This document shows positions 1-64,000 of a stretch of 64,000 bases of DNA, piece by piece. The notes under the pieces were generated by a model. The model saw nothing but the letters and a program-made list of their open reading frames with translations. It searched no databases and was not told the origin of the DNA. Position numbers and translations under genes: made by a program. This DNA is from Candidatus Nomurabacteria bacterium. GTDB taxonomy: Bacteria > Patescibacteriota > Minisyncoccia > Phycocordibacterales > SBAW01. The stretch is from NCBI GenBank assembly GCA_943356415.1, contig CALREW010000001.1:16528-80527 (forward strand). Reading direction: 5' to 3'. How positions within the stretch are numbered: position 1 is the stretch's first letter; each line of letters opens with the position of its first letter.

Positions 1-90
1 ATAAGTTGGGTGACCAGATGTGCCCATTTGTGGACATGTTTAATCCTGAGGACTTCAAATAATCTTTGAGTTTCGGGTTACACTATATCC

Positions 91-642
91 GTGGCAACAG
101 AGCTCTCTGATTTCCTAGATCCAGGACGTGCGGTTAAGGCCGCCAAGATACATGACCATATGAAGGTTGCCGACTTTGGCGTTGGCGCCGGCTTTTTTAC
201 GACCGCGCTCGCACGCGCTGTCGGCCCTCAAGGTCGCGTTTTTGCGATAGACATTAACCGCGACCTCCTCACGCGGCTCGCCCCTTTTGCCGAGCTTGAG
301 GACCTTATGAATATTGATTATGTGCAGGGTGACTTAGACGAGCCTCACGGTAGCTCTCTGCCAGAGGGGTGTGTGGATGTGGTTATGATGGCAAATATCC
401 TCTTTCAGGTAGAGAAAAAGGACATGATTATTGAGGAGGCGTACCGCGTGTTACGCAAAGGTGGACGTCTTGTACTTATAGACTGGAAAGATTCCTTTAA
501 TGGTATGGGGCCGCATAAGTCGGCAGTTGTAAGTAGGGAAGAGGCACTAGCCCTTACGACAAAAGGCGGAGGCTTCTCACACATGGAAGACATCCCGGCG
601 GGTACCTTCCACTATGGTTTAATTTTAAAAAAGAAGGGATGA
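91..642 (+). CDS. class I SAM-dependent methyltransferase (small-molecule/protein type, not a DNA MTase)
   Basis: Glycine-rich SAM motif DFGVGAGFFT, then VFAIDIN and a C-terminal VDVVMM...GGRLVLIDW block, typical of the Methyltransf_11/25 fold; the stop overlaps the next start (ATGA). Confidence 0.7.
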   Translation: MATELSDFLDPGRAVKAAKIHDHMKVADFGVGAGFFTTALARAVGPQGRVFAIDINRDLLTRLAPFAELEDLMNIDYVQGDLDEPHGSSLPEGCVDVVMMANILFQVEKKDMIIEEAYRVLRKGGRLVLIDWKDSFNGMGPHKSAVVSREEALALTTKGGGFSHMEDIPAGTFHYGLILKKKG

Positions 643-923
643 ATCCCGTTAGAAATACCAAAAGTTGGTATGTCTATGTTTTGCAGAGTAATCACACAGG
701 TCGGTTTTATACTGGAATGACACATGATTTACGGAAACGTTTAAGTCAGCATCGTCAGGGTAATACCCAGTCAACACGTCATTCCGGTCCTTGGAACTTG
801 GTATACTACGAGATGTCACTTGCCGAAGACGATGCTCGTGCGAGAGAAAAGTATCTAAAGTCTGGCATGGGTAAACGCTATGTTAAAAATCGACTTAAAC
901 GTTTCCTATTTCTAACGGGATGA
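639..923 (+). CDS. GIY-YIG domain protein, YhbQ/UPF0213-like
   Basis: WYVYVLQS...GRFYTGMTHDLRKRLSQH...KRYVKNRL matches the 90-100 aa GIY-YIG YhbQ family; ATGA overlaps at both ends. Confidence 0.7.
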   Translation: MNPVRNTKSWYVYVLQSNHTGRFYTGMTHDLRKRLSQHRQGNTQSTRHSGPWNLVYYEMSLAEDDARAREKYLKSGMGKRYVKNRLKRFLFLTG

Positions 924-2242
924 AAGACTGGAATTGGTTTCAACTTGGCGTTGTCGCGTTCTTCCTCTTCCTGCTTATGGCAGGCATTGCCGTGTTTGCT
1001 ACTTACGGCGGTAAGAGTTCGCAAGAAGTAGGCCCGGTAAGTATCTGGGGAACCTTTGACCGCAGCGCGATGGAAACGGTAATTGTCGAACTCGCTGGTA
1101 CTGATGACGCATTTCAAAACGTCTCCTACGTACAGAAGTCGCCAGATACGTACCGCCAGGAACTCACTGAAGCGATAGCGCGCGGCGCGGCGCCTGATAT
1201 CGCAATGCTCGACGATAGTGATGTGGTGAGCTTTGTCGCGAAAATTGACCAGATTCCATACAGCACGATGAGTCAGCGTGCGTTTAATGATGCGTTTATT
1301 GATGAAGCGGGTATCTTTGCTGGCACGCAAGGCATCATTGGGCTGCCGCTGTTTATTGACCCGTTGGTGATGTATTGGAACCGCGACCTATTCGCAGGTG
1401 CCGGCCTTGCCACCTATCCAAAGACCTGGACGGAGTTGCAGTCCATAGCACCCCGCATGACTTCTCTTGATGGCACGTCGAATGTTAAGCGCAGCGCTGT
1501 TGCTATCGGCACGTACAGTAACGTGCGTCACAGCAAAGAGATTCTCTCTGCGCTGCTTATGCAGGCAGGAGATCAAATCGTACTGCGTGGAGATGACGGC
1601 ACGCTGTCCTCTGTCTTTGGTGCCAACAACACGCAGAGTGTTGAGAACCCGGCAGAAGCGGTACTGCGTTTCTATACGAACTTCGCTAACCCTTCCCAAA
1701 CAGCGTATTCATGGAATCGTGCGCTGCCGGACTCCTTTACTGCCTTCTCCTCCGGTGACGTGGGTGTCTACTTTGGTTTTGCGAGTGAATATCGACCCAT
1801 AACGACACGTAACCCAAATCTTGCGGTTGGCGTAGCAACGCTTCCACAAACTGCTGCTTCGCGCAGTCCGCTTACTTACGGCAAAATGACCGCGCTGGTT
1901 ATTCCTCGAGGAGCGCGCAATTCGGCGGGAGGAATGGCTGTCGCACAGAAGCTCACAAATACGGATGCGGTTACTATCATCACAGCAAAGACAGGACTAC
2001 CGCCGGTGCGCCGCGATGTACTTTCTGCGAATTCGGCAGCTGCCGACTCGGTGGGAAGTGTGTTTGCGCAATCGGCACTTATCTCGCGATCGTGGTATGA
2101 CCCATCTCCACAGCAGACCTCAGACATATTCCGCAACATGGTAGAATCCGTCATAAGCGGCAGAGAGCAGCTCTCAAGCGCGATACGCTCGGCACAACTT
2201 TCACTCAACGATATTTTCGACAAGCTTCACCTCCCACAATGA
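920..2242 (+). CDS. extracellular solute-binding protein family 1 (MalE-like) with an N-terminal TM anchor
   Basis: N-terminal hydrophobic helix; VSIWGTFD, APDIAMLDDSDVVSF and IIGLPLFIDPLVMYWNRDLF...PKTWTELQSIA align to MalE-type substrate-binding-protein motifs; no permease or ATPase partner in the window. Confidence 0.7.
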   Translation: MKDWNWFQLGVVAFFLFLLMAGIAVFATYGGKSSQEVGPVSIWGTFDRSAMETVIVELAGTDDAFQNVSYVQKSPDTYRQELTEAIARGAAPDIAMLDDSDVVSFVAKIDQIPYSTMSQRAFNDAFIDEAGIFAGTQGIIGLPLFIDPLVMYWNRDLFAGAGLATYPKTWTELQSIAPRMTSLDGTSNVKRSAVAIGTYSNVRHSKEILSALLMQAGDQIVLRGDDGTLSSVFGANNTQSVENPAEAVLRFYTNFANPSQTAYSWNRALPDSFTAFSSGDVGVYFGFASEYRPITTRNPNLAVGVATLPQTAASRSPLTYGKMTALVIPRGARNSAGGMAVAQKLTNTDAVTIITAKTGLPPVRRDVLSANSAAADSVGSVFAQSALISRSWYDPSPQQTSDIFRNMVESVISGREQLSSAIRSAQLSLNDIFDKLHLPQ

Positions 2243-2643
2243 CGCTACTTAGGAACAAGTCTTTTGTTGCAGCGATACTAGCCTTGGGTATTGGGCTTAC
2301 TGTTATGTTTGTCGCCACAAGCGCATTTGCCCAAGTAGGCGTAAGCGTGCCTGCCGGTGGCCCAAATATCATTCAAAACCCGATAAGCAGCAACATCACG
2401 AACGTATCGCAGTTCGTTGAGGCCGTTTTGAAAGGAATACTCGCTATAGGAGTACCGATTGCGGTCTTCTTTATTGTTTTATCTGGGTTTCGTTTTATTA
2501 CTGCGCAGGGCAACCAAGAAAAACTCACGGCTGCGCGCAGTAACTTTATGTACACCATTATCGGAGTGGCCATATTTATCGGAGCGTGGGCATTGGCGCA
2601 ACTTATCGCTGCAACGCTCAAACAGATAGGGGTCAACGCATAG
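2239..2643 (+). CDS. TrbC/VirB2-like pilin-family small membrane protein, paralog 1
   Basis: Signal peptide ending AFA-Q, then two hydrophobic helices separated by the short polar loop AQGNQEKLTAARSN; 134 aa; coupled (ATGA) to the upstream substrate-binding-protein gene. Confidence 0.6.
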   Translation: MTLLRNKSFVAAILALGIGLTVMFVATSAFAQVGVSVPAGGPNIIQNPISSNITNVSQFVEAVLKGILAIGVPIAVFFIVLSGFRFITAQGNQEKLTAARSNFMYTIIGVAIFIGAWALAQLIAATLKQIGVNA

Positions 2644-2646
2644 CGT

Positions 2647-3087
2647 ATGAGCACCAAGGATACGCACGGGCATCAATCGACAGGTTACGGGAAGAAACTT
2701 ATACCGGTGTTTATCGGGCTCTTCGGTATTGGTTTTTTTGTACCAAGCCTTGTGTACGCGGCACCAACGACCTTTGCTCAGTTTGTGAAAGTCATTATCG
2801 ATATCATCAACCCGCTTGCCGGTCTCCTCATCACGTTTGCGGTTCTGATGTTTTTCTTTACCGTCATACGCTATATCAGCAGTGCGGGGGCTGAGTCACG
2901 CACGAAATATCGAGAGAACCTGACGTGGAGCATGATCGGTATATTTGTCATTGTCTCAGTCTGGGGGCTTGCGCGATTGGTCAGCATGACTCTTCTTGGC
3001 GACACTTCGACGGCTGGCACAACAAGAAATGACGGCATCAACCCGCAAGTGTTTCAGCAGCCAGGATGCGGGCCAACGTGCATTTAA
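2647..3087 (+). CDS. TrbC/VirB2-like pilin-family small membrane protein, paralog 2
   Basis: Same architecture, with the shared RYI-S-AG...K...MIGIFV..SVWG motif; C-terminal tail GCGPTCI. Confidence 0.6.
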   Translation: MSTKDTHGHQSTGYGKKLIPVFIGLFGIGFFVPSLVYAAPTTFAQFVKVIIDIINPLAGLLITFAVLMFFFTVIRYISSAGAESRTKYRENLTWSMIGIFVIVSVWGLARLVSMTLLGDTSTAGTTRNDGINPQVFQQPGCGPTCI

Positions 3088-3166
3088 TTAAAAGGTATCC
3101 ACATGCCTGTATTGCCTGAGGCGCAGGGCAGGGTAGGATTAACTCATAGCACTCGTAATTAGAAAT

Positions 3167-3511
3167 ATGAAGAAATTTACTGCCGCTCTCACGGTTCTTA
3201 TGGCGATGCCGCTCGTTGCGAGCGCGCAGAACGCCCAGGGTATTATCAATATTGTTCGTGGCCTTGTAGACCAGCTCATCCCGCTCGCACTTGCGGTAGC
3301 ACTCCTCGTGTTTTTCTGGGGTCTTATCCGCTACATTTGGTCTGCAGGTGACGCTGAAGGTAAGGCAAACGGTCAGAAGATCATGACCGCAGGTATCATC
3401 GGCCTCTTCCTCATGGTTTCTATCTGGGGCATTGTCGGCATCATCGCCAACACCTTCGGTCTCACGACCGGTACTCGCCAGACTCCTCCGTCTGTCTCTC
3501 ACACCATCTAA
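3167..3511 (+). CDS. TrbC/VirB2-like pilin-family small membrane protein, paralog 3
   Basis: Signal peptide MKKFTAALTVLMAMPLVASAQ, then two TM helices around SAGDAEGKANGQK. Confidence 0.6.
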   Translation: MKKFTAALTVLMAMPLVASAQNAQGIINIVRGLVDQLIPLALAVALLVFFWGLIRYIWSAGDAEGKANGQKIMTAGIIGLFLMVSIWGIVGIIANTFGLTTGTRQTPPSVSHTI

Positions 3512-3549
3512 CTTCGTTAACTTTGCGTTCTCTTCAAAACTAGCCCACC

Positions 3550-3816
3550 ATGGGATCAGTCTGTAGCGTAATGGCGCGGGTGAACTCCGCACTCATAGAT
3601 CCTGCACTCGCACTTGTCTTTGCGGCCGGCTTCCTCATGTTCATCTACGGCGTGGTTGAGTTTATGTTCTTCGCGCGCGGCGAAAAGGGAGAATATGCAG
3701 GGAAGGGACGCGAACATATGCTCTGGGGCATCATCGGTATGGCTATCATGATGTCTGCGTGGGGAGTATTGAAAGTCGTTGCGGGAACATTCTCGCTTGC
3801 CATTCCTTCCTGCTAA
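3550..3816 (+). CDS. TrbC/VirB2-like small membrane protein, paralog 4 (no obvious signal peptide)
   Basis: Two TM helices around ARGEKGEYAGKGREH; shares the ...MLWGIIGMAIMMSAWG motif with paralogs 1-3. Confidence 0.5.
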   Translation: MGSVCSVMARVNSALIDPALALVFAAGFLMFIYGVVEFMFFARGEKGEYAGKGREHMLWGIIGMAIMMSAWGVLKVVAGTFSLAIPSC

Positions 3817-3844
3817 CCTTCCCAAGGTATTGCTAGAATAGAAA

Positions 3845-3876
3845 GAGGCCCGGCGCTTGCGCGCGGGGCCTTTTTC
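3845..3876. terminator. rho-independent terminator (GC hairpin plus T-run) ending the pilin operon
   Basis: aggcccggcgcttgcgcgcggggcc followed by ttttt. Confidence 0.7.
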
Positions 3877-3907
3877 GACTCGTTTCTGTTCAAGGAAGCC
3901 TGGAGGC

Positions 3908-4612
3908 TTACTTGAAGGGGGAAGCCTTGAACGCCACGCCGCCGGGTACGTCGCCGTAGGCGAACTCCAGGACGTTTAGGTCGACCAGGTAGATCTCCTG
4001 GTTCGGGCCGACTTCCCACCACTGGATGGTCTTGGTCTTGTCGTCCCAGGCAGTGCACCGCACTTTCTTACCTTGGGCGCTGGTGCAGTATTCCACCTTC
4101 GCCTTCACCTTGCCGGTGACGACGATGCTCTGGAGGACGCAGCCGTGGTCGTTGACGACCCGCTCTCTAACTTGAGTGAAGTCGAACACTACCGCTTCGT
4201 TGCAGACGCGGCTGAGCACCCGCACCTTCGTTGCCGCAGGCGCCGGTGTCGGAGCCTGCGGGGTCGTCGGTGTCGCCGTGCCACCAGCGCGGCAGCGAAG
4301 GCGTTCCGCCTCATCTGCCTGCTTGCAGATGGTCGGCTCCGCCGGCTTGTTGGTCGGCGGAACCGTGGCTCCCTGTTGAGGGGGAGTCGGCGGTCCGTCG
4401 TCCAGCCAGTTCCAGGGTTTCAGCCAGAGGCTGCCGCCCCCGAGGAGGCACAGAAGGACGACCACGAGGCCGACTCTCCGTGCACCCTTGGTGCGCTGCG
4501 CTTGCCCGGCTTGGGCTTCGCGCACCGCGGCGTCGTTGACCGCTTGATCTCCGTCGGGAGGGGGGTCAGGGACGTGTGGCGGGTCTTGATGACCCGCGTT
4601 GTTGTTCGCCAT
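3908..4612 (-). CDS. Pro/Ala-rich membrane-anchored hypothetical protein (high-GC island)
   Basis: Long ORF in a roughly 65% GC segment; N-terminal Pro-rich low complexity, one TM (VGLVVVLLCLLGGG), C-terminal beta-rich domain with 4 Cys; co-directional with and 16 bp downstream of the SPFH-like gene. Confidence 0.5.
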   Translation of the reverse strand: MANNNAGHQDPPHVPDPPPDGDQAVNDAAVREAQAGQAQRTKGARRVGLVVVLLCLLGGGSLWLKPWNWLDDGPPTPPQQGATVPPTNKPAEPTICKQADEAERLRCRAGGTATPTTPQAPTPAPAATKVRVLSRVCNEAVVFDFTQVRERVVNDHGCVLQSIVVTGKVKAKVEYCTSAQGKKVRCTAWDDKTKTIQWWEVGPNQEIYLVDLNVLEFAYGDVPGGVAFKASPFK

Positions 4613-4628
4613 GTGGTAGCTCCCCTTG

Positions 4629-5972
4629 TCAGTTCGAATTTGCTGGCGGTGTTACAGGGGCGGGCGAACCCGCGTATAACGGAGCCAGCGGGTTGTGATC
4701 GACGCCACGGTAGAAGATTTCCGTGGCGCGTCTCCGGTTGATGCGTACGAGCTCGAGCGCCTTGACGTAGTCAAGGGTCGAACCCTTGGCCGCCGCCTGC
4801 GTGATGTACTTCTCCGCGAGCTGATGCTCGGTCTCGAAGTCGATCGTCTCGCCTGAACGCTGCTGCTTCTCTTGCGCGGCAAGGTCAGCAGCTTGGGCGA
4901 GTGCCCCCGTAAGGGCGAAATCGAAAGCGTTGGCGCGTCGCAGCATGATGCCGAGGCCGCGCACATCGCTCATGCCGTTTTGCACGACATCTTCGAGGAA
5001 GTACTCGATCTCGGCTCTCGACGGTACTTCGTCGGCGCCGAGGTAGCGTTGTGGGTCGCTCTCGTCGTACGTCAGGTACCGGTGAGGCGAGTCCTTGCGC
5101 ATGTCACGCAAGGGCCGGCCGTTTCGGGTCCCGTCATCCGTACGCACGCGCACGCTTGGGTGAACGCCGGTCAGCATCGTGATGATGCCGGCCGAAAGCT
5201 CGGGCATCATGGTCTGAAGCTCCTCCCACGTGAATTGCGTCGCGTGCTTGCGCAGCGCTTCGCTGATCATGTTGGTGAGCATCGCCCGTGCGCCCGCCTG
5301 TCTGCCTACCGTAACGAGCTGGTAGGCGCGGTTGCGCCGCGTGTCTGGTTCGAACGTGCAGCCGAAGGTAAGTTCCACCTCGCCGCCGCTCTCCCAGGGC
5401 TTCAGGACGTACTTCGCTACGCCGCCCACCTTCACCTGCTGCTGTTGATCGTCGAGCAGCGGGATGGTCTTCGGCATGAGCGTGACTGGGTCGATCATCG
5501 AATCCTTGGCGCAGCGAACCTTCACCTTGAAGTCGAACTCGGTCTGCGTGGTGCCAATGTAAATCAGCCCATCAAATCGAGCTAGCCTCAGGACGAAGGC
5601 GATGCGCGGGACGATGACGCGATTCAGCGGATGGCCGAACAGCGTGCTTATCGCCACCATCGGCGGGTCGGCCTTTACCTCATCCCACCCGAAGTAGATG
5701 ATGAGGCCCAGGACGCTGCCGAAGATGGCGATGATGATACCGGCGTTGAAGCCGAAGATCATCAGAACGATCCCGAGGAGAGTCCATGCGAGCATGAGCT
5801 GTTCCGTCGGAGTCGTCCGTGACCCGAGGAGGAAAGGCCATGCGAGCCAGGCCTCCTGTGCGGTCTGTAACCCGAGGGTCAGGGCGTTCCAAACGCCGAT
5901 GACCCTGTTGCCAATCCATACGAGGACGGCGTCGGTGTATTTCATGAGTGTCCTCCAGTTTTCAAAGACCAC
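4629..5972 (-). CDS. SPFH/Band-7-like membrane protein (putative; high-GC island)
   Basis: Two N-terminal TM helices, then a roughly 250 aa domain with SPFH-like alternating hydrophobic pattern, then a coiled/charged C-terminus; assignment is tentative. Confidence 0.4.
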   Translation of the reverse strand: MVFENWRTLMKYTDAVLVWIGNRVIGVWNALTLGLQTAQEAWLAWPFLLGSRTTPTEQLMLAWTLLGIVLMIFGFNAGIIIAIFGSVLGLIIYFGWDEVKADPPMVAISTLFGHPLNRVIVPRIAFVLRLARFDGLIYIGTTQTEFDFKVKVRCAKDSMIDPVTLMPKTIPLLDDQQQQVKVGGVAKYVLKPWESGGEVELTFGCTFEPDTRRNRAYQLVTVGRQAGARAMLTNMISEALRKHATQFTWEELQTMMPELSAGIITMLTGVHPSVRVRTDDGTRNGRPLRDMRKDSPHRYLTYDESDPQRYLGADEVPSRAEIEYFLEDVVQNGMSDVRGLGIMLRRANAFDFALTGALAQAADLAAQEKQQRSGETIDFETEHQLAEKYITQAAAKGSTLDYVKALELVRINRRRATEIFYRGVDHNPLAPLYAGSPAPVTPPANSN

Positions 5973-6074
5973 CCAGGGTCTTCTTGATGTTGATCCTGTC
6001 GCGTGGGCGAGTGCCCTCGCGGTTCGCTAAACATTATATCACAATAAATAGACATCTGTCAAATAGTGTTAGGT

Positions 6075-6098
6075 ACAAAAAATGGCCTGGTTAGGCCG
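6075..6098 (-). terminator. rho-independent terminator for the 6106-6711 gene
   Basis: ggcctggttaggcc hairpin; the minus-strand reading gives a hairpin followed by a T-run. Confidence 0.55.
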
Positions 6099-6105
6099 TT
6101 TTCGG

Positions 6106-6711
6106 TCAATAAAATAACCCGAGAGTGTTTGATTCCAAAGTAAGGACAGTACTCGCGCTAAAGACACTATTTGCGACACACAGGTACTCTGGATTTCTGA
6201 ACACATTTATAAGCACGGTGCCACCATTTTTCACTGCACTTTTTAGAGACTGCATGAAAATTTCGTCATCTAACAGCGCTGATGGTTTGCCGTCATGAAA
6301 TAAATCGACGAGAACGAGGTCGTACTGTTTGCTCACCTGTTTTAGAAATTCTCTCGCGTCTGCTTCGTAGATGTTTGGAGCGGGAAATGGATTCCATAGC
6401 TTTGCCGTACGTGCGACAGCTATCATCTGTGAGTCGTAGTCAACCGCATCGATGATGCAGTTTGGAAAATACTCGTATATCTCTTTAATCGTTCCACCTG
6501 CGCCAAATCCCAACTGCAAAACGTTCTGTACAGGTGCTTCTTGTTTTGCGTGTAGCAGGATTTTAAATGCTTCTTCCCAAATCTCAGTAAGTTCGGGGCC
6601 GGTGTTTTCGTTGCCTCCGGAAAATATCCTCCATCTACCAAGCACGCGCTTAATCAGCATCGTGCCGTTCTTTTTTGAGTGAACGGTCCGTCTGCTGAAA
6701 AGCCAGTTCAT
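6106..6711 (-). CDS. spermidine-synthase-like / class I SAM-dependent methyltransferase fold protein
   Basis: VLQLGFGAGGT...IIDAVDYD...DLVLVDLF matches the aminopropyl/methyl-transferase Rossmann motif. Confidence 0.5.
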   Translation of the reverse strand: MNWLFSRRTVHSKKNGTMLIKRVLGRWRIFSGGNENTGPELTEIWEEAFKILLHAKQEAPVQNVLQLGFGAGGTIKEIYEYFPNCIIDAVDYDSQMIAVARTAKLWNPFPAPNIYEADAREFLKQVSKQYDLVLVDLFHDGKPSALLDDEIFMQSLKSAVKNGGTVLINVFRNPEYLCVANSVFSASTVLTLESNTLGLFY

Positions 6712-6719
6712 GGATGGTT

Positions 6720-7253
6720 CTATTCAGTTTTTGTGTCGACCTGGCCGTAGAAAAGGCGAACAAGTTTGGGAAGGTCACTTTTACAAGGTTCTCCTGCATC
6801 AAGTTTTTTTAGAAGATCGCTTGGCGTGATCCACATCCACTCGCAAAAATCGTGAGGATTGTAATTGGGGACTTCGTTTTGTGTCAGTTCATATGTCTCG
6901 CTAAATGCAGACATATTGTGCTCATGCGGAGTGGCTTTGCCGAGATGTTTAAGTTGAGTTACGTCAACAACGATGCCCGCTTCTTCATGCGTTTCTCTGA
7001 TGAGTGCCGCTTCATAACTTTCTCCACTTTCTACGTGGCCTGCAACACTCATGTCGAGACAAAGCGGGAAGAGACGCTTGTGCGCCGTGCGACGTGGTAT
7101 CCAAATTTCGCCTTTGTTGTTGCGAATAAAAAGATTGACGACGCGAAAATTGCGCAAGCCTAGTGCGTATACTTCTGAGCGAGGTTTACTGTCTATTACC
7201 TCATCGCGCTCGTTGACGAGGTCGAGGATCTCTTCTTGTTCCGTCTGTTCCAT
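6720..7253 (-). CDS. NUDIX hydrolase
   Basis: Nudix box GHVESGESYEAALIRETHEEAGI (GX5EX7REUXEEXGU). Confidence 0.8.
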   Translation of the reverse strand: MEQTEQEEILDLVNERDEVIDSKPRSEVYALGLRNFRVVNLFIRNNKGEIWIPRRTAHKRLFPLCLDMSVAGHVESGESYEAALIRETHEEAGIVVDVTQLKHLGKATPHEHNMSAFSETYELTQNEVPNYNPHDFCEWMWITPSDLLKKLDAGEPCKSDLPKLVRLFYGQVDTKTE

Positions 7254-7281
7254 GTGTGGGAGTGAAAGTTGCTAAGGCAGA

Positions 7282-7854
7282 TTATTTGCCAGACTTTTCA
7301 ATTATTTTGCGTATTAGTTTCTCATCCGCAACTGCTTTGGGTGCCTTGCGACCAAATCTTTTAAGTTGAATAGCAGCTACTTGTTGCTGAGCCTCAAGAG
7401 TTGCCGTGCGTAGCGAGACTCCTTCCAGGACAGCGTTAGTTTGTTCTGGAAAATATAAGGATGAATCAATCTCGGCACCTGGTTCTAAGTGCCGGATAGC
7501 TTGCTCAAAAAGCTTTGAATTTCCCAAGTCTAATTTGGTGCCTGTTGTTTTGTGTACATATTTCTCAACCCCCTCTTCGGTTTTAAGATGTGCGAAATCA
7601 AGATTCGAGATGATCTCTTGAGCACGGACGTGGTCCTCCTCTTCGACAATAATGTCTATATCGTCGTGATCGCGACTCAATTTACCGTACAAAGCATCGA
7701 GACCATAACCACCGAGCACTGAATAGTGCACGGTGGCAGTTTCCAGGGCGTGAGAGAGGTTCTTCAAAAGATCAAAACGTTCGCGTTGTTGAAGTGACGG
7801 TCTGTACTCAGACTCGATCTTCCGGGTCCGGGAAGGTTTTTCTTTGGGCGGCAT
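7282..7854 (-). CDS. nucleotidyltransferase of the ANT(2'')/Lnu-like (PF10706-type) family
   Basis: HYSVLGGYGLDALYGKLSRDHDDIDIIV matches the W..GGWG.D...G...R.H.DIDI motif of lincosamide/aminoglycoside nucleotidyltransferases. Confidence 0.5.
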   Translation of the reverse strand: MPPKEKPSRTRKIESEYRPSLQQRERFDLLKNLSHALETATVHYSVLGGYGLDALYGKLSRDHDDIDIIVEEEDHVRAQEIISNLDFAHLKTEEGVEKYVHKTTGTKLDLGNSKLFEQAIRHLEPGAEIDSSLYFPEQTNAVLEGVSLRTATLEAQQQVAAIQLKRFGRKAPKAVADEKLIRKIIEKSGK

Positions 7855-7902
7855 AAGAAAACTTTAGCACACGACCATATTGAGACTTGATGCTAAGGAA
7901 AT

Positions 7903-8153
7903 TACCTTTTTGTGCTCTAATTCTAACATTTGCTCGAACCTACTTCACACGCGCGGAGCGCGTGGTGGCTTGAAACTGCCCCGTACGCTCCGATTAAGTG
8001 GTGATGCGAACCAATGCGCCTCAACCGCGCTCGCAGACTCGCGCGGGCAAACCCAAAAATTTCCTTGCATTTTCTTTGCACGGCTCCTCCCCCCACCCCT
8101 CCGCCTGCAAGGCGAAAAATGAGGAAAGGAAATTTTTGGTTTGCTTCGCCGCT
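7903..8153. repeat. IR-A (about 250 bp), inverted copy of 9914-10165
   Basis: The reverse complement of 9914-10165 matches 7903-8153 essentially base for base (both strands produce the shared ORF-track peptide MVMRTNAPQPRSQTRAGKPKNFLAFSLHGSSPHPSACKAKNEERKFLVCFAA). Confidence 0.9.
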
Positions 8154-8425
8154 TCGGAACTCCGAAAAGAGTACTTTTAGTTTAGCACTTATGATTGCTC
8201 TTTTCTCCATTCCTCGCGGCGACCCGAGGTGCAATACAATGCGGTCTGCGCTAATGCGCAGTCAGATTTAATATGTGCTTGCCCACCCTCCCACCGCGCA
8301 CATAATCCCCACCGTTTTAGGAAAAATTATAAAACGGTTGGGATTGCTCCATAAAATAAGAGTTTGTTTGGATTGACTTCTGAAAAGTGGTACACTATAA
8401 GCTATAAACATTAAACAATACTTTT

Positions 8426-8905
8426 ATGGGAATGGAAGGATTTAAACCTGCATCGCAGGAAAAAGAGCCGACAATTGGGACACCGGAAAACGTTGAGGGA
8501 CCAAATCAACTGGATAATATTTTGAATGTAATTCGACAAAAAATTGAGCTTGCAAAAGTGCAATTAGAGAAAGCAAATTCGCAAGAATGGATAATAGGAG
8601 AATCAGGTTTCGCAGTTGAACCAAAAGAAGCGGCTCAAGCTAAAGCAAAATTGGACTATTTAGAAAAAGCCCACGAATTATTTTTTAAACCTGTCTTAGA
8701 GTCTCCAAAATCTCAACTTTCGTTAGAAGTAGTGCTTGAGGGTATTGAAAATTATACGAAACATCTTAACGATGAGTATGCTAGACAGTTTGGTAAACTT
8801 GATCCTAACGATGTTGAAGAGACAAAACAAAATAGGGCCAAAAAAATGTGGGGGGAGATAAAACTTAGGGACAAAATTGTGTCTGAGTTTTCGTCCATTA
8901 CTTAA
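8426..8905 (+). CDS. hypothetical protein (AT-rich cargo)
   Basis: 159 aa ORF with coiled-coil-like Lys/Glu-rich composition; no recognisable motif. Confidence 0.45.
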   Translation: MGMEGFKPASQEKEPTIGTPENVEGPNQLDNILNVIRQKIELAKVQLEKANSQEWIIGESGFAVEPKEAAQAKAKLDYLEKAHELFFKPVLESPKSQLSLEVVLEGIENYTKHLNDEYARQFGKLDPNDVEETKQNRAKKMWGEIKLRDKIVSEFSSIT

Positions 8906-8934
8906 TAAAGAACTTAATAAAGACTTTTTGATTC

Positions 8935-9654
8935 CTAGATTCTTAATTTTGTTTTCCAGTTTGTAATCGCAGTGCGTAAGGATTCTTCATAGACAGATTT
9001 AAATGCTGTTTCGAGCGTTGTGTTTTCATCGAGCTTTCTATATGCCTCTATTATTTTATTTTCTCCATAAACTTTTCTTAAGTACTCAATAAAACTGAAA
9101 AGCACCAGATACCCAAGCTGGTCGGCAAACGGCTCTTTGTTTGTATCTCCTCCCATTGTTTTTATATCCCCTATTGTTTGAATAGCGAGAGGGTCGGGAA
9201 TGTCTTGAATATTTTCCTTTTCTAATTTTTCAATAAGTCTGTCTGTTGCGCCATCAAACCCCGCAGTTCCTTCTTCTAGGAAAAAAGAATTTCTATAGGC
9301 AGAGAAATTTCCAACAAGATGAGCAACGACAATATGGGCTGTTTCGTGTTTGATGATTTTTTCTGCATCATTTGGTAGATCCCGAAATACATCGACATTG
9401 CAATATATTTTGTCGTCTGGTTGATCTCGAAGAAGAAAACAATATTTCCATGATTGCGGACCAGAGGTTGCCCCTTCTCTAAAAGCATCATCGCTCATTA
9501 TTGATACCCCGATTCTTATTGGCGAGGAAACACCCCACTCTGCTTCCAAAAGTACACCAACCTTGTTAAAAGATAGCTTTACTTGCTTCTCTTGCTCAAC
9601 TAAAACGCTCCCAGAGATTTCAAATATAAAATTTATATATTGTGGCTTTTTCAT
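8935..9654 (-). CDS. ImmA/IrrE-family (Peptidase M78/DUF955-like) zinc metallopeptidase
   Basis: HExxH motif HETAHIVVAH; lies next to and upstream of an XRE helix-turn-helix gene, as in ImmR/ImmA modules. Confidence 0.55.
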   Translation of the reverse strand: MKKPQYINFIFEISGSVLVEQEKQVKLSFNKVGVLLEAEWGVSSPIRIGVSIMSDDAFREGATSGPQSWKYCFLLRDQPDDKIYCNVDVFRDLPNDAEKIIKHETAHIVVAHLVGNFSAYRNSFFLEEGTAGFDGATDRLIEKLEKENIQDIPDPLAIQTIGDIKTMGGDTNKEPFADQLGYLVLFSFIEYLRKVYGENKIIEAYRKLDENTTLETAFKSVYEESLRTAITNWKTKLRI

Positions 9655-9663
9655 CTTTAAAAT

Positions 9664-9873
9664 TTATTTTAACAACTTATCGCTCGAAACGCCGAGCGCT
9701 TGAGCCAAGCGTTCCAGCTGTTGAATGGTAATATTTTTCTTGCCGTTCTCTATCGCACTCATATAGCCCCTATCCATATCAAGCGCACGGCAAATGTCGC
9801 CTTGCGACATTTCTTTTCGAGTCCGTATTTTCTTGATATTTTGACCAAGTTTTTCACGAATCAACATATCCAC
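9664..9873 (-). CDS. XRE-family helix-turn-helix transcriptional regulator
   Basis: MSQGDICRALDMDRGYMSAIENGKKNITIQQLERLAQALGV is a canonical HTH_XRE (Cro/C1) sequence. Confidence 0.8.
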   Translation of the reverse strand: MDMLIREKLGQNIKKIRTRKEMSQGDICRALDMDRGYMSAIENGKKNITIQQLERLAQALGVSSDKLLK

Positions 9874-9913
9874 AGTTTACGAGATATTGCATTTCTAGCC
9901 AATCTTGAACTAT

Positions 9914-10292
9914 AATTCAACTTAGCGGCGAAGCAAACCAAAAATTTCCTTTCCTCATTTTTCGCCTTGCAGGCGGAGGGGTGGGGGGAGGAGCCGTGCA
10001 AAGAAAATGCAAGGAAATTTTTGGGTTTGCCCGCGCGAGTCTGCGAGCGCGGTTGAGGCGCATTGGTTCGCATCACCACTTAATCGGAGCGTACGGGGCA
10101 GTTTCAAGCCACCACGCGCTCCGCGCGTGTGAAGTAGGTTCGAGCAAATGTTAGAATTAGAGCACTAGAGAGAACAAGTCGCGGATTTAGAATTTGGAGC
10201 GATTTTGCGGAAGCCAAAATCGCGCTATCAATTTCTTTTCCGCCTACGGCGGAAGCCGTGAAATCCCATAATTCCCCCCAGCGTATGGAAAC
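9914..10292. repeat. IR-A' (9914-10165) contiguous with IR-B (10162-10292)
   Basis: The first part is the inverted copy of 7903-8153; the second part is the inverted copy of 11698-11827; the two overlap by 4 nt (gcac). Confidence 0.9.
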
Positions 10293-11844
10293 AACTCAAA
10301 CCAAAACTAAATGCGTTCTCTATGCAAGAAAAAGCACAGAGGAAGATGATAAACAAGTTATGTCCATTGAGGCACAGTTTTTTGAATTGGAAGAATACGC
10401 GCATAGAGAACGCATTGAAATCGTGAAAGTATTTACGGAAGCGAAAAGCGCAAAAAAGCCCGGGCGAGACGAGTTTGCGAAAATGATTGAATATATTGAA
10501 AGAAGCAGTGAGCCAATCGGTATCATTTGTTGGCACCCCGACCGTCTCGCCCGCAATAGCGTTGATGGCGGTAAAATAATTTATCTTGTAGACACTGGCG
10601 CTATTGCTTCTTTGCGCTTTCCGCAGTTTTGGTTTGAGCCAACTCCGCAAGGGAAATTCATGTTGCAAGTGGCGTTCGGACAAAGCAAGTATTTTTCTGA
10701 CAATCTTGTGGAAAATGTGAAGCGTGGAATCCGCCAGAAATTGCGAAAGGGTGAATGGCTGACACTTGCGCCCCTTGGCTATGTGAACAATTACAAAACG
10801 AAAAATATTGAACCCGACAAGGTAGAATCTCGCGTTATCAAGTTAGCATTTCAAGAATACGCCAAGGGAACGCACACGCTTGTTTCTCTTTCGCAATTTC
10901 TGGCGGATCACGGGATTGTGCAGAAAAAAGGAACGCCACTTGCCAAAGTTTCCGTCGTGAAAATGTTGTCCAACAGAGCATATATAGGATTTATTAAACA
11001 TCGCGGAGAATGGCACGACGGAAACTTTGAATCCATTGTTTCTCCGACACTGTTTGAAGCAGTGCAAAAAGTGTTCGCGGAACGGAAGAAACCCCGAAAG
11101 CAAAAATCGTTTCTTCCGTTCGCATTTACCGGATTTGCAAAGTGCGGAGAGTGTGGCTGTGCAATTACGGCACAATATTCCACCAACCGATATGGAGTAA
11201 AATATTGCTACTATCGTTGCACCAAGAAAAATGGAAAGTGCGCACAGCCGTATTTGCAGGAAAAATCACTCTCCGCACAATTGCAAACACTGCTTCAATC
11301 AGTGTCGCTTCCTCTCTCGGAAATTGAAGAAATGGAAAAGCAGATTGATATGTGGGAGAAAGAATCAATTTCCGAGAGAGGAAGTGTTGCCCAAAATCTA
11401 AAAACGAAACTTTCAGACACGAAGGAGAAACTGGACAAACTTATTACGCTCTACCTCGACGGGGATATTGAACGAGAAATATATTTGGCGCGTAAAGATT
11501 TACTCCTTCGTGAAAAAGCGAAAGTTTCGGAAAGTTTAGATGATTTTGGGCAACACAAGAAACAATGGCTCCAACCCTTGCGGAGTTTCATTTTGTCCTT
11601 GAAAGAAGCCACTGTTTTGCAGGAAACGGAAAACCACCTCGCGTGGAAGCAGTTTTTCCAAAAAATCGGGTCTAACCCCACTTTCAAGGACAAAACGGTT
11701 TCCATACGCTGGGGGGAATTATGGGATTTCACGGCTTCCGCCGTAGGCGGAAAAGAAATTGATAGCGCGATTTTGGCTTCCGCAAAATCGCTCCAAATTC
11801 TAAATCCGCGACTTGTTCTCTCTAGTGCCGGGGAGAGGACTTGA
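10285..11844 (+). CDS. large serine recombinase (resolvase/invertase catalytic domain, recombinase domain and zinc ribbon)
   Basis: CVLYARKSTEEDDKQ...ICWHPDRLARN catalytic domain with the Ser in ARKST; C-terminal CGECGC...CYYRCTKKNGKC zinc ribbon; ATG at 10285 (METTQ) sits exactly at the end of IR-B; the ORF track's alternative start is 10258; the C-terminal roughly 45 codons run through IR-B' and 20 nt into tRNA-Leu, so the true stop may be earlier. Confidence 0.8.
   Translation: METTQTKTKCVLYARKSTEEDDKQVMSIEAQFFELEEYAHRERIEIVKVFTEAKSAKKPGRDEFAKMIEYIERSSEPIGIICWHPDRLARNSVDGGKIIYLVDTGAIASLRFPQFWFEPTPQGKFMLQVAFGQSKYFSDNLVENVKRGIRQKLRKGEWLTLAPLGYVNNYKTKNIEPDKVESRVIKLAFQEYAKGTHTLVSLSQFLADHGIVQKKGTPLAKVSVVKMLSNRAYIGFIKHRGEWHDGNFESIVSPTLFEAVQKVFAERKKPRKQKSFLPFAFTGFAKCGECGCAITAQYSTNRYGVKYCYYRCTKKNGKCAQPYLQEKSLSAQLQTLLQSVSLPLSEIEEMEKQIDMWEKESISERGSVAQNLKTKLSDTKEKLDKLITLYLDGDIEREIYLARKDLLLREKAKVSESLDDFGQHKKQWLQPLRSFILSLKEATVLQETENHLAWKQFFQKIGSNPTFKDKTVSIRWGELWDFTASAVGGKEIDSAILASAKSLQILNPRLVLSSAGERT
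11698..11827. repeat. IR-B' (about 130 bp), inverted copy of 10162-10292, ending inside the tRNA-Leu(TAG) 3' end
   Basis: The reverse complement of 10162-10292 matches 11698-11827. Confidence 0.9.
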
Positions 11845-11906
11845 ACCTCCACATCTTGCGATACCTGCTCCTAAGGCAGGCGTGTATACCAATTTCACCA
11901 CCCCGG
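11825..11906 (-). tRNA. tRNA-Leu(TAG), type II
   Basis: Cloverleaf readable: acceptor GCCGGGG/CCCCGGC, anticodon stem CCTGC/GCAGG with loop CTTAGGA, long variable arm, T-loop TTCAAGT; no encoded CCA. Confidence 0.85.
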
Positions 11907-12011
11907 CGTAAGGGAACTATAAACCAGAAAGGGCAGGCTCAAAAGGAGGATTCGGTCCTTACAGGATGAGTACAGGGCGCACAGGTGGTCAGGGGTTTGA
12001 GTTTGGAAGGA

Positions 12012-12120
12012 TTCGGTCAAGCGCTCACTCGTCGCCGTCGCTCCTCGCTCCGCCTGACCACGATTCCGCGACCCGCCCTGCTGAGCGGGTGCCCGCGAAA
12101 TCCTTCGAATCCTTCTGGGC
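12012..12120. repeat. GC-rich structured tRNA-linked repeat E1 (candidate ncRNA or att-like element)
   Basis: Shares the ggYcaagMgctc...cgccgtcgc...gacccNNN-ctRctRa-NNNgggtgcccgcg... framework with E2 and E3; ends in an inverted copy of the tRNA-Lys 3' end. Confidence 0.6.
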
Positions 12121-12168
12121 GTAATACAAAAGTCGTCGGATACATGTATCCGACTCGTTTTGTATTTG

Positions 12169-12241
12169 TGCGCCCAGAAGGATTCGAACCTTCGACCGTT
12201 CGCTTAAGAGGCGACTGCTCTACCAACTGAGCTATGGGCGC
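12169..12241 (-). tRNA. tRNA-Lys(CTT)
   Basis: Acceptor GCGCCCA/TGGGCGC, D-loop TAGCTCAGTTGGTAGAGC, anticodon loop CTCTTAA, T-loop TTCGAAT. Confidence 0.85.
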
Positions 12242-12324
12242 ATGTATCTCACAGAACGCGGATTCGTCTCAGCCGAAGCCGGATGAACAAAAAAGATACT
12301 AACACAATACGCAGGATTCTAAAG

Positions 12325-12451
12325 TGTGCCGAGGGGACTCGGCCAAGAGCTCGTACTATCGCCGTCGCGCCAGTACTCCTCTCGGCCCTGCTCGCACGAC
12401 CCATTCTGCTAAATGGGTGCCCGCGCTCGCTTTCTCGTCCTACCCCGACAG
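12325..12451. repeat. GC-rich structured tRNA-linked repeat E2
   Basis: About 85% identical to 26143-26264 over about 120 nt; two hairpins (GTACT..AGTAC and ACCCATT..AATGGGT). Confidence 0.7.
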
Positions 12452-12496
12452 AAATTGTTAATCGCCCGGAACAGATTCCGGACTCAAACAATTTTG

Positions 12497-12579
12497 TGCC
12501 GGGGGTGGGACTCGAACCCACACGACCTTTCGATCTGGGGATTTTAAGTCCCCTATGTCTACCATTCCATCACCCCGGC
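12497..12579 (-). tRNA. tRNA-Leu(TAA), type II
   Basis: Acceptor GCCGGGG/CCCCGGC, anticodon stem GGGGA/TCCCC with loop CTTAAAA, long variable arm, T-loop TTCGAGT. Confidence 0.85.
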
Positions 12580-12763
12580 GGGTTGGGGGAATCGGTCACA
12601 GATAATCGCTCGTCGTCACTCGCGATTTCCGCGACCCCGGCTCGCGGTTTCGTCTGCTGACGAAACATCGCTGCGCCTTTCGATTCCCCACGTGCCGTGC
12701 GTAGGCACGGCACTCCCAGGACTCATTGAAACGTGCACTGTCGTGCACGAAAAGCCACTGAGG

Positions 12764-12835
12764 AGTCCTGGGGGGGAATCGAACCCCCGCGTGTCGGTTT
12801 TGCAGACCGAAGCGTTACCACTTCGCCACCAGGAC
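12764..12835 (-). tRNA. tRNA-Cys(GCA)
   Basis: Acceptor GTCCTGG/CCAGGAC, anticodon stem TCGGT/ACCGA with loop CTGCAAA, T-loop TTCGATT. Confidence 0.8.
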
Positions 12836-12862
12836 AATATGAGCCGCACGTACTTTAGCATA

Positions 12863-13207
12863 TCAGGCTCCTTTGGCCTGCTTTTCTGCTTCGTGAGAAA
12901 GTTCGTCCATGCGCTGGCGATTCTTTTCACCTTCATCAATGCGGAACTCAGCACGGGGAAGTACGCGGAAGCGTGAACGCTCTTTGAAAAATGCGCGTAA
13001 TTCTGGCGAGCGGCGGTTTGCAAAATCAACCGCTGAGCCCTCCTTCTCGCGGGGCAACACCGTGATGTAGACGATAGCTTTATGTTCTCGTTCAACGATA
13101 TCGACGCGAGTCACGGTTATCAGTGACTGTCCGCCATCTTCGCGAGCGAGGAATTCTGCGGCAAGCTCTCGTACCGCCTCTGCCAATTTTTGTTTGTGGA
13201 AAGCCAT
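12863..13207 (-). CDS. rbfA: ribosome-binding factor A
   Basis: RbfA-like sequence (LITVTRVDIV...AIVYITVL...ELR); sits downstream of infB as in the nusA-infB-rbfA operon. Confidence 0.8.
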   Translation of the reverse strand: MAFHKQKLAEAVRELAAEFLAREDGGQSLITVTRVDIVEREHKAIVYITVLPREKEGSAVDFANRRSPELRAFFKERSRFRVLPRAEFRIDEGEKNRQRMDELSHEAEKQAKGA

Positions 13208-13216
13208 TGCCGAGAC

Positions 13217-14725
13217 TTACTTCTCTATGATCGTGAAGCACTCGATACGGTCGCCCGCGGCAGGTTCTCCTTCAGTTTCGACGAGTGCTCCAAATTCCGA
13301 ACCTTTTTCGACACTCTTTGTTGCCACTTTACCGCTCTGGAGACTTTTTATGCGACCGCGGCCGAGCTCAAGGTCGCGGCGCATAAGGCGAAACTGGGCG
13401 CCATCTTGGAGCACTCCTTCTTCCACTCGGCCGCCGAGCACTACTTTGTGCTTAGTCGAGCTAAAAACTTTTAGCACCTTTGCTGCGCCAGTTACTTCCT
13501 CCACCATCTCGCGCGGCGTACGCTCTTTTGCTTTTGCTTCGAGCCACTCTGCAAGTTTGTAAATGATGTCGAAGTGCATGACTTCAACGCCTTGGCGTTC
13601 CGCCATCTCGCGTGCACGTGCATCTGGCTTGCTGTTAAAACCCAAAATGATGCCCGCAGTAGAACTGCCCGCAACGAGTTTTACGTCCGCTTCAGTCACT
13701 CCACCTACTGACGCCCCAACAACACGTATTTCAATTTTATCCTGAGGAATTTTCTCTATCTCGTGACGGATAGCGTCTATGGTTCCGGCAACATCCGCTT
13801 TTATGACGACAGGCAGTACGGCGCGCACCACTTCTGTTTCAGATGTAGGTGCAGCCTTTGGAGGCGCCATACGCGCAGCACGAGCCTCCGCTGCGATAGC
13901 CTCTGCCTCCTTTTTTGAATCAACCGTCTTAAATGCTCCTCCAATCTGTGGCAAGACTGAAAATCCAACGATGCGTACTGGAGAGCCAGCCGAGGCTTCT
14001 TTAATAGCCGTCCCTTTAAAATTTTCCATAATGCGCACCGGCGCAAACGATTCGCCTGCAACAACGTACATACCCGAAGCGAGTTTTCCGTCGCGCAATA
14101 TGAGCGTGGCGGCGATACCTTTGCGTGTATCAACATTTGCTTCGATCACGCTGCCTGAAGCGGGTGCGCTGGCGTCGTAGCTCAGTTCGGCAAGTTCCGC
14201 GGCCAACAGCACGAGGTCGAGCAATTCAGAAATACCATCTCCGCGTTTTGCGGAAATGGGAACAAATGGGACGTCGCCACCCATGCCTTCGAGGTACACT
14301 TCGTTTTCAATAAGGGAACTTTTCGTGCGCTCAAGGTTTGCGCCTGGCTTGTCTATTTTATTGATAGCCACAATGAAGGGGCGCTTTTCTTGGCGGATGA
14401 GTTTAACCGCCTCGATGGTCTGCTGCTTCACACCGTCTTCCGCTGACACCACAAGAATCGCGACGTCGGCTACTTCAAGCCCACGTGCACGCATCTTCTC
14501 AAACGCAGCGTGTCCTGGAGTGTCGAGGAAGGTGATGGCCTCAGTCGCTCCTTCTTTCGTCTGATGCGTTATTTCGTATGCAGAGAGATGTTGTGTGATT
14601 CCTCCCGCTTCTCCTTCGACCACATTTGTTTTGCGGATGTAGTCAAGCAGCGTGGATTTGCCGTGGTCGATATGACCCACGACGGCAACGATAGGGGGGC
14701 GCTTTGTGCGGGAGGCTGAGTTCAT
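13217..14725 (-). CDS. infB: translation initiation factor IF-2 (short form lacking the long N-terminal region)
   Basis: G-domain VVGHIDHGKSTLLDYIRKTNV, DTPGHAAF, NKIDK; the C-terminal beta-barrels are present. Confidence 0.9.
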   Translation of the reverse strand: MNSASRTKRPPIVAVVGHIDHGKSTLLDYIRKTNVVEGEAGGITQHLSAYEITHQTKEGATEAITFLDTPGHAAFEKMRARGLEVADVAILVVSAEDGVKQQTIEAVKLIRQEKRPFIVAINKIDKPGANLERTKSSLIENEVYLEGMGGDVPFVPISAKRGDGISELLDLVLLAAELAELSYDASAPASGSVIEANVDTRKGIAATLILRDGKLASGMYVVAGESFAPVRIMENFKGTAIKEASAGSPVRIVGFSVLPQIGGAFKTVDSKKEAEAIAAEARAARMAPPKAAPTSETEVVRAVLPVVIKADVAGTIDAIRHEIEKIPQDKIEIRVVGASVGGVTEADVKLVAGSSTAGIILGFNSKPDARAREMAERQGVEVMHFDIIYKLAEWLEAKAKERTPREMVEEVTGAAKVLKVFSSTKHKVVLGGRVEEGVLQDGAQFRLMRRDLELGRGRIKSLQSGKVATKSVEKGSEFGALVETEGEPAAGDRIECFTIIEK

Positions 14726-14743
14726 AGGATGTATGCATCGAAC

Positions 14744-15274
14744 CTACTTTGTAGCTTGCTCGCGTGCAAGGCGTATCGCTTCCTTCTCTTCTTCAGAAAG
14801 TTCAAAACCGGAACGGCCTTTTTCGATCGGTTTTCCAAACATGCTCACCCGCTCTCGGCTGTAGAGTGTTGAGAGAACAACGCCATCGCCTTGTTCGGTT
14901 ACCAATGCCGTAGCGAAACTTTGGTTTCCTCCTGAACCGTCGCCCTTAAACGGATTGAAGCGCACAGTTGAAACACCGCGTACTGAGGACGACATACGTG
15001 CCTCGGCGCGTTTGAGATATTGCTCAAGCTCAACGCGGAAACTCTCGAGATCTTTCGTGCGACGCGCAAGGGTAACAATCGATTCTTCAAGTGATGCGCC
15101 GTTGCGTCCTAGCATGAGTCGGTGTATGCGTCGGTGTTCCCATACAAGAAGTGCTATTGCGACAAGGGCAATAACACATGCTGCCGCAGCGGCGGGGACA
15201 GCAAAAGCAGCGTAGGGGATAAGTGCCTCTGACCACATGCGGGGCAGTATACCTCGCAGGCAGGCGTTAGGCAC
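14744..15274 (-). CDS. DUF4446-family membrane protein
   Basis: N-terminal TM, coiled region, then RFNPFKGDGSGGNQSFATALV...LSEEEKEAI block typical of DUF4446. Confidence 0.55.
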   Translation of the reverse strand: MPNACLRGILPRMWSEALIPYAAFAVPAAAAACVIALVAIALLVWEHRRIHRLMLGRNGASLEESIVTLARRTKDLESFRVELEQYLKRAEARMSSSVRGVSTVRFNPFKGDGSGGNQSFATALVTEQGDGVVLSTLYSRERVSMFGKPIEKGRSGFELSEEEKEAIRLAREQATK

Positions 15275-15336
15275 TAGCAGGAGAAGGATTGGAGCGATAC
15301 TCTACAGCTATGTTTTGGAAAAGAAGTCGTATCTAT

Positions 15337-16500
15337 ATGGATGCAGCCGCTGCGACACCTCTATCGCCGGAGGTGTATACGCGTTTTATTGAAGCGCTCA
15401 CGCAGTATGGAAATCCTGGCGCCCTTCACACAGAGGGAGTGCGTGCCAAAGAACTTCTTGAAGGCGCACGAAAGGAGGCCGCTGTGGCATTGCACGCGCA
15501 CGCAGACGAGATTGTCTTCACCGGCTCAGGAACCGAGTCAAACAACCTCGCTATCTTTGGTGCAGTTGGTGATGTGTCGGCGGACAAGATTCATATCATC
15601 ACAAGTAGCATTGAACATCCGTCGGTACTTGAGCCGATACGAGCGTTTGAGCGTCGTGGCGCGAAGGTGACCTACCTACCTGTTGATGCCGAGGGTCTTA
15701 TTGCTCTCTCCGCGCTCAAGGAAGCAATTGTCGACGAAACGCGACTTATTTCGGTAGGTCTTATCAATAGTGAGATTGGAACGATTCAAGACGTTCGTGG
15801 TATTGCAAAAATTATTCGCGATGTTCGAAAGACACGCGTAAATGCAGCGCCCCTTCTTCTTCATCTAGATGCTGCGCAGGCACCACTGTGGCTCAAATTG
15901 AATGTTGAACAACTGCATCCCGATCTTCTCACGCTCGATGCGCAAAAAATGATGGGTCCCAAAGGTGCGGGACTCCTCTACGTGCGTCGCGGCGTGAGTC
16001 TTCAGGCACACCTGCTTGGTGGAGGACAAGAAAGAGGACTTCGCTCCGGTACAGAAAATGCCGCCGCCGCGTCTGCACTTGCACGCGCGCTTACTCGCGC
16101 GCAAGAGGTGTGCGAAAAAAATACTGCCAATGTAGCGGAGGTTCGAGACGCACTTTTCGACGCGATTAAAAAACAAATACCTGAAGCGATTGTGAACGGC
16201 AGTTTGGAGAGTCGCGTCGCAAATAACTGCAATGTATCGGTTCCAGGTTTGATAGGAGAGCGCGCAGTTCTCGCACTCTCTGCGTGGGGAGTTGCCGCCT
16301 CGACGCGTTCGGCATGTGCCGCTAAAGACCAAGAACTCTCCCATGTGATCCGTGCACTTGAAGCAGGTGAGGGAGGTGTTGCGCGTGCTCGTAGCGCTGT
16401 GCGTTTTACCTTATTGCCCGACGCAACCGTAAGCGACGCACGCCACGCAGCAACACTTTTAGCAAAAGCTGCAGCCCAGTTTCGAAATATCGATGCGTAA
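15337..16500 (+). CDS. cysteine desulfurase / class V aminotransferase (IscS/NifS family)
   Basis: Starts YMDAAAATPLSPEV; PLP-fold motifs; LLHLDAAQA and lysine region LTLDAQKMMGPKG; the start is probably the ATG at 15337, not the ORF-track 15289. Confidence 0.8.
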   Translation: MDAAAATPLSPEVYTRFIEALTQYGNPGALHTEGVRAKELLEGARKEAAVALHAHADEIVFTGSGTESNNLAIFGAVGDVSADKIHIITSSIEHPSVLEPIRAFERRGAKVTYLPVDAEGLIALSALKEAIVDETRLISVGLINSEIGTIQDVRGIAKIIRDVRKTRVNAAPLLLHLDAAQAPLWLKLNVEQLHPDLLTLDAQKMMGPKGAGLLYVRRGVSLQAHLLGGGQERGLRSGTENAAAASALARALTRAQEVCEKNTANVAEVRDALFDAIKKQIPEAIVNGSLESRVANNCNVSVPGLIGERAVLALSAWGVAASTRSACAAKDQELSHVIRALEAGEGGVARARSAVRFTLLPDATVSDARHAATLLAKAAAQFRNIDA

Positions 16501-16576
16501 AAAGGCCAGGTCCCTTCACAAAGATAAAAAGTAGTTGTATTGTGCTGTTTAGCGGCGTCTCAAACATAGATGCGCT

Positions 16577-17428
16577 ATGATAGTGCTACTAAAGCGGCTT
16601 TTTATGGATATCGAACAGCTCAACAAGACTCAAATCCTCCTCCTGACACTCCTCGTCTCGTTCGTGACGTCTATTGCGACTGGGATTGTCACAGTGTCTC
16701 TCATGGGTCAGGCACCCCAGGGTATAACCCAGACGGTGAATCGCATTGTTGAACGCACTGTTGAGAAGGTGGTGTCTGAGCCGGTGCGACACACTGCAGC
16801 GGTAGTGACGGGTTCTCAACCGCAGAGTTCAACTGAAACCACCGTGGTGGTTAAAGACGACGACCTCGCCGCTGATTCCATTGTGAAAGTCCAAGCCGCA
16901 ACGGTGCGTCTTGTTGAGAAGGGCGGTCCGGAGTCTTCCGCCTTTGCGCGCGGCATCATTGTTGACGCGTCAGGAGTTGTTGTTACGGATCGCGCAAGTA
17001 CGGACCCAAATCTTGGCGCTGAAGTGATACTTCCTTCAGGTGTACGTTTTTCGGTGAAACCGCGTCCACCAGTAGCAGGCGAGTCACTGCGTTTCTATGA
17101 CATCAACATGACTGGCACCAGTACGCCAAAACTCACCGCGCTTCCGCTGGCTGACATGAGTAAGTTACGTCTCGGACAGTCGGTCATTCGTATCGGCGGC
17201 CGTACTCGCGATAGCGTCGCACAGGGTGTCGTCTCGTCATTGCCTCAGAGTGGTCAGTCACTTATTGAAAGCACCGCAGAGAGCGTCACACCAGGAAGTC
17301 TACTCGTTACTATCTTTGGCGAGCTTGTCGGAATAACGACTGGAGAATCGCAAGCACAAGGTGCAACGTCATACACGCCAGTTACCGAAGTAGCTCAAGG
17401 TCTTGCTGAAGTTCGTTCGACAAAATAG
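16577..17428 (+). CDS. membrane-anchored trypsin-like (HtrA/S1C-like) protein, probably catalytically degenerate
   Basis: N-terminal TM; GIIVDASGVVVTD and GSLLVTIFGELVGITTG resemble HtrA beta-barrel segments, but the His and the GDSGG Ser are not recognisable. Confidence 0.45.
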   Translation: MIVLLKRLFMDIEQLNKTQILLLTLLVSFVTSIATGIVTVSLMGQAPQGITQTVNRIVERTVEKVVSEPVRHTAAVVTGSQPQSSTETTVVVKDDDLAADSIVKVQAATVRLVEKGGPESSAFARGIIVDASGVVVTDRASTDPNLGAEVILPSGVRFSVKPRPPVAGESLRFYDINMTGTSTPKLTALPLADMSKLRLGQSVIRIGGRTRDSVAQGVVSSLPQSGQSLIESTAESVTPGSLLVTIFGELVGITTGESQAQGATSYTPVTEVAQGLAEVRSTK

Positions 17429-17469
17429 GTCACCTCGGTCCGTCCCAAAAGGTTATACTTGAAAGAAAT

Positions 17470-20187
17470 ATGCCTCCTCCATTCAATCACTTCACTACTA
17501 AAGCAAAGGAAGCCGTGCGCAAAGCGCATGAGCTTGCAGTCGAACGCGGACAAAACCATGTGAGTCCGCTGCATTTGCTTGCCGCACTTATTTTGCAAGA
17601 AGAAAGTCTCGTTACAACAATACTGGAGCGTCTTGAAGTGGACGCAATGCATCTCTCCGACACGATACTTGAGTCACTCGAAGGACCTGACAACTCCTCA
17701 GTCCTTTCACCGTCATATCAGTTGTATTTAACCCCTGAGCTTGTGCAGGCACTTGAGCGCTCCGCAAAAGTGGCGACTGAACTGCACGACGAATTTGTTT
17801 CAACCGAGCATCTCCTTGTTGCGGTACTCGACGTTCCTGGTACGGCACGTGAATTGCTCGGACGTTTTCGTATCACGCGCGATGCGACTGTGCGAACGGT
17901 CAATGAATTGCGTACTGGTAAAACGCCTGAAGTTAAGGAGCAGAAGAAATTTCGCGCCATCGCTAAGTACACGCGCAGCCTTACCAAGATGGCGAGCGAG
18001 AACAAGCTTGACCCAGTCATTGGGCGCGATGACGAAATACAGCGCGTCATACAGATATTGAGCCGCCGCACCAAGAATAATCCGATATTGATCGGTGAAG
18101 CGGGCGTTGGAAAGACCGCCATTGCGGAGGGTCTTGCTTCACGCATCGCCCAAGGTGACGTGCCGGATTCTCTTCGCGACAAAGACCTCGTTGCCCTTGA
18201 CCTCGGTTCCCTTATTGCAGGTACGAAATACCGTGGCGAGTTCGAAGAGCGCCTCAAAGCCATCATGAAAGAAATTGAGCGCGCCGATGGCCGCATCATT
18301 CTCTTTATCGACGAAATACACACCATCGTTGGCGCTGGCGCCGCAGAAGGTGCCATGGATGCGTCAAACATGCTTAAGCCCGCCCTTGCGCGCGGCGAGA
18401 TACGCGTCATAGGGGCCACAACCCTTAAGGAGTATCAAAAGCATATCGAGCGTGATCCGGCGTTTCAGCGTCGCTTCCAGCCAGTGTATGTACAGGAACC
18501 ATCGCCCGAAGACGCTATTGCGATATTGCGTGGACTCAAGGAAAAGTACGAGCTCTTCCACGGGGTGCACATTACCGACGACGGCATCCTTGCTGCAGTC
18601 GCGCTTTCCAGTCGTTACATCCCTGACCGCTTTTTACCGGACAAGGCTATCGACCTCATCGATGAGGCGTCTTCGTCATTGCGTATCAGTCTCGAAAATA
18701 AGCCGCCAGTACTTGAAGAAGCGCATCGCAAGATAATGCGTCTTGAAGTTGAGAAAGAAGCGCTTAAGAAAGATGCTGAGTCTGAAGACGGGAAATCTGC
18801 CAAAGCGCGCATCAAGGTTATAGACCGCGACATTGCCGATCTTAAAGAGAAGACCGGTGAGATAGAGATGCGCTGGAAGAACGAGAAGCAGACGCTCGGC
18901 GAAATTAAAGCTATTAAGAAAGAACTTGAAAGTCTTCGCATCGAAGCTGACTCTGCTGAAGCGTCGGTTGACCTTGCGCGCGCTGCAGAGATTCGCTACG
19001 GAGAAATACCAGGTCTTACCCGTGAGCTTGATGCCAAGACCAAGCGTCTCAAGAAGCTACAATCCACGCGTCGCATCCTGAAGGAAGAAATTGGCGAGGC
19101 AGATATAGCGCTTGTGGTCGCAAAATGGACGGGCATACCAGTCTCGCGCATGCTTGAAGAAGAGGCTGAAAAGCTTTCACGTATGGAAGTGGTGCTCAAA
19201 GAGCGTGTCGTTGGTCAGGAAGAGGCAGTGCAAAAAGTAGCTGATGCGGTGAAGCGCTCGCGCGCCGGTATTGCCGACCCGAATCGTCCCATTGCTTCGT
19301 TTATTTTCCTTGGCCCTACGGGCGTTGGAAAGACCGAGCTCACCAAGACCCTCGCTGAGTTTATGTTTGACGACGAAAAGGCGCTTATACGCGTCGACAT
19401 GTCGGAATACATGGAGAAGCATTCGGTCTCGAAGATCATCGGTGCTCCTCCTGGCTATGTAGGACATGAAGAGGGAGGTTCGCTGACTGAACTGGTGCGT
19501 CATCGTCCGTACTCTGTCATTCTCTTTGACGAGATAGAAAAGGCGCACCCTGAAGTCTTCAACATATTGCTCCAAGTCCTCGACAATGGACAACTTACCG
19601 ATGCCAAGGGACGCAAAGCCAACTTCAAAAATACAGTCATCATCATGACCTCAAACATCGGTGCGCAGTACATCGACAAGATGGAACAACTTGGTTTTGC
19701 CACCCACGGCGATACCGATCAGGCAAACTACGTGCAGGCCAAAGACAAGGTTATGCAAGCGCTCAAAACTAGCTTCCGTCCTGAATTCATCAACCGCATC
19801 GACGAGATAATTATCTTCAACATCCTCTCGCCTGAGGCAATCAAGAATATTGTCACCATCCAGATAGCGGAAGTGGTAGCCCGCCTGCGCGCAAAAGACA
19901 TCACGCTTAGTGTGAGCCAAGCCGTGCTCACCTATCTTGCCAAAGAAGGATATAACCCACACTACGGAGCGCGCCCACTACGACGTCTTATTCAAGACAA
20001 GATACTCACTAAAGTTGCAACGCTCATGATAAGCAAGGGGCTTCTCAAGGGCGGTTCCATTGCTGTCGATATGAAAGGTGCGGAGTTTGTGTTCGACGTA
20101 AAAAAGGGCGGCAGAAAGGCCAGCCTGTCCGGCAGACAGGTAAAGAGCCCTGAAGGGATACTTGAGGAAGGGAAGGTAAGCGCGTAA
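17470..20187 (+). CDS. clpB: ATP-dependent chaperone ClpB
   Basis: Two AAA+ modules ([15 protein letters not shown] and [15 protein letters not shown]), Clp_N repeats, a long middle coiled-coil, the ClpB C-terminal D2-small domain. Confidence 0.9.
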
Positions 20188-20226
20188 TATGCAGTAGACC
20201 CGCTATAGGCGGGTTTATGCATTGTT

Positions 20227-20310
20227 GCGTCGGTGGCGGAGTGGTCAATCGCATCTGACTGTAAATCAGACGCCCTAGCGGCTACGCAGGTTCGAATCCT
20301 GCCCGGCGCA
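20227..20310 (+). tRNA. tRNA-Tyr(GTA), type II
   Basis: Acceptor GCGTCGG/CCGGCGC, anticodon stem TCTGA/TCAGA with loop CTGTAAA, long variable arm, T-loop TTCGAAT. Confidence 0.8.
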
Positions 20311-20313
20311 CAA

Positions 20314-20352
20314 AGACAGAAACACCTGCCCTTCGGCAGGTGTTTCTGTTCC
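20314..20352 (+). terminator. rho-independent terminator after tRNA-Tyr
   Basis: agacagaaacacctgcc-cttc-ggcaggtgtttctgt hairpin followed by a T-rich tail. Confidence 0.7.
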
Positions 20353-20391
20353 GTGTATCCTTTTTCGCTTACTTGAGGTTAGTATGAGGAT

Positions 20392-21219
20392 ATGAAAGCT
20401 CGGTACACCTACGTCAATGGCAAGATACTGCCACACGAAAAAGCGGTTATTCGAGTCGACGATATTGGCATCTCTCGAGCATTTGGAGTCTATGACGGGA
20501 TTATGACCTATAAGGGGCGGCCATTTGAGATGACCAAGCACTACGCGCGCTTGTCGCGCTCGGCTAAACGTATGGGTCTACGTGTTCCTGTGTCGGGTAA
20601 AGAACTGGAACGCATCATTCTCACTTTGGTAAAGAAAAACTCTTTTAAAAACCCGATAGTCCGGGTGCTTCTCACTGGAGGAACCACGTTGCGCGGTATC
20701 GACTTCAATCCTATGAAACCAACGTTTATTGTTTTGCTTGAAGAACTTTCACAGCCCTCCGCAGCTGCGTATAAAACTGGTGTGCGTGTCATCACGCATG
20801 AGTACGAGCGACAGATACCGGAAGCAAAAACTATCAACTATATCGCCGCGGTGCGTTTGCAAGGCGCTATGCGAAAGGCAAAAGCAACTGAAGCCATCTA
20901 CACCTTAAAAAACAATGCGCTTGAGGCGACGACGAGCAACCTTTTTATCGTAAAGGCCGGTCAAATAATCACACCCAAAGACGGCATCCTCAACGGGATC
21001 ACACGCCAGGTGGTTATTGCACTTGCAAAGAAGCACTATACGGTCGTTGAGCGAGCAATTTCAATACGAGAGATGCTTTCTGCTGACGAAGTCTTTTTGA
21101 CGTCAAGTTTTAAGGAAGTGCTTCCCGTCTCGCATATAGACAAAAAGGCTCTAGGGAAGCCAGGGCCAGTGACAAAGGACCTCGCAGAGCGGTTCGCCCA
21201 ATATACGGCACGGGCCTAA
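20392..21219 (+). CDS. class IV aminotransferase (branched-chain / D-amino-acid aminotransferase family)
   Basis: Fold-type IV PLP-enzyme pattern, including EATTSNLFIVK and GITRQVVI. Confidence 0.7.
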   Translation: MKARYTYVNGKILPHEKAVIRVDDIGISRAFGVYDGIMTYKGRPFEMTKHYARLSRSAKRMGLRVPVSGKELERIILTLVKKNSFKNPIVRVLLTGGTTLRGIDFNPMKPTFIVLLEELSQPSAAAYKTGVRVITHEYERQIPEAKTINYIAAVRLQGAMRKAKATEAIYTLKNNALEATTSNLFIVKAGQIITPKDGILNGITRQVVIALAKKHYTVVERAISIREMLSADEVFLTSSFKEVLPVSHIDKKALGKPGPVTKDLAERFAQYTARA

Positions 21220-21262
21220 AACGGTTGCGAAAAAGGGTCCGATATCGTATAGTCTCCCCGTT

Positions 21263-21421
21263 ATGTCACAAGACCGCCTCATCAAACTCGCCTGCAATAC
21301 CTGCAAGCGCATCAACTATTGGTCAAGCAAGAATAAGAAGCTTGTCACGCGCAAGATTGAGCTCAAGAAGTATTGCCGTTGGTGTAAGAAAAACACCGTG
21401 CACAAGGAGGCAAAGAAATAG
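21263..21421 (+). CDS. rpmG: 50S ribosomal protein L33
   Basis: 52 aa product MSQDRLIKLACNTCKRINYWSSKNKKLVTRKIELKKYCRWCKKNTVHKEAKK with the L33 C-x2-C...C-x2-C pattern; missing from the ORF track because it is under 60 aa; the overlapping track ORF 21225-21473 is spurious. Confidence 0.85.
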   Translation: MSQDRLIKLACNTCKRINYWSSKNKKLVTRKIELKKYCRWCKKNTVHKEAKK

Positions 21422-21572
21422 TTCCTCCAAACTTCTCAAAAACGCGCTCCCACCGGGGCGCGTTTTGCGGTAAAGGTCCACGTGGTGAACCTTTGTTCCA
21501 ACTTCGCTCGGCAGAAATGTATGCCCGCACACATTTCCTGTTCCTCGCTCGTTGGAGTAAGCTTCTCTCTAC

Positions 21573-21643
21573 GGGCGATTAGTTAAATGGTATAACAGCG
21601 GTCTCCAAAACCGCTATTGGGGGTTCGATTCCCTCATCGCCCG
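21573..21643 (+). tRNA. tRNA-Trp(CCA)
   Basis: Acceptor GGGCGAT/ATCGCCC, anticodon stem GCGGT/ACCGC with loop CTCCAAA, T-loop TTCGATT. Confidence 0.85.
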
Positions 21644-21649
21644 CAAATA

Positions 21650-21682
21650 CAAAAAAGACCCTGCGACTAGGGTCTTTTTTGT
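21650..21682 (+). terminator. rho-independent terminator after tRNA-Trp
   Basis: aaaaaagaccc-tgcgacta-gggtctttttt. Confidence 0.75.
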
Positions 21683-21800
21683 ATTCGGCGTTGAGCAAAC
21701 CGACTGCTCGGTTTGCGCAGCGGAATCGAAGGCCGGAACCATGTCGCCCTCAGGCGACAGGTGAGGCGGGGTCGCGACCGAGCCGAGCGACGGCGAGGTG

Positions 21801-21930
21801 AGAGTTGTGACCGATTCCCTCATCGCCCACTATGGCTAAGAGGAGAAATGTCGCGGCGGCGCATTTCGAGCTCTTAGCCGATTCCCAAGTTGGCGCGAAC
21901 CCAGAGTTGTGACCGATTCCCGCCATCCAC
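21801..21930 (+). repeat. direct repeats of the tRNA-Trp 3' end (agagttgtgaccgattccc...), at 21801-21828 and 21903-21930, with a third partial copy at 21876
   Basis: tRNA 3' end cgattccctcatcgccc recurs as gaccgattccctcatcgccc and gaccgattcccgccatccac. Confidence 0.75.
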
Positions 21931-21978
21931 AGCACAAGCATTTAGTAGCGCAGAGAGTAATTCCTCACGCTATACTGA

Positions 21979-22923
21979 TTGCATCGTATGACCCAGAGGT
22001 TTGAATCTTTTCTCGTACCGATGGTCGTGCTGCTTATTGCTGCATTTGTTTTTCTCTCACCAGAGCTCGCTTTTGCACAGCAAGGTATCGTGGCGCAATG
22101 TACCGGCATCAATTGCCAGCTTTGTAATCTTTTTGGCCTGTTTAATAACGTGATCCAATACTCGATTTTCGTTGCAAGCGTTATCGCGGCGATTATGTTT
22201 GCGTGGGCGGGTGCATTGTTTGTATTTGCGATGGGCGATCCAGGTAAGATTGCGAGTGCTAAACATATATTTGCAACCGTATTAACCGGGTACATTATCG
22301 CGCTTGTTGCGGTGATTGGACTCGACACTCTCATAAATGTAATCGCGAACAATGGCTTTAAGTGGAGAAGCGTTCAGTGCGTCAGTGGGCGCATAACGAG
22401 CGGTGGACTGACTTTTAACGAAACACCTATCATTATTGTTTCTAAAACTAACGGTTGGGTGAGTCCAGAAATGAATGAACTGTATAACTCAGCGACAGGT
22501 CAGCGTTTTACTGACGTAGGTCAGGCTGCCATTGCACTTATAGGTGAGCTCGTGTCGAAGGACGGCAGATCTCCCCCCGAGACCCAAAACGGAAATTTAG
22601 CTTGCGCATGGGCAGTGAATCAGATTCTTGCCAAGGCAGGGTATGACACTATTGATAACCTGAGTGTTCCTGATATGTACCGAATACTCAAGACTGAAGG
22701 CAGAGGGGAGCTTGTCCCAATAGAACAAGCGCAACCTGGAGATATCGCGATACGAGGCGATATAGGTCACGTGGGTATATGTACAAAACCCGGATGCGCC
22801 ACGGTAGCTTCGAATTCCTCGTCGGAGGGAGTCCTTAGAAATCAGGGCGAAACAGATTTTCAAAGGAATCAACATGGTGTAAAAACTCCCACTCTGGTGT
22901 ATAGGCCAACAAAAACAAGATGA
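21979..22923 (+). CDS. fusion protein: TrbC/VirB2-like pilin N-terminal domain plus C-terminal CHAP-like (Cys/His amidase-peptidase) domain
   Basis: N-terminus has a signal peptide and two TM helices homologous to the 2239-3816 paralogs; C-terminus has GNLACAWAVNQ (Cys) and GDIGHVGIC (His) spaced as in CHAP domains. Confidence 0.5.
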   Translation: MHRMTQRFESFLVPMVVLLIAAFVFLSPELAFAQQGIVAQCTGINCQLCNLFGLFNNVIQYSIFVASVIAAIMFAWAGALFVFAMGDPGKIASAKHIFATVLTGYIIALVAVIGLDTLINVIANNGFKWRSVQCVSGRITSGGLTFNETPIIIVSKTNGWVSPEMNELYNSATGQRFTDVGQAAIALIGELVSKDGRSPPETQNGNLACAWAVNQILAKAGYDTIDNLSVPDMYRILKTEGRGELVPIEQAQPGDIAIRGDIGHVGICTKPGCATVASNSSSEGVLRNQGETDFQRNQHGVKTPTLVYRPTKTR

Positions 22924-23543
22924 AATTCGTACCCATTATTTTTGCATGTTTGGCACTTGCTGTGGGAGTTTTCTACGGCCTCTTCAAACTTCACTCCTCA
23001 CAGCCTATCGAAGAAGCTCCTTCCCAAACAGGAACTGACGGTGACGGATTCTACACGTCCCGTCCCGGCGTCAATGATCAAGGCTCCAACCCGATTTCTG
23101 TGGGAACGCCACAAGAAGAAAATTTTGTTGTCATTACACGCAGTAGCAGCAGCGCGTCATCTGGAGTGGTGCTTGTCCAGCCTAAACAGCCAACCATTGA
23201 ACAGCCAGCACTCGCTCAGAAAGATCCTGCGGCAGTAAAGCAGAAAGGGGACGAGGCCTTTAATGCGGAAGTATCTGGCTCAAGTGCAATTACGGCATCA
23301 AGTCCAAGTGCAACGATAGGCAAAGGAGTTGTTGTAGTGTCGAATTACGCACTGTATTTGTGGAGTGATGAAAATAGCGGGGGCGAAGCGTTGTTTAGCA
23401 TATCGTCCTCGGGCGCGTGGAAGCTCCTATCGATGGGGGGAGGTGTCTGGAGTGCTGAGGGCTTGGTGAAATTTGGAGTGCCATCAGCCATCGCGTCGCA
23501 GTTGGTTTCAAATAAGCCGTGGGGCAAAGCAAACAAGATCTAG
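22920..23543 (+). CDS. membrane-anchored hypothetical protein (Ser/Ala-rich)
   Basis: N-terminal TM helix, low-complexity Ser-rich linker, C-terminal beta-rich domain; ATGA-coupled to the upstream gene. Confidence 0.45.
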   Translation: MKFVPIIFACLALAVGVFYGLFKLHSSQPIEEAPSQTGTDGDGFYTSRPGVNDQGSNPISVGTPQEENFVVITRSSSSASSGVVLVQPKQPTIEQPALAQKDPAAVKQKGDEAFNAEVSGSSAITASSPSATIGKGVVVVSNYALYLWSDENSGGEALFSISSSGAWKLLSMGGGVWSAEGLVKFGVPSAIASQLVSNKPWGKANKI

Positions 23544-24449
23544 CTACTGTTTTAAGAAGGCTCGACTTGTCCGAAGGGCACGCTTTGTATCGCTCGGTGA
23601 TATCCAACTTATTTTTTTATCGCGCTTAAACCAGGTCTTTTGACGTTTTGCGTAGTGCACAATCTCAGTAAATAGTTGCAATTCCATTTCGCGTTTCGAA
23701 ATGCGCCCCTGTAGGTGACGCGCCATATAACGATATTCAAGACCAAGTTCCTCCATCCGCTTCCACGAAAGGCCGCTCGCGTGGAGTTTTCTTGCCTCAC
23801 GGAGCATTCCTGCGCGCAGGCGTGCCTGCAAACGTGTTTTTATACGCTTCTCCAAAATTTCTTGTGAAAGGGTAAGCCCGATGGTGAGAGTCTGATATGG
23901 CTCGTTTGAAACTACTTTCGGGACCTTGCCCAAAGCAGTTGCTATCTCTATAGCGCGGATAAGACGCGCGGGATTACGGCGGTCGATACTTCTGGCTCGT
24001 GTCGGGTCAAGTTTCTTCAGTTGTTTATAAAGTTCTGTTGCATTCTTTTTTGAAAGTTTGGCGCGTAGCACTTTGTTTGGAGGAACCTCGGGTGTAGATA
24101 TGCGACCCAAAAGCATGTCGAGATAGAAGCCGGTGCCGCCACATAGTATGGGGATGTTGCCTCTATTAAGTATCTCGCCTATTGCTCTGCGTGCGTCACT
24201 GGTAAACGTAGAAGCAGTGTAGGTCTGCTTTGGGGATGCAATATCAAGCATGTGATGGGGAACGCCCCCCATTTCTTTTTTAGTCACTTTGCCAGTGCCG
24301 AGGTTCAGTCCTCGATACACTTGCCGAGAGTCTACCGACACAACCTCGCCTCCAAGACTTTTGGCCAACTGGATTGAAAATGCTGTTTTCCCCGTTGAAG
24401 TAGCTCCAACGACGGCTATAAGCTTAGGTTTTTGGGCGTTTGCTGGCAT
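23544..24449 (-). CDS. miaA: tRNA dimethylallyltransferase
   Basis: P-loop VVGATSTGKTAFSIQLA and the remaining MiaA pattern. Confidence 0.85.
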   Translation of the reverse strand: MPANAQKPKLIAVVGATSTGKTAFSIQLAKSLGGEVVSVDSRQVYRGLNLGTGKVTKKEMGGVPHHMLDIASPKQTYTASTFTSDARRAIGEILNRGNIPILCGGTGFYLDMLLGRISTPEVPPNKVLRAKLSKKNATELYKQLKKLDPTRARSIDRRNPARLIRAIEIATALGKVPKVVSNEPYQTLTIGLTLSQEILEKRIKTRLQARLRAGMLREARKLHASGLSWKRMEELGLEYRYMARHLQGRISKREMELQLFTEIVHYAKRQKTWFKRDKKISWISPSDTKRALRTSRAFLKQ

Positions 24450-24488
24450 GGTATATTGCGTAGGTACACCTTAATTGACCATCCATCT

Positions 24489-25094
24489 ATGAACAAATGC
24501 GAATCGAATTGCGACTGTGCGTGTCATGCGATGCCGCCGAGGGTAGGTGAGAAGGTCGGTGATTTTACGTTTGATATCTACCACAAGGGTGATGACAGTA
24601 AAACGTCGCTCGCAAACTACAAAGGCAAATGGTTGATTCTCTTTTTCTACCCGGCTGACTTTACGTTTGTTTGCCCAACCGAGCTTGAGGATATGGCAAA
24701 CCACTACGAGCAGTTTAAAAAGGAAGGAGCAGAAGTTATCTCAGTATCGACCGACACGGTGTTTGTGCACAAAGCCTGGCACGATACCTCTGACTCAATA
24801 AAGAAAATCGAATTCCCGATGGCGGCCGACACTGATCATAAATTGTCCACGGCGTTCGGTGTTCTACGTGAGAGCGGTCTTTCTGACCGAGGCTCGTTCA
24901 TTATTGACCCTGAAGGAACGCTGCAAGTTATGGAAGTAACTGCTGAAGGTGTTGGTCGCAATGCAGCTGAATTACTTCGCAAACTTCAGGCAGCACGCTT
25001 CGTACACGAGCACGGCAACAATGTCTGTCCGGCAAATTGGAAACCGGGTGGAGAGACTCTTGAGCCGGGAATGGATCTTGTTGGAAAGATATAA
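24489..25094 (+). CDS. peroxiredoxin (AhpC/Prx1-type 2-Cys) with a Cys-rich N-terminal extension
   Basis: DFTFVCPTEL peroxidatic-Cys motif; the resolving Cys near the C-terminus (NVCPANW); the extension MNKCESNCDCACHA precedes the fold. Confidence 0.8.
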   Translation: MNKCESNCDCACHAMPPRVGEKVGDFTFDIYHKGDDSKTSLANYKGKWLILFFYPADFTFVCPTELEDMANHYEQFKKEGAEVISVSTDTVFVHKAWHDTSDSIKKIEFPMAADTDHKLSTAFGVLRESGLSDRGSFIIDPEGTLQVMEVTAEGVGRNAAELLRKLQAARFVHEHGNNVCPANWKPGGETLEPGMDLVGKI

Positions 25095-25105
25095 CGGCAC
25101 GTCCT

Positions 25106-25148
25106 AAAACGAAACACGCCGCCCCGAAGGGCGGCGGTTTTGTTTCGG
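25106..25148. terminator. bidirectional terminator between the convergent prx and pyrF
   Basis: aaaacgaaacacgccgccc-cgaa-gggcggcggttttgtttcgg. Confidence 0.7.
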
Positions 25149-25174
25149 CTGCTTGTGAGGCGCGATTCGTTTAT

Positions 25175-26107
25175 CTATCGCGGAATTGAAGCAGTGAGTG
25201 CCGCCTGAGCGGCACGGTCGTAGGTTGCGAACGCCATAGGAGGGTTTTCAGCGTACATGATGCCAGAGCCGATATTGATGAGCAGGCCCTGAGCACCTTT
25301 GCCGGCGATGATACCACCGCGGACGGTGGCTTCCAGGTCACCGCCTTGGGTGCCAACGCCGGGCGCTAGAATCGGAGCATCTCCCGCGAGAAGTCGCACC
25401 TGGGCGAGTTCCTGAGGATAGGTTGCGCCGACCACCAACCCGCAGTTGCCGTTCTTGTTCCAGTGGCTGGCAATACGGTGCGCCACCAGATGGTAGAGCG
25501 GGACCGTGGCACCTTCCATCAGGCCAAGATCAACCGCCTCTTGCGGTTCGAGGGCGACGTGACGATTCTGGAACTCGCCCGAGCCGGGATTGCTGGTCTT
25601 GCAAAGGAAGAACAGCAGCATGTCTGACAGCTCAAGAAATGGAGCGGTGGCGTCCATGCCCAGGTACGGGTGGAGCGTCACGCCATCGACCTGGAAGTAT
25701 TCGACGGCTTCGCGGACATAGCCGGCGTTAGTGGCACCGATATCGCCGCGCTTGAAGTCGAGGATGATCGGGACGTCTTTTTCCCGACCACGCAGGTACT
25801 CGATCAGCATCTTCAGCTGGATGATGCCTGCGTGGCCCCAGCCTTCGAAGAAAGCGAGATTGGGTTTGTAGGCGAGGGCGCGGCCGTGCGATGCCTGGAC
25901 GCTGCGCATGCAGTGCTCCCAGATGTAGGGCACTGCTTGCTCGGGAGCACCTGCCTGGAGCTCCTTCGGCATGCGTTTTGCGTCCGGGTCGAGCCCGACG
26001 CAGATGAGCCGGTTGTCTGCCCACCCTGCCTTGAGGCGCTCGAGCGCCCGATTAGTCTTCTTCAGATAAGCCTCCGATCCGGACGGTTCGTGTCCGCAGG
26101 CAATCAT
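25175..26107 (-). CDS. pyrF: orotidine 5'-phosphate decarboxylase, type 2 (high-GC)
   Basis: ICVGLDP and ILDFKRGDIGATN motifs; start taken as MIACGHEPSG at 26107; the ORF-track N-terminal extension to 26518 is a GC-driven artefact that would overlap parB. Confidence 0.7.
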   Translation of the reverse strand: MIACGHEPSGSEAYLKKTNRALERLKAGWADNRLICVGLDPDAKRMPKELQAGAPEQAVPYIWEHCMRSVQASHGRALAYKPNLAFFEGWGHAGIIQLKMLIEYLRGREKDVPIILDFKRGDIGATNAGYVREAVEYFQVDGVTLHPYLGMDATAPFLELSDMLLFFLCKTSNPGSGEFQNRHVALEPQEAVDLGLMEGATVPLYHLVAHRIASHWNKNGNCGLVVGATYPQELAQVRLLAGDAPILAPGVGTQGGDLEATVRGGIIAGKGAQGLLINIGSGIMYAENPPMAFATYDRAAQAALTASIPR

Positions 26108-26142
26108 GCAAAAGGAAGTACGAAAGGTCAAACCTGTTTTAC

Positions 26143-26264
26143 GGTGCCGGGAGAATCGCTTGGCCAAGAGCTCGTCCTGTCGCCGTCGCACCAGGACTCC
26201 TCTCGGCCCTGCCCGCGCGACCCATTCTACTGAATGGGTGCCCGCGCTTACTTTCAAGTCCTCT
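26143..26264. repeat. GC-rich structured tRNA-linked repeat E3 (between tRNA-Leu(CAA) and pyrF)
   Basis: About 85% identical to 12325-12451; hairpins GTCCTG..CAGGAC and ACCCATT..AATGGGT; ends with an inverted copy of the tRNA-Leu(CAA) 3' end. Confidence 0.7.
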
Positions 26265-26320
26265 CCCCAGCAACAATGCAAAACGCCCAGAGGTATACTC
26301 TGCTCGTTAAGCGTCTTGTG

Positions 26321-26403
26321 TGCCGGGAGAGAGACTTGAACTCTCACGCTGTCGCCAGCGGTGGGTTTTGAATCCACTGCGTCTACCATTCCGCCATCCC
26401 GGC
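26321..26403 (-). tRNA. tRNA-Leu(CAA), type II
   Basis: Acceptor GCCGGGA/TCCCGGC, anticodon loop TTCAAAA (A-C mismatch at the stem end), long variable arm, T-arm GAGAG-TTCAAGT-CTCTC. Confidence 0.75.
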
Positions 26404-26460
26404 AATGCGCACAAGATACGGCAAATAAGAACCAAATGCACGCTGTGTTAGTATATCGGC

Positions 26461-27483
26461 ATGTCAGGGTTCTATAGCGACGCCATTTTTTGGGTGGAGG
26501 TGGATAAAATCCAGCCAAACCCCTATCAACCTCGCAAAGAGTTCGATGAAGCGAAGCTTAAAGACCTCGCAGGTTCAATACGCCAGTACGGGGTGTTGCA
26601 ACCGCTCGTAGTAACGAGAAAAGAGTTTCAGAAAGACGATGGTGGCATAGGCGTCCACTACGAATTAATTGCCGGTGAGCGCCGTTTGCGTGCGTCGCGC
26701 CTCGCAGGTTTGCCTCAAGTGCCTGTCATCATTCGCGATGACGACCAGAGCGACATGATGAAGCTCGAGCTGGCTATCATCGAAAATTTACAGCGAGAGG
26801 ACCTCAATGCCATTGATCGTGCTCGTGCGTTTGAGCGTCTTGCAAACGAATTCAATTTCAAACACGGTGAGATAGCAAAGAAAGTAGGGAAGAGCCGCGA
26901 ATATGTTTCAAATACCATACGCCTCCTTGCAATGCCTGAAGTGATGCAGCAAGCGCTCTCCGAAGGACGTATCACCGAAGGTCATACACGACCCCTTCTT
27001 ATGCTCATCGATAGGCCAGAAGAGCAGGACGTATTGTTCCGCGAAATAATGTTGAAGAAACTCACGGTACGTGAGTCTGAAGCCATTGCTCGTCGTATCG
27101 CATTTGATAAGGTGCGCAAGCGCGAAAAGATGTATGACCCTGACATTGTCGAAATGGAACAGCGTCTTACTGAAGCGCTCGGCACTCGAGTTGCGATAGA
27201 GACAAAAGAAGTTGGGGGCAAACTCGTCATCGACTTTTTCTCTGACGATGACTTGCGAGACATTCTCATGATGTTTAATACCAAAGCTTCTGGCCCACGT
27301 CGCGGCTCGCTTCTTGCTGCGGTCGCTGATGCGGTTGGTTTTGGCTCTGGAGCCGCTGCAGCGGTTGAAACTTCAGCAGGAGAAGTGGCATCAATAACTG
27401 AAGAATCAAAAACGCCGATTGACGACACTCCTGTCGCAGAAATTCGCGAAGACGACTTCGACCCAAAGAACTTCGCGATTTAA
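26461..27483 (+). CDS. parB: chromosome partitioning protein ParB/Spo0J
   Basis: ParB N-terminal domain with the GERRLRA motif, an HTH, and a C-terminal dimerisation region; no parA upstream. Confidence 0.85.
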   Translation: MSGFYSDAIFWVEVDKIQPNPYQPRKEFDEAKLKDLAGSIRQYGVLQPLVVTRKEFQKDDGGIGVHYELIAGERRLRASRLAGLPQVPVIIRDDDQSDMMKLELAIIENLQREDLNAIDRARAFERLANEFNFKHGEIAKKVGKSREYVSNTIRLLAMPEVMQQALSEGRITEGHTRPLLMLIDRPEEQDVLFREIMLKKLTVRESEAIARRIAFDKVRKREKMYDPDIVEMEQRLTEALGTRVAIETKEVGGKLVIDFFSDDDLRDILMMFNTKASGPRRGSLLAAVADAVGFGSGAAAAVETSAGEVASITEESKTPIDDTPVAEIREDDFDPKNFAI

Positions 27484-27494
27484 TAGCAAAACCG

Positions 27495-27537
27495 CAGGCA
27501 TACTCATTTTCACGTTCGGACAAATGAGTATGCCTGC
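27495..27537. terminator. bidirectional terminator (16-bp stem) between the convergent parB and rel
   Basis: gcaggcatactcattt...aaatgagtatgcctgc. Confidence 0.7.
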
Positions 27538-27550
27538 GCTGAGGTAAAAA

Positions 27551-29119
27551 TTACGATTTGCGTTCGATTGAAAGGCGGATGTGGCGGCGGGCGAGTGCGG
27601 TTTTTGCAACATCAAGCCATTTTGCAGATGGGCGTGCACTTTTGCGCGTCTCGATATGCACGATGTCTGCATTTTGAAGTTTGGTATCGAGCGGCACCAA
27701 CTTACCGTTTACTTTCGCACCCCACATGTGGTCTCCGATATCAGAGTGGACTGCGTAGGCAAAATCGACAGGACTTGAGTCGGTTGGCAAGTCGATAACG
27801 TCGCCGGTCGGAGTAAAGACGAATACGCGATGGCTGAAGATGTCGCTTTTAAGTGACGTCTCAAATTCCTCTTCGTCGGCATCTTCCTCGCCGAGGGATT
27901 CTATCCATTCCGGCATTTTGGTCGGGACATAGCGGTTGCGCTCGCGCACTTTCATAGAGTTGTCATCAGAAATTGCCACTGGGTCTACCTTCTTACCAAA
28001 GCCAGGAATAAGACTACGTACCCACTCAAAACTTGTTTGTTTGCGTTCAACAAGCGGTTGTCCTGCGTCATCCGGCGCCTCACCTTCTTTATAGAGGACG
28101 TGGGAGGCAATACCAAATTCGGCTTCGCGATGCATGCGTTCGGTGCGTATCTGCACTTCTACCAAGCCGCCGTCACCTGCAAAGACGGTGGTGTGGAGGG
28201 ATTGATATCCGTTTGGCTTTGGAACGGTGATGTAGTCCTTGATTTTATTTGGGAGCGGGCGCCAAATGCTATGTACGATGCCAAGCACGCGGTAGCAGTC
28301 GTCCACGGTAGGAACGATAATGCGTAACGCGGCAATGTCATAAATATTTTCAATACCGACACCTTTGCGTGCGAGTTTGCGATACAGACTAAAGAGTCCT
28401 TTTACGCGCGCGTCGGTGCGAAACTCGGTGATACCCGCCTCGCCGAGCGCACGCTTAAGACCGCGATCGAGCTTATCGAGGCGTTCGACCGTTTCTTTTG
28501 TACGCTCGGTGAGAAGTTTTTTCGTTTTTTCGTATGCGTCAGGCTGTGCAAATTCAAACGCAAGATCCTCAAGTTCGCGACGAACAACACCGATACCGAG
28601 GCGATGTGCGATGGGAGCGTATATTTCAAGCGTTTCCAGGGCAATACGCTTGCGTTTTGCCTCCGGCACGTGGCGCAGCGTGCGCATGTTGTGCAGACGA
28701 TCCATCAACTTGATGATGAGCACGCGTACGTCTTTACTGGTTGCAACTAGTAGTTTTCGAAGACTCTCTCGGTGACGCTCCGCGCCGCGGTATTTCAAGT
28801 GACCAAGTTTGGTGACGCCTTCTACGAGAAAACGTATTTCTTTTCCAAATTCTTTTTCGATTGTTTCAGGCAAGACACCCACGTCTTCAACGCTATCGTG
28901 CAGCAAACCTGCAACGATGGTCTTGGCCCCCATGCCGAGTGAGGCGAGGCCTTTTGCAGTCTCGACGAGGTGTATGAGATAGGGTTCTCCAGAAAACCGT
29001 TTGTGATCTTTGTGCGCTTCGGCAGCAAATACGTAGGCTTTTAGAACGAGTTCAGTATCCTCGGCAGACGGGCCGTCCATCAGATCTAAAATTTCTTTGA
29101 CCGATGTCATTTCTGACAT
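27551..29119 (-). CDS. rel: RelA/SpoT-family (p)ppGpp synthetase/hydrolase (HD, synthetase and TGS domains)
   Basis: HD motif in the N-terminal hydrolase domain, a RelA_SpoT synthetase region, a C-terminal TGS-like VFVFTPTGDVIDLP. Confidence 0.8.
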   Translation of the reverse strand: MSEMTSVKEILDLMDGPSAEDTELVLKAYVFAAEAHKDHKRFSGEPYLIHLVETAKGLASLGMGAKTIVAGLLHDSVEDVGVLPETIEKEFGKEIRFLVEGVTKLGHLKYRGAERHRESLRKLLVATSKDVRVLIIKLMDRLHNMRTLRHVPEAKRKRIALETLEIYAPIAHRLGIGVVRRELEDLAFEFAQPDAYEKTKKLLTERTKETVERLDKLDRGLKRALGEAGITEFRTDARVKGLFSLYRKLARKGVGIENIYDIAALRIIVPTVDDCYRVLGIVHSIWRPLPNKIKDYITVPKPNGYQSLHTTVFAGDGGLVEVQIRTERMHREAEFGIASHVLYKEGEAPDDAGQPLVERKQTSFEWVRSLIPGFGKKVDPVAISDDNSMKVRERNRYVPTKMPEWIESLGEEDADEEEFETSLKSDIFSHRVFVFTPTGDVIDLPTDSSPVDFAYAVHSDIGDHMWGAKVNGKLVPLDTKLQNADIVHIETRKSARPSAKWLDVAKTALARRHIRLSIERKS

Positions 29120-29192
29120 TGTACCTTATTTGCCAGATCCTGTTGAGTGTGGCCTATTTTTAATACTTTGCTTTCACGCCACCTTGTGAGGT

Positions 29193-31412
29193 TTACTTTT
29201 TAGCCTTCTTTGCCTTTGGGTCTGCATTTAACTTATGCGGGTTATGGTTAGGGCAGACTTTATTACTACATCGCTCTGGGATGGTCTTTGTACCTTCCAT
29301 CATGAGAGAGTTGCACATTGGGCAAAATGCACCGGTTGGTTTTGCTTTAATGGCGTTTTTGCAGTCAGGATAGTTGCTGCAGGAGTAGAAGATGCCGAAC
29401 TTGCCGCGGCGCTCAACCATTTCTCCTTTGTTGCAGGTCGGACAAGCAACGCCCGTCTTCTTCTTTTCCGCTTCTACCGGATCTTCTTTCACAAATTTAC
29501 ATTTGGGGTAGCGATTGCAGGAGATAAATTTACCGAAACGTCCGTCGCGTTCAATAAGTTTTCCGTCGGTGCACGTTGGACACGCCTCACCGGTCTCTTT
29601 GGGACCTTCTATTTCGCGACCTTCGACAGTGCGTGCGCCGACGCAGGCAGGGAATTTTGAACAGCTCATAAAGCGTCCAGAGCGTGAAAGTTTAAATACC
29701 ATACTGGCGCTGCACACCGGACAGAGAAATTCTTCTGGCACGGGTCCGAGGTCGGTTATTTTGCCGGCTTCTTTGGACTTGGCCTTAACGTCTTTAAGGA
29801 ATGGCCCGTAAAAATCTTTGAGCGTCTTAAGGTACGCACGCGTGCCGCCAGCTATTTCGTCGAGCTTGTCTTCCATTTCAGCGGTAAAGGTGTCGCTGAT
29901 GTAGTTGGCGAAGTTTTCTTCAAGAAAGCCTGAAACCACCATGCCTGTGTCGGTAGGCATCAACGAGCGGCCATCTTTGATGACGTATTCGCGATCAACA
30001 ATAGTCTTGATGGTCGAGGCGTACGTAGATGGGCGTCCAATACCGCGTTTTTCAAGTTCTTTAACGAGGCCGGCTTCTGAGTAGCGTGGTGGTGGCTGGG
30101 TCTGCTTCTCTTCACTTGTCATATCGATAAGTGTGAGTTTTTCGCCCTCTTTTACTTTAGGGAGTTCTACGTCTTCACCGCGCGCCTGTGGGTCCGCCTT
30201 GAGCCAGCCGTCATACACCACACGAGAGCCGTTGGCCTGGAAGTCGGGAATTGTTTTGTCAGACGCGGTAGCGATTATTTTTGTCTTAAGGAGACCTGCC
30301 TCTTTCATCTGTGAGGCAACGGTGCGGCTCCATATAAGGTCATAGAGTTTATTTTCCTCAGGTGTGCCGTGAATGCTTTGCGCATCGATGTGGGTTGGGC
30401 GTATGGCTTCGTGTGCTTCTTGTGCGTTCTTAGACTTAGTTTTAAACACACGTGAAAGGGCGTAGCTCTCGCCGTACTCCTTTTTTATTATTGCGAGTAT
30501 CTGTGCCTTTGCCGCTGCGCCAAGATTCGTTGAGTCGGTACGCATATAGGTGATATGACCGCGCTCATACAGTTTCTGCGCTATTTGCATCGCGCGTGAT
30601 GGAGAGAAGCCCAAGCGAGATGATGCTGCCTGCTGAAGTGTCGAGGTCGTAAATGGCGGGCGAGGAGAGCGCTTCATTTCACTTTCCGTCACTGAACCAA
30701 CCGTCCAGCCAGCCTTCTTTGACGCTTCAAGAATGTGGTCAGCCTCCTTCTTCTCTTTCGGCTCTATGGAACAGACAAAAGGAATACGCTCTTTGCGCGG
30801 CGTATCCATGAGCGCTTCTATGGTGTAGAAGGTTTCGGGTATAAACGCACGTATCTCGCGCTCACGTTCTGCCAGAATGCGTAATGCAGGTGATTGCACG
30901 CGGCCCGCTGAGAGACCATAGCGAACCTTCTTCCAAATAAGACCAGAGAGGTCATACCCCACAAGACGATCAAGCACGCGACGTGCCTCTTGCGCCTCGC
31001 GAAGATTCTCATCTATTTGGCGTGGAGATTTTAATGCCTCGGCAATGGCTTCTTTGGTTATTTCATGAAAAACGATGCGCTTCGGTTTCTTTAGCCCGAG
31101 CGCTTCTTTGAGGTGCCAAGAAATAGCCTCGCCTTCGCGGTCGGGGTCGGTTGCGAGAAGTACGTCCTTTGCCTTTGCGGCTAGTTCGCGCAACTCCGCG
31201 ACAATAGGGCGTTTGGCAGGAGTGATTTCATAATGAGGAATGAAGCCTCCTTCGATATCGATAGCCTTCTTATTGTTCTTAGGCAAATCGCGAACGTGAC
31301 CCACCGATGCGCGTACGAGAAATTCGCCTGCTGGATCAATATCAGCAAGATATTTTTCGATAGTCTTTGCTTTCGCGGGTGACTCTACTATCAGTAGCTT
31401 CATTAAGTACAA
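29193..31412 (-). CDS. topA: DNA topoisomerase I
   Basis: TOPRIM and Topo IA core (TYMRTDS active-site Tyr) plus multiple C-terminal C4 zinc ribbons. Confidence 0.9.
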   Translation of the reverse strand: MYLMKLLIVESPAKAKTIEKYLADIDPAGEFLVRASVGHVRDLPKNNKKAIDIEGGFIPHYEITPAKRPIVAELRELAAKAKDVLLATDPDREGEAISWHLKEALGLKKPKRIVFHEITKEAIAEALKSPRQIDENLREAQEARRVLDRLVGYDLSGLIWKKVRYGLSAGRVQSPALRILAEREREIRAFIPETFYTIEALMDTPRKERIPFVCSIEPKEKKEADHILEASKKAGWTVGSVTESEMKRSPRPPFTTSTLQQAASSRLGFSPSRAMQIAQKLYERGHITYMRTDSTNLGAAAKAQILAIIKKEYGESYALSRVFKTKSKNAQEAHEAIRPTHIDAQSIHGTPEENKLYDLIWSRTVASQMKEAGLLKTKIIATASDKTIPDFQANGSRVVYDGWLKADPQARGEDVELPKVKEGEKLTLIDMTSEEKQTQPPPRYSEAGLVKELEKRGIGRPSTYASTIKTIVDREYVIKDGRSLMPTDTGMVVSGFLEENFANYISDTFTAEMEDKLDEIAGGTRAYLKTLKDFYGPFLKDVKAKSKEAGKITDLGPVPEEFLCPVCSASMVFKLSRSGRFMSCSKFPACVGARTVEGREIEGPKETGEACPTCTDGKLIERDGRFGKFISCNRYPKCKFVKEDPVEAEKKKTGVACPTCNKGEMVERRGKFGIFYSCSNYPDCKNAIKAKPTGAFCPMCNSLMMEGTKTIPERCSNKVCPNHNPHKLNADPKAKKAKK

Positions 31413-31453
31413 CTAGATACGCGTGTTTCGAACTTCTGTCAAATGCGATTGTT

Positions 31454-32311
31454 CTAATTGCGAAGAACTTTACCGAGTTCTTCGCGCACCGCTCCTTTGA
31501 TTAAAAGCATTGAAAGCGCGACGTTTACTCGCTGCTGCGGCAGTACGCAGCGTCCACTTAGTTCACCTCGCTCACATGGTTCGTAGAGCGCCTCGTATAC
31601 TTCGCGTTCGTCGTCGGAGAGATCGAGGCGCATCTGTGGAGAGGCTTCTTCAACACGTATATCGAGTGCTTCTAAGATGTCGGCGCCCGAGCGCACGAGG
31701 GTAGCTCCAAGGCGGATAAAGGTATTCGTACCGGCACCCGTCTCGCTGCCGAGCGGGTGGGGAATGGCGAGCACTTCGCGGTTGTAGTCGAGCGCGAGGC
31801 GGGCGGTCACAAGGGTGCCGGACTTCTCGGCCGCCTCTATTAATAGAGTGGCTCGGCTTAGACCAGCCATGATCCGGTTTCGCGCAAGGAAGGTCCAACG
31901 GGCTGGTCTCGCCTCTGGCTCATATTCTGATATCAGCGCTCCGCCTTTCTCTAATATCCTGCGCGCTAACGGTCGGTGGCTGGCAGGATAGAGCGCTGTG
32001 TCATCGAGACCTGATGGCATAACGGCAAGGGTGGGGAGCCCGGCTTTCAATGCTGCTTCATGCGCAATACTGTCGAGTCCGAGTGCGAGCCCTGAAATAA
32101 TAGCAACCGGGTATCCAGCCAACGAAGCTACAAGTTGCTCGCACATACGCTTGCCGTAGGTGCTGTACTTGCGCGAACCAACCACTGCCAGCGGTACATA
32201 CGCTTCGGACGGAAATTCACCTCTTATATAGAGGTGCCGGGGCGCGTCAGGTATCTCCCGCAGAAGAGGCGGAAATTCGTCGAACCCCATTTGTCGCAGG
32301 GGGTACTGCAC
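31454..32311 (-). CDS. dprA: DNA-processing protein DprA/Smf
   Basis: LAVVGSRKYSTYG...ISGLALGLDSIAHEAAL Rossmann-like DprA core. Confidence 0.8.
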   Translation of the reverse strand: MQYPLRQMGFDEFPPLLREIPDAPRHLYIRGEFPSEAYVPLAVVGSRKYSTYGKRMCEQLVASLAGYPVAIISGLALGLDSIAHEAALKAGLPTLAVMPSGLDDTALYPASHRPLARRILEKGGALISEYEPEARPARWTFLARNRIMAGLSRATLLIEAAEKSGTLVTARLALDYNREVLAIPHPLGSETGAGTNTFIRLGATLVRSGADILEALDIRVEEASPQMRLDLSDDEREVYEALYEPCERGELSGRCVLPQQRVNVALSMLLIKGAVREELGKVLRN

Positions 32312-32354
32312 GGTAGTATCTATTCTATCCTTTTATAGGGCCACCTCACGCGCC

Positions 32355-33632
32355 ATGCTTGATATTAAATTCATTCGAGAGAACCCCGACATCGTGCGGG
32401 CGACACTTAAGAACAAAAACCGCGAGGTTGATCTTGACCGCGTACTTCAGCTTGCTGATGAACGCAAAGAAGCAGCACAAAAGGTTTCTGACTTAAACCG
32501 CAAGAAAAATGAAGCCGCTGCCGCTCGTGACATCGAAGCTGGTAAGGCCGTTAAAGACGAGCTCAAAGCGGCAGAAGAGGCACATGCGACGCTAGAAAAA
32601 GAACTCGTCTCTCTCCTCATCAAAATTCCGAATGTCCCGTCTCCGGACACGCCCATCGGTCCGGACGAATCAGGCAATGTGGTTGCGCGTGAGTGGGGAG
32701 AGAAACCGCAATTTTCTTTTAAGCCAAAAGAACATTGGGAACTCGGGAAAGATCTAGGCATTATTGACACTGAAAAAGCTTCAGAAGTATCTGGCGCCCG
32801 TTTTGCCTATTTGAAAGGTCCACTGGTTATGCTTGAGATGGCACTTATGGACTTTGCTTGGAAGACGCTGACGTCAAAGGAGAAACTTGCCGGCATTATA
32901 AAAGACGCAGGGCTTTCTGTAAGTGATAAACCGTTTGTCCCTGTTATCCCGCCGCTTTTGATGCGTGCGCAAGTTATGAACCGCATGGCGCGCCTTGATC
33001 CGATCGATGAGCGATACTACTTCGAAAAAGACGAGATGGTGTTTATCGGTAGCGCCGAACACACCCTTGGTCCGCTTCATATGGATGAGACGCTTCCTGA
33101 AGATGCATTTCCACTTCGCTACGTGGCGCTCACGCCGGCGTTTCGTCGTGAAGCCGGTTCGTACGGAAAAGATACAAAAGGTATTTTACGTCTCCATCAA
33201 TTCAACAAAATGGAAATGGAAAGCTTCACCAAGCCTGAAGATGGTATGCAGGAGCAGGACCTTATGGTGGCGATACAGGAATACTTTATGCGCGCGCTCA
33301 AACTTCCGTATCGTGTGATGTCCATTTGTACTGGCGATATGGGTTTCCCTGATCATCGCCAGATAGATATCGACGCGTGGATGCCAGGACAAGATACCTA
33401 TCGCGAAACGCACACTTCAGACTATATGGGTGGTTTTCAAGCGCGCCGCCTCAATAGCCGCATCAAGCGTACCGACGGCACCATTGAACCGGTCCACATG
33501 AACGATGCAACTGCACTTTCACAGCGCCCACTCATTGCCATCATAGAGAACTATCAGCAGGAGGATGGGTCGATTGTAGTTCCTGAAGTTTTGCGCTCCT
33601 ATATGGGCACCGACGTTATCCGTAAAAACTAG
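32355..33632 (+). CDS. serS: seryl-tRNA synthetase
   Basis: N-terminal coiled coil and class II aaRS motifs (FRREAGS, GSAEHTLG). Confidence 0.9.
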   Translation: MLDIKFIRENPDIVRATLKNKNREVDLDRVLQLADERKEAAQKVSDLNRKKNEAAAARDIEAGKAVKDELKAAEEAHATLEKELVSLLIKIPNVPSPDTPIGPDESGNVVAREWGEKPQFSFKPKEHWELGKDLGIIDTEKASEVSGARFAYLKGPLVMLEMALMDFAWKTLTSKEKLAGIIKDAGLSVSDKPFVPVIPPLLMRAQVMNRMARLDPIDERYYFEKDEMVFIGSAEHTLGPLHMDETLPEDAFPLRYVALTPAFRREAGSYGKDTKGILRLHQFNKMEMESFTKPEDGMQEQDLMVAIQEYFMRALKLPYRVMSICTGDMGFPDHRQIDIDAWMPGQDTYRETHTSDYMGGFQARRLNSRIKRTDGTIEPVHMNDATALSQRPLIAIIENYQQEDGSIVVPEVLRSYMGTDVIRKN

Positions 33633-33635
33633 CGC

Positions 33636-34457
33636 ATGCGCTCTCGCGTTGGCGTTGTCTTGCCACCCTCGAAGCTCAAAGAGCGTCGTAAGCGTGCACG
33701 CACGGTTAGTATCGTCGTATGGTCATGTGCCGCGCTTCTTCTTTGCGCTGCGATCGTCGGTTTCTTCTATATACCGGCCTTCGCCATACGCGACATACAA
33801 GTCGAAGGAGTAGGGAGTCTTTCCGTCGAATCGATACAGACTCGCGTACAAGAATCGCTGCGCGGCAGACGATACCTCGTTTTTCCTAAAAAAAATGCGT
33901 TTGTTTATTCGGATGCTGCGGTTGCTTCCGACCTTAAGACGGCATTTCCAAAGCTCGACACTATTGTTGTATCTCTTGAAAATTTTCACTCGATTAAGGT
34001 GGTGGTAACTGAGCGCAAACCGTACGCGACATTTTGCGGCGCTTCGCCTGACGTATCTCAAAGCCCGTGTTTGTTTCTTGATGTAAGTGGTGTTGCCTAC
34101 GAGCCTGCGCCAGATTTTTCTGATAATGCGTATGTGCGTTGGTATGGTGGTGGGGCGTTGGTATCCGGCGCGCGGTACCTCGCGGAGGAAAAATTTCGCT
34201 CAGTCAGCGCGCTTGTTGACGCCTTCCATTCAGTAAAACTCGAACCAGTATCCACGTATGTTAATGAAGCAGAGGATGTGAGCGTGAAAGATCGCTCAGG
34301 TCTTGAAGTTCGCTTCACGCTTTCACGTAAGCCAGAAGAGGTGCTCAACTTATTGCGAGCGGCACTTATTTCCGAGGTGCTTGTGGGCAAGGCTCTTTCT
34401 TCGATTGAGTATATCGATTTGCGGTTTGGCAACCGTCTGTACTATCGCTTGAGATAA
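33636..34457 (+). CDS. FtsQ/DivIB-like cell-division protein (POTRA domain)
   Basis: Basic N-terminus, one TM, then IRDIQVEGVGSLSVESIQ... POTRA-like region and a beta-rich C-terminus. Confidence 0.5.
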   Translation: MRSRVGVVLPPSKLKERRKRARTVSIVVWSCAALLLCAAIVGFFYIPAFAIRDIQVEGVGSLSVESIQTRVQESLRGRRYLVFPKKNAFVYSDAAVASDLKTAFPKLDTIVVSLENFHSIKVVVTERKPYATFCGASPDVSQSPCLFLDVSGVAYEPAPDFSDNAYVRWYGGGALVSGARYLAEEKFRSVSALVDAFHSVKLEPVSTYVNEAEDVSVKDRSGLEVRFTLSRKPEEVLNLLRAALISEVLVGKALSSIEYIDLRFGNRLYYRLR

Positions 34458-34534
34458 CAAAAACGCCGCGCATTGCGCGGCGGACCCGGGTAGGGTCTGA
34501 GGGAGAAAGCGACGTTGGCTTCGGTGTGACCGTC

Positions 34535-34768
34535 TTAGGTCAGAGGCCGGCCATCGCGGTCCGTGTTCTGGTGCGCGACTGCGAGCTCAGGCAGCAGCGA
34601 CTGCGGGTGGATGATGCCGACCAGGATGATCCTGAGGGCATCGAGCAACTTGAAGAGCATCTGCGCCTCCGTTGGTTGGCATTCCCATTGTAGCAGTTTT
34701 AGGTTATAACGCCACAGTGAACTCATTCTGGAGCAAACTCCCAAAACCTTTTTTTGTTCTGGCGCCAC
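34535..34768 (-). CDS. small hypothetical protein in a short high-GC islet (uncertain)
   Basis: 77 aa ORF in a GC-rich roughly 250 bp segment with its own perfect-palindrome terminator (cgccgcgcattgcgcggcg plus T-run on the minus strand) at about 34466-34500; overlaps the annotated 5' end of dus. Confidence 0.25.
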   Translation of the reverse strand: MAPEQKKVLGVCSRMSSLWRYNLKLLQWECQPTEAQMLFKLLDALRIILVGIIHPQSLLPELAVAHQNTDRDGRPLT

Positions 34769-35700
34769 TCGCGAATGTAACCGACGCGGCCTTTCGTCGT
34801 GTCATTGCGAAGTATGGCAAACCTGATGTCATGTGGACGGAGTTCGTTTCGGCCGATGGGCTTTTTATGGCGAAGAATTATTTGGGCGAAGATGGAAAAC
34901 CAAAGAGTTCACACCCGCTTTTAAAAGATTTTTTGTACACCGAAGCAGAGCGTCCTATCGTCGCGCAACTTTTTACATCACGTCCTGAGATGATGGAGAA
35001 AGCAGCAGCGCTTGCTCGTGAGATGGGTTTTGACGGCGTCGATATCAATATGGGATGTCCGGATAAGACAATCGAGAAACAAGGCGCGGGTGCTGCGATG
35101 ATAAAAGATCCAGTGCGTGCACTTGAAGTTATAGCAGCAGCAAAACAAGGAGCGGGAAGTTTGCCCGTGTCAGTCAAAACGCGAGTTGGCTACAACCGGA
35201 TTGAACTTGAAACATGGTTACCAAAACTTCTTTCCTCGGGAATCGCCGCACTTACGGTGCACGCGCGTACACGCAAAGAGATGTCGCTTGTTCCAGCGCG
35301 ATGGGAGCATGTAGCTGAGGCAGTGAAATTGCGCGATGAACTTGCCCCCAGCACACTCATTATTGGAAACGGCGACGCGCTTTCGATCGCGGACGCTCAT
35401 ACAAAAGTAGAAGCAACCGGCGCAGACGGAGTGATGCTTGGGCGCGCAATTTTTGGCAACCCTTGGTTATTTTCTGAAATGATTCCGACGCTTCAAGAAA
35501 AGTTGAATGTCATGGTGGAGCACACAAAATTGTTTGAAGAATTGCTCGGCGACACAAAGAGTTTTGCCATTATGAAAAAGCACTACAAAGCGTACGTAAA
35601 TGGCTTTGACGGAGCGAAGGAACTACGTATGGAACTTATGGAAGCAAAGGATGCGGCAGAGATAGCCGAAAAGATACAAGCTTTTCTCAAGACAATCTAA
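34672..35700 (+). CDS. dus: tRNA-dihydrouridine synthase
   Basis: LAPLANVTDAAFR...TIM-barrel Dus motifs with the Cys in NMGCP; the true start may be the downstream GTG (VNSFW...). Confidence 0.85.
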   Translation: MVGIPIVAVLGYNATVNSFWSKLPKPFFVLAPLANVTDAAFRRVIAKYGKPDVMWTEFVSADGLFMAKNYLGEDGKPKSSHPLLKDFLYTEAERPIVAQLFTSRPEMMEKAAALAREMGFDGVDINMGCPDKTIEKQGAGAAMIKDPVRALEVIAAAKQGAGSLPVSVKTRVGYNRIELETWLPKLLSSGIAALTVHARTRKEMSLVPARWEHVAEAVKLRDELAPSTLIIGNGDALSIADAHTKVEATGADGVMLGRAIFGNPWLFSEMIPTLQEKLNVMVEHTKLFEELLGDTKSFAIMKKHYKAYVNGFDGAKELRMELMEAKDAAEIAEKIQAFLKTI

Positions 35701-35821
35701 GCGCCTTGTCGGCATTTGTCGGTGCGTATATGCTGCAATTTGGTAGTACGGAAACTAGTCTAGTTTCCAGTGTAATGAGTAAAAATAGGAGATACCAGCA
35801 CACGCAAAACGTGAGGAGGAA

Positions 35822-37660
35822 TTGATGCCAACCGTCCAATTGTTTAGAGGCTGCGCTATGCGTGGCGGCGGCGTTTCTATCGACCGGGCGAGTTGTGTTG
35901 ACCTCGCTCGTGTGCCGTCTCGCAACAAAGACAAATGCTGCCCGCACAAATGTGCGTCACCTTGGCGCCTATGCATCGCCTGCGTTAGTCAAGGTGCTGC
36001 CGACCTCGGCACCGTGGACGTGTCGAAGATGTCGCGGCGTGAAGATGGTCTGTGCGACTACCATGCGGAGCACGGGTTTGCCGCTATCAAAAAGCGGGGA
36101 ACTCCGGGCGTCAGCTCGGGTGCACAACGCGGAGCGGCAAGTGGTTCGCCGATCGTGCATCGAGAAGTATCGGTAGGACACGTCGCCGAACCTCTGCTTG
36201 CTCGCACAAATGGTTCTGGCGTAACGCCGCCTGTTGCGGCAGCAAGGCCGGCACCTCAAATGACGCCAGCGCCACAACCGGCGCTTCCGTCAATGCCTGT
36301 GTCACTCCCTGGTCCCTCAAGAGAGAGGGACTCGGTGGTGACACAGGTGACGAAGTCACCTACTACGTCTCAGACGAACGTTCAACCGCCCGCATCTTCG
36401 CCAATTGCGAAGGAAGGGCAGGATGTACCCGTCGACGAGATGCCGGATGGTCCGTGGAAGGAAATCCTGCAGCGTGTGAAGCGTGCGCTGTCGCAATCGA
36501 CGTACGAACCGTCGGTCGACCCTCGCAAGATTCGCCCGTTGCCAGGACAGCCGAGAACGGTATTCAACCCGGTTCGGCTGCTCCGCCTGCGAGCCTCAAT
36601 GATCGAGTCCGGCCAAATCCAGCCGATTACGCTGAGGCGTATCGAGCCGGATGCGGACGGAAACGAGTACGAATTGGTTGACGGCGAGCGCCGGTGGCGC
36701 TCGTCCATGGCAGGACAAGAGATGCTCATGCTGCGCGCCATGGTCGTAGCTATCGACGACGAAGCCGCACAATATGTCATCGCGGTTCTCGCGAATTTCA
36801 ACCGCGAGGAGCATACCCCGCTTGAAGCCTGTGACGCCATCGTGCGTATGCACGAAGGTCTCAAGATGCCGATGGACGCGATCGCTAAGATGTTCGGCAA
36901 GTCAGGTCTCTGGGTTGCGCAGCGCTACGGACTACGCCGGTTGGTGCCGGAGGTTCGTGAGCTGCTTGATCCTGAGCTCGATGAGCACGAACAGCTCACC
37001 ATCACGGCGGCAATCCGCATTTCGCAGAAGACGCCTGAGACGCAGCTTACAACTGCGCGTCGGGTGCTCCGTGGCGAGATGCACGTCAACCAGATCCGTT
37101 CCGACGCACTTGAGCGCGGCGAGGCGGTCAACACGTTCCAACGTACGCCGGCTCACCAGATCGAGTTGTTGGCCGACAACGCGTCCGCTATCAAGCGGAT
37201 CATCGAGAAGCTCAAGAACACGCTTGAAAGCACTGACGAGGCAGTCCTCGCCAACGCAACGCCGCAGAGGCGTGCGCACTTGCTCGCAACGCTTGGTGCT
37301 GTCGCAGAACTCATACACGAGTTGCGCAGTACTTTGGCAACGGCGTTCGCCGAGGAGAAGCCGCCTTCACCGCCTGTGCCACAAGTACGGCCGGCGGAGC
37401 GGCTACCTGTTCCGTTGCCAAGACCGATTCCAACTGCAACTACCGTTCCCTCCGCTGATCGCGAACTAGGGTTCGTCACGGTGGACTACTACGAGCGAAC
37501 GGCAGGAAGCGAGCGGAAGCTGGTCAAAGCAAAGAAGGTGAACGTCGTCGAGTACGGCGCACACCGCAACAACGGTGCTCTTGGCTGGCAAGTTGACGGC
37601 AAGGAACAACCTAAGACTGAAGCGGATTTCTGTTCCCGAATGGGAATTCGCTTCAGATAA
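35822..37660 (+). CDS. ParB-like nuclease-domain protein with a Cys-rich N-terminus and a long disordered linker (high-GC island)
   Basis: Strong Shine-Dalgarno gaggagg; Cys/His cluster (CCPHKC...C..C...CDYH); ParB N-terminal domain with DGERRWR; about 62% GC. Confidence 0.6.
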   Translation: MMPTVQLFRGCAMRGGGVSIDRASCVDLARVPSRNKDKCCPHKCASPWRLCIACVSQGAADLGTVDVSKMSRREDGLCDYHAEHGFAAIKKRGTPGVSSGAQRGAASGSPIVHREVSVGHVAEPLLARTNGSGVTPPVAAARPAPQMTPAPQPALPSMPVSLPGPSRERDSVVTQVTKSPTTSQTNVQPPASSPIAKEGQDVPVDEMPDGPWKEILQRVKRALSQSTYEPSVDPRKIRPLPGQPRTVFNPVRLLRLRASMIESGQIQPITLRRIEPDADGNEYELVDGERRWRSSMAGQEMLMLRAMVVAIDDEAAQYVIAVLANFNREEHTPLEACDAIVRMHEGLKMPMDAIAKMFGKSGLWVAQRYGLRRLVPEVRELLDPELDEHEQLTITAAIRISQKTPETQLTTARRVLRGEMHVNQIRSDALERGEAVNTFQRTPAHQIELLADNASAIKRIIEKLKNTLESTDEAVLANATPQRRAHLLATLGAVAELIHELRSTLATAFAEEKPPSPPVPQVRPAERLPVPLPRPIPTATTVPSADRELGFVTVDYYERTAGSERKLVKAKKVNVVEYGAHRNNGALGWQVDGKEQPKTEADFCSRMGIRFR

Positions 37661-37825
37661 CATCGCGCGCAAGCGTGGAATGTACGGCCGCCGGGGGAGA
37701 CTCCGGCGGCCGCGCTCGTTCGTTTGCTGCTTGTTGCATCAAGAAGAACATTTAGTACATTCAAAAAGGAAGCACTGAAGTCTGGGAGAGTCCTGGACTT
37801 GTGCATCGATGGGGAAGGAACCCAA

Positions 37826-38557
37826 ATGACGATACGCGTGATTTTGGCACCGCGTCCAGCCCGACAGGCCGTTGCCCGTTGGCTGGTGAAGGCCGGTGTC
37901 CCCGGCGTCAATTTCGAGCACCTCACCACGTTCAAGTCCGGTATCAAGTCGCCGTACTACATGGACTGCAGGCTGCTCCAGGCGTCGCCGGAAGCGAATA
38001 TCGAGGTCATCCGCAGCTACGCGGCGTTGATCGACGAGATGCGCACCGTCGCCAACTTCGACTACGACGCTATCGCCGGCATCCAGACGGGTGCGATCCC
38101 GTTTAGCTCGGTGCTGGCCTATGACGGGCAGTTCACATGCGGCAACGGCCGCGCAAGTCTCCCGTGCCCCCACTACTCCATCAAGAAGGAGGAGAAGGAT
38201 CACGGCAAGAAGGGACCCATCGATGGCGGCAGCCCGGTGGGCAAGAACGTGATCGTCGTCGAGGACATGATGACCACTAACGGCAGCTTGCTGCGTGGCG
38301 TCAACGCCCTGAAGACGGCCGGTGCCACGGTCGCTGGATGCGTTGCCATCATGAGCTACGACATCGACGGCGCGAACGAGAAATTCGTCGCGGAGGGCAT
38401 CCCGCTAGGGCTGCTCACCACACTCGATGACGTGCTGCTCGCGATGTTTGAGCAGAAGCAGATTGCCGACTGGCAGTACCGCGAGGTGATCAACTGGCAT
38501 GGCGACCCGCACAACTGGCACAAGCGGTACCAACCCAAGGTCGCCGTTTCCGCCTAA
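37826..38557 (+). CDS. pyrE: orotate phosphoribosyltransferase (high-GC, with a short insertion)
   Basis: FKSGIKSPYYMD N-terminal motif; PRPP-binding VIVVEDMMTTNGS; aligns along its length with E. coli PyrE blocks (EEKDHGKKG and ALKTAGATVAGC). Confidence 0.7.
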   Translation: MTIRVILAPRPARQAVARWLVKAGVPGVNFEHLTTFKSGIKSPYYMDCRLLQASPEANIEVIRSYAALIDEMRTVANFDYDAIAGIQTGAIPFSSVLAYDGQFTCGNGRASLPCPHYSIKKEEKDHGKKGPIDGGSPVGKNVIVVEDMMTTNGSLLRGVNALKTAGATVAGCVAIMSYDIDGANEKFVAEGIPLGLLTTLDDVLLAMFEQKQIADWQYREVINWHGDPHNWHKRYQPKVAVSA

Positions 38558-38604
38558 GGGCGCAGAGCGATCATCAAGGTCGCCTATAAATAAACAAGGT
38601 CGGT

Positions 38605-38640
38605 GCCGGCGGGGCATATCCCCGCCGGCAATCCGTTTCA
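38605..38640 (+). terminator. rho-independent terminator closing the high-GC island
   Basis: gccggcgggg-cata-tccccgccggc plus a T-containing tail. Confidence 0.6.
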
Positions 38641-38657
38641 GCTATACTACTAATGAC

Positions 38658-39695
38658 ATGAGTCAGGCCTCTCTGTATCGCAAATATCGCCCTGCAGAAT
38701 TTAAGGCTGTGCGCGGGCAAGAACATATAACGTCAGTTCTTGAAGCTGCGATAAAGAAAGGGAAGCCGGGGCACGCCTACCTTTTTGCTGGTCCTCGCGG
38801 TACGGGTAAGACATCCATGGCCCGCATTTTTGCTCGCGCCATTGGGACGGATGAAAAAGACCTTTACGAACTTGATGCCGCTTCACACACCGGCGTCGAC
38901 AACGTGCGCGAACTTTTAGATGGTGTTGCAACGAGACCGTTCGCATCGGAGTTTAAGGTCTACATCATCGACGAGGTGCACATGCTTTCGAAAGGTGCTT
39001 TTAACGCATTTTTGAAAACCCTAGAAGAGCCACCTCCTTTTGCACTATTCATTCTTGCAACAACGGAGCTTGGAAAAGTGCCGCAGACTATCCAGTCGCG
39101 TTGCCAAGTTTTTTCATTCAAGTCACCCACACGCGCTGACTTGCGTGCGATGGTAACGGACATTGCGAAACAAGAAGGAGCAACCATCGCACCCGCTGGT
39201 GCAGAGCTCGTGGCATTGATGGGAGATGGTTCGTATCGTGACACGCTGTCAATTTTGCAGAAAGTACTTACCGTCTCATCTGACAAAAAACTTTCAGAAG
39301 ACGAAGTGGCTGCGGTTGTTGGTGCACCTAAGTCGGCAACAGTTGGGATGTTTCTTTCAGCACTAGCCAAGCGAGATACTGAAGGAGCACTGTCTGCGCT
39401 CCACGAAGCACTTTCAAATGGAGCGGACGCTCAAACGTTTGTCATGTTGGCTATTGAACGAGCGCGGGCGATATTGCTACTTCGCTTTGGAGGCAAAGCT
39501 ATGAATGGGCAGGTGGCAGAACAATTTGGCGAAGATGAAGCTGAAACCCTTTTAAAGTTAGCGGGTAAAGATGGGGAGGCTATCAACTCAAAAACCCTCG
39601 CAGAACTTATCGGCGCGCGTATTGAGATGCAGCGCATGCCAGAGCCTGCGATCGCAATTGAATTAGCAGTATATCGACTTCTTGAAACAGTATGA
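38658..39695 (+). CDS. dnaX: DNA polymerase III subunit gamma/tau (short)
   Basis: YRKYRP, GPRGTGKTS, the sensor motifs; start taken at MSQASLYRKYRP. Confidence 0.85.
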   Translation: MSQASLYRKYRPAEFKAVRGQEHITSVLEAAIKKGKPGHAYLFAGPRGTGKTSMARIFARAIGTDEKDLYELDAASHTGVDNVRELLDGVATRPFASEFKVYIIDEVHMLSKGAFNAFLKTLEEPPPFALFILATTELGKVPQTIQSRCQVFSFKSPTRADLRAMVTDIAKQEGATIAPAGAELVALMGDGSYRDTLSILQKVLTVSSDKKLSEDEVAAVVGAPKSATVGMFLSALAKRDTEGALSALHEALSNGADAQTFVMLAIERARAILLLRFGGKAMNGQVAEQFGEDEAETLLKLAGKDGEAINSKTLAELIGARIEMQRMPEPAIAIELAVYRLLETV

Positions 39696-40366
39696 AGATG
39701 CACCCAGATACCGTGCAACGTGTATATCTCGTCCGTCACGGCAGCACCCCGGCAAATGAGACACGTTCGTTTCAAAATCACGAAACACCTCTTTCCGAAA
39801 CGGGTCTAGCACAAGCAGAACTTGTAGCCGAACGTTTTACGCGTATACCCATTGAAATTATTTTGGCGAGCACCATGAAGCGTGCGCAGCAGACTGCTCA
39901 TGCGATACAAAAAGCAACAGGAGTTGAACTAATCTCGTCAGATCTATTGATAGAGCATCTTAAACCTACCGTCGTGCAGGGCAAAGCGCATGATGATGTT
40001 GAAGCGCTTGCCTTGTGGGCAAAAGTTGGACCTGCATTTGGAACATCACAGAAACATAGTGATGAGGAAAATTTCGATGACCTCAAAGCGCGTGGCAAGA
40101 AGGCGATAGAACTTATACGTTCACGAAAGGAAATGCATGTGGCCGTTGTTTTGCACGGAACGTTTTTGAAGATGGTTCTGTGCCTTATGGAGTTCGGCGA
40201 CACGTTGACCGCCGACATGTTCATTCGGGCAGCTCATTTTTTTGGTATGACAAATACGGCGATAAGCATCGTTGACTACCTTCCTGGAATAACGCCAGAG
40301 TTGCCACACGACGAGAAAAGCGATTGGCATTCTCGGGTCATCAACGACTATGCGCACCTTGGGTAG
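39692..40366 (+). CDS. histidine phosphatase family protein (phosphoglycerate mutase-like)
   Basis: RHG motif VYLVRHGSTPANE near the N-terminus. Confidence 0.7.
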   Translation: MKMHPDTVQRVYLVRHGSTPANETRSFQNHETPLSETGLAQAELVAERFTRIPIEIILASTMKRAQQTAHAIQKATGVELISSDLLIEHLKPTVVQGKAHDDVEALALWAKVGPAFGTSQKHSDEENFDDLKARGKKAIELIRSRKEMHVAVVLHGTFLKMVLCLMEFGDTLTADMFIRAAHFFGMTNTAISIVDYLPGITPELPHDEKSDWHSRVINDYAHLG

Positions 40367-40408
40367 CCCTCAGGCACCCTTTTCTGTTATCCTCAAACCG
40401 TTACCTAC

Positions 40409-40479
40409 TGGGGGATCGTCTAATGGTAGGACAGAGGCCTTTGAAGCCTTTAATCGGGGTTCGAATCCCTGTCCCCCAA
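40409..40479 (+). tRNA. tRNA-Gln(TTG)
   Basis: U1-A72 acceptor TGGGGGA/TCCCCCA, anticodon stem GAGGC/GCCTT with loop CTTTGAA, T-loop TTCGAAT. Confidence 0.8.
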
Positions 40480-40606
40480 CTCGAGATGTACGAAGTTCAG
40501 TGAGAGGTGGGGGACAGGGTAGGGAGGGGTCGGGAACCGTGTGATAGTTCCCGTGAAGGAAGGATTGGGAAAACCGTGGGTTTCCCAGCCCCGTGCACCC
40601 CCAACT
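40480..40606 (+). other. structured GC-rich trailer after tRNA-Gln: inverted copy of the tRNA 3' end, two tandem GGGAAMCCGTG hairpins, partial direct repeat of the tRNA 3' end
   Basis: tgggggacaggg (40508-40519) is the reverse complement of the tRNA 3' ccctgtccccca; hairpins gggaacCGTGTGATAgttccc and gggaaAACCGTGGGTttccc; acccccaac at 40596-40604. Confidence 0.6.
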
Positions 40607-40645
40607 AGTTTAAGACAAGCCCGGACTCCAATAGATGATTAAAAT

Positions 40646-41002
40646 ATGGAATCAGAATCATTAAAACTTGCAAAGACTTTTCTCGGCAAAAAAGTTCATC
40701 TTAAATTCGATCAACCTGTCGGTTCTTCGTATAAACCACACAATATAGATAGTTACCCAATTAACTATGGGTATGTACCTGGAGTACCCGCTCCTGACGG
40801 AGATGACCTGGATGCCTATCTTCTCAACGTGTTTGAACCTCTTAAAGACGCAGACGGCGTATGCATCGCCATTATTCATAGAATAAATGACGATGACGAC
40901 AAGTTGATTGTTGTGCCTGAAGGGGCGCAATTGACCGATGAAGAAATTTTAAAGCAAGTCTCTTTCCAAGAGCATTTATACGAAGGTGTCGTTGTAAGAT
41001 AA
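40646..41002 (+). CDS. inorganic-pyrophosphatase-like protein, short form (118 aa)
   Basis: YPINYGYVPGVPAPDGDDLD and NDDDDKLIVVP align with the family I PPase metal-binding Asp clusters, but the N-terminal roughly 50 residues and the C-terminal Tyr-Lys are absent. Confidence 0.45.
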   Translation: MESESLKLAKTFLGKKVHLKFDQPVGSSYKPHNIDSYPINYGYVPGVPAPDGDDLDAYLLNVFEPLKDADGVCIAIIHRINDDDDKLIVVPEGAQLTDEEILKQVSFQEHLYEGVVVR

Positions 41003-41018
41003 ATCTCACCGAGGAGCA

Positions 41019-41279
41019 ATGAAGCGCAGTTCAATCTACTTTCTCTATATTCTGGAGTGCAAAAATGGCTCTCTGTATACGGGCATTACCACCGATGTTG
41101 AGAGACGTTTTAAACAACACAAAGACGGAGTGGGCGGACACTACACGCGGTCTCAAGAAGTTGTTCGCATTGCGCATACTGAAACCTACCCCAATAGGTC
41201 AGCAGCTTTGAAGCGAGAGGCAGAAATCAAAAGGTGGCCTCGGCAGAAAAAATTAATCTTATTAAGGCAAGTACAGTAG
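41019..41279 (+). CDS. GIY-YIG domain protein, YhbQ/UPF0213-like (second paralog)
   Basis: YFLYILECKNGSLYTGITTDVERRFKQH...ALKREAEIK closely resembles E. coli YhbQ. Confidence 0.75.
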   Translation: MKRSSIYFLYILECKNGSLYTGITTDVERRFKQHKDGVGGHYTRSQEVVRIAHTETYPNRSAALKREAEIKRWPRQKKLILLRQVQ

Positions 41280-41283
41280 TTTT

Positions 41284-41604
41284 ATGAGCCAATTGATTTT
41301 TCTTTCACTTATTGGGGCCGCTGTTTTATTTGAAGTAATTGCAGACGTTCTATTTAAAGCGTCCCACTTACAAGGGAAGGCCGTACTTTTATACCTGGGT
41401 GTTGGACTTTACACGATAGGAACTATCATTTGGGCATATTCGCTCCGGTACGACTACCTCTCAAAAGCGATATCTATTTTTACGGTACTGAATTTAATCG
41501 CGGTCATTCTCGCAGGCGTTTTGATTTTTAATGAAGATCTCTCGATGATAAATAAAGCTGGAATTGGGCTCGGGATTATCAGTGTAATTCTTATGCAGCT
41601 ATAA
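41284..41604 (+). CDS. small multidrug resistance (SMR/EmrE-family) transporter
   Basis: 106 aa, four TM helices, conserved E in TM1 (FEVIAD). Confidence 0.7.
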   Translation: MSQLIFLSLIGAAVLFEVIADVLFKASHLQGKAVLLYLGVGLYTIGTIIWAYSLRYDYLSKAISIFTVLNLIAVILAGVLIFNEDLSMINKAGIGLGIISVILMQL

Positions 41605-41612
41605 TCACTTCT

Positions 41613-42290
41613 ATGTCTAAGGCCGAAGCACTTTGGAAAGCCGCTCAACTGCCGCTCTTCGGCATTGCCGCACTCCTCGTGCTCTCTGGCCTCTGGTACC
41701 TGTTCGACTTACCACCGCAAGAGGAGCTTATCGTAATCATCAAAGGATATATCGCGCAGTACGGCTTGGTCCTGGTGTTTGTCGGTGCGTTTCTTGAGGC
41801 GTTGTTACTTATCAGTTGGTACTTCCCTGGAAGCCTCGTCATTTTTATTTCGATACTGCTTTCCCCAACGCCGCAGTACGCGGCACTTTCTGTTGCGGTA
41901 GTGACTGCCGCACTCTATTGCGGGTATGTCGTCAACTTTTTTCTTGGAAAATATGGCTGGTACAAAGTGTTACTCGCTTTTGGGATCAAGAAGAAGCTAG
42001 AGGAGGCTCAAAGTAAGATCGAACGATATGGCGTACGCACAATATTTCTAAGTTATTGGCATCCAGGACTAGCGTCTTTCACTTCTACGGCAGCTGGTAT
42101 TTTGCAATTCAATCTACGAAAATTTTTGATTCTTTCGCTTATTGCCACCGTCGTATGGGATAGCTTTTGGGGTGTCCTCGTCTACTCTCTAGGAGAGCGC
42201 GCTCTCGGCACCATACTTAGCTGGCCGTTTGTTATCGCCGTGGCTATCGTCTGGGTTGTGGCGCGTTACGTTGAAGAGCGTGCCCTTTAG
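41613..42290 (+). CDS. DedA/TVP38-family membrane protein
   Basis: GAFLEALLLISWYFPGS DedA signature region; multi-TM. Confidence 0.65.
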   Translation: MSKAEALWKAAQLPLFGIAALLVLSGLWYLFDLPPQEELIVIIKGYIAQYGLVLVFVGAFLEALLLISWYFPGSLVIFISILLSPTPQYAALSVAVVTAALYCGYVVNFFLGKYGWYKVLLAFGIKKKLEEAQSKIERYGVRTIFLSYWHPGLASFTSTAAGILQFNLRKFLILSLIATVVWDSFWGVLVYSLGERALGTILSWPFVIAVAIVWVVARYVEERAL

Positions 42291-42319
42291 TTGTGGGTAA
42301 GAGGTGCTAAAATCGAGCC

Positions 42320-42679
42320 ATGTTTGTGTCCAAAGGTACCTATAGAATTGCTGCCACGTGCCTCGCCCTGCTTGTCGCTTTTGCTGTAGCGGGAGGAATG
42401 TTGGCGCACGCGGCTATCCCTCACCAGCACAGCCACGCTGGAGAGGGGACAGATATTGGCTGGCAGATTTTACATACGTCGCTTAGGCATGAAGATAAAA
42501 AATCTTTGCTCTCTGTAGCTGCAGATATTTTTGTACTGTTCTGTTTTGGATTTATAACGTCAAACCTTGCACGCATTTCCTTAGGCGTTGGAAGGTCGAG
42601 AAAGAGGTTGTCGCTCGATTTTGATCCACTTTTTGAATACCTGCGAAGCGGCACCGCTTTATATCGGAGGTTTGGATAA
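42320..42679 (+). CDS. hypothetical membrane protein with a His-rich motif (HQHSH)
   Basis: Signal/TM helix, then AIPHQHSHAGEG; co-directional with the copper-related genes. Confidence 0.4.
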   Translation: MFVSKGTYRIAATCLALLVAFAVAGGMLAHAAIPHQHSHAGEGTDIGWQILHTSLRHEDKKSLLSVAADIFVLFCFGFITSNLARISLGVGRSRKRLSLDFDPLFEYLRSGTALYRRFG

Positions 42680-42718
42680 ATGCGACTGGGCATTTATTAG
42701 AACCTTAGTACCGTAGTA

Positions 42719-43399
42719 ATGAAAAAACTTTTAGGTTTTGTTCCTGCACTTCTACTGTGCGCACTACCACTTGCGGCGAGCGCACATCAGCACGCATCGT
42801 TCCTTATCGGTGGCACGCAATATGACTTTGTTATTGGTTCGCTCAACGAGCCAGTCGCGGTCGACGATAAAACCGGTGTCGATTTCCGCGTCATGAGTGG
42901 AGGACACATGATGATGGCCGAAGATGGTGACATGGAAGCCATGGGCGGCACGGCTGCAGCTGGTCTCGAAAAAGATCTCAAAGTCGAGCTTATCGCTGGA
43001 GATAAGAAAAAAACGCTAGATCTCTCTCCGGTGTACAACACGCCAGGTTCGTACAAAGCGATGTTTATCCCGACGGTTGCAACAACCATCTCGTATCGTT
43101 TCTTTGGGACGATAAACAAAACACCGGTTGATATAACCTTTACGTGTCGCGCAGAAGGTGAGGACGCTGCACATGAAGGAGAAAAGGAAGTCTCTGCTGG
43201 CGTAAAACAACTCATGAAAGGTGGAGGTTTTGGTTGTCCTCAAAAGAAAGAAGCACTCGGTTTCCCTGAGGATGCTACACCTCTAGTATCAGTTGCCTCA
43301 ACAGCAAATAGTGCTTCGACAAAAGGTACGTGGGCGTTAGGTCTAGGAGTCGCAAGTCTGGTGCTCGGCGTGGTCGCGTTCATGCGTCGTAAGTCATAG
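42719..43399 (+). CDS. secreted/anchored putative metal (copper)-binding protein
   Basis: Signal peptide, AHQH, Met-rich SGGHMMMAEDGDMEAMGG segment typical of Cu(I)-binding Met motifs, C-terminal TM anchor. Confidence 0.45.
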   Translation: MKKLLGFVPALLLCALPLAASAHQHASFLIGGTQYDFVIGSLNEPVAVDDKTGVDFRVMSGGHMMMAEDGDMEAMGGTAAAGLEKDLKVELIAGDKKKTLDLSPVYNTPGSYKAMFIPTVATTISYRFFGTINKTPVDITFTCRAEGEDAAHEGEKEVSAGVKQLMKGGGFGCPQKKEALGFPEDATPLVSVASTANSASTKGTWALGLGVASLVLGVVAFMRRKS

Positions 43400-43458
43400 G
43401 TTTTTTGACCGGTACGCCCGCGCGACGGAAGTTGCGCGGGATGTGCTCGGTCCCATAC

Positions 43459-46275
43459 ATGAACACCATTTTTAGAAACATTTCGTACGTGCTTTGTGTA
43501 GGGCTTTTTGTGCTGCCCGCTGTAGCGAGCGCTCACGCAACACCTATCGACTATTCGCCACGTTCATCCGCAACGGTTGATACGGTACCCACGAGTGTTC
43601 ATATCCGTTTTTCAGAACACATCGACGCGCATGCGAGTTCTATACGAATCAAAGGTCCCAGTGGCGCAGAGGTAGCAACTTCTGAGGCGCACACCAATGC
43701 AACAGATACGCAAGAGTTAGTTGTTCCCGTGCGGGACGATGGGGTAGGAACGTATCTTGTTTCGTGGAGTGTTGTCTCTGCCGATGACGGTCATTTTACG
43801 AAAGGAGCGTACCCATTTGCGGTTGGAAAAGGGATTGTCGCAAGCGATGCCGGAGCAGTTGACGCGGAGGTAGTTCAAATTGCGACGAAACCCGAGGCGC
43901 TTTCGATGACGGTGGAACTTATGGGCAACGGGTTTATCTTGGCTGCTCTACTTTTGTTTGCGATTGCTTTCCGCCCACTGTTGCGAAGAAGTAGTTTTGC
44001 CGGTGAACAACGCCCGATTGCACGGGGGTATGCGTTCTTCCTGTGGGGAGGCGTTTTGCTGGCGCTTGTTGGTGGAGCACTACAGCTACTCCTTAAGGCA
44101 AAAGAACTCGCGATTCTAAAACAAGTTGATCTCCTTGCCGCAATACCTATCTATCTAACCACTACGGCAGGTTCAGCAACGCTCTACCGAATGATGGCTG
44201 TTTTTGTTGTCGGCATCACGTTTTATGTTGGCAGACGGCGCATCATTTCTGCGGCAGGTATAACGGTATATGAACTGCTTATTGGAATAGCAATGGCATT
44301 TTTTGAATACTTCCGAGCAGTCGTTAGTCACGCGACGGCAAACCCATTCCACCCGCACTTCTCTGTTGCCATAAACTTCGTGCACCTCATTGAAAAAGAC
44401 TTGTGGGCAGGAGTGCTTGGAATTGTATTGGTACTTTCGCTTTCACGAAGTTTAAGAGAAATACTCTACGCGGTTATTCCACGGGTATTCACTATCCTGT
44501 CGGTTAATCTTGCCGCGGTTGCGGTGACGGCCTGCTACATCGTGTGGTTGCATCTAAAAAGTTTTGAGAATCTTCTTTCAACGACATGGGGGCACGCATG
44601 TATTTCGCTCCTCGTTGTTGCGTTGATTGTCGCCGCGCTTCGCATATACCACGTGTGTGCCCGAGTAAAATGGCCGAGTCTTTTTGTTCGCTTTGTACCA
44701 ATGACGCTTGCTGTCGAATGTGCCGCGGCACTGCTCGTTGTTTATTTTTCAAGTGCAATAATCATTACTTCGCCACCACTTTTGCAGCCTGACACTCACG
44801 TATTTTCGGCTACGAATCAAGGTGTGAAAGTACAACTACAGCGAGACCAGATTGAAGATGGCATGCTACTTCTGACTGCAGTCGGTGGAAGTGCTATACA
44901 AGAGCCCACAGTGACTCTTAAAAATGAAACAGAGACAATTTCTGTTTCTCTGCAGAAAAGGTTTGAAGGCGGGTATGTTTTTCCACTCGCGCTGTTAGCT
45001 GGAGATGTGTCAAACACCCTCCACGTTCAAGTGCCTCAAACTAAAGGCTATGACGCTGATGTTTTATTTACCGCTTCGCAGCACGACTTCACTCCACAAG
45101 TCGGATGGGAGCGCCATCGTTCGTTCGATACGTTTGCTATTGCGCTCACGATTATCGCCATACTCGGACTTCTCCTCGCTTACGCACTTTTGCGATTCTC
45201 GCGATACGAAGTATCTCTTCCTGCGCACCGGTGGAAATTTGCCGCCCCGCTCGCGGTGCCATTCTTTTTGATTGCCGCGCTTGTTCTAGGAAATGGCGCA
45301 GCTGCGGTTGCTGCATCGCCTATAGCGAATCCATTTAAGAGCGTCTGTGAAGCAGACGGCAATATGTGGCATTTGATGCAGCCGACTCGCGCAGGCGAAG
45401 CCTTATCGCAAACCGCTCGCGAAGGCTGCATGTGGGGAATGGGATCCTTTACCTACCTTTTTGCAGATAAACGTGAATATGACTACGCAAGCAGCTTTCC
45501 TGCGGCGAGAGTCACTCTTGCAACGGTGCCGGCAAAGCCAGTTGCAGGCATTCGCACAACATTTGCCGTTTCGCTCAAAAACGAAGATGGTACTCCTGCG
45601 ACGTTGTATGTAGATATGGAGAAGCTCCTCCATGTCGTTGTACTAAGTGAGGATCAAACGGTGTTTGCTCACATTCATCCTGACGACGAACATCCGCTCA
45701 CAGAAAAAGAGAAAGAAACATCAACCTTTACGCTTGCCTACACCTTTCCAAAAGCAGGGAAGTACCTTATCGCAGCTGATTACGCGCACGGCCTGACGCT
45801 TGAATCAAAACAATTTATCGTCGATGTTGCGGGCGCACCGGCACAAGCGAAGGAACCGGCCACGTACAAAGCCGAAGGTACGTTCGGTGGGTATCAAGTC
45901 TCGCTTAATTCGGGTGTGTCGTTGGCCGGAGAAGTAACGACGCTGCAATTCAAAGTTATGAAAGATGGAAAACCGGTCGAGAATCTCGAACCGTATCTTT
46001 CAGCGGCGATGCATATATCGGTAGTAAAAAATGACCTCAGTACATTCATCCATACTCACGGTGAAGTACACGCGCCAGGAACTCCGTATCCACCGATCAT
46101 AATCAAAAATGGAAACGTGCTGCATTCGATGGCTTCAATGGTGACGCCGATTCATTTTGGTCCAAATATCGAAGCGCATCTTATTTTCCCCCAGCCAGGT
46201 TTCTATACCGTATGGGCGCAATTCAAGGTTGATGGAGCAGTGATTCCATCCAGGTTCACCGTGCAGGTTGAGTAA
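43459..46275 (+). CDS. CopC-CopD fusion copper-resistance membrane protein with two extra C-terminal His-rich extracytoplasmic domains
   Basis: N-terminal CopC-like beta-sandwich (HATPIDYSP...VSWSVVSADDGHFTKGAYPF), about 10 TM CopD-like core, C-terminal repeats with HIHPDDEHP and FIHTHGEVHAPG. Confidence 0.6.
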   Translation: MNTIFRNISYVLCVGLFVLPAVASAHATPIDYSPRSSATVDTVPTSVHIRFSEHIDAHASSIRIKGPSGAEVATSEAHTNATDTQELVVPVRDDGVGTYLVSWSVVSADDGHFTKGAYPFAVGKGIVASDAGAVDAEVVQIATKPEALSMTVELMGNGFILAALLLFAIAFRPLLRRSSFAGEQRPIARGYAFFLWGGVLLALVGGALQLLLKAKELAILKQVDLLAAIPIYLTTTAGSATLYRMMAVFVVGITFYVGRRRIISAAGITVYELLIGIAMAFFEYFRAVVSHATANPFHPHFSVAINFVHLIEKDLWAGVLGIVLVLSLSRSLREILYAVIPRVFTILSVNLAAVAVTACYIVWLHLKSFENLLSTTWGHACISLLVVALIVAALRIYHVCARVKWPSLFVRFVPMTLAVECAAALLVVYFSSAIIITSPPLLQPDTHVFSATNQGVKVQLQRDQIEDGMLLLTAVGGSAIQEPTVTLKNETETISVSLQKRFEGGYVFPLALLAGDVSNTLHVQVPQTKGYDADVLFTASQHDFTPQVGWERHRSFDTFAIALTIIAILGLLLAYALLRFSRYEVSLPAHRWKFAAPLAVPFFLIAALVLGNGAAAVAASPIANPFKSVCEADGNMWHLMQPTRAGEALSQTAREGCMWGMGSFTYLFADKREYDYASSFPAARVTLATVPAKPVAGIRTTFAVSLKNEDGTPATLYVDMEKLLHVVVLSEDQTVFAHIHPDDEHPLTEKEKETSTFTLAYTFPKAGKYLIAADYAHGLTLESKQFIVDVAGAPAQAKEPATYKAEGTFGGYQVSLNSGVSLAGEVTTLQFKVMKDGKPVENLEPYLSAAMHISVVKNDLSTFIHTHGEVHAPGTPYPPIIIKNGNVLHSMASMVTPIHFGPNIEAHLIFPQPGFYTVWAQFKVDGAVIPSRFTVQVE

Positions 46276-46309
46276 AAACGCGTCGGTTTAATTTTGCTAT
46301 AGTGGAGTT

Positions 46310-46891
46310 ATGGAGCGCGTAGGACTACGGCAAGGGATTTTATATGCAATTGCGCTTGGTGTTGTTGCGGTTGTGATATTTGGACTGCTCCACATGCGTC
46401 AGCCAAAGCCTGAGCAACTCAATACCTATTCCTCTGCCACTTACGGTTTTAGTGCTGCGTACCCAGAAGGTTTTGTGGTCAACGAAAACTATTCGTACAC
46501 TGGTTTTGGCGACGAAGGCACTGCTATTCCAGGCGTATCGTTTACAGTTCCTCCGCAATACGCGCAAGGAACAAACCTTTCTTCTGACAGTCACGTTTCG
46601 GTTGAGGTATATCGCGGTACAGGAACGACCTGTCGAGCTAAAGTATTTCTTGCTGGGGAACAAATCGATCCCAACGCACTCAACGCACAAGTGAATGGAG
46701 CTGGCGCCGGTAATTTTTATGAAGAAAGCGTTTACGCTATTGAAGGCTCCTCTCCATGCACTGCCGTTCGTTTCTTGATCCATAGCACAAACATCAACAA
46801 CTACCCTGAAGGTGCCGTACGCGAATTTAATAAGGCAGAAGTGTTGCAACTATTTGAAACGATTCGCCGTTCGGTAAAACTTACGCGGTAA
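46310..46891 (+). CDS. membrane-anchored secreted hypothetical protein
   Basis: N-terminal TM, beta-rich domain with 2 Cys. Confidence 0.4.
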   Translation: MERVGLRQGILYAIALGVVAVVIFGLLHMRQPKPEQLNTYSSATYGFSAAYPEGFVVNENYSYTGFGDEGTAIPGVSFTVPPQYAQGTNLSSDSHVSVEVYRGTGTTCRAKVFLAGEQIDPNALNAQVNGAGAGNFYEESVYAIEGSSPCTAVRFLIHSTNINNYPEGAVREFNKAEVLQLFETIRRSVKLTR

Positions 46892-46893
46892 CT

Positions 46894-47136
46894 ATGCTTA
46901 CTCAAATTGGCCTCGTCATAATCCTCATTGCATGGGCGTATCAGTTTATGATGATGCTGAAGGGGATAGACGCAGCATCTCGGGCACCGCAACCGCTTTT
47001 CGCGGGGCTCTACTTGCTCGGTATCGCGCTATGCATCTATGAGGCGCTTAAGGGTGGAATGTACATGATCGGGTACCTTAACTTGGCAGTCTTTGTGGCG
47101 GCGCTCGCTGTTTTTGCGCAGTCATTCAAACGATAG
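46894..47136 (+). CDS. small two-TM membrane protein
   Basis: 80 aa, two hydrophobic helices; ATG overlaps the upstream stop region. Confidence 0.4.
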   Translation: MLTQIGLVIILIAWAYQFMMMLKGIDAASRAPQPLFAGLYLLGIALCIYEALKGGMYMIGYLNLAVFVAALAVFAQSFKR

Positions 47137-47199
47137 GGTTATCCACAGAATATGTGTATCAAGTGTATGTACTACCGATAAAGGTGGTATTTTATACAC

Positions 47200-47886
47200 A
47201 TGAATTTAGGGGTACTTACGGCAAAGCAATATCGAGTTTTGGAGGTGATACGGGTGCACTTTGCTATGAGTAAAGAGTCCCCAACGGTAGAGGAGCTCCG
47301 CTGCGCGCTTGGAGTTAAATCGCTCCGTACCGTCACGCAGTACCTCGATTGCTTAGAGCAAAAGGGCTATATCGTGCGGCATAAAAACATGCACCGCAAT
47401 ATCGAGCTGCGTCGTTCAGAAGGTCGTGGCATGCCGAGCGCGATGACTATGAGCATCCCGGTTGTCGCGAATGTCGGTTGTGACGACTTGAGTGTTTTTG
47501 CTCAGGAAAATTACGACGAATATTTGGAAGTCGATAAAGAAATAGTTGATGAGGGAGATGGAGGAGTTGTGGCAGTGCGTGCCGTAGGGGACAGCATGAA
47601 CGACGCGGGTATCAATAGCGGCGATTACGTACTTATCCGGTTTAGCAACAATGCAGATAACGGGGATCGCGTTGCAGCTATCGTTGACGATATGGTGACA
47701 GTTAAAATACTGCAGCGAACTGCGGAGGCAACTATATTGAGGCCGCTCTCGAAAGATCCTCAGTACAAACCGATCGTGTTGCGTCGTGATTTCAAAATAG
47801 TCGGCAAAGTGTTGTGTGTCGTGCCAGGACAAAATGCAGAGATGACTGAAGTCGTGCCACTAAAAGATGAAGAGCAAGAGTGGTAA
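47200..47886 (+). CDS. lexA: LexA repressor (S24 peptidase)
   Basis: N-terminal winged HTH (LT.KQYRVLEVI...LEQKGYI), Ala-Gly cleavage region, Ser VGDSMN and Lys VKIL catalytic dyad. Confidence 0.85.
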   Translation: MNLGVLTAKQYRVLEVIRVHFAMSKESPTVEELRCALGVKSLRTVTQYLDCLEQKGYIVRHKNMHRNIELRRSEGRGMPSAMTMSIPVVANVGCDDLSVFAQENYDEYLEVDKEIVDEGDGGVVAVRAVGDSMNDAGINSGDYVLIRFSNNADNGDRVAAIVDDMVTVKILQRTAEATILRPLSKDPQYKPIVLRRDFKIVGKVLCVVPGQNAEMTEVVPLKDEEQEW

Positions 47887-47890
47887 ACGT

Positions 47891-48217
47891 ATGTATAAGG
47901 GACTTGTTGTTGAAAACAGCCTCGCTGACGCTAAGGTTCTGCGCAAAGTGAAAGTCGATAGCACGTACCGCCTCGGCGATTGGACGCTTCATGAAGTGCG
48001 CACAACGGAAGAGCAGTTGCCGCAGTTCCAGAGTTTTCTCAATGGAGGCCCGTGGTACGTGCACTTCTGGGAGGAGGGCGGCGACGATGTGAAAGTTATT
48101 TTTAAGGATCGTATGTTCGATATCCGTTACTCGGATAAAAGCACTTGGAAAGAGGCCGTTCGACACGGGCAGTCTCTGGGAATACCGCTCAAGCAGCTCG
48201 ATTTCTCGATTGATTGA
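47891..48217 (+). CDS. hypothetical protein
   Basis: ORF directly downstream of lexA; no recognisable motif. Confidence 0.35.
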   Translation: MYKGLVVENSLADAKVLRKVKVDSTYRLGDWTLHEVRTTEEQLPQFQSFLNGGPWYVHFWEEGGDDVKVIFKDRMFDIRYSDKSTWKEAVRHGQSLGIPLKQLDFSID

Positions 48218-48233
48218 GGTATCGTTAGGGCAC

Positions 48234-48962
48234 ATGAAATCTGTTTCTATCGCTGCAGATGCAGGATCGACTCTATCTGGAAATTTGTTCCTGCCAAAAA
48301 TCCCTAAAGATAAAAGTTCAGCCGTGCTTCTTCTTCACGGCTGGGAGAGCGCTCAAGATAGACTTTTTAGCTTGGCTGAAAGACTAGCTGAGCTTGGATA
48401 TATTTGTCTGACCGTTGACTTGCGCGGTCACGGCGAGACGCCTGGAAATCGAGGAGAACTTTCGCGCAAGGATTTTCTCAATGATGCATTCGCTGCGTAC
48501 GATTTTTTAGCAACGCAAACTCACGTAGATGTGGCTCAAATAAGTGTTGTTGGCAGTAGCTTTGGTGCGTATCTCGCAGCACTCCTTACGGCACAGCGCG
48601 CAATTGCTTGGCTAGTTATGAGAGTCCCTGCCGACTACGAAGACGAGACGTTTGAATTGCCTCGAGCGCAAGATGACGGAGATAAGGCTGTGTGGAGGAC
48701 TACGCCAAGGAGTTGGGAATCTACTGCTGCGTTGCGGGCGGTGCATGCATTTGAGGGACAGATACTTCTTGTTGAAGCAGGCCGAGACGAAGTTGTTCCA
48801 AAACAAACCATTATCAATTACAAAAGCGCAGCGCCAAAAAATATAGAACACCACGTCATGGAAGGAGCTCCCCATAGTTTTACGGGGTCGCCTCATTTGA
48901 AAGAAACATTTAACACCCTCGTTGTTGAGTGGTTGGAAAGGAGGGTAATCGGCCGTCATTGA
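48234..48962 (+). CDS. alpha/beta hydrolase (dienelactone-hydrolase-like)
   Basis: HGWES...DLRGHGE and nucleophile elbow GSSFG. Confidence 0.65.
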   Translation: MKSVSIAADAGSTLSGNLFLPKIPKDKSSAVLLLHGWESAQDRLFSLAERLAELGYICLTVDLRGHGETPGNRGELSRKDFLNDAFAAYDFLATQTHVDVAQISVVGSSFGAYLAALLTAQRAIAWLVMRVPADYEDETFELPRAQDDGDKAVWRTTPRSWESTAALRAVHAFEGQILLVEAGRDEVVPKQTIINYKSAAPKNIEHHVMEGAPHSFTGSPHLKETFNTLVVEWLERRVIGRH

Positions 48963-49123
48963 CCAATGAGACTCTGTGTGCTAATATCCTAACCAATACC
49001 GTTTCTTATCGTTTTTCGTCTTGAAGCTTCTTCAGGACCGGCGGACGTCGACTGAGTCGCTGAAAACAAGCTCAAGACGGTATCAATACCAATTCACGCG
49101 GCTTTTGCCGCTTTAACTAGTTC

Positions 49124-50569
49124 ATGCCTAAAGATTCACCGGCGCATAGCGCCTCGTTCAACGGCCTCGGCATTGCGCCGAAGCTCCTCGAGATCCTCTC
49201 GGAACTCAAATACACCACTCCGACTCCAATACAGCACCAAGCCATACCGCACGCGGTAGAAGGTAAGGATGTTGTTGGTGTTGCTCAGACTGGTACCGGC
49301 AAAACACTCGCCTTTGGCGTGCCGATGCTCCAGCGTATCGCCCAGACCAAAGGGCGCGGTCTTATCCTTCTTCCTACACGTGAACTCGCGCTTCAGGTTG
49401 AGGAAGCACTCATCAAAATAGGAAAGCCACTCGGTATCCGCACGGCGGTACTCATCGGAGGTGCCTCTATGGGCCCGCAGCTCTCCGCTATACGTCGCGA
49501 CCCGCACATCATCGTCGCGACACCGGGGCGTCTCATTGACCACATGGAGCAAAAGACGCTCAAACTTGATCGCATCTCAATATTGGTACTCGATGAAGCT
49601 GACCGCATGCTCGACATGGGTTTCTGGCCGCAGATCAAACGTATCGTTGTTGCAGTACCGACCGATCGTCAGACTATGCTTTTCTCCGCAACTCTCTCAA
49701 AAGAGGTGATGGACCTCGCAAGCAAGCAGATGAAACTGCCGATCAATATCGAAGTTGCGCCGCAAGGAACCACCGCTGAGCGCGTCACGCAGGAAATATT
49801 TATTGTTCGCAAGGATGAAAAGATACGTCTGCTTGAAAAAGTGCTCACTGACTGGAAAGGCTCGACCATCGTTTTCACACGCACGAAACATGGCGCAACG
49901 CGCGTCATGAAGGGCGTAAAGCGTATGGGACATTCTGCCGCAGAAATTCACGGTAACCGCTCGCTCAACCAGCGCAAAGATGCGCTCGAAGGTTTCAAAA
50001 ACGGGCGTTACCGCGTGCTTGTAGCTACCGATATTGCTGCTCGAGGCATTGACGTTAAAGGCATCGAGCTTGTCGTTAACTACGACCTTCCTACAGTAGC
50101 GGCTGACTACGTGCACCGCATTGGTCGCACGGCACGTGCCGGCGCTGAAGGCCACGCTATTTCTTTTGCGATGCCAGACGAACGCCGCGACGTACGCGAC
50201 ATCGAACGTCTCATCCGCACGAGCCTCGCTATTACCGAACTCCCGTCTGACTTGCCAGCTGCACGTGCTGTGCCTGCGAGTGACTTTGCGCGTGAGCCAC
50301 GTCAGAGTGGCTACGGTGCAGGCCGTCGTGGTGGACAATCAAACGGGCGTGGCAACTTCGGTGCGCGCCCGCAGAGTGGAGGGTTTGGTGTATCGCGCCG
50401 CGGCACGTTCCACGCTCGTCCTGCAGTGGCTTCAGTGAGTACTCCTGGAGCTCGCGCTCCGCAGCGTCCGACCTTTGCCACTCGTCCTCCGAGTCGTCGC
50501 GCAGGCCCTACACCTCGCCCTCCTCATACAGAAGGGAATTACGAAGGAGGTGCAGAACGACTCGCGTAA
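49124..50569 (+). CDS. DEAD-box ATP-dependent RNA helicase with an Arg/Gly-rich C-terminal tail
   Basis: Q-motif, AQTGTGKT, DEAD, SAT, HRIGRTARAG. Confidence 0.9.
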   Translation: MPKDSPAHSASFNGLGIAPKLLEILSELKYTTPTPIQHQAIPHAVEGKDVVGVAQTGTGKTLAFGVPMLQRIAQTKGRGLILLPTRELALQVEEALIKIGKPLGIRTAVLIGGASMGPQLSAIRRDPHIIVATPGRLIDHMEQKTLKLDRISILVLDEADRMLDMGFWPQIKRIVVAVPTDRQTMLFSATLSKEVMDLASKQMKLPINIEVAPQGTTAERVTQEIFIVRKDEKIRLLEKVLTDWKGSTIVFTRTKHGATRVMKGVKRMGHSAAEIHGNRSLNQRKDALEGFKNGRYRVLVATDIAARGIDVKGIELVVNYDLPTVAADYVHRIGRTARAGAEGHAISFAMPDERRDVRDIERLIRTSLAITELPSDLPAARAVPASDFAREPRQSGYGAGRRGGQSNGRGNFGARPQSGGFGVSRRGTFHARPAVASVSTPGARAPQRPTFATRPPSRRAGPTPRPPHTEGNYEGGAERLA

Positions 50570-50659
50570 ATGAGCTCAGAGCGGATACATTGACGCTTAA
50601 TGATATCTATGATACAGTGAATTGGCTTCCTACCACGTGATAGGAAGCACTTTTCCTAC

Positions 50660-50878
50660 ATGAAACCACAAGCAAATCGCACCACTACTGATACCCAGAA
50701 GCCAAACCGCCCGCAGCATAATCTTGGGAAAATCACCAAGACGTTTCAGCAGGATGGTCGCTGGATTGAAAAGAAAACCAAGACGGCAATCTTGATTTGT
50801 GTCTGTGGCACCCGTTATATAAAAACTCGTGCTCGTCAGATTACATGCCTCCGTTGCATGTTTAGCCCAAACGCGTAA
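50660..50878 (+). CDS. small zinc-ribbon-like hypothetical protein
   Basis: 72 aa with C-x-C...C-x2-C (ICVCGTRY...CLRCMF); weak. Confidence 0.3.
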   Translation: MKPQANRTTTDTQKPNRPQHNLGKITKTFQQDGRWIEKKTKTAILICVCGTRYIKTRARQITCLRCMFSPNA

Positions 50879-50899
50879 CCGCAATATTTAGTACTACCT

Positions 50900-50946
50900 T
50901 AAAACACCCCGCTCCGGCTTTTGCCGGAGCGGGGTGTGCGGTTTTT
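50900..50946. terminator. bidirectional rho-independent terminator
   Basis: ccccgctccggc-tttt-gccggagcgggg flanked by A-run and T-run. Confidence 0.75.
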
Positions 50947-50965
50947 GAGAAGCTAGGGTGAACGC

Positions 50966-51628
50966 CTACGGATTCGTGCGGAACGTACTTGCAACAGTCC
51001 ACATCACGTTACCGGAAGGGTCTACCGACTCACGCATGTAGTAGTACAGCGTGTTTGGCGTAAGACCCGTGAGCGTTATTGAACTCTGATTGTCCACGAT
51101 TGGGTCGGCGGCGCTTGATCCTTGAACGTCGGACCATGGCCATATAGGCCAGAAGGTCGCGTAGTAGATCTTGCTTACTGCCGGCTCACTGGTGCTCCAG
51201 CTAATATTTGCCGTCGTAGAAGTTTTCGCAACTACTTCGGGAGTCATGGTTGGAGCCCATACATCGCCTCCGGTTATTGGTCCGCCTGCGTTGCCGCCCG
51301 ACATAATCTCATTGAGCTTTGCTCGGGTGATAGGACCTACAGTCCCAGTCTGTGAGATGCCGTAGCGCGCTTGGAAGCGGGTAACCGCAGCTTGCGTGAG
51401 CGTGCCGTAGTAGCCAGTCACAAGTCCCTCAGGATACAGCGTCGAATCGCTCGACAGATATGTTTGGAGCGTCGTAACGTCTGTTCCTGTTGAACCAAGC
51501 GAGAGAGATCCGAAGATTTCTGCTGCTTGAGCAACTGGCACTGCGCTAAACGTGGCATACGCCAATGCGAGGGCGAACCCGAACGCAGCAGCGATAGCAC
51601 GATAGCGCGGAGTAACTAAGGTAGTCAT
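50966..51628 (-). CDS. secreted protein with a peptidoglycan-binding (PG_binding_1) domain and an FN3-like domain
   Basis: Signal peptide MTTLVTPRYRAIAAAFGFALALAYA; TDVTTLQTYL...GYYGTLTQAAVTRFQARYGI is a PGBD; the C-terminal TANISWSTSEP...LTPNTLYYY is FN3-like; start taken at 51628, not the ORF-track 51811. Confidence 0.6.
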   Translation of the reverse strand: MTTLVTPRYRAIAAAFGFALALAYATFSAVPVAQAAEIFGSLSLGSTGTDVTTLQTYLSSDSTLYPEGLVTGYYGTLTQAAVTRFQARYGISQTGTVGPITRAKLNEIMSGGNAGGPITGGDVWAPTMTPEVVAKTSTTANISWSTSEPAVSKIYYATFWPIWPWSDVQGSSAADPIVDNQSSITLTGLTPNTLYYYMRESVDPSGNVMWTVASTFRTNP

Positions 51629-51800
51629 ATTTTTTAGCGATAATGCTATTAATCGACCCTGCAATATAAACGAACGCAGAGAAGGTTCGTTATTTGACGT
51701 ATTTTTATGCACGTTTCGTAAAATAGATATCGTGGGTGCTATATACATAAAAAGGCACCGCCCCACCTGACTTAAAGTGGGGCGGCTATGCCTGCAGGGT

Positions 51801-52244
51801 TTACGCGGCAACTTTCAGGGATGCTCGCGTGTGCTTGCGCACCTCGAGGAGAACCTGTGCGTAGATGGTCTCCATTAAGTCCCGTGCGGCGGGGCGTGCT
51901 GCTTCGTCACCGAACTGGCTCACCTCATACTGCTGAGTCCAGGCGTCGGCAAGGCCTTTGGCCGCGTCGCTGAGCTCCTCGATGAGGAGATAGGAGGCGG
52001 TACCAGCCTTGTCGATCCTGATTGCCAGCCTGGCATGGTGGTCGTAGGAGACCACCGTTGGTTTTTCGGTAGGCAGAAGGTGGATGTCGAGCAGAGTGCC
52101 GGCTTCGAGCTCGCCGATGACATATAGCGGCTCGCCTTGGTCGCCACACGACTGCAACATCCTCATTTCGCATGGAAGCTTCAACGGCATCTGCGGGGCG
52201 CTCCGGATGGATTGGCGAACTTGCCGAGGTAACCATAGGGACAT
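51801..52244 (-). CDS. hypothetical protein in a small high-GC islet
   Basis: 147 aa ORF, about 60% GC against a roughly 48% backbone; no motif recognised. Confidence 0.35.
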   Translation of the reverse strand: MSLWLPRQVRQSIRSAPQMPLKLPCEMRMLQSCGDQGEPLYVIGELEAGTLLDIHLLPTEKPTVVSYDHHARLAIRIDKAGTASYLLIEELSDAAKGLADAWTQQYEVSQFGDEAARPAARDLMETIYAQVLLEVRKHTRASLKVAA

Positions 52245-52278
52245 AAAAGTCTCAGGTCAAGCGTGATACCATACCTGC

Positions 52279-52746
52279 ATGTTGAAGGAGGGTGACAAAG
52301 CGCCTCGTGGGGTGAAAGTGGAAGATGCGGATGGAAACGCTGCGTCACTTAAAGACTATGCAGGTAAAATTGTTGTCCTCTATTTCTATCCAAAAGACGA
52401 CACGCCAGGGTGCACTATCGAAGCGCGGCAGTTCCAGGATTATTCGGCACGTTTTAAGAAGATCGGTGTGACCGTTATCGGCGTATCAAAAGATTCAGGC
52501 ACTTCGCACCAGAAGTTTGCCAAGAAGTACGACTTATCGTTTCCGCTATGGTCTGACCCTGAGCACGCACTCATGGATGCATTCGGCGTATGGCAGTTAA
52601 AGAAAATGATGGGCCGCGAATATATGGGTACGGTTCGCGCCACGTTTATCATCGATGGTGAGGGTGTCATCGTAAAGACATTTCCGAACGTAACACCAAA
52701 AGAACATGGCGCGGAAGTATACGCAGCATTACAAGGTATGGCGTAA
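52279..52746 (+). CDS. bcp: thiol peroxidase Bcp (peroxiredoxin Q)
   Basis: YFYPKDDTPGCTIEA motif. Confidence 0.85.
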   Translation: MLKEGDKAPRGVKVEDADGNAASLKDYAGKIVVLYFYPKDDTPGCTIEARQFQDYSARFKKIGVTVIGVSKDSGTSHQKFAKKYDLSFPLWSDPEHALMDAFGVWQLKKMMGREYMGTVRATFIIDGEGVIVKTFPNVTPKEHGAEVYAALQGMA

Positions 52747-52751
52747 GTCAT

Positions 52752-53333
52752 ATGAAGCGAACCCCTATCACAACCCAACATGTTGTACTTGCAGGCCTCC
52801 TCGCAGCTTTTATTGTGACCACATGGTATGTGCTTGACGTGCGGCCGGCACATGCGCCCGCATCGGAAAGCACGCCAACTGCAAAGACGTCTACCTTCGA
52901 AAGTGACGAGCTCCACCTATCGTTTAAATACCCCGGTACGTATACGCTCGTAAAGCGTGAAATCGATGTCAACGGTTCGCTTGCTACGTATTTAACCCTT
53001 ACTCATACCGGAGAGACCACCCCTGAGGCAGGTGAAGGTCCAACGGGCCTTACTGTTGCGATATTTCCGAATCCAAAGAACCTCGACTTGGCAGACTGGC
53101 TTCACAGTATGAACAGTACTGCTCCAACACCAACAAGCGGCTTCGATTTTGCAGAAACACGTGTTGATGGAAACGACGCGCTGACATATACCTCAACAGG
53201 CCTCTATGAATCAGACAACGTCGCGGTGTCGCACAAAGGGGCGATATACATATTTTCAGGAAGCTGGCGCACCCGCGAAGACCAGACGGTGAAAGATCTT
53301 GGTGCACTTATTACGTCAGTTGATTTACGATAA
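52752..53333 (+). CDS. membrane-anchored secreted hypothetical protein
   Basis: N-terminal TM, Thr/Ser-rich, beta-rich. Confidence 0.4.
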   Translation: MKRTPITTQHVVLAGLLAAFIVTTWYVLDVRPAHAPASESTPTAKTSTFESDELHLSFKYPGTYTLVKREIDVNGSLATYLTLTHTGETTPEAGEGPTGLTVAIFPNPKNLDLADWLHSMNSTAPTPTSGFDFAETRVDGNDALTYTSTGLYESDNVAVSHKGAIYIFSGSWRTREDQTVKDLGALITSVDLR

Positions 53334-53335
53334 CT

Positions 53336-53707
53336 ATGATTGGATACGCAGGAAACATCGAGGAAGCGACACTTCGCAACGAGCACTATCGAGAAGTACT
53401 CTTTACGGGCCCAGACTCGCAGTTGGTTGTTATGTCCATACCATCGGGAGTTGAGATCGGCGAAGAAGCGCACGATTTAGACCAATTTATTCGTGTAGAA
53501 GCGGGGACGGGGGAGGCAATACTGAACGGAGAAGTTCATCAAATACAGGATGGATATGCCGTCGTGGTGCCAAAAGGGACACTTCACAATATTCGCAACA
53601 CTGGCATAGAGGCGCTTAAGCTCTACACTATATACACCGCTCCTGAGCACGCGCCAGGGACGATTCATCATACTAAGGAAGATTCAGTAGCAGAGGAGGG
53701 ACACTAA
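53336..53707 (+). CDS. cupin domain protein
   Basis: Two-motif cupin pattern G(x)5HxH-like EEAHDLDQFIRVEAG ... VVVPKGTLHNIRN. Confidence 0.65.
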   Translation: MIGYAGNIEEATLRNEHYREVLFTGPDSQLVVMSIPSGVEIGEEAHDLDQFIRVEAGTGEAILNGEVHQIQDGYAVVVPKGTLHNIRNTGIEALKLYTIYTAPEHAPGTIHHTKEDSVAEEGH

Positions 53708-53709
53708 CG

Positions 53710-54135
53710 ATGAGTATCAAGACGTTGCGCTACCTATTTTTACTAGTAATCCTTCTTGGACTTGCGGATTCGTTGTATCTCGCCATCACAACCTTTTTAG
53801 ACATTTCTCCTGTTTGCGGACCAGCTCATGGCTGCGATGTAGTACAGACCAGTTCATATTCGCGAGTGCTCGGTATCCCGTTTTCGTATCTGGCCGTCGT
53901 TTATTACGTAGCGGGGGCTATCATTGGACCGTCGCTTGAGACGTCAGCATTTATGAGCAAGGCGGCAGTTGTTTTTGGAGCGCTTGGGGTTGTTGTCGGC
54001 GTATGGTCCGTGTATCTGCAGGTATTTGTCATACACGCATTCTGCCTCTATTGCAGCGCGCTCGATGTTTTTGCGCTGGTATTATTTAGTATTGCTACAG
54101 TGCTCGCTCAGCGGTTTCGGCAACGCGAATTTTAA
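53710..54135 (+). CDS. vitamin K epoxide reductase (VKOR) family protein
   Basis: Four TM helices, loop Cys pair (CGPAHGCDVV), active CxxC (CLYC). Confidence 0.65.
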   Translation: MSIKTLRYLFLLVILLGLADSLYLAITTFLDISPVCGPAHGCDVVQTSSYSRVLGIPFSYLAVVYYVAGAIIGPSLETSAFMSKAAVVFGALGVVVGVWSVYLQVFVIHAFCLYCSALDVFALVLFSIATVLAQRFRQREF

Positions 54136-54953
54136 TAATCGTAGGAGGGACGGCGCATACGTTGCCACATCTTCCAAAGGAAGAAGAAAAACGCGAGTGC
54201 AAAGACTGGGTAGAAAATACCAGCTTTCGATATAAGGAGATTGAACGCTTGGTAGATATACAAAAGTAGCGTGCGCAGTATCTGCCAGAGTGTAAGCGTG
54301 CGGCTTTCACTTTTGGCTTCGGGGGTATCTTTTTCAGCAAGCGCGGCTTTCTTTGCGGTTATCTCGGCAACTTTTATTTTGGCATCAGAAGAATGAGCAG
54401 AAAGAAAATTACTACCGCTTTTACGCCAGGTATCGACGGTATTGAAGACGGGAGCAGTGACCTCTGCAATTTGTGTGGAGACACCGGCAATGAGGCCTTG
54501 GATTGATTGTGAGTCGGTGAATGAAGCGTCCGTAGAAAGGTTAGGAAGGCCAGCCACAACGGCTGCCTCGCTCTTCGCTGCGTCTTTCGATGCAACGGTC
54601 ACTTTCAATACTTCAGTCCGCTTCGCGGTTGAATCCGATGGGTTCGCGAGTTCAACTGCTATTTCATGCGCACCTGCTTTGGGGGACCACGATACAGACA
54701 TCACACGAGCTTCTTCAGCTTTAAGACTGAGAGGAAGAGATCCGATGCCTCTGCCGCCATCGCGAAAGACGAGGTTACCGGTGAGCGTTTTGTTCGAGCC
54801 GTTTGTAAGTGCGGCGTGAATAAGGACAGTCTCACCCTCAACGATCGGCGTGTTTGAGATCCACACAGGCTCTCCAGAAAATCCGATGGCAGCGGCTGAG
54901 ACGAGAGTGGGGAAGAAAAGGGTAATGGCGACGACACCTACGTTGCGATACAT
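54132..54953 (-). CDS. secreted hypothetical protein with a C-terminal TM anchor
   Basis: Signal peptide MYRNVGVVAITLFFPTLVSAAA; start chosen at 54953 rather than the ORF-track 55052. Confidence 0.4.
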   Translation of the reverse strand: MYRNVGVVAITLFFPTLVSAAAIGFSGEPVWISNTPIVEGETVLIHAALTNGSNKTLTGNLVFRDGGRGIGSLPLSLKAEEARVMSVSWSPKAGAHEIAVELANPSDSTAKRTEVLKVTVASKDAAKSEAAVVAGLPNLSTDASFTDSQSIQGLIAGVSTQIAEVTAPVFNTVDTWRKSGSNFLSAHSSDAKIKVAEITAKKAALAEKDTPEAKSESRTLTLWQILRTLLLYIYQAFNLLISKAGIFYPVFALAFFFFLWKMWQRMRRPSYDY

Positions 54954-55032
54954 ATAAAAATTGTACACCACAAAATGAGCTGCCTGGGGATAAGTGGATA
55001 TTTTGAGAATTATATGGTATAGTTTTTCCACT

Positions 55033-56067
55033 ATGGATGAGCCCCGCAGCATTGGCGCGCGTCTCAGGGCGTATTTCCTGCCTTCGGCAGAAAATCAGTA
55101 TCGCCCGCACTCGCTGTCTCGTGACGCTCTTATTACCGTCGTCGCACTTACCTGCGTTGTGGAGGGGTTCCTTCTTACGTCGCTCTTTATGCAGTCTGGG
55201 GCCGGTCAGTTTGCAGCAGCAGTTCTTAAGGGGGCAATTGTTAACCTCACAAACAACGAGCGTTCGACGCTTGGTTTGGGAGATTTAAATACCAACCCGC
55301 TTCTTACGGCCGCTGCACAAGCAAAGGCTGATGATATGGCTGCGCGGGGATATTTTTCACATAAAGATCCAAACGGTTCAGAACCGTGGAAGTGGGTGAT
55401 TGATGCGGGATACGATTACGCATATGCGGGAGAAAATCTTGCAGTACGCTTCTTTGATTCAGCTGACGTTGTGGATGCATGGATGCACTCGCCGTCGCAT
55501 CGAGCGAACGTTGTGAAGGGGGTGTACAAAGATATTGGTATCGGAGTTGCCGAGGGTACCTATGAAGGGCAAAAGACCACGTTTGTTGTCCAATTTTTTG
55601 GAACTTCACGTGCCGAATTAGGCATTGCGCCCGCATCACAACCTGTGGCTGCTCAGCCGAAACCTGCACCGGTGGCCGCAAAAGTAGCGGCGGCTTCAGT
55701 TGCAGAAGTTCCGGAAGTGCCAGTTGAGACTGCAGTTTCTGAGGCGCTGACGTCTGCCCCTGTGCCTGCTCAACCTACTGTCGAAGGGCGTTCAACACAG
55801 ATACCTTCATCGGTTGTGCGTATTTTTAATTCACCACGCACCATGGCCCTCTCTATTCTTGCGGCCATCCTGACGCTCCTTATTGTTGCCCTCGTTCTGG
55901 CGATTGTTATCCATATGCACGTGCAGCCTGTCGACATGCTCCTCTCAGGAGCGGTTGTGACAGCGTTTGTTTTCGCGATCTTCGCATTCAATAGTTTCGT
56001 CCTTACTGGTGCCACGGTACCTGAGAGCACACCCGCCGCATCGGTGCACGCTCTCGATCTTCGCTAA
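55033..56067 (+). CDS. CAP (SCP/PR-1-like) domain protein flanked by TM helices
   Basis: YFSHKDPNGSEPW...GENLA...HSPSHRANV CAP motifs; Ala/Pro-rich linker; C-terminal TM. Confidence 0.65.
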   Translation: MDEPRSIGARLRAYFLPSAENQYRPHSLSRDALITVVALTCVVEGFLLTSLFMQSGAGQFAAAVLKGAIVNLTNNERSTLGLGDLNTNPLLTAAAQAKADDMAARGYFSHKDPNGSEPWKWVIDAGYDYAYAGENLAVRFFDSADVVDAWMHSPSHRANVVKGVYKDIGIGVAEGTYEGQKTTFVVQFFGTSRAELGIAPASQPVAAQPKPAPVAAKVAAASVAEVPEVPVETAVSEALTSAPVPAQPTVEGRSTQIPSSVVRIFNSPRTMALSILAAILTLLIVALVLAIVIHMHVQPVDMLLSGAVVTAFVFAIFAFNSFVLTGATVPESTPAASVHALDLR

Positions 56068-56182
56068 TTTTTACTATCGTTATAGTTTTTGCGTGCATAC
56101 TCCTGTGAGCTATAGCTCACAGGAGTATGCACGCACTGTTCCATCGCACAGCCATCGAAGTTTCTGCTACCATGGATGACCT

Positions 56183-57466
56183 ATGCAGGATCCATTCCAG
56201 TCATACCTCGCGACACTTCATTCAACCGCTGCAGTACTTGGTTTAACCACCGCTGACATTGACGCGCTCTCAACTCCCGACCGGATTATCGAACGGACAC
56301 TGGAAGTTGAACGTGATTCTGGCGAAAAAGTTTCCTTACAGGCATATCGTGTGCAGTTTAATAACGCGCGTGGGCCGTACAAAGGCGGTATTAGATTTCA
56401 TCCAAACGCCGATCAGTCCGAAGTAAAAGCGCTCGCTGCACTTATGGCACTTAAATGTGCCGTGGTAAACATTCCACTTGGTGGGGCTAAAGGGGGTGTG
56501 GCGTTCGATCCAAAGGGCTACTCAAAAGCAGAAATAGAGCGCGTTGCGCGGGCGTTTGCGCGTGCATTTGCAAACGACATCGGCCCGGATCGTGACATAC
56601 CAGCACCGGACGTTTATACAACTGCAGAGATAATGGGGTACATACTCGACGAATATGAGCGCGTGCACGGCATAAGTGCGCCCGCAGTTATTACTGGAAA
56701 ACCACTGGCACTTGGCGGCAGTTTGGGACGCGATACCGCCACTTCACAAGGGGGTGTGTATGTACTGGAAGAATTACGCATACGTCTGGGCAAAGAGCGT
56801 AGCGATATGCGCGTTGCGATACATGGTTTTGGAAATGTCGGCTATCACGCGGCGCGCATATTGCATTCTCTTGGATACCGCATCGTTGCGCTTGCGGATA
56901 GCAAAGGAGGCTTAGTATCGGAGCGAGGACTTGATCCTATGGCCGCCCATCGCGCGAAGCACGAGACTCATTCAATAACGAATTTGTATTGTGAAGGTTC
57001 GGTATGCGATACCGTGAAGATGTCTGAAGATGCTGCTCGGGTTGTCTCTCCGAATGATGTTCTTACAATGTCTTGTGATGTCCTTATTCCTGCAGCGCTC
57101 GACGGGGTTATTACTGAGGAGAACGCAAAAGATATCCGCGCATCGATAGTTCTCGAACTCGCCAATGGTCCTACTACGCCGGCGGCGGATGCGATTTTAA
57201 AGGAGAGGAATATTTTGGTTATTCCAGACATTCTTGCAAATGCAGGTGGAGTGACGGTTTCATATTTCGAATGGCTACAAAATCGGACTGGTGAACGTTG
57301 GGATGAAGAAGTTGTGCATGCGCGGCTGCGTCCTCTTATGACTGACTCCTTTAATGAAATTTGGAGTATTCACGATGAGAGAGACATTACCTTGAGACAG
57401 GCTGCCTATGTGCTTGGTATAGGGCGTATCCTTGAGGCAATGCGTGCGCGTGGGAAGCAGCAGTAA
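56183..57466 (+). CDS. Glu/Leu/Phe/Val dehydrogenase (glutamate-dehydrogenase-like)
   Basis: GGAKGGV catalytic-lysine motif and NAD(P) Rossmann GFGNVG. Confidence 0.85.
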   Translation: MQDPFQSYLATLHSTAAVLGLTTADIDALSTPDRIIERTLEVERDSGEKVSLQAYRVQFNNARGPYKGGIRFHPNADQSEVKALAALMALKCAVVNIPLGGAKGGVAFDPKGYSKAEIERVARAFARAFANDIGPDRDIPAPDVYTTAEIMGYILDEYERVHGISAPAVITGKPLALGGSLGRDTATSQGGVYVLEELRIRLGKERSDMRVAIHGFGNVGYHAARILHSLGYRIVALADSKGGLVSERGLDPMAAHRAKHETHSITNLYCEGSVCDTVKMSEDAARVVSPNDVLTMSCDVLIPAALDGVITEENAKDIRASIVLELANGPTTPAADAILKERNILVIPDILANAGGVTVSYFEWLQNRTGERWDEEVVHARLRPLMTDSFNEIWSIHDERDITLRQAAYVLGIGRILEAMRARGKQQ

Positions 57467-57517
57467 TCCAGAGGGCCTTTCTTGCCAGCAGATAATAAGA
57501 GAGGGTATTCTTTACCC

Positions 57518-58027
57518 ATGGATAAGAAAATAATAATCGGCATAGCGGTCGTGGTGGCTGTTGTGGTTGTCGGGTTTTTTATGTGGAAATTTATGGGCAC
57601 TAATACGACAGGAATGGAGCAAGAAAATACGAATGCCCCGCAGAATGCAGAACAGGCGTCAGGAACCCCGGCAGTTGATGTCAAAGACCTCGGCGGCGGT
57701 CTCTTTGTTCGCGACGTCACGGTTGGTACCGGAGCTGAAGCGGTAAACGGCAAGCGCGTGTACGCAAAGTACGTCGGACGTCTCACGGACGGAACTGTTT
57801 TTGATGCTTCCGATTTGCATCCAGAAACAAAAGACAAAGGATTCTCATTCGTACTTGGACAGGATCAAGTTATCCAAGGTTGGCACAAGGGTATTGTCGG
57901 TATGAAAGTCGGCGGTCAGCGTCTCCTTCAGATCCCGCCTGAGTTAGCGTATGGTGCGCAGGCTAATGGATCAATTCCTGCAAATTCGACGCTTATTTTT
58001 GCTATCGAACTCCTCAAAGTAGAGTAG
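57518..58027 (+). CDS. FKBP-type peptidyl-prolyl cis-trans isomerase, membrane-anchored
   Basis: N-terminal TM; YVGRLTDGTVFDAS...FVLGQDQVIQGWHKGIVGMKVGG FKBP core. Confidence 0.8.
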   Translation: MDKKIIIGIAVVVAVVVVGFFMWKFMGTNTTGMEQENTNAPQNAEQASGTPAVDVKDLGGGLFVRDVTVGTGAEAVNGKRVYAKYVGRLTDGTVFDASDLHPETKDKGFSFVLGQDQVIQGWHKGIVGMKVGGQRLLQIPPELAYGAQANGSIPANSTLIFAIELLKVE

Positions 58028-58072
58028 CTAGAACTCGTAAAATTGCCGCACCTACATTGTTGCGGAGCCTAA

Positions 58073-58128
58073 GCCAGCCGCTCGTCCTATACTTGATAGG
58101 CCTCGCGGCTGGCTTTTCCGCGCCGCGT
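58073..58128 (+). terminator. rho-independent terminator after the FKBP gene
   Basis: gccagccgc...gcggctggc 9-bp stem, then ttttcc. Confidence 0.65.
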
Positions 58129-58437
58129 ATCTGCAGCAATTTTTCAAGTTCTGGTTGCTTCAAACGCCTGTATGTAAGAACTTGAAATGAACATGGCCGT
58201 CAAGAAGACGGCCAAGGTGGATGAGAAGAAAGCGGAGAGAGAAGAAAGAACGAAATTGATAGGTAGAGTACGGAGGATGGAAGAGGGGAAAGTGGCGAGT
58301 GTTGAGGGCGAAGAAACAGCACGCCAGACTTTCACACCTCTTCCACTCCGTACCTACCTGCGCCCACTAAACCCTATAACCAGGCATAAACGGATAAGTT
58401 ACATTGCGTCGCAGCGTCTCGTCCGTATACTGCAGCT

Positions 58438-59676
58438 GTGGCAGGAAACTCCTTTCGCATAGAAAAACGTGGCCCCGGACGCGCCCGCGCGGGCGTACTT
58501 TCGACCCCACATGGCGATATCCAAACGCCAGCATTTACTGCAGTTGGAACTAAGGCGACCGTTAAGGGTCTTACGCCGACACAATTGAAAGATGCTGGAG
58601 TCCAAGTGCTTATTGCAAACACCTATCATCTTTACTTGCATCCAGGAGAAGCGACGGTTGAAAAACTTGGTGGGCTGCACGACTTTATGAGCTGGCAGGG
58701 GCCGCTTATGACCGACTCTGGCGGCTTTCAAATCTTTTCGTTGGGCTCTGGTTTCGGCAAAAAGGTTTCAAAGTTTACTCCTGAGCAAGCGTCGCCAGAG
58801 GAGGGTGTTGCGGTTTATAACGATGAACTTGCAACGAGTCACGGGAAGCTTGCTGTTATCGACGACGAAGGTGTCTCTTTTACCTCGCATCTTGACGGCA
58901 CCTTGCATCGCTTTACTCCAGAGCGCTCAGTTGAGATACAACACAAGCTTGGTGCAGATATTTTCTTTGCATTTGACGAATGCACTGCGCCAACCGAAAC
59001 CTACGAGTATCAAAAAGAAGCCATGGAGCGCACACATGCGTGGGCTAAACGTTCACTTTCGGCACATCGTCAAAATACCGCTGCCAACCAAAAGCAATGG
59101 ATATACGGCATCGGACAAGGTGGACAGTTTGACGATTTGCGCCGCGAAAGTGCTCGTACGATAGGAGCAATGGGATTTGACGGCTTCGGACTCGGTGGCT
59201 CGTTTAGTCGAAAATACGGAGACAATTCACTCCAGTCAGCACTCGACATGCTATCGGAGCTTCCTGCTGACATGCCAGTGCATGGGCTTGGTGTAGGTGA
59301 GCCTGAAGACTTGTTGCTTGCGGCCGCGTGGGGCGTCGACACCTTTGATTGTGTTACTCCAACGAGAAATGGCCGTAGCGGCAGTGCCTACACGCGCGAC
59401 GGACGTATTAACATCGATGGCGCTTCATACGTGCTCGATTCGGCACCGATAGATGCGGAGTGTAGCTGTTATGCCTGCTCGAACTTTACACGTGCCTACA
59501 TATGCCATTTGTTCCGCGCAAAAGAAATGCTCGGACCCATTTTAGCCAGCCTTCATAACATGCACTTTTTAGTGGAGCTGGTGGACGAGATTCGCAAAGC
59601 AATACACGAGAGCAGGCTCGAAGCCTTTTCAGTGGCGTTTTTGGAACGTTTTAACAAAGGTCGACAGTTGAAATAG
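58438..59676 (+). CDS. tgt: queuine tRNA-ribosyltransferase
   Basis: Tgt N-terminal LSTPHGDIQTPAF, catalytic Asp region, zinc site CSCYAC...H. Confidence 0.9.
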   Translation: MAGNSFRIEKRGPGRARAGVLSTPHGDIQTPAFTAVGTKATVKGLTPTQLKDAGVQVLIANTYHLYLHPGEATVEKLGGLHDFMSWQGPLMTDSGGFQIFSLGSGFGKKVSKFTPEQASPEEGVAVYNDELATSHGKLAVIDDEGVSFTSHLDGTLHRFTPERSVEIQHKLGADIFFAFDECTAPTETYEYQKEAMERTHAWAKRSLSAHRQNTAANQKQWIYGIGQGGQFDDLRRESARTIGAMGFDGFGLGGSFSRKYGDNSLQSALDMLSELPADMPVHGLGVGEPEDLLLAAAWGVDTFDCVTPTRNGRSGSAYTRDGRINIDGASYVLDSAPIDAECSCYACSNFTRAYICHLFRAKEMLGPILASLHNMHFLVELVDEIRKAIHESRLEAFSVAFLERFNKGRQLK

Positions 59677-59872
59677 GTTCGATACACTGGAAACACGGTT
59701 CGCGCGTTGCGTCCGTCTGGCAGGTGCTTTTCAACCTTGCGGCCGGCCAGGATCGTCCGCACTGCGGTCTACGATTTTCACCCTACCGTGGTGTGCGTCA
59801 TCGATGGGATCGGGGGTGGCTCTGCCCCCGGTCCTTTTGCTTTATATTTGCGACAAAAACCGTTAGAGTTCC

Positions 59873-61921
59873 TTGATGCAGTTTGAACTAACTTCAGAAT
59901 TTGAACCGGCAGGCGATCAGCCAAAGGCGATAGAAAAGCTTGTGGAGGGTGTAAAGCGTGGTGACAGACACCAGACTCTGCTTGGTGTGACCGGCTCAGG
60001 CAAGACATTTACTGCGGCGAACGTCATTGCGCAGATACAAAAGCCGACGTTAGTTATTGCACACAACAAAACACTGGCTGCACAACTAGCCCAGGAATAC
60101 CGTGAGTTTTTCCCGAAAAACGCCGTGCACTACTTTGTTTCCTACTATGATTACTATCAGCCTGAGGCCTATATACCGACATCCGATACGTTTATCGAAA
60201 AAGAAGCGCAAATAAACGAGGAGATAGACCGCCTCCGGCATGCAACAACACAGTCGCTCCTTACCCGTAGTGACGTCATTGTCGTAGCATCGGTTTCGTG
60301 CATATACGGTCTCGGTTCCCCGGAGCAGTATCGCAAAGTCCACCTTGAGCTAACCGTGGGGATGAAGATAACGCGCGCAGAGCTTATCCGTCGTTTGGTC
60401 AATCTTTACTTTGAACGAACTCCTGGAGATTTAAATCCTGGCCACTTCCGGGCCTTAGGGAATATGGTCGAGATTATGCCGACAAACGAGCGACTTATCT
60501 ACCGCGTCAATTTCGTAGGCGAGACCGTAGAATCTATCATCGTTATGGATGCTATTACGCGCGCAGTTATTTCATCGGAGAAGAGCTATTTCCTCTTTCC
60601 AGCAAAGCACTACGTTACGCCAGAAGATGAACGCGACCGGGCGGTGAAAGACATTCAGGCGGAATTAAAGGCGCAGCTCGCAAAATTTGAAAAAGCAGGG
60701 AAAGTGCTTGAAGCAGAGCGTATTAAACGACGCACCAACTATGACCTCGCAATGATCCGAGAGATTGGCTACTGCAATGGTATTGAAAACTACTCACGCC
60801 ATTTCGATGGCCGAGCACCGGGAGAGCCTCCGTATTCGCTCCTTGCATACTTCCCATACAAAAAAGATGGAACGCCAGATTTCCTCACCATTGTTGACGA
60901 GTCGCATGTAACTATTCCGCAGATAGGGGGTATGTATGCGGGCGACCGTTCACGTAAAGAAAACCTTGTTGAGTATGGTTTTCGTTTACCGAGCGCTGTC
61001 GATAACAGACCACTCACGTTTGAAGAATATGAGGAACGTGTTGGGGAGACTATCTATACCTCTGCGACGCCAGGCAATTATGAGCGTGAACACTCGACGC
61101 AGGTTGTCGAGCAGATTATTCGTCCAACCGGGTTACTCGACCCAGAAATAGAAGTGCGCCCGATTGTCAGTGCGGGCGGTTATCCAGGTCAGGTCAAAGA
61201 CTTTCTTTCTGAGGCAGAAAAAGTTGTAAAAAACGGAGGCCGCATTCTTGTCACGACGCTCACCAAGCGTATGGCGGAAGATCTTGCGGAGTATCTAAAA
61301 GATAGGAAATTAAATGCAGAGTACTTGCACAGTGACATTAAGACGATAGACCGTATCACGATCCTCACTGAATTTCGTAAGGGTAAATTCGATTGTCTCG
61401 TCGGCGTGAACTTACTGCGCGAGGGTTTGGACTTACCAGAGGTAGAACTTGTCGCGATACTTGATGCAGATAAGGAAGGTTTTCTGCGTAGCGAAACCTC
61501 GCTTATCCAAACGATTGGTCGCGCAGCACGCAACAGTCTTGGTCGAGTGGTGTTATATGCAGACCAGCAGACCCGTTCACTTGATGCGGCTATTGGAGAA
61601 ACAAATCGAAGACGTGGAGTACAGATGGCATACAACACGAAGCACAGCATAACTCCAACAACAATACGAAAGGCGGTTCGAGACATTACTGACCAGATGC
61701 GTACTGAGCACCAGAAAGCAGTGGGTGCTTTGATGGCGATAGATCGGGAGAGATATGAGAAAGATCCGCAGGCACTTATTGCGGAGAAGCGTGAGCAGAT
61801 GGAACAAGCTGTCGCTGACCTCGATTTTGAGACCGCCGCACTGTTGCGCGACGAGATTTATGCGCTGGAAGGGAAAGAGCCGGTCGGCAAAAAGAAATCC
61901 ACTCGCGGTAAAAAACGCTAG
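59873..61921 (+). CDS. uvrB: excinuclease ABC subunit B
   Basis: GVTGSGKTFT Walker A, helicase motifs, C-terminal UVR domain ALLRDEIYALE. Confidence 0.95.
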   Translation: MMQFELTSEFEPAGDQPKAIEKLVEGVKRGDRHQTLLGVTGSGKTFTAANVIAQIQKPTLVIAHNKTLAAQLAQEYREFFPKNAVHYFVSYYDYYQPEAYIPTSDTFIEKEAQINEEIDRLRHATTQSLLTRSDVIVVASVSCIYGLGSPEQYRKVHLELTVGMKITRAELIRRLVNLYFERTPGDLNPGHFRALGNMVEIMPTNERLIYRVNFVGETVESIIVMDAITRAVISSEKSYFLFPAKHYVTPEDERDRAVKDIQAELKAQLAKFEKAGKVLEAERIKRRTNYDLAMIREIGYCNGIENYSRHFDGRAPGEPPYSLLAYFPYKKDGTPDFLTIVDESHVTIPQIGGMYAGDRSRKENLVEYGFRLPSAVDNRPLTFEEYEERVGETIYTSATPGNYEREHSTQVVEQIIRPTGLLDPEIEVRPIVSAGGYPGQVKDFLSEAEKVVKNGGRILVTTLTKRMAEDLAEYLKDRKLNAEYLHSDIKTIDRITILTEFRKGKFDCLVGVNLLREGLDLPEVELVAILDADKEGFLRSETSLIQTIGRAARNSLGRVVLYADQQTRSLDAAIGETNRRRGVQMAYNTKHSITPTTIRKAVRDITDQMRTEHQKAVGALMAIDRERYEKDPQALIAEKREQMEQAVADLDFETAALLRDEIYALEGKEPVGKKKSTRGKKR

Positions 61922-61943
61922 GTGAAGGACGCTATACTAAAGT

Positions 61944-62321
61944 ATGGCTGGTAAACCGCGCATTCTCATTGTCGAAGATGACCCATTTATGGCGGACATT
62001 ATGGTCCGCAAGTTTGGAGATGGCGGATTTGAAGTAATTCACGCGCCAAATGGTGAAGAAGCACTTAAACGTGCTGCAGAGCAAATGCCAGACATCATTT
62101 CACTCGACGTAATGCTGCCGGGTATTGATGGATACGAAGTACTGCGTCGTTTAAAGGCGGACAACGACCTCGCTAAAATACCGGTCATTGTGTGTTCTAA
62201 CATTGGAAACGACGAAGATATACAAAAAGCAAAAGAGCTCGGCGCATTGGACTATTTCGTTAAAATTTCGGTAGATTTCACGGATTTGATCGCAACGTTT
62301 CGCCGAGCCTGCAGCAAATAG
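61944..62321 (+). CDS. stand-alone response-regulator receiver domain (CheY-like)
   Basis: RILIVEDDP (DD pocket), phospho-acceptor D in ISLDVMLPGIDG, the T/S and K positions of the receiver fold. Confidence 0.8.
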   Translation: MAGKPRILIVEDDPFMADIMVRKFGDGGFEVIHAPNGEEALKRAAEQMPDIISLDVMLPGIDGYEVLRRLKADNDLAKIPVIVCSNIGNDEDIQKAKELGALDYFVKISVDFTDLIATFRRACSK

Positions 62322-62446
62322 CCGCTTTCCGCTGACTGCTTTCCGGTTTGCGACCGCTGCAGTAGAATAGGACCGTGCGATAGGGTGTACCCCGCAATAC
62401 GTGCGGGGCAAAACTGCGTTCACCCTATTGTTAATTTCAACTTGCC

Positions 62447-64000
62447 ATGGAGGATAAAATAGTTGTAAAAGGCGCCAAAACGCACAACCTTAAGAACATT
62501 ACGGTTGAGATGCCGCGCAATAAGATGGTCGTCATTACGGGACTTTCTGGTTCAGGGAAGTCGTCTTTGGCATTCGATACTATTTTTGCTGAAGGACAGC
62601 GCCGCTACGTGGAATCCCTCTCTTCCTATGCTCGCCAATTCTTACGTCAGATGCAGAAGCCTGATGTCGAAGAGATTTCTGGTCTTTCGCCCGCGATTTC
62701 CATTGACCAAAAGAGCCGTTCAAATAACCCGCGCTCCACTGTCGCAACCATCACTGAAATTTATGACTATCTACGCATCCTCTATGCACGCGTGGGCAAG
62801 CCGCACTGTTTGGTGTGTGGTCGTCAGATACAAAAACTTTCAAATGAAGAAATACTTCGTTCCATTGTTGACGGCATAAAGAGTAAAAAGCCAGTAAAAG
62901 AACGTAAAGTGATGGGCGTATCCGTTGTAGATGACACCATCCGCATTTATGCGCCCGTTGTAGTCGGCCGCAAAGGAGAGTACTACCAGCTTTTATACGA
63001 CCTCCTCGGTAAGGGATATGAAAAAGTAAAAATCGATGGCAAACTTCACTCGCTACGCGAGAAAGTAGAGCTCGACAAAAATAAGAAGCATCACATCGAT
63101 GCGCTTGTTGATGAAATAGCCGTCGCGGAATTCACCAGTTCAAAGCAAGCGGCACTTGAGCGTCTTTCTGAAGCCGTTGAACACGCACTTGAGCAATCGG
63201 ATGGTCTCTTAAAGCTGGAAGATGCACATGGGGAGGAGCGGCTTATCTCAGCAAAGTTTATGTGTCCGTATGATGGTTTCTCCTTCCCAGAAGTAGAACC
63301 ACGTCTTTTCTCCTTTAACTCTCCGTACGGAGCATGTCCGACGTGTAATGGGTTGGGTACCAAGCACTATTTTGGAGATGAGCCGTGCGATACCTGTCAT
63401 GGTGCGCGCTTGCGCGCTGAAGCACTCCACGTCTTTTTGGGCGGAGACGCTGAAGCAAACGGTTCAGATCCAAAAGAAAAGCGTGGTTTAAATGCCGTTG
63501 AAGCAACATCACTTTCAATAGAGAAGGCGTACGAGTTTTTCTCTGAGATGAAGCTTTCGAAGCAAGATCAAGAAGTATCTAAGGCGATTGTCCGCGAAAT
63601 ACTGGCACGTCTTAAGTTTATGCTCGACGTTGGTATCGAATATCTCACGCTCAATCGCCGCGCCAATACGCTCTCTGGCGGAGAAGCACAGCGTATTCGC
63701 CTCGCCTCGCAGCTTGGTTCGGGTCTGGTGGGAGCGCTCTACGTGCTCGACGAGCCGACTATCGGTCTCCATCAGCGAGATAACGACCGACTTATAAAGA
63801 CGCTTCTTAACCTGCGCGATCTTGGCAATACCATCATTGTGGTTGAGCACGACGAGGACACCATTTTTTCGGCTGACTATTTGATTGATATCGGTCCTGG
63901 TGCTGGCGTACACGGGGGAGAAGTTGTTGCACAGGGGTATCTTGAAAAGCTACTTACTTCAAAGAAGAACGACACCGGTTCAGTCACGCTTGCATATTTG
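62447..64000 (+). CDS. uvrA: excinuclease ABC subunit A (5' portion; continues beyond the window)
   Basis: [35 protein letters not shown]-terminal ABC signature, zinc-finger Cys pairs, [12 protein letters not shown]; no stop before the window end. Confidence 0.9.

Follow-up and report, generated by a model that had tools for sequence, protein, structure and literature searches.

Structured units closed by copies of the adjacent tRNA 3' end trail tRNA and tmRNA genes of Paceibacteria-type CPR bacteria and may be cassette-like insertion elements

Why should tRNA genes of a bacterium be followed, one after another, by an inverted copy of their own 3' end? The window, that is, the whole 64,000-nucleotide stretch analysed here, is a bacterial chromosome segment whose genes include those for a short IF-2, RbfA, ClpB, TopA, RelA/SpoT, UvrB, SerRS, DprA, DnaX and ParB. 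The IF-2 homologues that bear names come from Candidatus Paceibacterota or Parcubacteria and hence from CPR bacteria, and our taxonomy of the organism and of the units described below rests on these names. ARAGORN and Rfam agree on eight tRNAs in the window, none of which encodes CCA (0 of 8), as a preliminary description of this DNA had stated. Its claim that most of these genes are trailed by an inverted copy of their own 3' end also holds, for six of the eight: tRNA-Lys(CTT) (12168-12241), tRNA-Leu(TAA) (12496-12579), tRNA-Cys(GCA) (12762-12835) and tRNA-Leu(CAA) (26320-26403) on the minus strand, and tRNA-Trp(CCA) (21573-21644) and tRNA-Gln(TTG) (40409-40480) on the plus strand. The trailers of tRNA-Tyr, which is followed by a terminator hairpin alone (20316-20349; gene and hairpin together 20227-20349, plus strand), and of tRNA-Leu(TAG) (11825-11907, minus strand) hold no inverted 3'-end copy and no unit, and these two genes served as internal controls. 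The 3' end of tRNA-Leu(TAG) adjoins a strain-specific 4.57-kb insertion, and the serine-recombinase element at this tRNA is unrelated to the units. Contigs of relatives with 80-83% IF-2 identity stop exactly at the tRNA cluster.

We denote the inverted copy X' and the tRNA segment to which it corresponds X (positions 56-73, or 12171-12188 in tRNA-Lys), and we scored ungapped inverted matches against a null of 1000 random 170-nt windows. The copy behind tRNA-Lys scored 18 (p=0.004); it matches 12171-12188 at 18 of 18 positions and lies at 12104-12121 rather than at 12101-12120, and the palindrome that it forms, put earlier at about 48 bp, spans approximately 12104-12188 as a whole, centred on ggatacatgtatcc. 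The tRNA-Gln copy (score 12, p=0.002) sits at 40508-40519, just where it had been placed, and matches at 12 of 12 positions. For tRNA-Cys (score 11, p=0.003) the copy reported at 12715-12724 is present, and a second part of it, at 12679-12689 beyond a 25-nt hairpin, had been missed. The tRNA-Trp copy (score 9, p=0.02) had been called weak, which it is not, because a hairpin splits it into 21687-21695 and 21722-21730, of which the T-loop half alone had been seen. Both leucine copies exist and are imperfect: that of tRNA-Leu(CAA) (score 8, p=0.04) is at 26253-26272, 10 nt away from the 26243-26262 first given, and that of tRNA-Leu(TAA) (score 7, p=0.12), which contains an indel, is at 12434-12450 instead of 12433-12449. 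The tRNA-Tyr and tRNA-Leu(TAG) trailers scored 6 each (p ~0.5), which is background.

X' is the left arm of a larger unit of 130-200 nt of non-coding DNA, which reads, from 5' to 3', an optional hairpin or short spacer, X', a conserved head and a second arm, X2. While X' is the reverse complement of tRNA positions 56 to ~73, X2 is a direct copy of positions 56-74, and the head between them contributes about 85 nt with two hairpins to a conserved folded module of about 105 nt in all. X' is often broken, exactly at the boundary between acceptor and T-stem, by a hairpin of about 25 nt (P1a) that occurs in about half of the units, mostly has a CTGC loop and occupies the position where the tRNA body would be. 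On the tRNA strand the unit folds as a three-way junction in which pairing between X' and X2 forms P1, the P2 hairpin contains a GGA/GA internal loop and the P3 hairpin has the tip GA-GC-GACG-GC-GA. Because X' pairs with X2, the base of this junction reproduces the acceptor/T-stem helix of the tRNA itself. The stems derive from the tRNA (GGAnTCG ... CGAnTCC plus T-stem and acceptor strand), and 45 of 90 units have an acceptor-like helix in which 6 or more of the 7 pairs form. The units in the window fold at -60 to -77 kcal/mol on the tRNA-sense strand, with z-scores of -4.2 to -5.8, and 9-22 kcal/mol worse on the antisense strand. The preliminary description had overlooked that a direct copy of the same tRNA end follows about 90-110 nt beyond the inverted one, that a conserved, structured module fills the space between the two and that units of relatives can do without the hairpin.

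A strict motif derived from four window copies had 4 matches in the window, 0 in 100 shuffles of it and 0 in IMG/VR viral contigs, and at least 120 in metagenome contigs, many of them from 0.1-µm groundwater fractions. A looser motif (GGGTCGYG..GCGACGGCGA) was discarded, as its 120 matches in high-GC genomes are due to chance and none of them fits the strict motif or the covariance model R1, which we built from an alignment of 50 copies. That alignment has a consensus fold with compensatory changes in 15 of 26 pairs. R1 finds five full heads in the window, all just downstream of a tRNA and on its strand, as well as one P3-only relic; it finds 126 more heads in about 576 kb of metagenome loci and none in 747 kb of unrelated genomes that carry the loose motif. 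In an alignment of 126 copies, which leans towards structure because it is fitted to the model, 95.8% of cells are paired, 24 of 26 pairs show double-sided changes, and the covariation score is 0.570, compared with 0.163 for shuffles and at most 0.086 for slid partners; the independent MAFFT alignment agrees with it. The family has a conserved G-U pair and tandem G-A motifs, G-U and A-C standing at 29:13 in three stem pairs that involve no register choice, and it includes tandem arrays and partial copies. Within the window only the tRNAs reach a gathering threshold in Rfam 15, leaving the heads unmatched, and a search of 11700-12900 at E values up to 10 returned nothing credible that overlaps the heads, the best near-match being mascRNA on the tRNAs themselves (21 bits against a threshold of 42.5). 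The family is thus widespread in metagenomes and has no match in Rfam, and our search of the literature found no description of such tRNA-trailing units. The group I introns known from tRNA genes of Patescibacteria are anticodon-loop introns, unrelated to the units (PMC13011429).

The individual units of the window show how far this common plan can vary. Behind tRNA-Lys, on the minus strand, an A/T-flanked hairpin (12123-12167) that is called as a terminator in both directions separates the tRNA from X' (12104-12121), which reproduces the T-loop, T-stem and acceptor 3' strand of tRNA-Lys without a mismatch, as an 18-nt reverse complement. The three-way-junction head (12009-12115; R1 55.1 bits, E=1e-13) consists of the inner P1 stem, P2 and P3 with the apical sequence GCGACGGCGA, and X2 (12006-12015) is a truncated direct copy, CGAATCCTTC, of the T-loop and the T-stem 3' strand. 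Between this unit and tRNA-Leu(TAG) lies the relic of a further unit end, AAGGACCGAATCCTCC (11945-11960, minus strand). The tRNA-Leu(TAA) unit (12326-12495, minus strand) comprises a hairpin (12451-12495), X' (12434-12450), a head (12335-12443; R1 56.8 bits) and X2 (12326-12341). In the tRNA-Cys unit (12580-12749, minus strand) a hairpin (12732-12749) is followed by the acceptor part of X' (12715-12724), P1a (12690-12714), the T part of X' (12679-12689), the head (12588-12690; R1 106.3 bits) and an X2 (12580-12594) that is curtailed by the next tRNA. The tRNA-Trp unit (21645-21829, plus strand) has the same layout, with a terminator-like hairpin (21645-21685), the acceptor part (21687-21695), P1a (21696-21715), the T part (21722-21730), the head (21719-21818; R1 78.1 bits) and a full-length direct copy, CGATTCCCTCATCGCCCA, as X2 (21812-21829); behind it lie relics of an older unit (21834-21921, plus strand), namely a P3-only copy (21834-21885) and an end relic (21906-21921). 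The tRNA-Leu(CAA) unit (26144-26315, minus strand) consists of a hairpin (26283-26315), X' (26253-26272), a head (26158-26264; R1 38.5 bits) and X2 (26144-26157). R1 fails to match the tRNA-Gln unit (40508-40605, plus strand), which has X' at 40508-40519, hairpins at 40532-40552 and 40567-40586 and X2 at 40596-40605. It resembles positions 600-800 of the metagenome locus L143 and represents a second family of heads, also found behind tRNA-Pro in L143, whose arms are arranged in the same way.

In Paceibacteria-type CPR bacteria this discrete module occurs immediately 3' of tRNA and tmRNA genes, and without exception on the strand of the tRNA. Among the 101 evaluable R1 matches, namely those with enough upstream sequence, 75 follow a same-strand tRNA or tmRNA within 150 nt, where the density of tRNAs would lead one to expect about 2% by chance, 10 more sit behind another unit in tandem arrays, and none (0 of 101) is antisense to a tRNA. 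The genes that are followed by units represent at least 29 anticodon species as well as tmRNA, and in about 70% of units X2 specifically matches its own tRNA. The exact direct repeat starts at C56 of the T-loop and stops at the tRNA end; 26 of 66 units have one of 17 nt or more, the modal length being 18-19 nt, while X2 retains the discriminator base in 34 of 39 units. Anatomy, strand, covariation, linkage to tRNA or tmRNA genes and the target-matched direct repeat can all be read directly from these loci.

It might be argued that such arms are chance matches arising from the GGTTCGAATCC T-arm sequence common to all tRNAs, and the innermost 7 bp of the closing stem are indeed T-loop-derived and common to all copies. 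The arms, however, continue through the T-stem and acceptor strand, which are specific to each tRNA, cognate tRNAs reach a median score of 11 as against 4 for non-cognate ones, the strict motif is absent from window shuffles, and the window matches of five tRNAs have p values of 0.002-0.04. This explanation is refuted. Nor are the trailers fragments of neighbouring pseudo-tRNAs: they have no 5' tRNA body, ARAGORN and Rfam detect none, and X2, which is a fragment of a tRNA 3' end, always follows a conserved head and is paired with X'.

The two direct copies of the tRNA end differ in whether they encode CCA. It is encoded by 7 of 90 unit-bearing genes, compared with 20 of 85 unit-free genes from the same loci and 12 of 39 X2 copies, and within units CCA is present in X2 and missing from the gene end in 10 cases and the reverse in 0. 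Most simply, X2 would be what is left of the native 3' end after its displacement, and the working end would have come with the insert, in keeping with a CCA that X2 encodes more often than the working gene end does. X' keeps company with the working end: among the positions that distinguish X from X2, 99 let X' pair with X alone and 13 with X2 alone, a count somewhat biased by the way in which X' was located. That X' follows the real tRNA end and not X2 points to an interaction of X' with the tRNA itself. In line with the earlier suggestion that the trailer can pair with the 3' half of the tRNA, minimum free energy folds predict 23-33 pairs between tRNA and trailer in 6 of 6 units of the window, compared with 2 for the tRNA-Tyr control, and in folds of tRNA plus trailer for these six units the predicted gain from the capture of the tRNA 3' half by X' is 3-14 kcal/mol.

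The view of the trailer as a simple device made of a terminator hairpin and a repeat does not stand up to the comparison with related units. A terminator-like hairpin with a T-tail precedes X' in just 29 of 66 of them (44%), many units carry a C-GNA-G mini-hairpin in its place, and the inverted copy is part of the conserved module of about 105 nt with a covarying structure of its own. The hairpin may be an intrinsic terminator; the unit as a whole is not one. The 37 of 66 units that have no terminator before X' are probably co-transcribed with their tRNA.

Comparison of strains shows the units to be swapped while their surroundings stay the same. Outside the units, the contigs of a second strain (L244-L248) are 97-100% identical to the window, and the tRNAs and plain spacers of the tRNA cluster do not differ at all. 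The tRNA-Cys unit differs by one compensatory U-A to C-G change only. The tRNA-Leu(TAA) unit is about 24% diverged from that in L244, with several compensatory pairs, between flanks that are ~100% identical; the divergence is confined exactly to the bounds of the unit, between the right arm of the hairpin and X2. The tRNA-Lys trailer is replaced in L244 by rearranged partial copies, and the tRNA-Trp unit is of a different subtype in the two strains, the P3 relic at 21834-21885 of the window being the P3 of the tRNA-Trp unit in L244. For the tRNA-Leu(CAA) and tRNA-Gln loci a search for second-strain contigs found only the same strain, and no clean pair of an empty and a filled site turned up between very close strains. 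A more distant relative (L251, 68% IF-2 identity) has the same tRNA order as the window and keeps an orthologous tRNA-Cys unit; it has a unit at tRNA-Tyr, which is empty in the window, and none at tRNA-Lys or at tRNA-Leu(TAA), where CCA is encoded. The preliminary description had proposed a device for termination or 3' processing or, alternatively, a recombination hotspot. The first of these roles is weakened because the relative has no unit at orthologous tRNAs, and the second is the best fit to trailers that are replaced or rearranged between strains with 97-100% identical flanks and are patchy among relatives.

Heads also move between tRNA contexts. In two loci from one sample, L166 at tRNA-Asp and L168 at tRNA-Arg, the heads are 93% identical and the arms different, with the similarity bounded by TCGAAAAG and GTGACCGA, and head similarity is in general independent of tRNA identity. 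Mean copy identity is 0.50 within one locus and 0.54 between loci; because sharing a locus does not make copies more alike, no recent burst is evident, unlike in active MITEs. Judging from their sequences, old copies all keep the structure, which suggests selection at each locus. Some units carry genes, all oriented in the same way as the tRNA: in L223 a tRNA-Ser is followed by 3.2 kb that include an HNH homing endonuclease and then by X', head and X2, in L201 and L240 1.2 kb lie between tRNA-Gln and the unit, and in L128 an IGPS fragment lies between two identical units. These loci document strain-level turnover, patchiness, transfer of heads between tRNA contexts and gene-carrying variants. 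A scan of the window and the cargo regions found no recombinase, HUH enzyme or reverse transcriptase linked to the units; it yielded only housekeeping genes, the HNH endonuclease and the unrelated serine recombinase.

Several known systems share part of this anatomy. The integrated layout of target copy, cargo, inverted arm, loop and direct arm, the strand-specific structure that is conserved while the sequence varies, the arrays and the orientation of cargo with the target gene recall integron attC sites and the attP(+) of CTX phage, hairpins that a tyrosine recombinase recombines as folded single strands. Units differ from both in that they target the segment from T-loop to 3' end of any tRNA or tmRNA instead of attI or dif, have arms individually matched to each target and a conserved two-hairpin head in place of the loop, are linked to no IntI or Xer and mostly carry no gene. 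An attC site next to an IntI integron is made of R''/L'' and L'/R' boxes (RYYYAAC ... GTTRRRY) and has extrahelical bases; the units have no GTTRRRY core and no integrase was found among the scanned proteins of the window and cargo. The match in integrated layout and strand-specific fold should be taken as a functional analogy only. Islands and prophages in tRNA or tmRNA genes likewise duplicate the gene 3' end as a direct repeat that stops at the gene end, supply the working end and displace the native one. The units have this direct repeat and differ from them in being non-coding, only 130-200 nt long and free of integrase, also in the examples with cargo, in having an extra inverted copy and in using one conserved module for at least 29 different tRNAs. 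Like MITEs and REP/BIME sequences, they are small, non-coding, multi-copy, intergenic, in many cases probably transcribed and strain-variable and have terminal inverted repeats; unlike these, their terminal repeats come from the target and change with each copy, so that the outer 12 nt of the arms vary with the tRNA, the duplication is about 19 nt of target in place of the short fixed one of a MITE, copies are only ~50% identical within a genome (0.50 within a locus), and the association with tRNA 3' ends and the orientation are strict.

Acceptor/T-arm mimicry, next to or within transcripts handled by tRNA-processing enzymes, is known from t-elements, mascRNA and bacterial YrlA. The minihelix of t-elements and mascRNA is a 12-bp stack of acceptor and T-stem with a T-loop and a discriminator, cleaved by RNase P and RNase Z, whereas the units have a helix and the head in place of the T-loop, copy the neighbouring tRNA exactly and match no Rfam model. 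Class C group II introns also insert after terminator-like hairpins; the units lack domains V/VI, a reverse transcriptase and an Rfam match. Hammerhead-like ribozymes and K-turns were likewise rejected along with group II introns, as the required consensus, bulge geometry or domains are absent and Rfam has no match for them here. X' also recalls a retroviral-type primer-binding site, an internal stretch of some 18 nt able to pair with a tRNA 3' end. As the TGG needed for pairing with CCA is missing in front of X' and its neighbourhood holds no reverse transcriptase, this identity was rejected as well. So was a T-loop intron after which X2 would be spliced on as the tRNA end, because the first copy always gives an intact tRNA and X2 is degenerate in about 40% of units.

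Our results lead us to propose, with a probability of roughly 45%, that the unit is a non-autonomous insertion element of the cassette type, found at tRNA 3' ends, with a folded strand that imitates the target. Units would be exchanged by recombination within the segment from the T-loop to the 3' end of tRNA genes, a folded single strand, either DNA or read-through RNA, presenting a mimic of the duplex target in the manner of integron attC sites and CTX-phage attP(+). Insertion would supply a replacement tRNA 3' end and often a terminator too, and the native end would be displaced and survive as X2, while fold-back or palindrome-templated correction together with target duplication might match the arms to each tRNA. 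The recombination mechanism, its single-stranded substrate, the enzyme and the route of arm matching are what we infer from the pattern. Units are patchily distributed, switch subtype, form arrays, leave relics, carry cargo and show the CCA asymmetry, all of which favours an exchangeable DNA cassette. Against such an element speak the lack of a linked enzyme, of a viral match, of a recent burst and of a clean pair of empty and filled sites in very close strains, the structure kept in old copies, the way in which X' tracks the real tRNA end, the likely co-transcription, the G-U and G-A features that fit an RNA and the arms for at least 29 tRNA species on one head family, which no known recombination scheme explains. 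It is possible, if doubtful, that the units represent an unrecognised class of element that builds its closing stem from the adjacent tRNA or tmRNA end, being either a self-retargeting, target-templated insertion, with X' as a fold-back copy and X2 as a target duplication, or an antisense guide or decoy RNA for each tRNA that is common in CPR bacteria.

The predicted pairing of X' with the tRNA, the missing terminators and the conserved G-U and G-A motifs keep a role as RNA alive, and this role could take more than one form. A cis-acting pre-tRNA trailer RNA, which extends the idea of the preliminary description, would be co-transcribed with the tRNA and time or check its 3' maturation, termination or decay through a two-state fold in which X' competes with the 5' half of the tRNA for the 3' half and X2 sequesters X'. 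The units lie on the same strand and immediately downstream in every case, predicted minimum free energy folds pair X' with the tRNA 3' half in all six window units, X' tracks the real end, most units have no intervening terminator, the covariation is strong, old diverged copies retain the fold, and compensatory changes have arisen in place between strains. We nevertheless consider this explanation unlikely: orthologous tRNAs of the relative and two of the eight tRNAs here do without the unit, the subtype at the same tRNA differs between strains, arrays, relics and gene-carrying versions exist, X2 is often degenerate, and transcription should stop before X' in the 44% of units that stand behind a terminator-like hairpin. 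Alternatively, the minihelix of X' and X2 might be recognised by RNase P, RNase Z and perhaps the CCA enzyme and released as a stand-alone tRNA-like RNA that imitates the top half of the neighbouring tRNA and serves as a primer or as a decoy for those enzymes, toxins or integrases that recognise tRNA ends. Plant mitochondrial t-elements and mascRNA are tRNA-like RNAs released by tRNA-processing enzymes in this manner, and the 7-bp acceptor-like helix in half of the units (45 of 90), a P1a placed exactly where the tRNA body would be, the discriminator and the encoded CCA in X2 and the units behind tmRNA agree with such a product. It appears quite improbable to us, given that the acceptor part of X2 is gone in most window copies (Lys, Cys and Leu) with the head intact and that a helix stands in for the T-loop, of which RNase P and the CCA enzyme make use. 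The units would finally be passive scars if they were attR or attL remnants of integrase-mediated islands or prophages that had entered tRNA 3' ends and then been lost by deletion. Integration of this kind classically leaves direct repeats of the tRNA 3' end, tRNA and tmRNA are both targets, islands lie between tRNA and unit in L223 and L201, and the window has a serine-recombinase element at tRNA-Leu(TAG). Scars, however, would have neither a conserved, covarying 105-nt fold in common among at least 29 tRNA species and many genomes nor an inverted copy, and no integrase remnants were found, which makes this explanation very improbable.

The organism has a tiny CPR genome, yet five or six of its eight tRNA genes in this segment each bear a conserved structure of 130-200 nt. 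A practical consequence of the units is that metagenome assemblies break at tRNA loci, and their strong covariation makes them a candidate new RNA family. If they are mobile, they would represent a new mode of choosing and copying a target, in which one module serves every tRNA and tmRNA by means of a stem that mimics it, and they would be relevant to how mobile DNA came to use tRNA genes as its universal landing sites. If they are functional RNAs, a private antisense or mimic partner for each tRNA would add a new layer to tRNA biology.

In addition to the first family of tRNA trailer units, we found a second, represented at window positions 40481-40605 and on the metagenome contig L143 at 560-830. 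Its arms are laid out as in the first family, an inverted arm being followed by a direct arm, while its two-hairpin head is a different one, with the motif GGAAGGATTSGGAAAAC.GTGGGTTT. Between the window (12588-12690) and L244, a contig of a second strain (12036-12138), the Cys unit shows only two differences, which are the paired partners of a single base pair in the apical stem (U-A to C-G), and the approximately 700 nt around the unit are identical.

CAA rather than CCA after the discriminator base is the usual state of the tRNA genes of this clade; across metagenome loci L124-L243, CAA follows the discriminator in 58 of 175 genes and CCA in 27. Many trailers in these loci start with a C-GNA-G mini-hairpin (GAACGNAGTGA), a motif of very high stability in single-stranded DNA. 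Disruptions affect two tRNA-Ser genes (L229:5100-5560 and L148:1050-1280). In one, the 3' part is replaced by CTGAAAACCG and a matching inverted copy upstream of a unit, after which a second, intact tRNA-Ser follows, and in the other the 3' fragment alone is kept, preceding a unit.

The 3' end of tRNA-Leu(TAG) is adjoined by a strain-specific insertion of 4.57 kb (7254-11824), which carries an aminoglycoside-resistance type nucleotidyltransferase (7282-7854), an MA-type peptidase (8935-9654), and a large serine recombinase (10258-11844) whose gene overlaps the tRNA gene with its 3' end. The L244 strain lacks this insertion, and there tRNA-Leu(TAG) is followed by 4 nt and then a NUDIX gene. It also lacks an 87-nt insertion that lies a short way upstream of tRNA-Trp in the window (21470-21556), with flanks that are otherwise identical. 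This short insertion, which may be another small repeat, contains ttcctcgctcgtt, and 13 nt of it are matched exactly in L148.

The window also encodes an IF-2 (13217-14725) of only 502 aa, in which the long N-terminal region is missing. Its retrieved homologues have a comparable size (about 500-530 aa), those named being from Paceibacterota/Parcubacteria.

Finally, the short-read contigs L249, L250, and L255, which come from close relatives, stop at the tRNA loci or immediately short of them, which is consistent with repeated trailer units breaking assemblies at these loci.

Follow-up and report, generated by a model that had tools for sequence, protein, structure and literature searches.

We propose that pyrF and pyrE, whose products would take orotate to OMP and then to UMP, the last two steps of UMP synthesis, were gained at two separate sites by the ancestor of a small Paceibacteria-like CPR sub-clade, and have since been inherited with their flanking genes under a continuing gene-specific process that acts on third-position GC (GC3); we give this reading a probability of roughly 60%. 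By this account pyrF would have entered a variable slot 3' of tRNA-Leu(caa), which in relatives holds homing endonucleases or non-orthologous pyr genes, and pyrE would have entered the Dus/DnaX junction along with a variable ParB-like gene. Thereafter the enrichment of the two genes in synonymous codons ending in G or C would have been retained, or regained time and again, in several lineages that have diverged. We infer a horizontal origin as against relocation or ancestral retention, and it is reasonable to suppose that the pair serves orotate salvage. The window referred to below is the whole 64-kb stretch of DNA that was analysed; its features are collected in Table 1, and relatives are designated by L numbers.

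Table 1. Positions in the window of the two genes, their neighbours and associated features.
Feature	Position	Strand	Detail
Third high-GC island, the strongest: two ORFans, 234 and 447 aa	3908..5972	-	GC3 0.79
AhpC-type peroxiredoxin, second gene in the tRNA-Leu(caa)/MiaA slot	24432..25094	+	GC3 0.498, at background
Bidirectional GC hairpin terminator, CGCCGCCC-cgaa-GGGCGGCG, 8 GC pairs	25117..25136	.	Common to the convergent AhpC and pyrF genes
pyrF, type-2 orotidine-5'-phosphate decarboxylase (ODCase), 310 aa	25175..26107	-	TIGR02127, PDB 3qw3, codon-position GC
Spacer between tRNA-Leu(caa) and pyrF, 212 nt	26108..26319	-	GC 0.566
tRNA-Leu(caa)	26320..26403	-	3' flank a variable insertion hotspot with pyrF
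dusB, left backbone flank of the pyrE insertion site	34672..35700	+	Gene identity; Dus adjoins DnaX in relatives
ParB-like paralogue, ~611 aa	35822..37660	+	Cys/Pro-rich N-terminus, ParB_N, HTH, GERRWR
GC hairpin downstream of the ParB-like gene	37685..37712	+	
pyrE, divergent orotate phosphoribosyltransferase (OPRTase), 243 aa	37826..38557	+	Motifs, PDB matches, composition
GC hairpin downstream of pyrE	38604..38630	+	
dnaX, right backbone flank of the pyrE insertion site	38658..39695	+	True start ATG 38658

The host and the two predicted enzymes

The original prediction supposed a CPR-type host, and this proved correct: the best matches of TopA among GTDB species genomes all belong to Parcubacteria/Paceibacterota, at 59-66% identity, and indicate a Patescibacteria/Paceibacteria-like organism. 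As had also been noted, no other pyr genes occur among the window ORFs scanned; the sequence seen for the pathway search comprised the 64 kb and about 10 kb further downstream on the contig of a 97%-ANI strain.

The assignments that had been made for the two genes likewise hold, with pyrE best described as OPRTase-like. The whole pyrF protein scores 194.7 bits against the type-2 family model TIGR02127 (cutoff 110.6), a family that includes actinobacterial, Plasmodium and Leishmania enzymes, and 101.6 bits against PF00215 (cutoff 27). In the PDB it matches 3qw3 best (E 9e-44), with identical motifs of that structure aligned to its GLDP, YKPN and DFKRGD (DxKxxD), and the catalytic Asp/Lys motifs align with those of 4mjz as well. 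The protein is predicted, from these family and motif matches, to decarboxylate OMP to UMP. Type-2 pyrF is widespread in Patescibacteria. The window protein is long-branched, with 43-49% identity outside its three-member clade, unlike the other CPR and Chloroflexota type-2 enzymes, which are 55-68% identical among themselves, and in a neighbour-joining tree the long branch dominates and leaves the window clade unplaced among CPR and Chloroflexota sequences. The pyrF that L169 carries at the same site grouped with the window clade in 0 of 100 neighbour-joining bootstraps, a placement that would fit either replacement or a long-branch artefact.

For pyrE, the evidence comes from the Pfam Pribosyltran domain (PF00156, 38.6 bits against a cutoff of 26.3) and from PDB relatives, of which 18 of 18 are OPRTases or UMP synthase (3m3h, E 3.5e-17). 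The PRPP motif VIVVEDMMTTNGS, the flexible loop KKEEKDHG and the orotate loop FKSGIKSPYYMD (SGxxSPxYxD) are conserved in the clade alignment A2 and align to the OPRTase 3m3h, and orotate is the base that the enzyme is predicted to use. With Bacillus/Streptococcus-type PyrE (3m3h, 3dez, 2aee) the window protein shares the PRPP motif, the K-K-E-x-K-D-H-G loop and FKSGxxSPYYxD; it differs from them in a clade-specific insertion, GNGRASLPCPHY, in a C-terminal WHxDPxxWH tail, in having only four known cluster-mates, and in scoring below the NCBIfam equivalog cutoffs (TIGR00336, 100.2 against 106.8; NF001729, 107.5 against 245). It represents an OPRTase subfamily distinct from the pyrE of other Paceibacterota, and a metagenome scan for further members of its clade returned none above 37% identity. 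Its pairwise identity across four lineages is 48-59% and star-like, and a strain-level dN/dS of about 0.2 indicates purifying selection. The nearest named relatives outside the clade are Chloroflexota, at 33-40% identity. A deep sister position to CPR is often assigned to Chloroflexota, and the similarity could accordingly be vertical. The top phmmer matches, about 440 aa long, had raised a suspicion of pyrF::pyrE fusions but consist of two OPRT units in tandem and bear no resemblance to pyrF.

Insertion sites and the age of the proposed gain

In about 20 related genomes the backbone runs tRNA-Gln–HisPhos–DnaX–Dus–x–SerRS–DprA–TopA–RelA–ParB–tRNA-Leu(caa)–variable slot–MiaA, and pyrE and pyrF break this conserved order. 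These relatives have no pyrE at Dus/DnaX and no type-2 pyrF after tRNA-Leu; a sensitive HMM rescan found type-2 pyrF and window-clade pyrE at neither site, with the loci viewed only within ±10 kb of TopA, so that these genomes may carry pyr genes elsewhere. Dus directly adjoins DnaX in L007, L022 and L041, which makes the pyrE site a tight junction in no fewer than three relatives; tRNA-Leu directly adjoins MiaA in L016, L020, L026 and L041, and tRNA-Leu(caa) is kept beside ParB in the 17 relatives that were scanned for tRNAs and whose contigs reach the site. Because both genes are absent from the conserved backbone of relatives, we regard them as insertions specific to the lineage, in support of acquisition.

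The 3' flank of tRNA-Leu(caa), where pyrF lies immediately next to the tRNA gene, is an insertion hotspot. A LAGLIDADG gene begins 1-11 nt past the tRNA in L002, L007 and L024; L169 carries a GIY-YIG gene there, as well as pyrF and a divergent PRTase; and L018 carries a fused OPRT::ODCase (pyrE::pyrF) of which the ODCase is type 1. The AhpC-type gene occurs among relatives only in L002 and L022. The spacer between tRNA-Leu and pyrF holds no remnant of the relatives' LAGLIDADG homing endonuclease, and an Rfam scan upstream for regulatory RNA detected tRNAs only.

At the second site the ParB-like gene, which had been predicted beside pyrE, was recovered with its ParB_N and HTH_ParB domains and GERRWR motif (PF02195, 47.9 bits; PF17762, 23.1; TIGR00180, 77.9 against a cutoff of 58.45), that is, with the ParB N-terminal (CTP-binding) domain, GERRxR and HTH. 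It gave no match to the ParB_C dimerisation domain, unlike the canonical ParB at 26461-27483, and no ParA gene adjoins it. The high-GC island of pyrE begins at about 35.8 kb and takes in this gene (GC 0.597; GC3 0.643, and 0.70-0.82 over the conserved domain). In L177 the gene is missing from the site, and in L003 it lies on the opposite side of pyrE, at 29% identity.

Signs of mobility are limited to the position of pyrF beside tRNA-Leu(caa): no integrase was found near pyrE or pyrF, and no att-like repeats or tRNA duplications flank either island. We also considered a phage or plasmid origin for pyrE, the ParB-like gene and orf447 and rejected it, as a viral contig collection held no relatives of the three and PHROGs matched the generic ParB domain only. 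An exhaustive phmmer search of 1.84 billion representative proteins returned no donor above about 41% identity outside the gene's own cluster.

Both sites are kept throughout the sub-clade (L002, L003/L004, L177, L169 and strains L171-L176). At the same site as in the window, pyrF is 57% identical in L002, where TopA is 90% identical, and 47% in L169 (RelA 66%); pyrE is 48% identical in L003 (TopA 81%) and 52% in L177 (DnaX 78%). The 97%-ANI strain (SRR247509xx runs) has both genes, and its pyrE, at 96.7%, is diverged as much as the flanks. Presence is therefore not patchy, since this strain and all sampled members of the sub-clade carry the genes at these sites. Silent-site divergence of pyrF and pyrE equals or exceeds that of the flanks (composition-aware estimates, the 4-fold-site figures corrected by hand), and both proteins evolve about twice as fast as those that flank them. 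Occupation of the same two sites in relatives whose flanking proteins are 73-90% identical implies that the acquisition is old. The horizontal acquisition originally proposed is supported in that both genes interrupt a conserved backbone, but the gain is not recent. Allele replacement does occur in the population, to judge from HisPhos, which differs by about 45% in nucleotides between the 97%-ANI strains.

Alternatively, the genes might descend vertically from an ancestral Paceibacteria pyr locus lost by most lineages, with the GC excess a local compositional bias. Gene loss is frequent in CPR and shapes their genomes (PMC12455944), so that a pyr locus may conceivably have stood at tRNA-Leu(caa) in the ancestor and been lost many times since; the pyr genes that L169 (pyrF and PRTase) and L018 (pyrE::pyrF) hold in the same slot hint at this, type-2 pyrF is common in Patescibacteria, other Paceibacterota have pyrD-pyrF-pyrE, and the first and second codon positions of pyrE are host-like. 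The versions in the slot are, however, non-orthologous (a type-1 fusion against a type-2 ODCase), the L169 pyrF falls outside the window clade, and the window pyrE belongs to a different subfamily from that of other Paceibacterota and occupies a second site that is a tight junction elsewhere. Many independent losses would also be needed, and we consider vertical descent unlikely, though not remote.

Composition at silent sites

The GC content of about 62% predicted for both genes was confirmed (0.612 for pyrF, 0.616 for pyrE); the backbone value of roughly 48% was too low, the whole window having a GC content of 0.508. Against a background GC3 of 0.490±0.045 over about 45 window genes, pyrF stands at 0.717 (+5 SD) and pyrE at 0.840 (+7.8 SD), and in pyrE the first and second positions (GC1 0.586, GC2 0.422) are not deviant. 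GC3 is evenly high along each gene and drops abruptly at the gene borders; codon-position analysis placed the GC signal in silent sites only. The codon-adaptation log-likelihood relative to background was uninformative, background codon usage being nearly flat. Relatives show the same pattern: in the window, L177 and L003, pyrE matches the backbone at GC1 and GC2 and exceeds it at GC3 by 0.35, 0.25 and 0.10 respectively (GC3 0.79 in L177), and pyrF has a GC3 of 0.72 in the window against 0.49 in its flanks and of 0.80 in L002 against 0.55.

With pyrE matching the backbone at GC1 and GC2, and the excess persisting across lineages whose silent-site divergence is saturated, the high GC cannot be taken for the composition of a donor, and on this point the original prediction, which saw in it an apparent horizontal acquisition, is not supported. 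Passive amelioration of one old gain would call for ancestral GC4 values of 0.95-1.18 in pyrF and above 1.4 in pyrE, and is rejected for pyrE and borderline for pyrF. We conclude that GC-richness here is probably maintained at silent codon positions and is not simply a mark left by a foreign source. In this case a sharp GC island served poorly both as a clock and as a pointer to the donor, and it was comparative synteny that showed the gain to be old.

What keeps GC3 high may be a GC bias of repair where accessory loci are prone to recombination; it may also be selection acting on silent sites, or alleles may have been replaced repeatedly by those of GC-rich relatives outside the sample. A stronger version, which we put forward tentatively and hold to be doubtful, is that the two unlinked genes, through which all flux from orotate to UMP would pass in this sub-clade, are each held at a separate GC3-rich equilibrium (0.72-0.84 against 0.49-0.55) by a gene-specific process that has outlasted more than one turnover of silent sites. 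Such an equilibrium might be caused by GC-biased repair at recombination hotspots, namely the homing-endonuclease site and the Dus/DnaX slot, or by direct selection on silent sites. If true, a GC island in these genomes would be a sign of repeated exchange or repair at a locus, not of descent from a foreign source.

Two other causes were tried and rejected. A regional GC gradient spreading from a break hotspot does not agree with the sharp fall of GC3 at the gene borders or with the low GC3 (0.455) of the homing endonuclease beside pyrF in L002, and a pyrimidine-sparing mRNA does not agree with third-position C+T, which is above background (0.59-0.61 against 0.53).

Expression-linked codon selection, with pyrE and pyrF highly expressed and G/C-ending codons preferred in translation, would account for an excess that affects only silent sites and does not reach beyond the genes. 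A weak version is kept alive by ribosomal protein L33, with a GC3 of 0.72 in the window, 0.755 in L002 and 0.68 in L169, although this gene is just 49 codons long and 13 of those encode Lys. Set against the 0.72-0.84 of the pyr genes, GC3 is only 0.44-0.57 in the ATP synthase genes, 0.50 in AhpC, 0.51 in IF-2, 0.55 in ClpB and 0.50-0.58 in the pilins, and the C3/G3-rich codon signature of pyrE and pyrF is shared by the ORFans of the third island. Strong translational selection is not to be expected in CPR bacteria, whose tRNA and rRNA genes are few, and we regard this explanation as improbable. A further high-GC gene at 51801-52244 (GC3 0.72) has a matching codon signature.

Recent transfer from a high-GC donor, of which 62% GC would be the unameliorated composition, would explain a GC3 5-8 SD over background, the codons typical of GC-rich genomes (CTC/CTG, GGC, ATC, AAG, TTC and CCG, with the other ORFan islands alike), the tRNA gene adjoining pyrF and the insertion of both genes relative to the backbone of relatives. 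It is largely refuted because synteny is conserved in diverged relatives, where the genes hold the same sites and silent sites are saturated. The flank-like divergence of pyrE in the 97%-ANI strain also argues against it, as do host-like GC1 and GC2 in pyrE, the opposite of what amelioration predicts, and the lack of mobility genes or repeats; no sequence exceeds 59% identity anywhere, and none exceeds about 41% outside the CPR clade. We give recent transfer very little credence. An assembly or binning chimera joining high-GC segments from another organism, to which only the sharp compositional borders might point, is refuted by the agreement of independent assemblies and samples (ERZ27280317, ERZ27280315, ERR5863124 and a 425-kb NCBI contig), whose identical arrangement recurs in the 97%-ANI strain and in diverged relatives, and can be dismissed.

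Known systems and associated hairpins

Genomic islands are usually AT-richer than the core. The pyr genes of the window are instead GC-richer than the core, and they differ from Patescibacteria islands in that the deviation is confined to silent sites and kept across diverged lineages, and in lacking an integrase, direct repeats and a sporadic distribution among close relatives. The window resembles the tRNA-associated islands of Patescibacteria (PMC12455944) in having a deviant gene 3' of a tRNA that breaks synteny, and resembles their acquired metabolic genes (PMC12455944) in the gain of a nucleotide-metabolism function by a reduced genome. Patescibacteria are generally described as lacking nucleotide biosynthesis (PMC12455944), and genes of nucleotide metabolism such as thyA have been transferred into them (Gios et al. 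2025, mSystems, PMC12455944). The gain of such genes in CPR is already known, and the present case differs by its compositional pattern; our search of the literature on CPR with orotate or OPRTase found nothing specific.

Closer to home, the pyrD–pyrF–pyrE and pyrF–pyrE clusters of other Paceibacterota and the L018 fusion provide the same two or three terminal UMP steps, likewise as stand-alone sets. Those genes are adjacent or fused, with an OPRTase of a different subfamily and a GC3 at or below the backbone, whereas the window pair lies 11.7 kb apart at two sites and each gene is GC3-enriched. One CPR sub-clade with just the last two steps of UMP synthesis, and a tRNA-Leu(caa) hotspot that has received three non-orthologous versions of the terminal steps in related lineages, point to repeated selection for converting an external pyrimidine precursor (orotate or dihydroorotate) to UMP. 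This offers a lead, open to test, on what these bacteria obtain from others with which they are associated.

With regard to the GC hairpins said to bound both genes, the claim held in part: hairpins do lie downstream of pyrF, the ParB-like gene and pyrE (Table 1), and none lies upstream of pyrF. The window contains 24 terminator-like hairpins, no excess over a shuffled expectation of 21.2±5, and a comparable GC hairpin at 34464-34482 is outside the islands, so we take these structures for ordinary host terminators and not island boundaries.

Identity and setting of pyrF and pyrE

The product of pyrF is a type-2 OMP decarboxylase, which scores 194.7 bits against TIGR02127 (cutoff 110.6); its alignment to PDB 3qw3 (E 9e-44) covers the motifs GLDP, YKPN and DFKRGD. 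A longer listed ORF runs across tRNA-Leu(caa), so the shorter pyrF of the original prediction is sensible. The pyrE product has the OPRTase PRPP motif, the catalytic loop KKEEKDHG and the FKSGIKSPYYMD loop, and its PDB relatives are OPRTases without exception; its score falls slightly under the NCBIfam equivalog cutoffs, and it is therefore a divergent member. Both identities hold, as does the claimed absence of other pyr genes, none being found among the window ORFs scanned. The ParB-like neighbour claimed for pyrE is present upstream, and is variable among relatives: it lies downstream in the diverged relative L003 (29% identity) and is absent from another, L177. Between the window and its 97%-ANI strain this gene is 99.7% identical, the flanks 96.7-98.9%.

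Coordinates of the features discussed
Locus	Feature	Position	Strand
Window	small GIY-YIG ORF	639-923	
Window	high-GC segment	3701-5950	
Window	ORFan, 234 aa	3908-4612	-
Window	ORFan, 447 aa	4629-5972	-
Window	region with low-GC island	8051-11907	
Window	large serine recombinase	10258-11844	
Window	tRNA-Leu(tag)	11825-11907	
Window	rpmG (L33, 52 aa), unannotated	21263-21421	+
Window	high-GC segment	25001-26400	
Window	pyrF	25175-26107	-
Window	listed long ORF	25175-26518	
Window	tRNA-Leu(caa)	26320-26403	
Window	SerRS	32355-33632	
Window	GC hairpin	34464-34482	
Window	high-GC segment	35801-38700	
Window	ParB-like gene	35822-37660	
Window	pyrE	37826-38557	+
Window	histidine-phosphatase gene	region 39500-40400	
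Window	high-GC segment, shorter	49901-50600	
Window	ORFan, 147 aa	51801-52244	-
L002	LAGLIDADG gene	5138-5710	
L007	LAGLIDADG gene	14800-15378	
L018	fused OPRT::type-1 ODCase, 433 aa	15727-17028	
L024	LAGLIDADG gene	13807-14376	
L168	COX1, COX3, COX4_pro, UbiA	18558-20930	
L169	GIY-YIG gene	4967-5200	

The window was matched in ENA, Logan and NCBI metagenome assemblies, among them a 425-kb NCBI contig. When one genome per GTDB species was scanned around TopA, close matches (59-66%) came exclusively from Parcubacteria, Paceibacterota and Nomurabacteria, which bears out the guessed CPR host. These relatives share the order tRNA-Gln–HisPhos–DnaX–Dus–x273–SerRS–DprA–TopA–RelA–ParB–tRNA-Leu(caa)–[variable]–MiaA–…tRNA-Trp…tRNA-Tyr. 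Scanned again with HMMs in every reading frame, none of them showed a pyrE of the window's clade between Dus and DnaX or a type-2 pyrF 3' of tRNA-Leu(caa); Dus directly adjoins DnaX in L007, L022 and L041, and tRNA-Leu(caa) directly adjoins MiaA in L016, L020, L026 and L041. Both genes are thus insertions into a conserved backbone, as judged within ±10 kb of TopA, pyr genes elsewhere in these genomes being possible.

Elsewhere on this backbone, the SerRS slot is apparently held by two deeply different types, most relatives in the set L006-L056 being 32-39% identical to the window and L015, L022 (59-63%) and L003 (73%) higher. An ORFan and an MA-type peptidase lie in a low-GC island (GC 0.33-0.40); next comes a large serine recombinase, the end of its ORF overlapping tRNA-Leu(tag) on the border of a cluster of four tRNAs. 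The whole resembles an integrated element.

Age and origin of the genes

In diverged metagenomic relatives the genes sit at precisely the window's sites. L002 reads RelA–ParB–tRNA-Leu–LAGLIDADG–pyrF–AhpC–MiaA (identity to the window: flanks 85-90%, pyrF 57%), L003/L004 …SerRS–x–Dus–pyrE–ParB-like (flanks 73-81%, pyrE 48%), and L177 Dus–pyrE–DnaX–HisPhos (flanks 76-78%, pyrE 52%); L169, described below, likewise has a pyrF at the tRNA-Leu site. The 97%-ANI strain keeps the window's arrangement, its pyrE (96.7%) having diverged as far as the flanks. By this conservation the gain is old. The identity of two further assemblies, L175 and L176, with the window rules out an assembly chimera. Strains differ in pyrE by 12 synonymous and 8 non-synonymous codon changes, which puts dN/dS at about 0.2 where SerRS, Dus and DnaX have 0-0.09; pyrE is under purifying selection, yet relaxed or fast-evolving.

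In a neighbour-joining tree the window pyrF, that of L002 and protein P0002 form a clade (bootstrap 98%) on a long branch of tentative placement. Its identity to all other sequences is 43-49%; type-2 enzymes of other CPR and of Chloroflexota share 55-68% among themselves. The four-member pyrE clade has 48-59% internal identity, and its best outside matches (33-41%) are, where named, all Chloroflexota. In L166 and L168, other Paceibacterota with adjoining pyrF and pyrE, pyrE belongs to another subfamily, the PRPP motif alone aligning; this and the Chloroflexota matches speak for pyrE having an origin of its own. Chloroflexota are often placed as a deep sister of CPR, and these matches are therefore no proof of transfer. 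No plausible donor was found in 5.8 billion clustered proteins, 1.84 billion representative proteins or the viral collection.

Many next-best pyrE matches of the exhaustive search (P0247-P0249, P0252, P0256 and others) are proteins of about 430-470 aa with two tandem OPRTase-like domains and no similarity to pyrF. The 439-kb contig of L168 (JGI Ga0335072_10000014, labelled Paceibacterota) encodes cytochrome oxidase subunits and UbiA some 8 kb away from pyrF–pyrE. This is unusual for CPR; either the label or the binning is at fault, or the organism may be a genuine respiratory CPR.

Among relatives the slot 3' of tRNA-Leu(caa) has lengths between 8 nt and 5 kb. In L002, L007 and L024 the tRNA is followed after 1-11 nt by a LAGLIDADG homing-endonuclease gene (copies mutually 43-50% identical); no homing-endonuclease copy or remnant was found at this site in the window, which has a small GIY-YIG ORF elsewhere. 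L169 (GCA_040384425.1) reads RelA–ParB–GIY-YIG–tRNA-Leu–pyrF–PRTase–MiaA (identity to the window: RelA 66%, ParB 74%, pyrF 47%); its pyrF always falls outside the window's clade and its PRTase is very divergent (pyrE HMM E 1.6e-8). In L018 (Paceibacterota LejiaB_42_15) a fused OPRT::type-1 ODCase occupies the tRNA-Leu(caa)–MiaA slot, adjoining a redoxin gene. One site has thus received three non-orthologous answers to the same pair of reactions (window pyrF, L169, L018), the strongest support for the general idea that the orotate-to-UMP steps are acquired repeatedly.

Nucleotide-metabolism gene gain by Patescibacteria has already been described (PMC12455944), which makes the window's pyrE and pyrF a further case. 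Acquisition by a CPR lineage is likely, though unproven, and ancient. The original observation is confirmed and its interpretation partly supported, the GC signal having another meaning than the one first given to it.

The GC excess at silent sites

The predicted GC-rich islands are real, pyrF and pyrE having a GC of 0.612 and 0.616 against 0.508 for the whole window. Over stretches of several hundred bases, GC lies >1.75 SD above the mean in three segments, and a fourth, shorter one exceeds it too. GC1/GC2/GC3 is 0.675/0.444/0.717 in pyrF, 0.586/0.422/0.840 in pyrE and 0.586/0.422/0.490 in about 45 background genes (GC3 SD 0.045); GC3 is evenly high throughout both genes and falls at their borders. 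GC hairpins follow pyrF (common to AhpC), the ParB-like gene and pyrE; a like hairpin lies elsewhere and terminator-like hairpins in the window show no excess over shuffled expectation, so they are ordinary terminators. The window's strongest high-GC island comprises two adjoining ORFans with predicted membrane or Pro-rich segments (GC up to 0.67, GC3 0.79); these and a third ORFan (GC3 0.72) share the C3/G3-rich codon signature of pyrE and pyrF and have no relatives in Pfam, PHROG or viral contigs.

Third codon positions are the first to relax in an ameliorating gene. In pyrE, GC1 and GC2 sit exactly at the backbone mean and the third position alone deviates. The excess recurs in relatives: pyrF GC3 is 0.72 in the window and 0.80 in L002 (flanks 0.49, 0.55), and pyrE GC3 is 0.84 and, in L177, 0.79 (flanks 0.49, about 0.55). 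The deviation is likewise confined to the third position in L177 pyrE, with GC1/GC2/GC3 of 0.614/0.436/0.792 against 0.605/0.442/0.538 in DnaX, and in L003 pyrE, with 0.565/0.405/0.477 against 0.584/0.391/0.382. With flank d4 at about 1.1-1.7 (window–L002) or at least 1.5 (window–L003 or –L177), the excess persists through large or full turnover of four-fold sites between lineages. Assuming a single gain before the lineage split and decay of exp(-4d/3) per lineage, the ancestral GC4 required would be 0.95-1.18 (pyrF) or more than 1.4 (pyrE). The third-position-only deviation in pyrE, the persistence and this arithmetic reject the reading of the islands as a donor's scar. By a hand-made composition correction, the silent divergence of both genes is at least equal to that of the flanks, so that young introgression between sampled lineages is ruled out for them. 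The excess does not occur everywhere: L169 pyrF is at backbone GC3 (0.575 vs 0.588), and the pyr genes of the GC3-rich L166 and L168 are slightly under it.

The lasting, silent-site-only GC enrichment of pyrF and pyrE, two unlinked genes in one pathway, is the part that deserves pursuit. Their alleles may have been replaced again and again from unsampled relatives rich in GC, which is plausible because the histidine-phosphatase gene after dnaX differs from that of the 97%-ANI strain (L171) at about 45% of nucleotides, in sequence otherwise about 97% identical, an allele replacement in situ. GC-biased repair at exchange-prone loci and selection on silent sites are further candidates. Expression-linked codon bias is unlikely, since GC3 is 0.44-0.57 in ATP synthase genes and 0.50-0.58 in AhpC, IF-2, ClpB and pilins, the 49-codon L33 gene being the sole high case among the genes checked. 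This rpmG lies upstream of tRNA-Trp and has a GC3 of 0.72 (L002 0.755, L169 0.68), its protein being 98% identical to the L002 copy.
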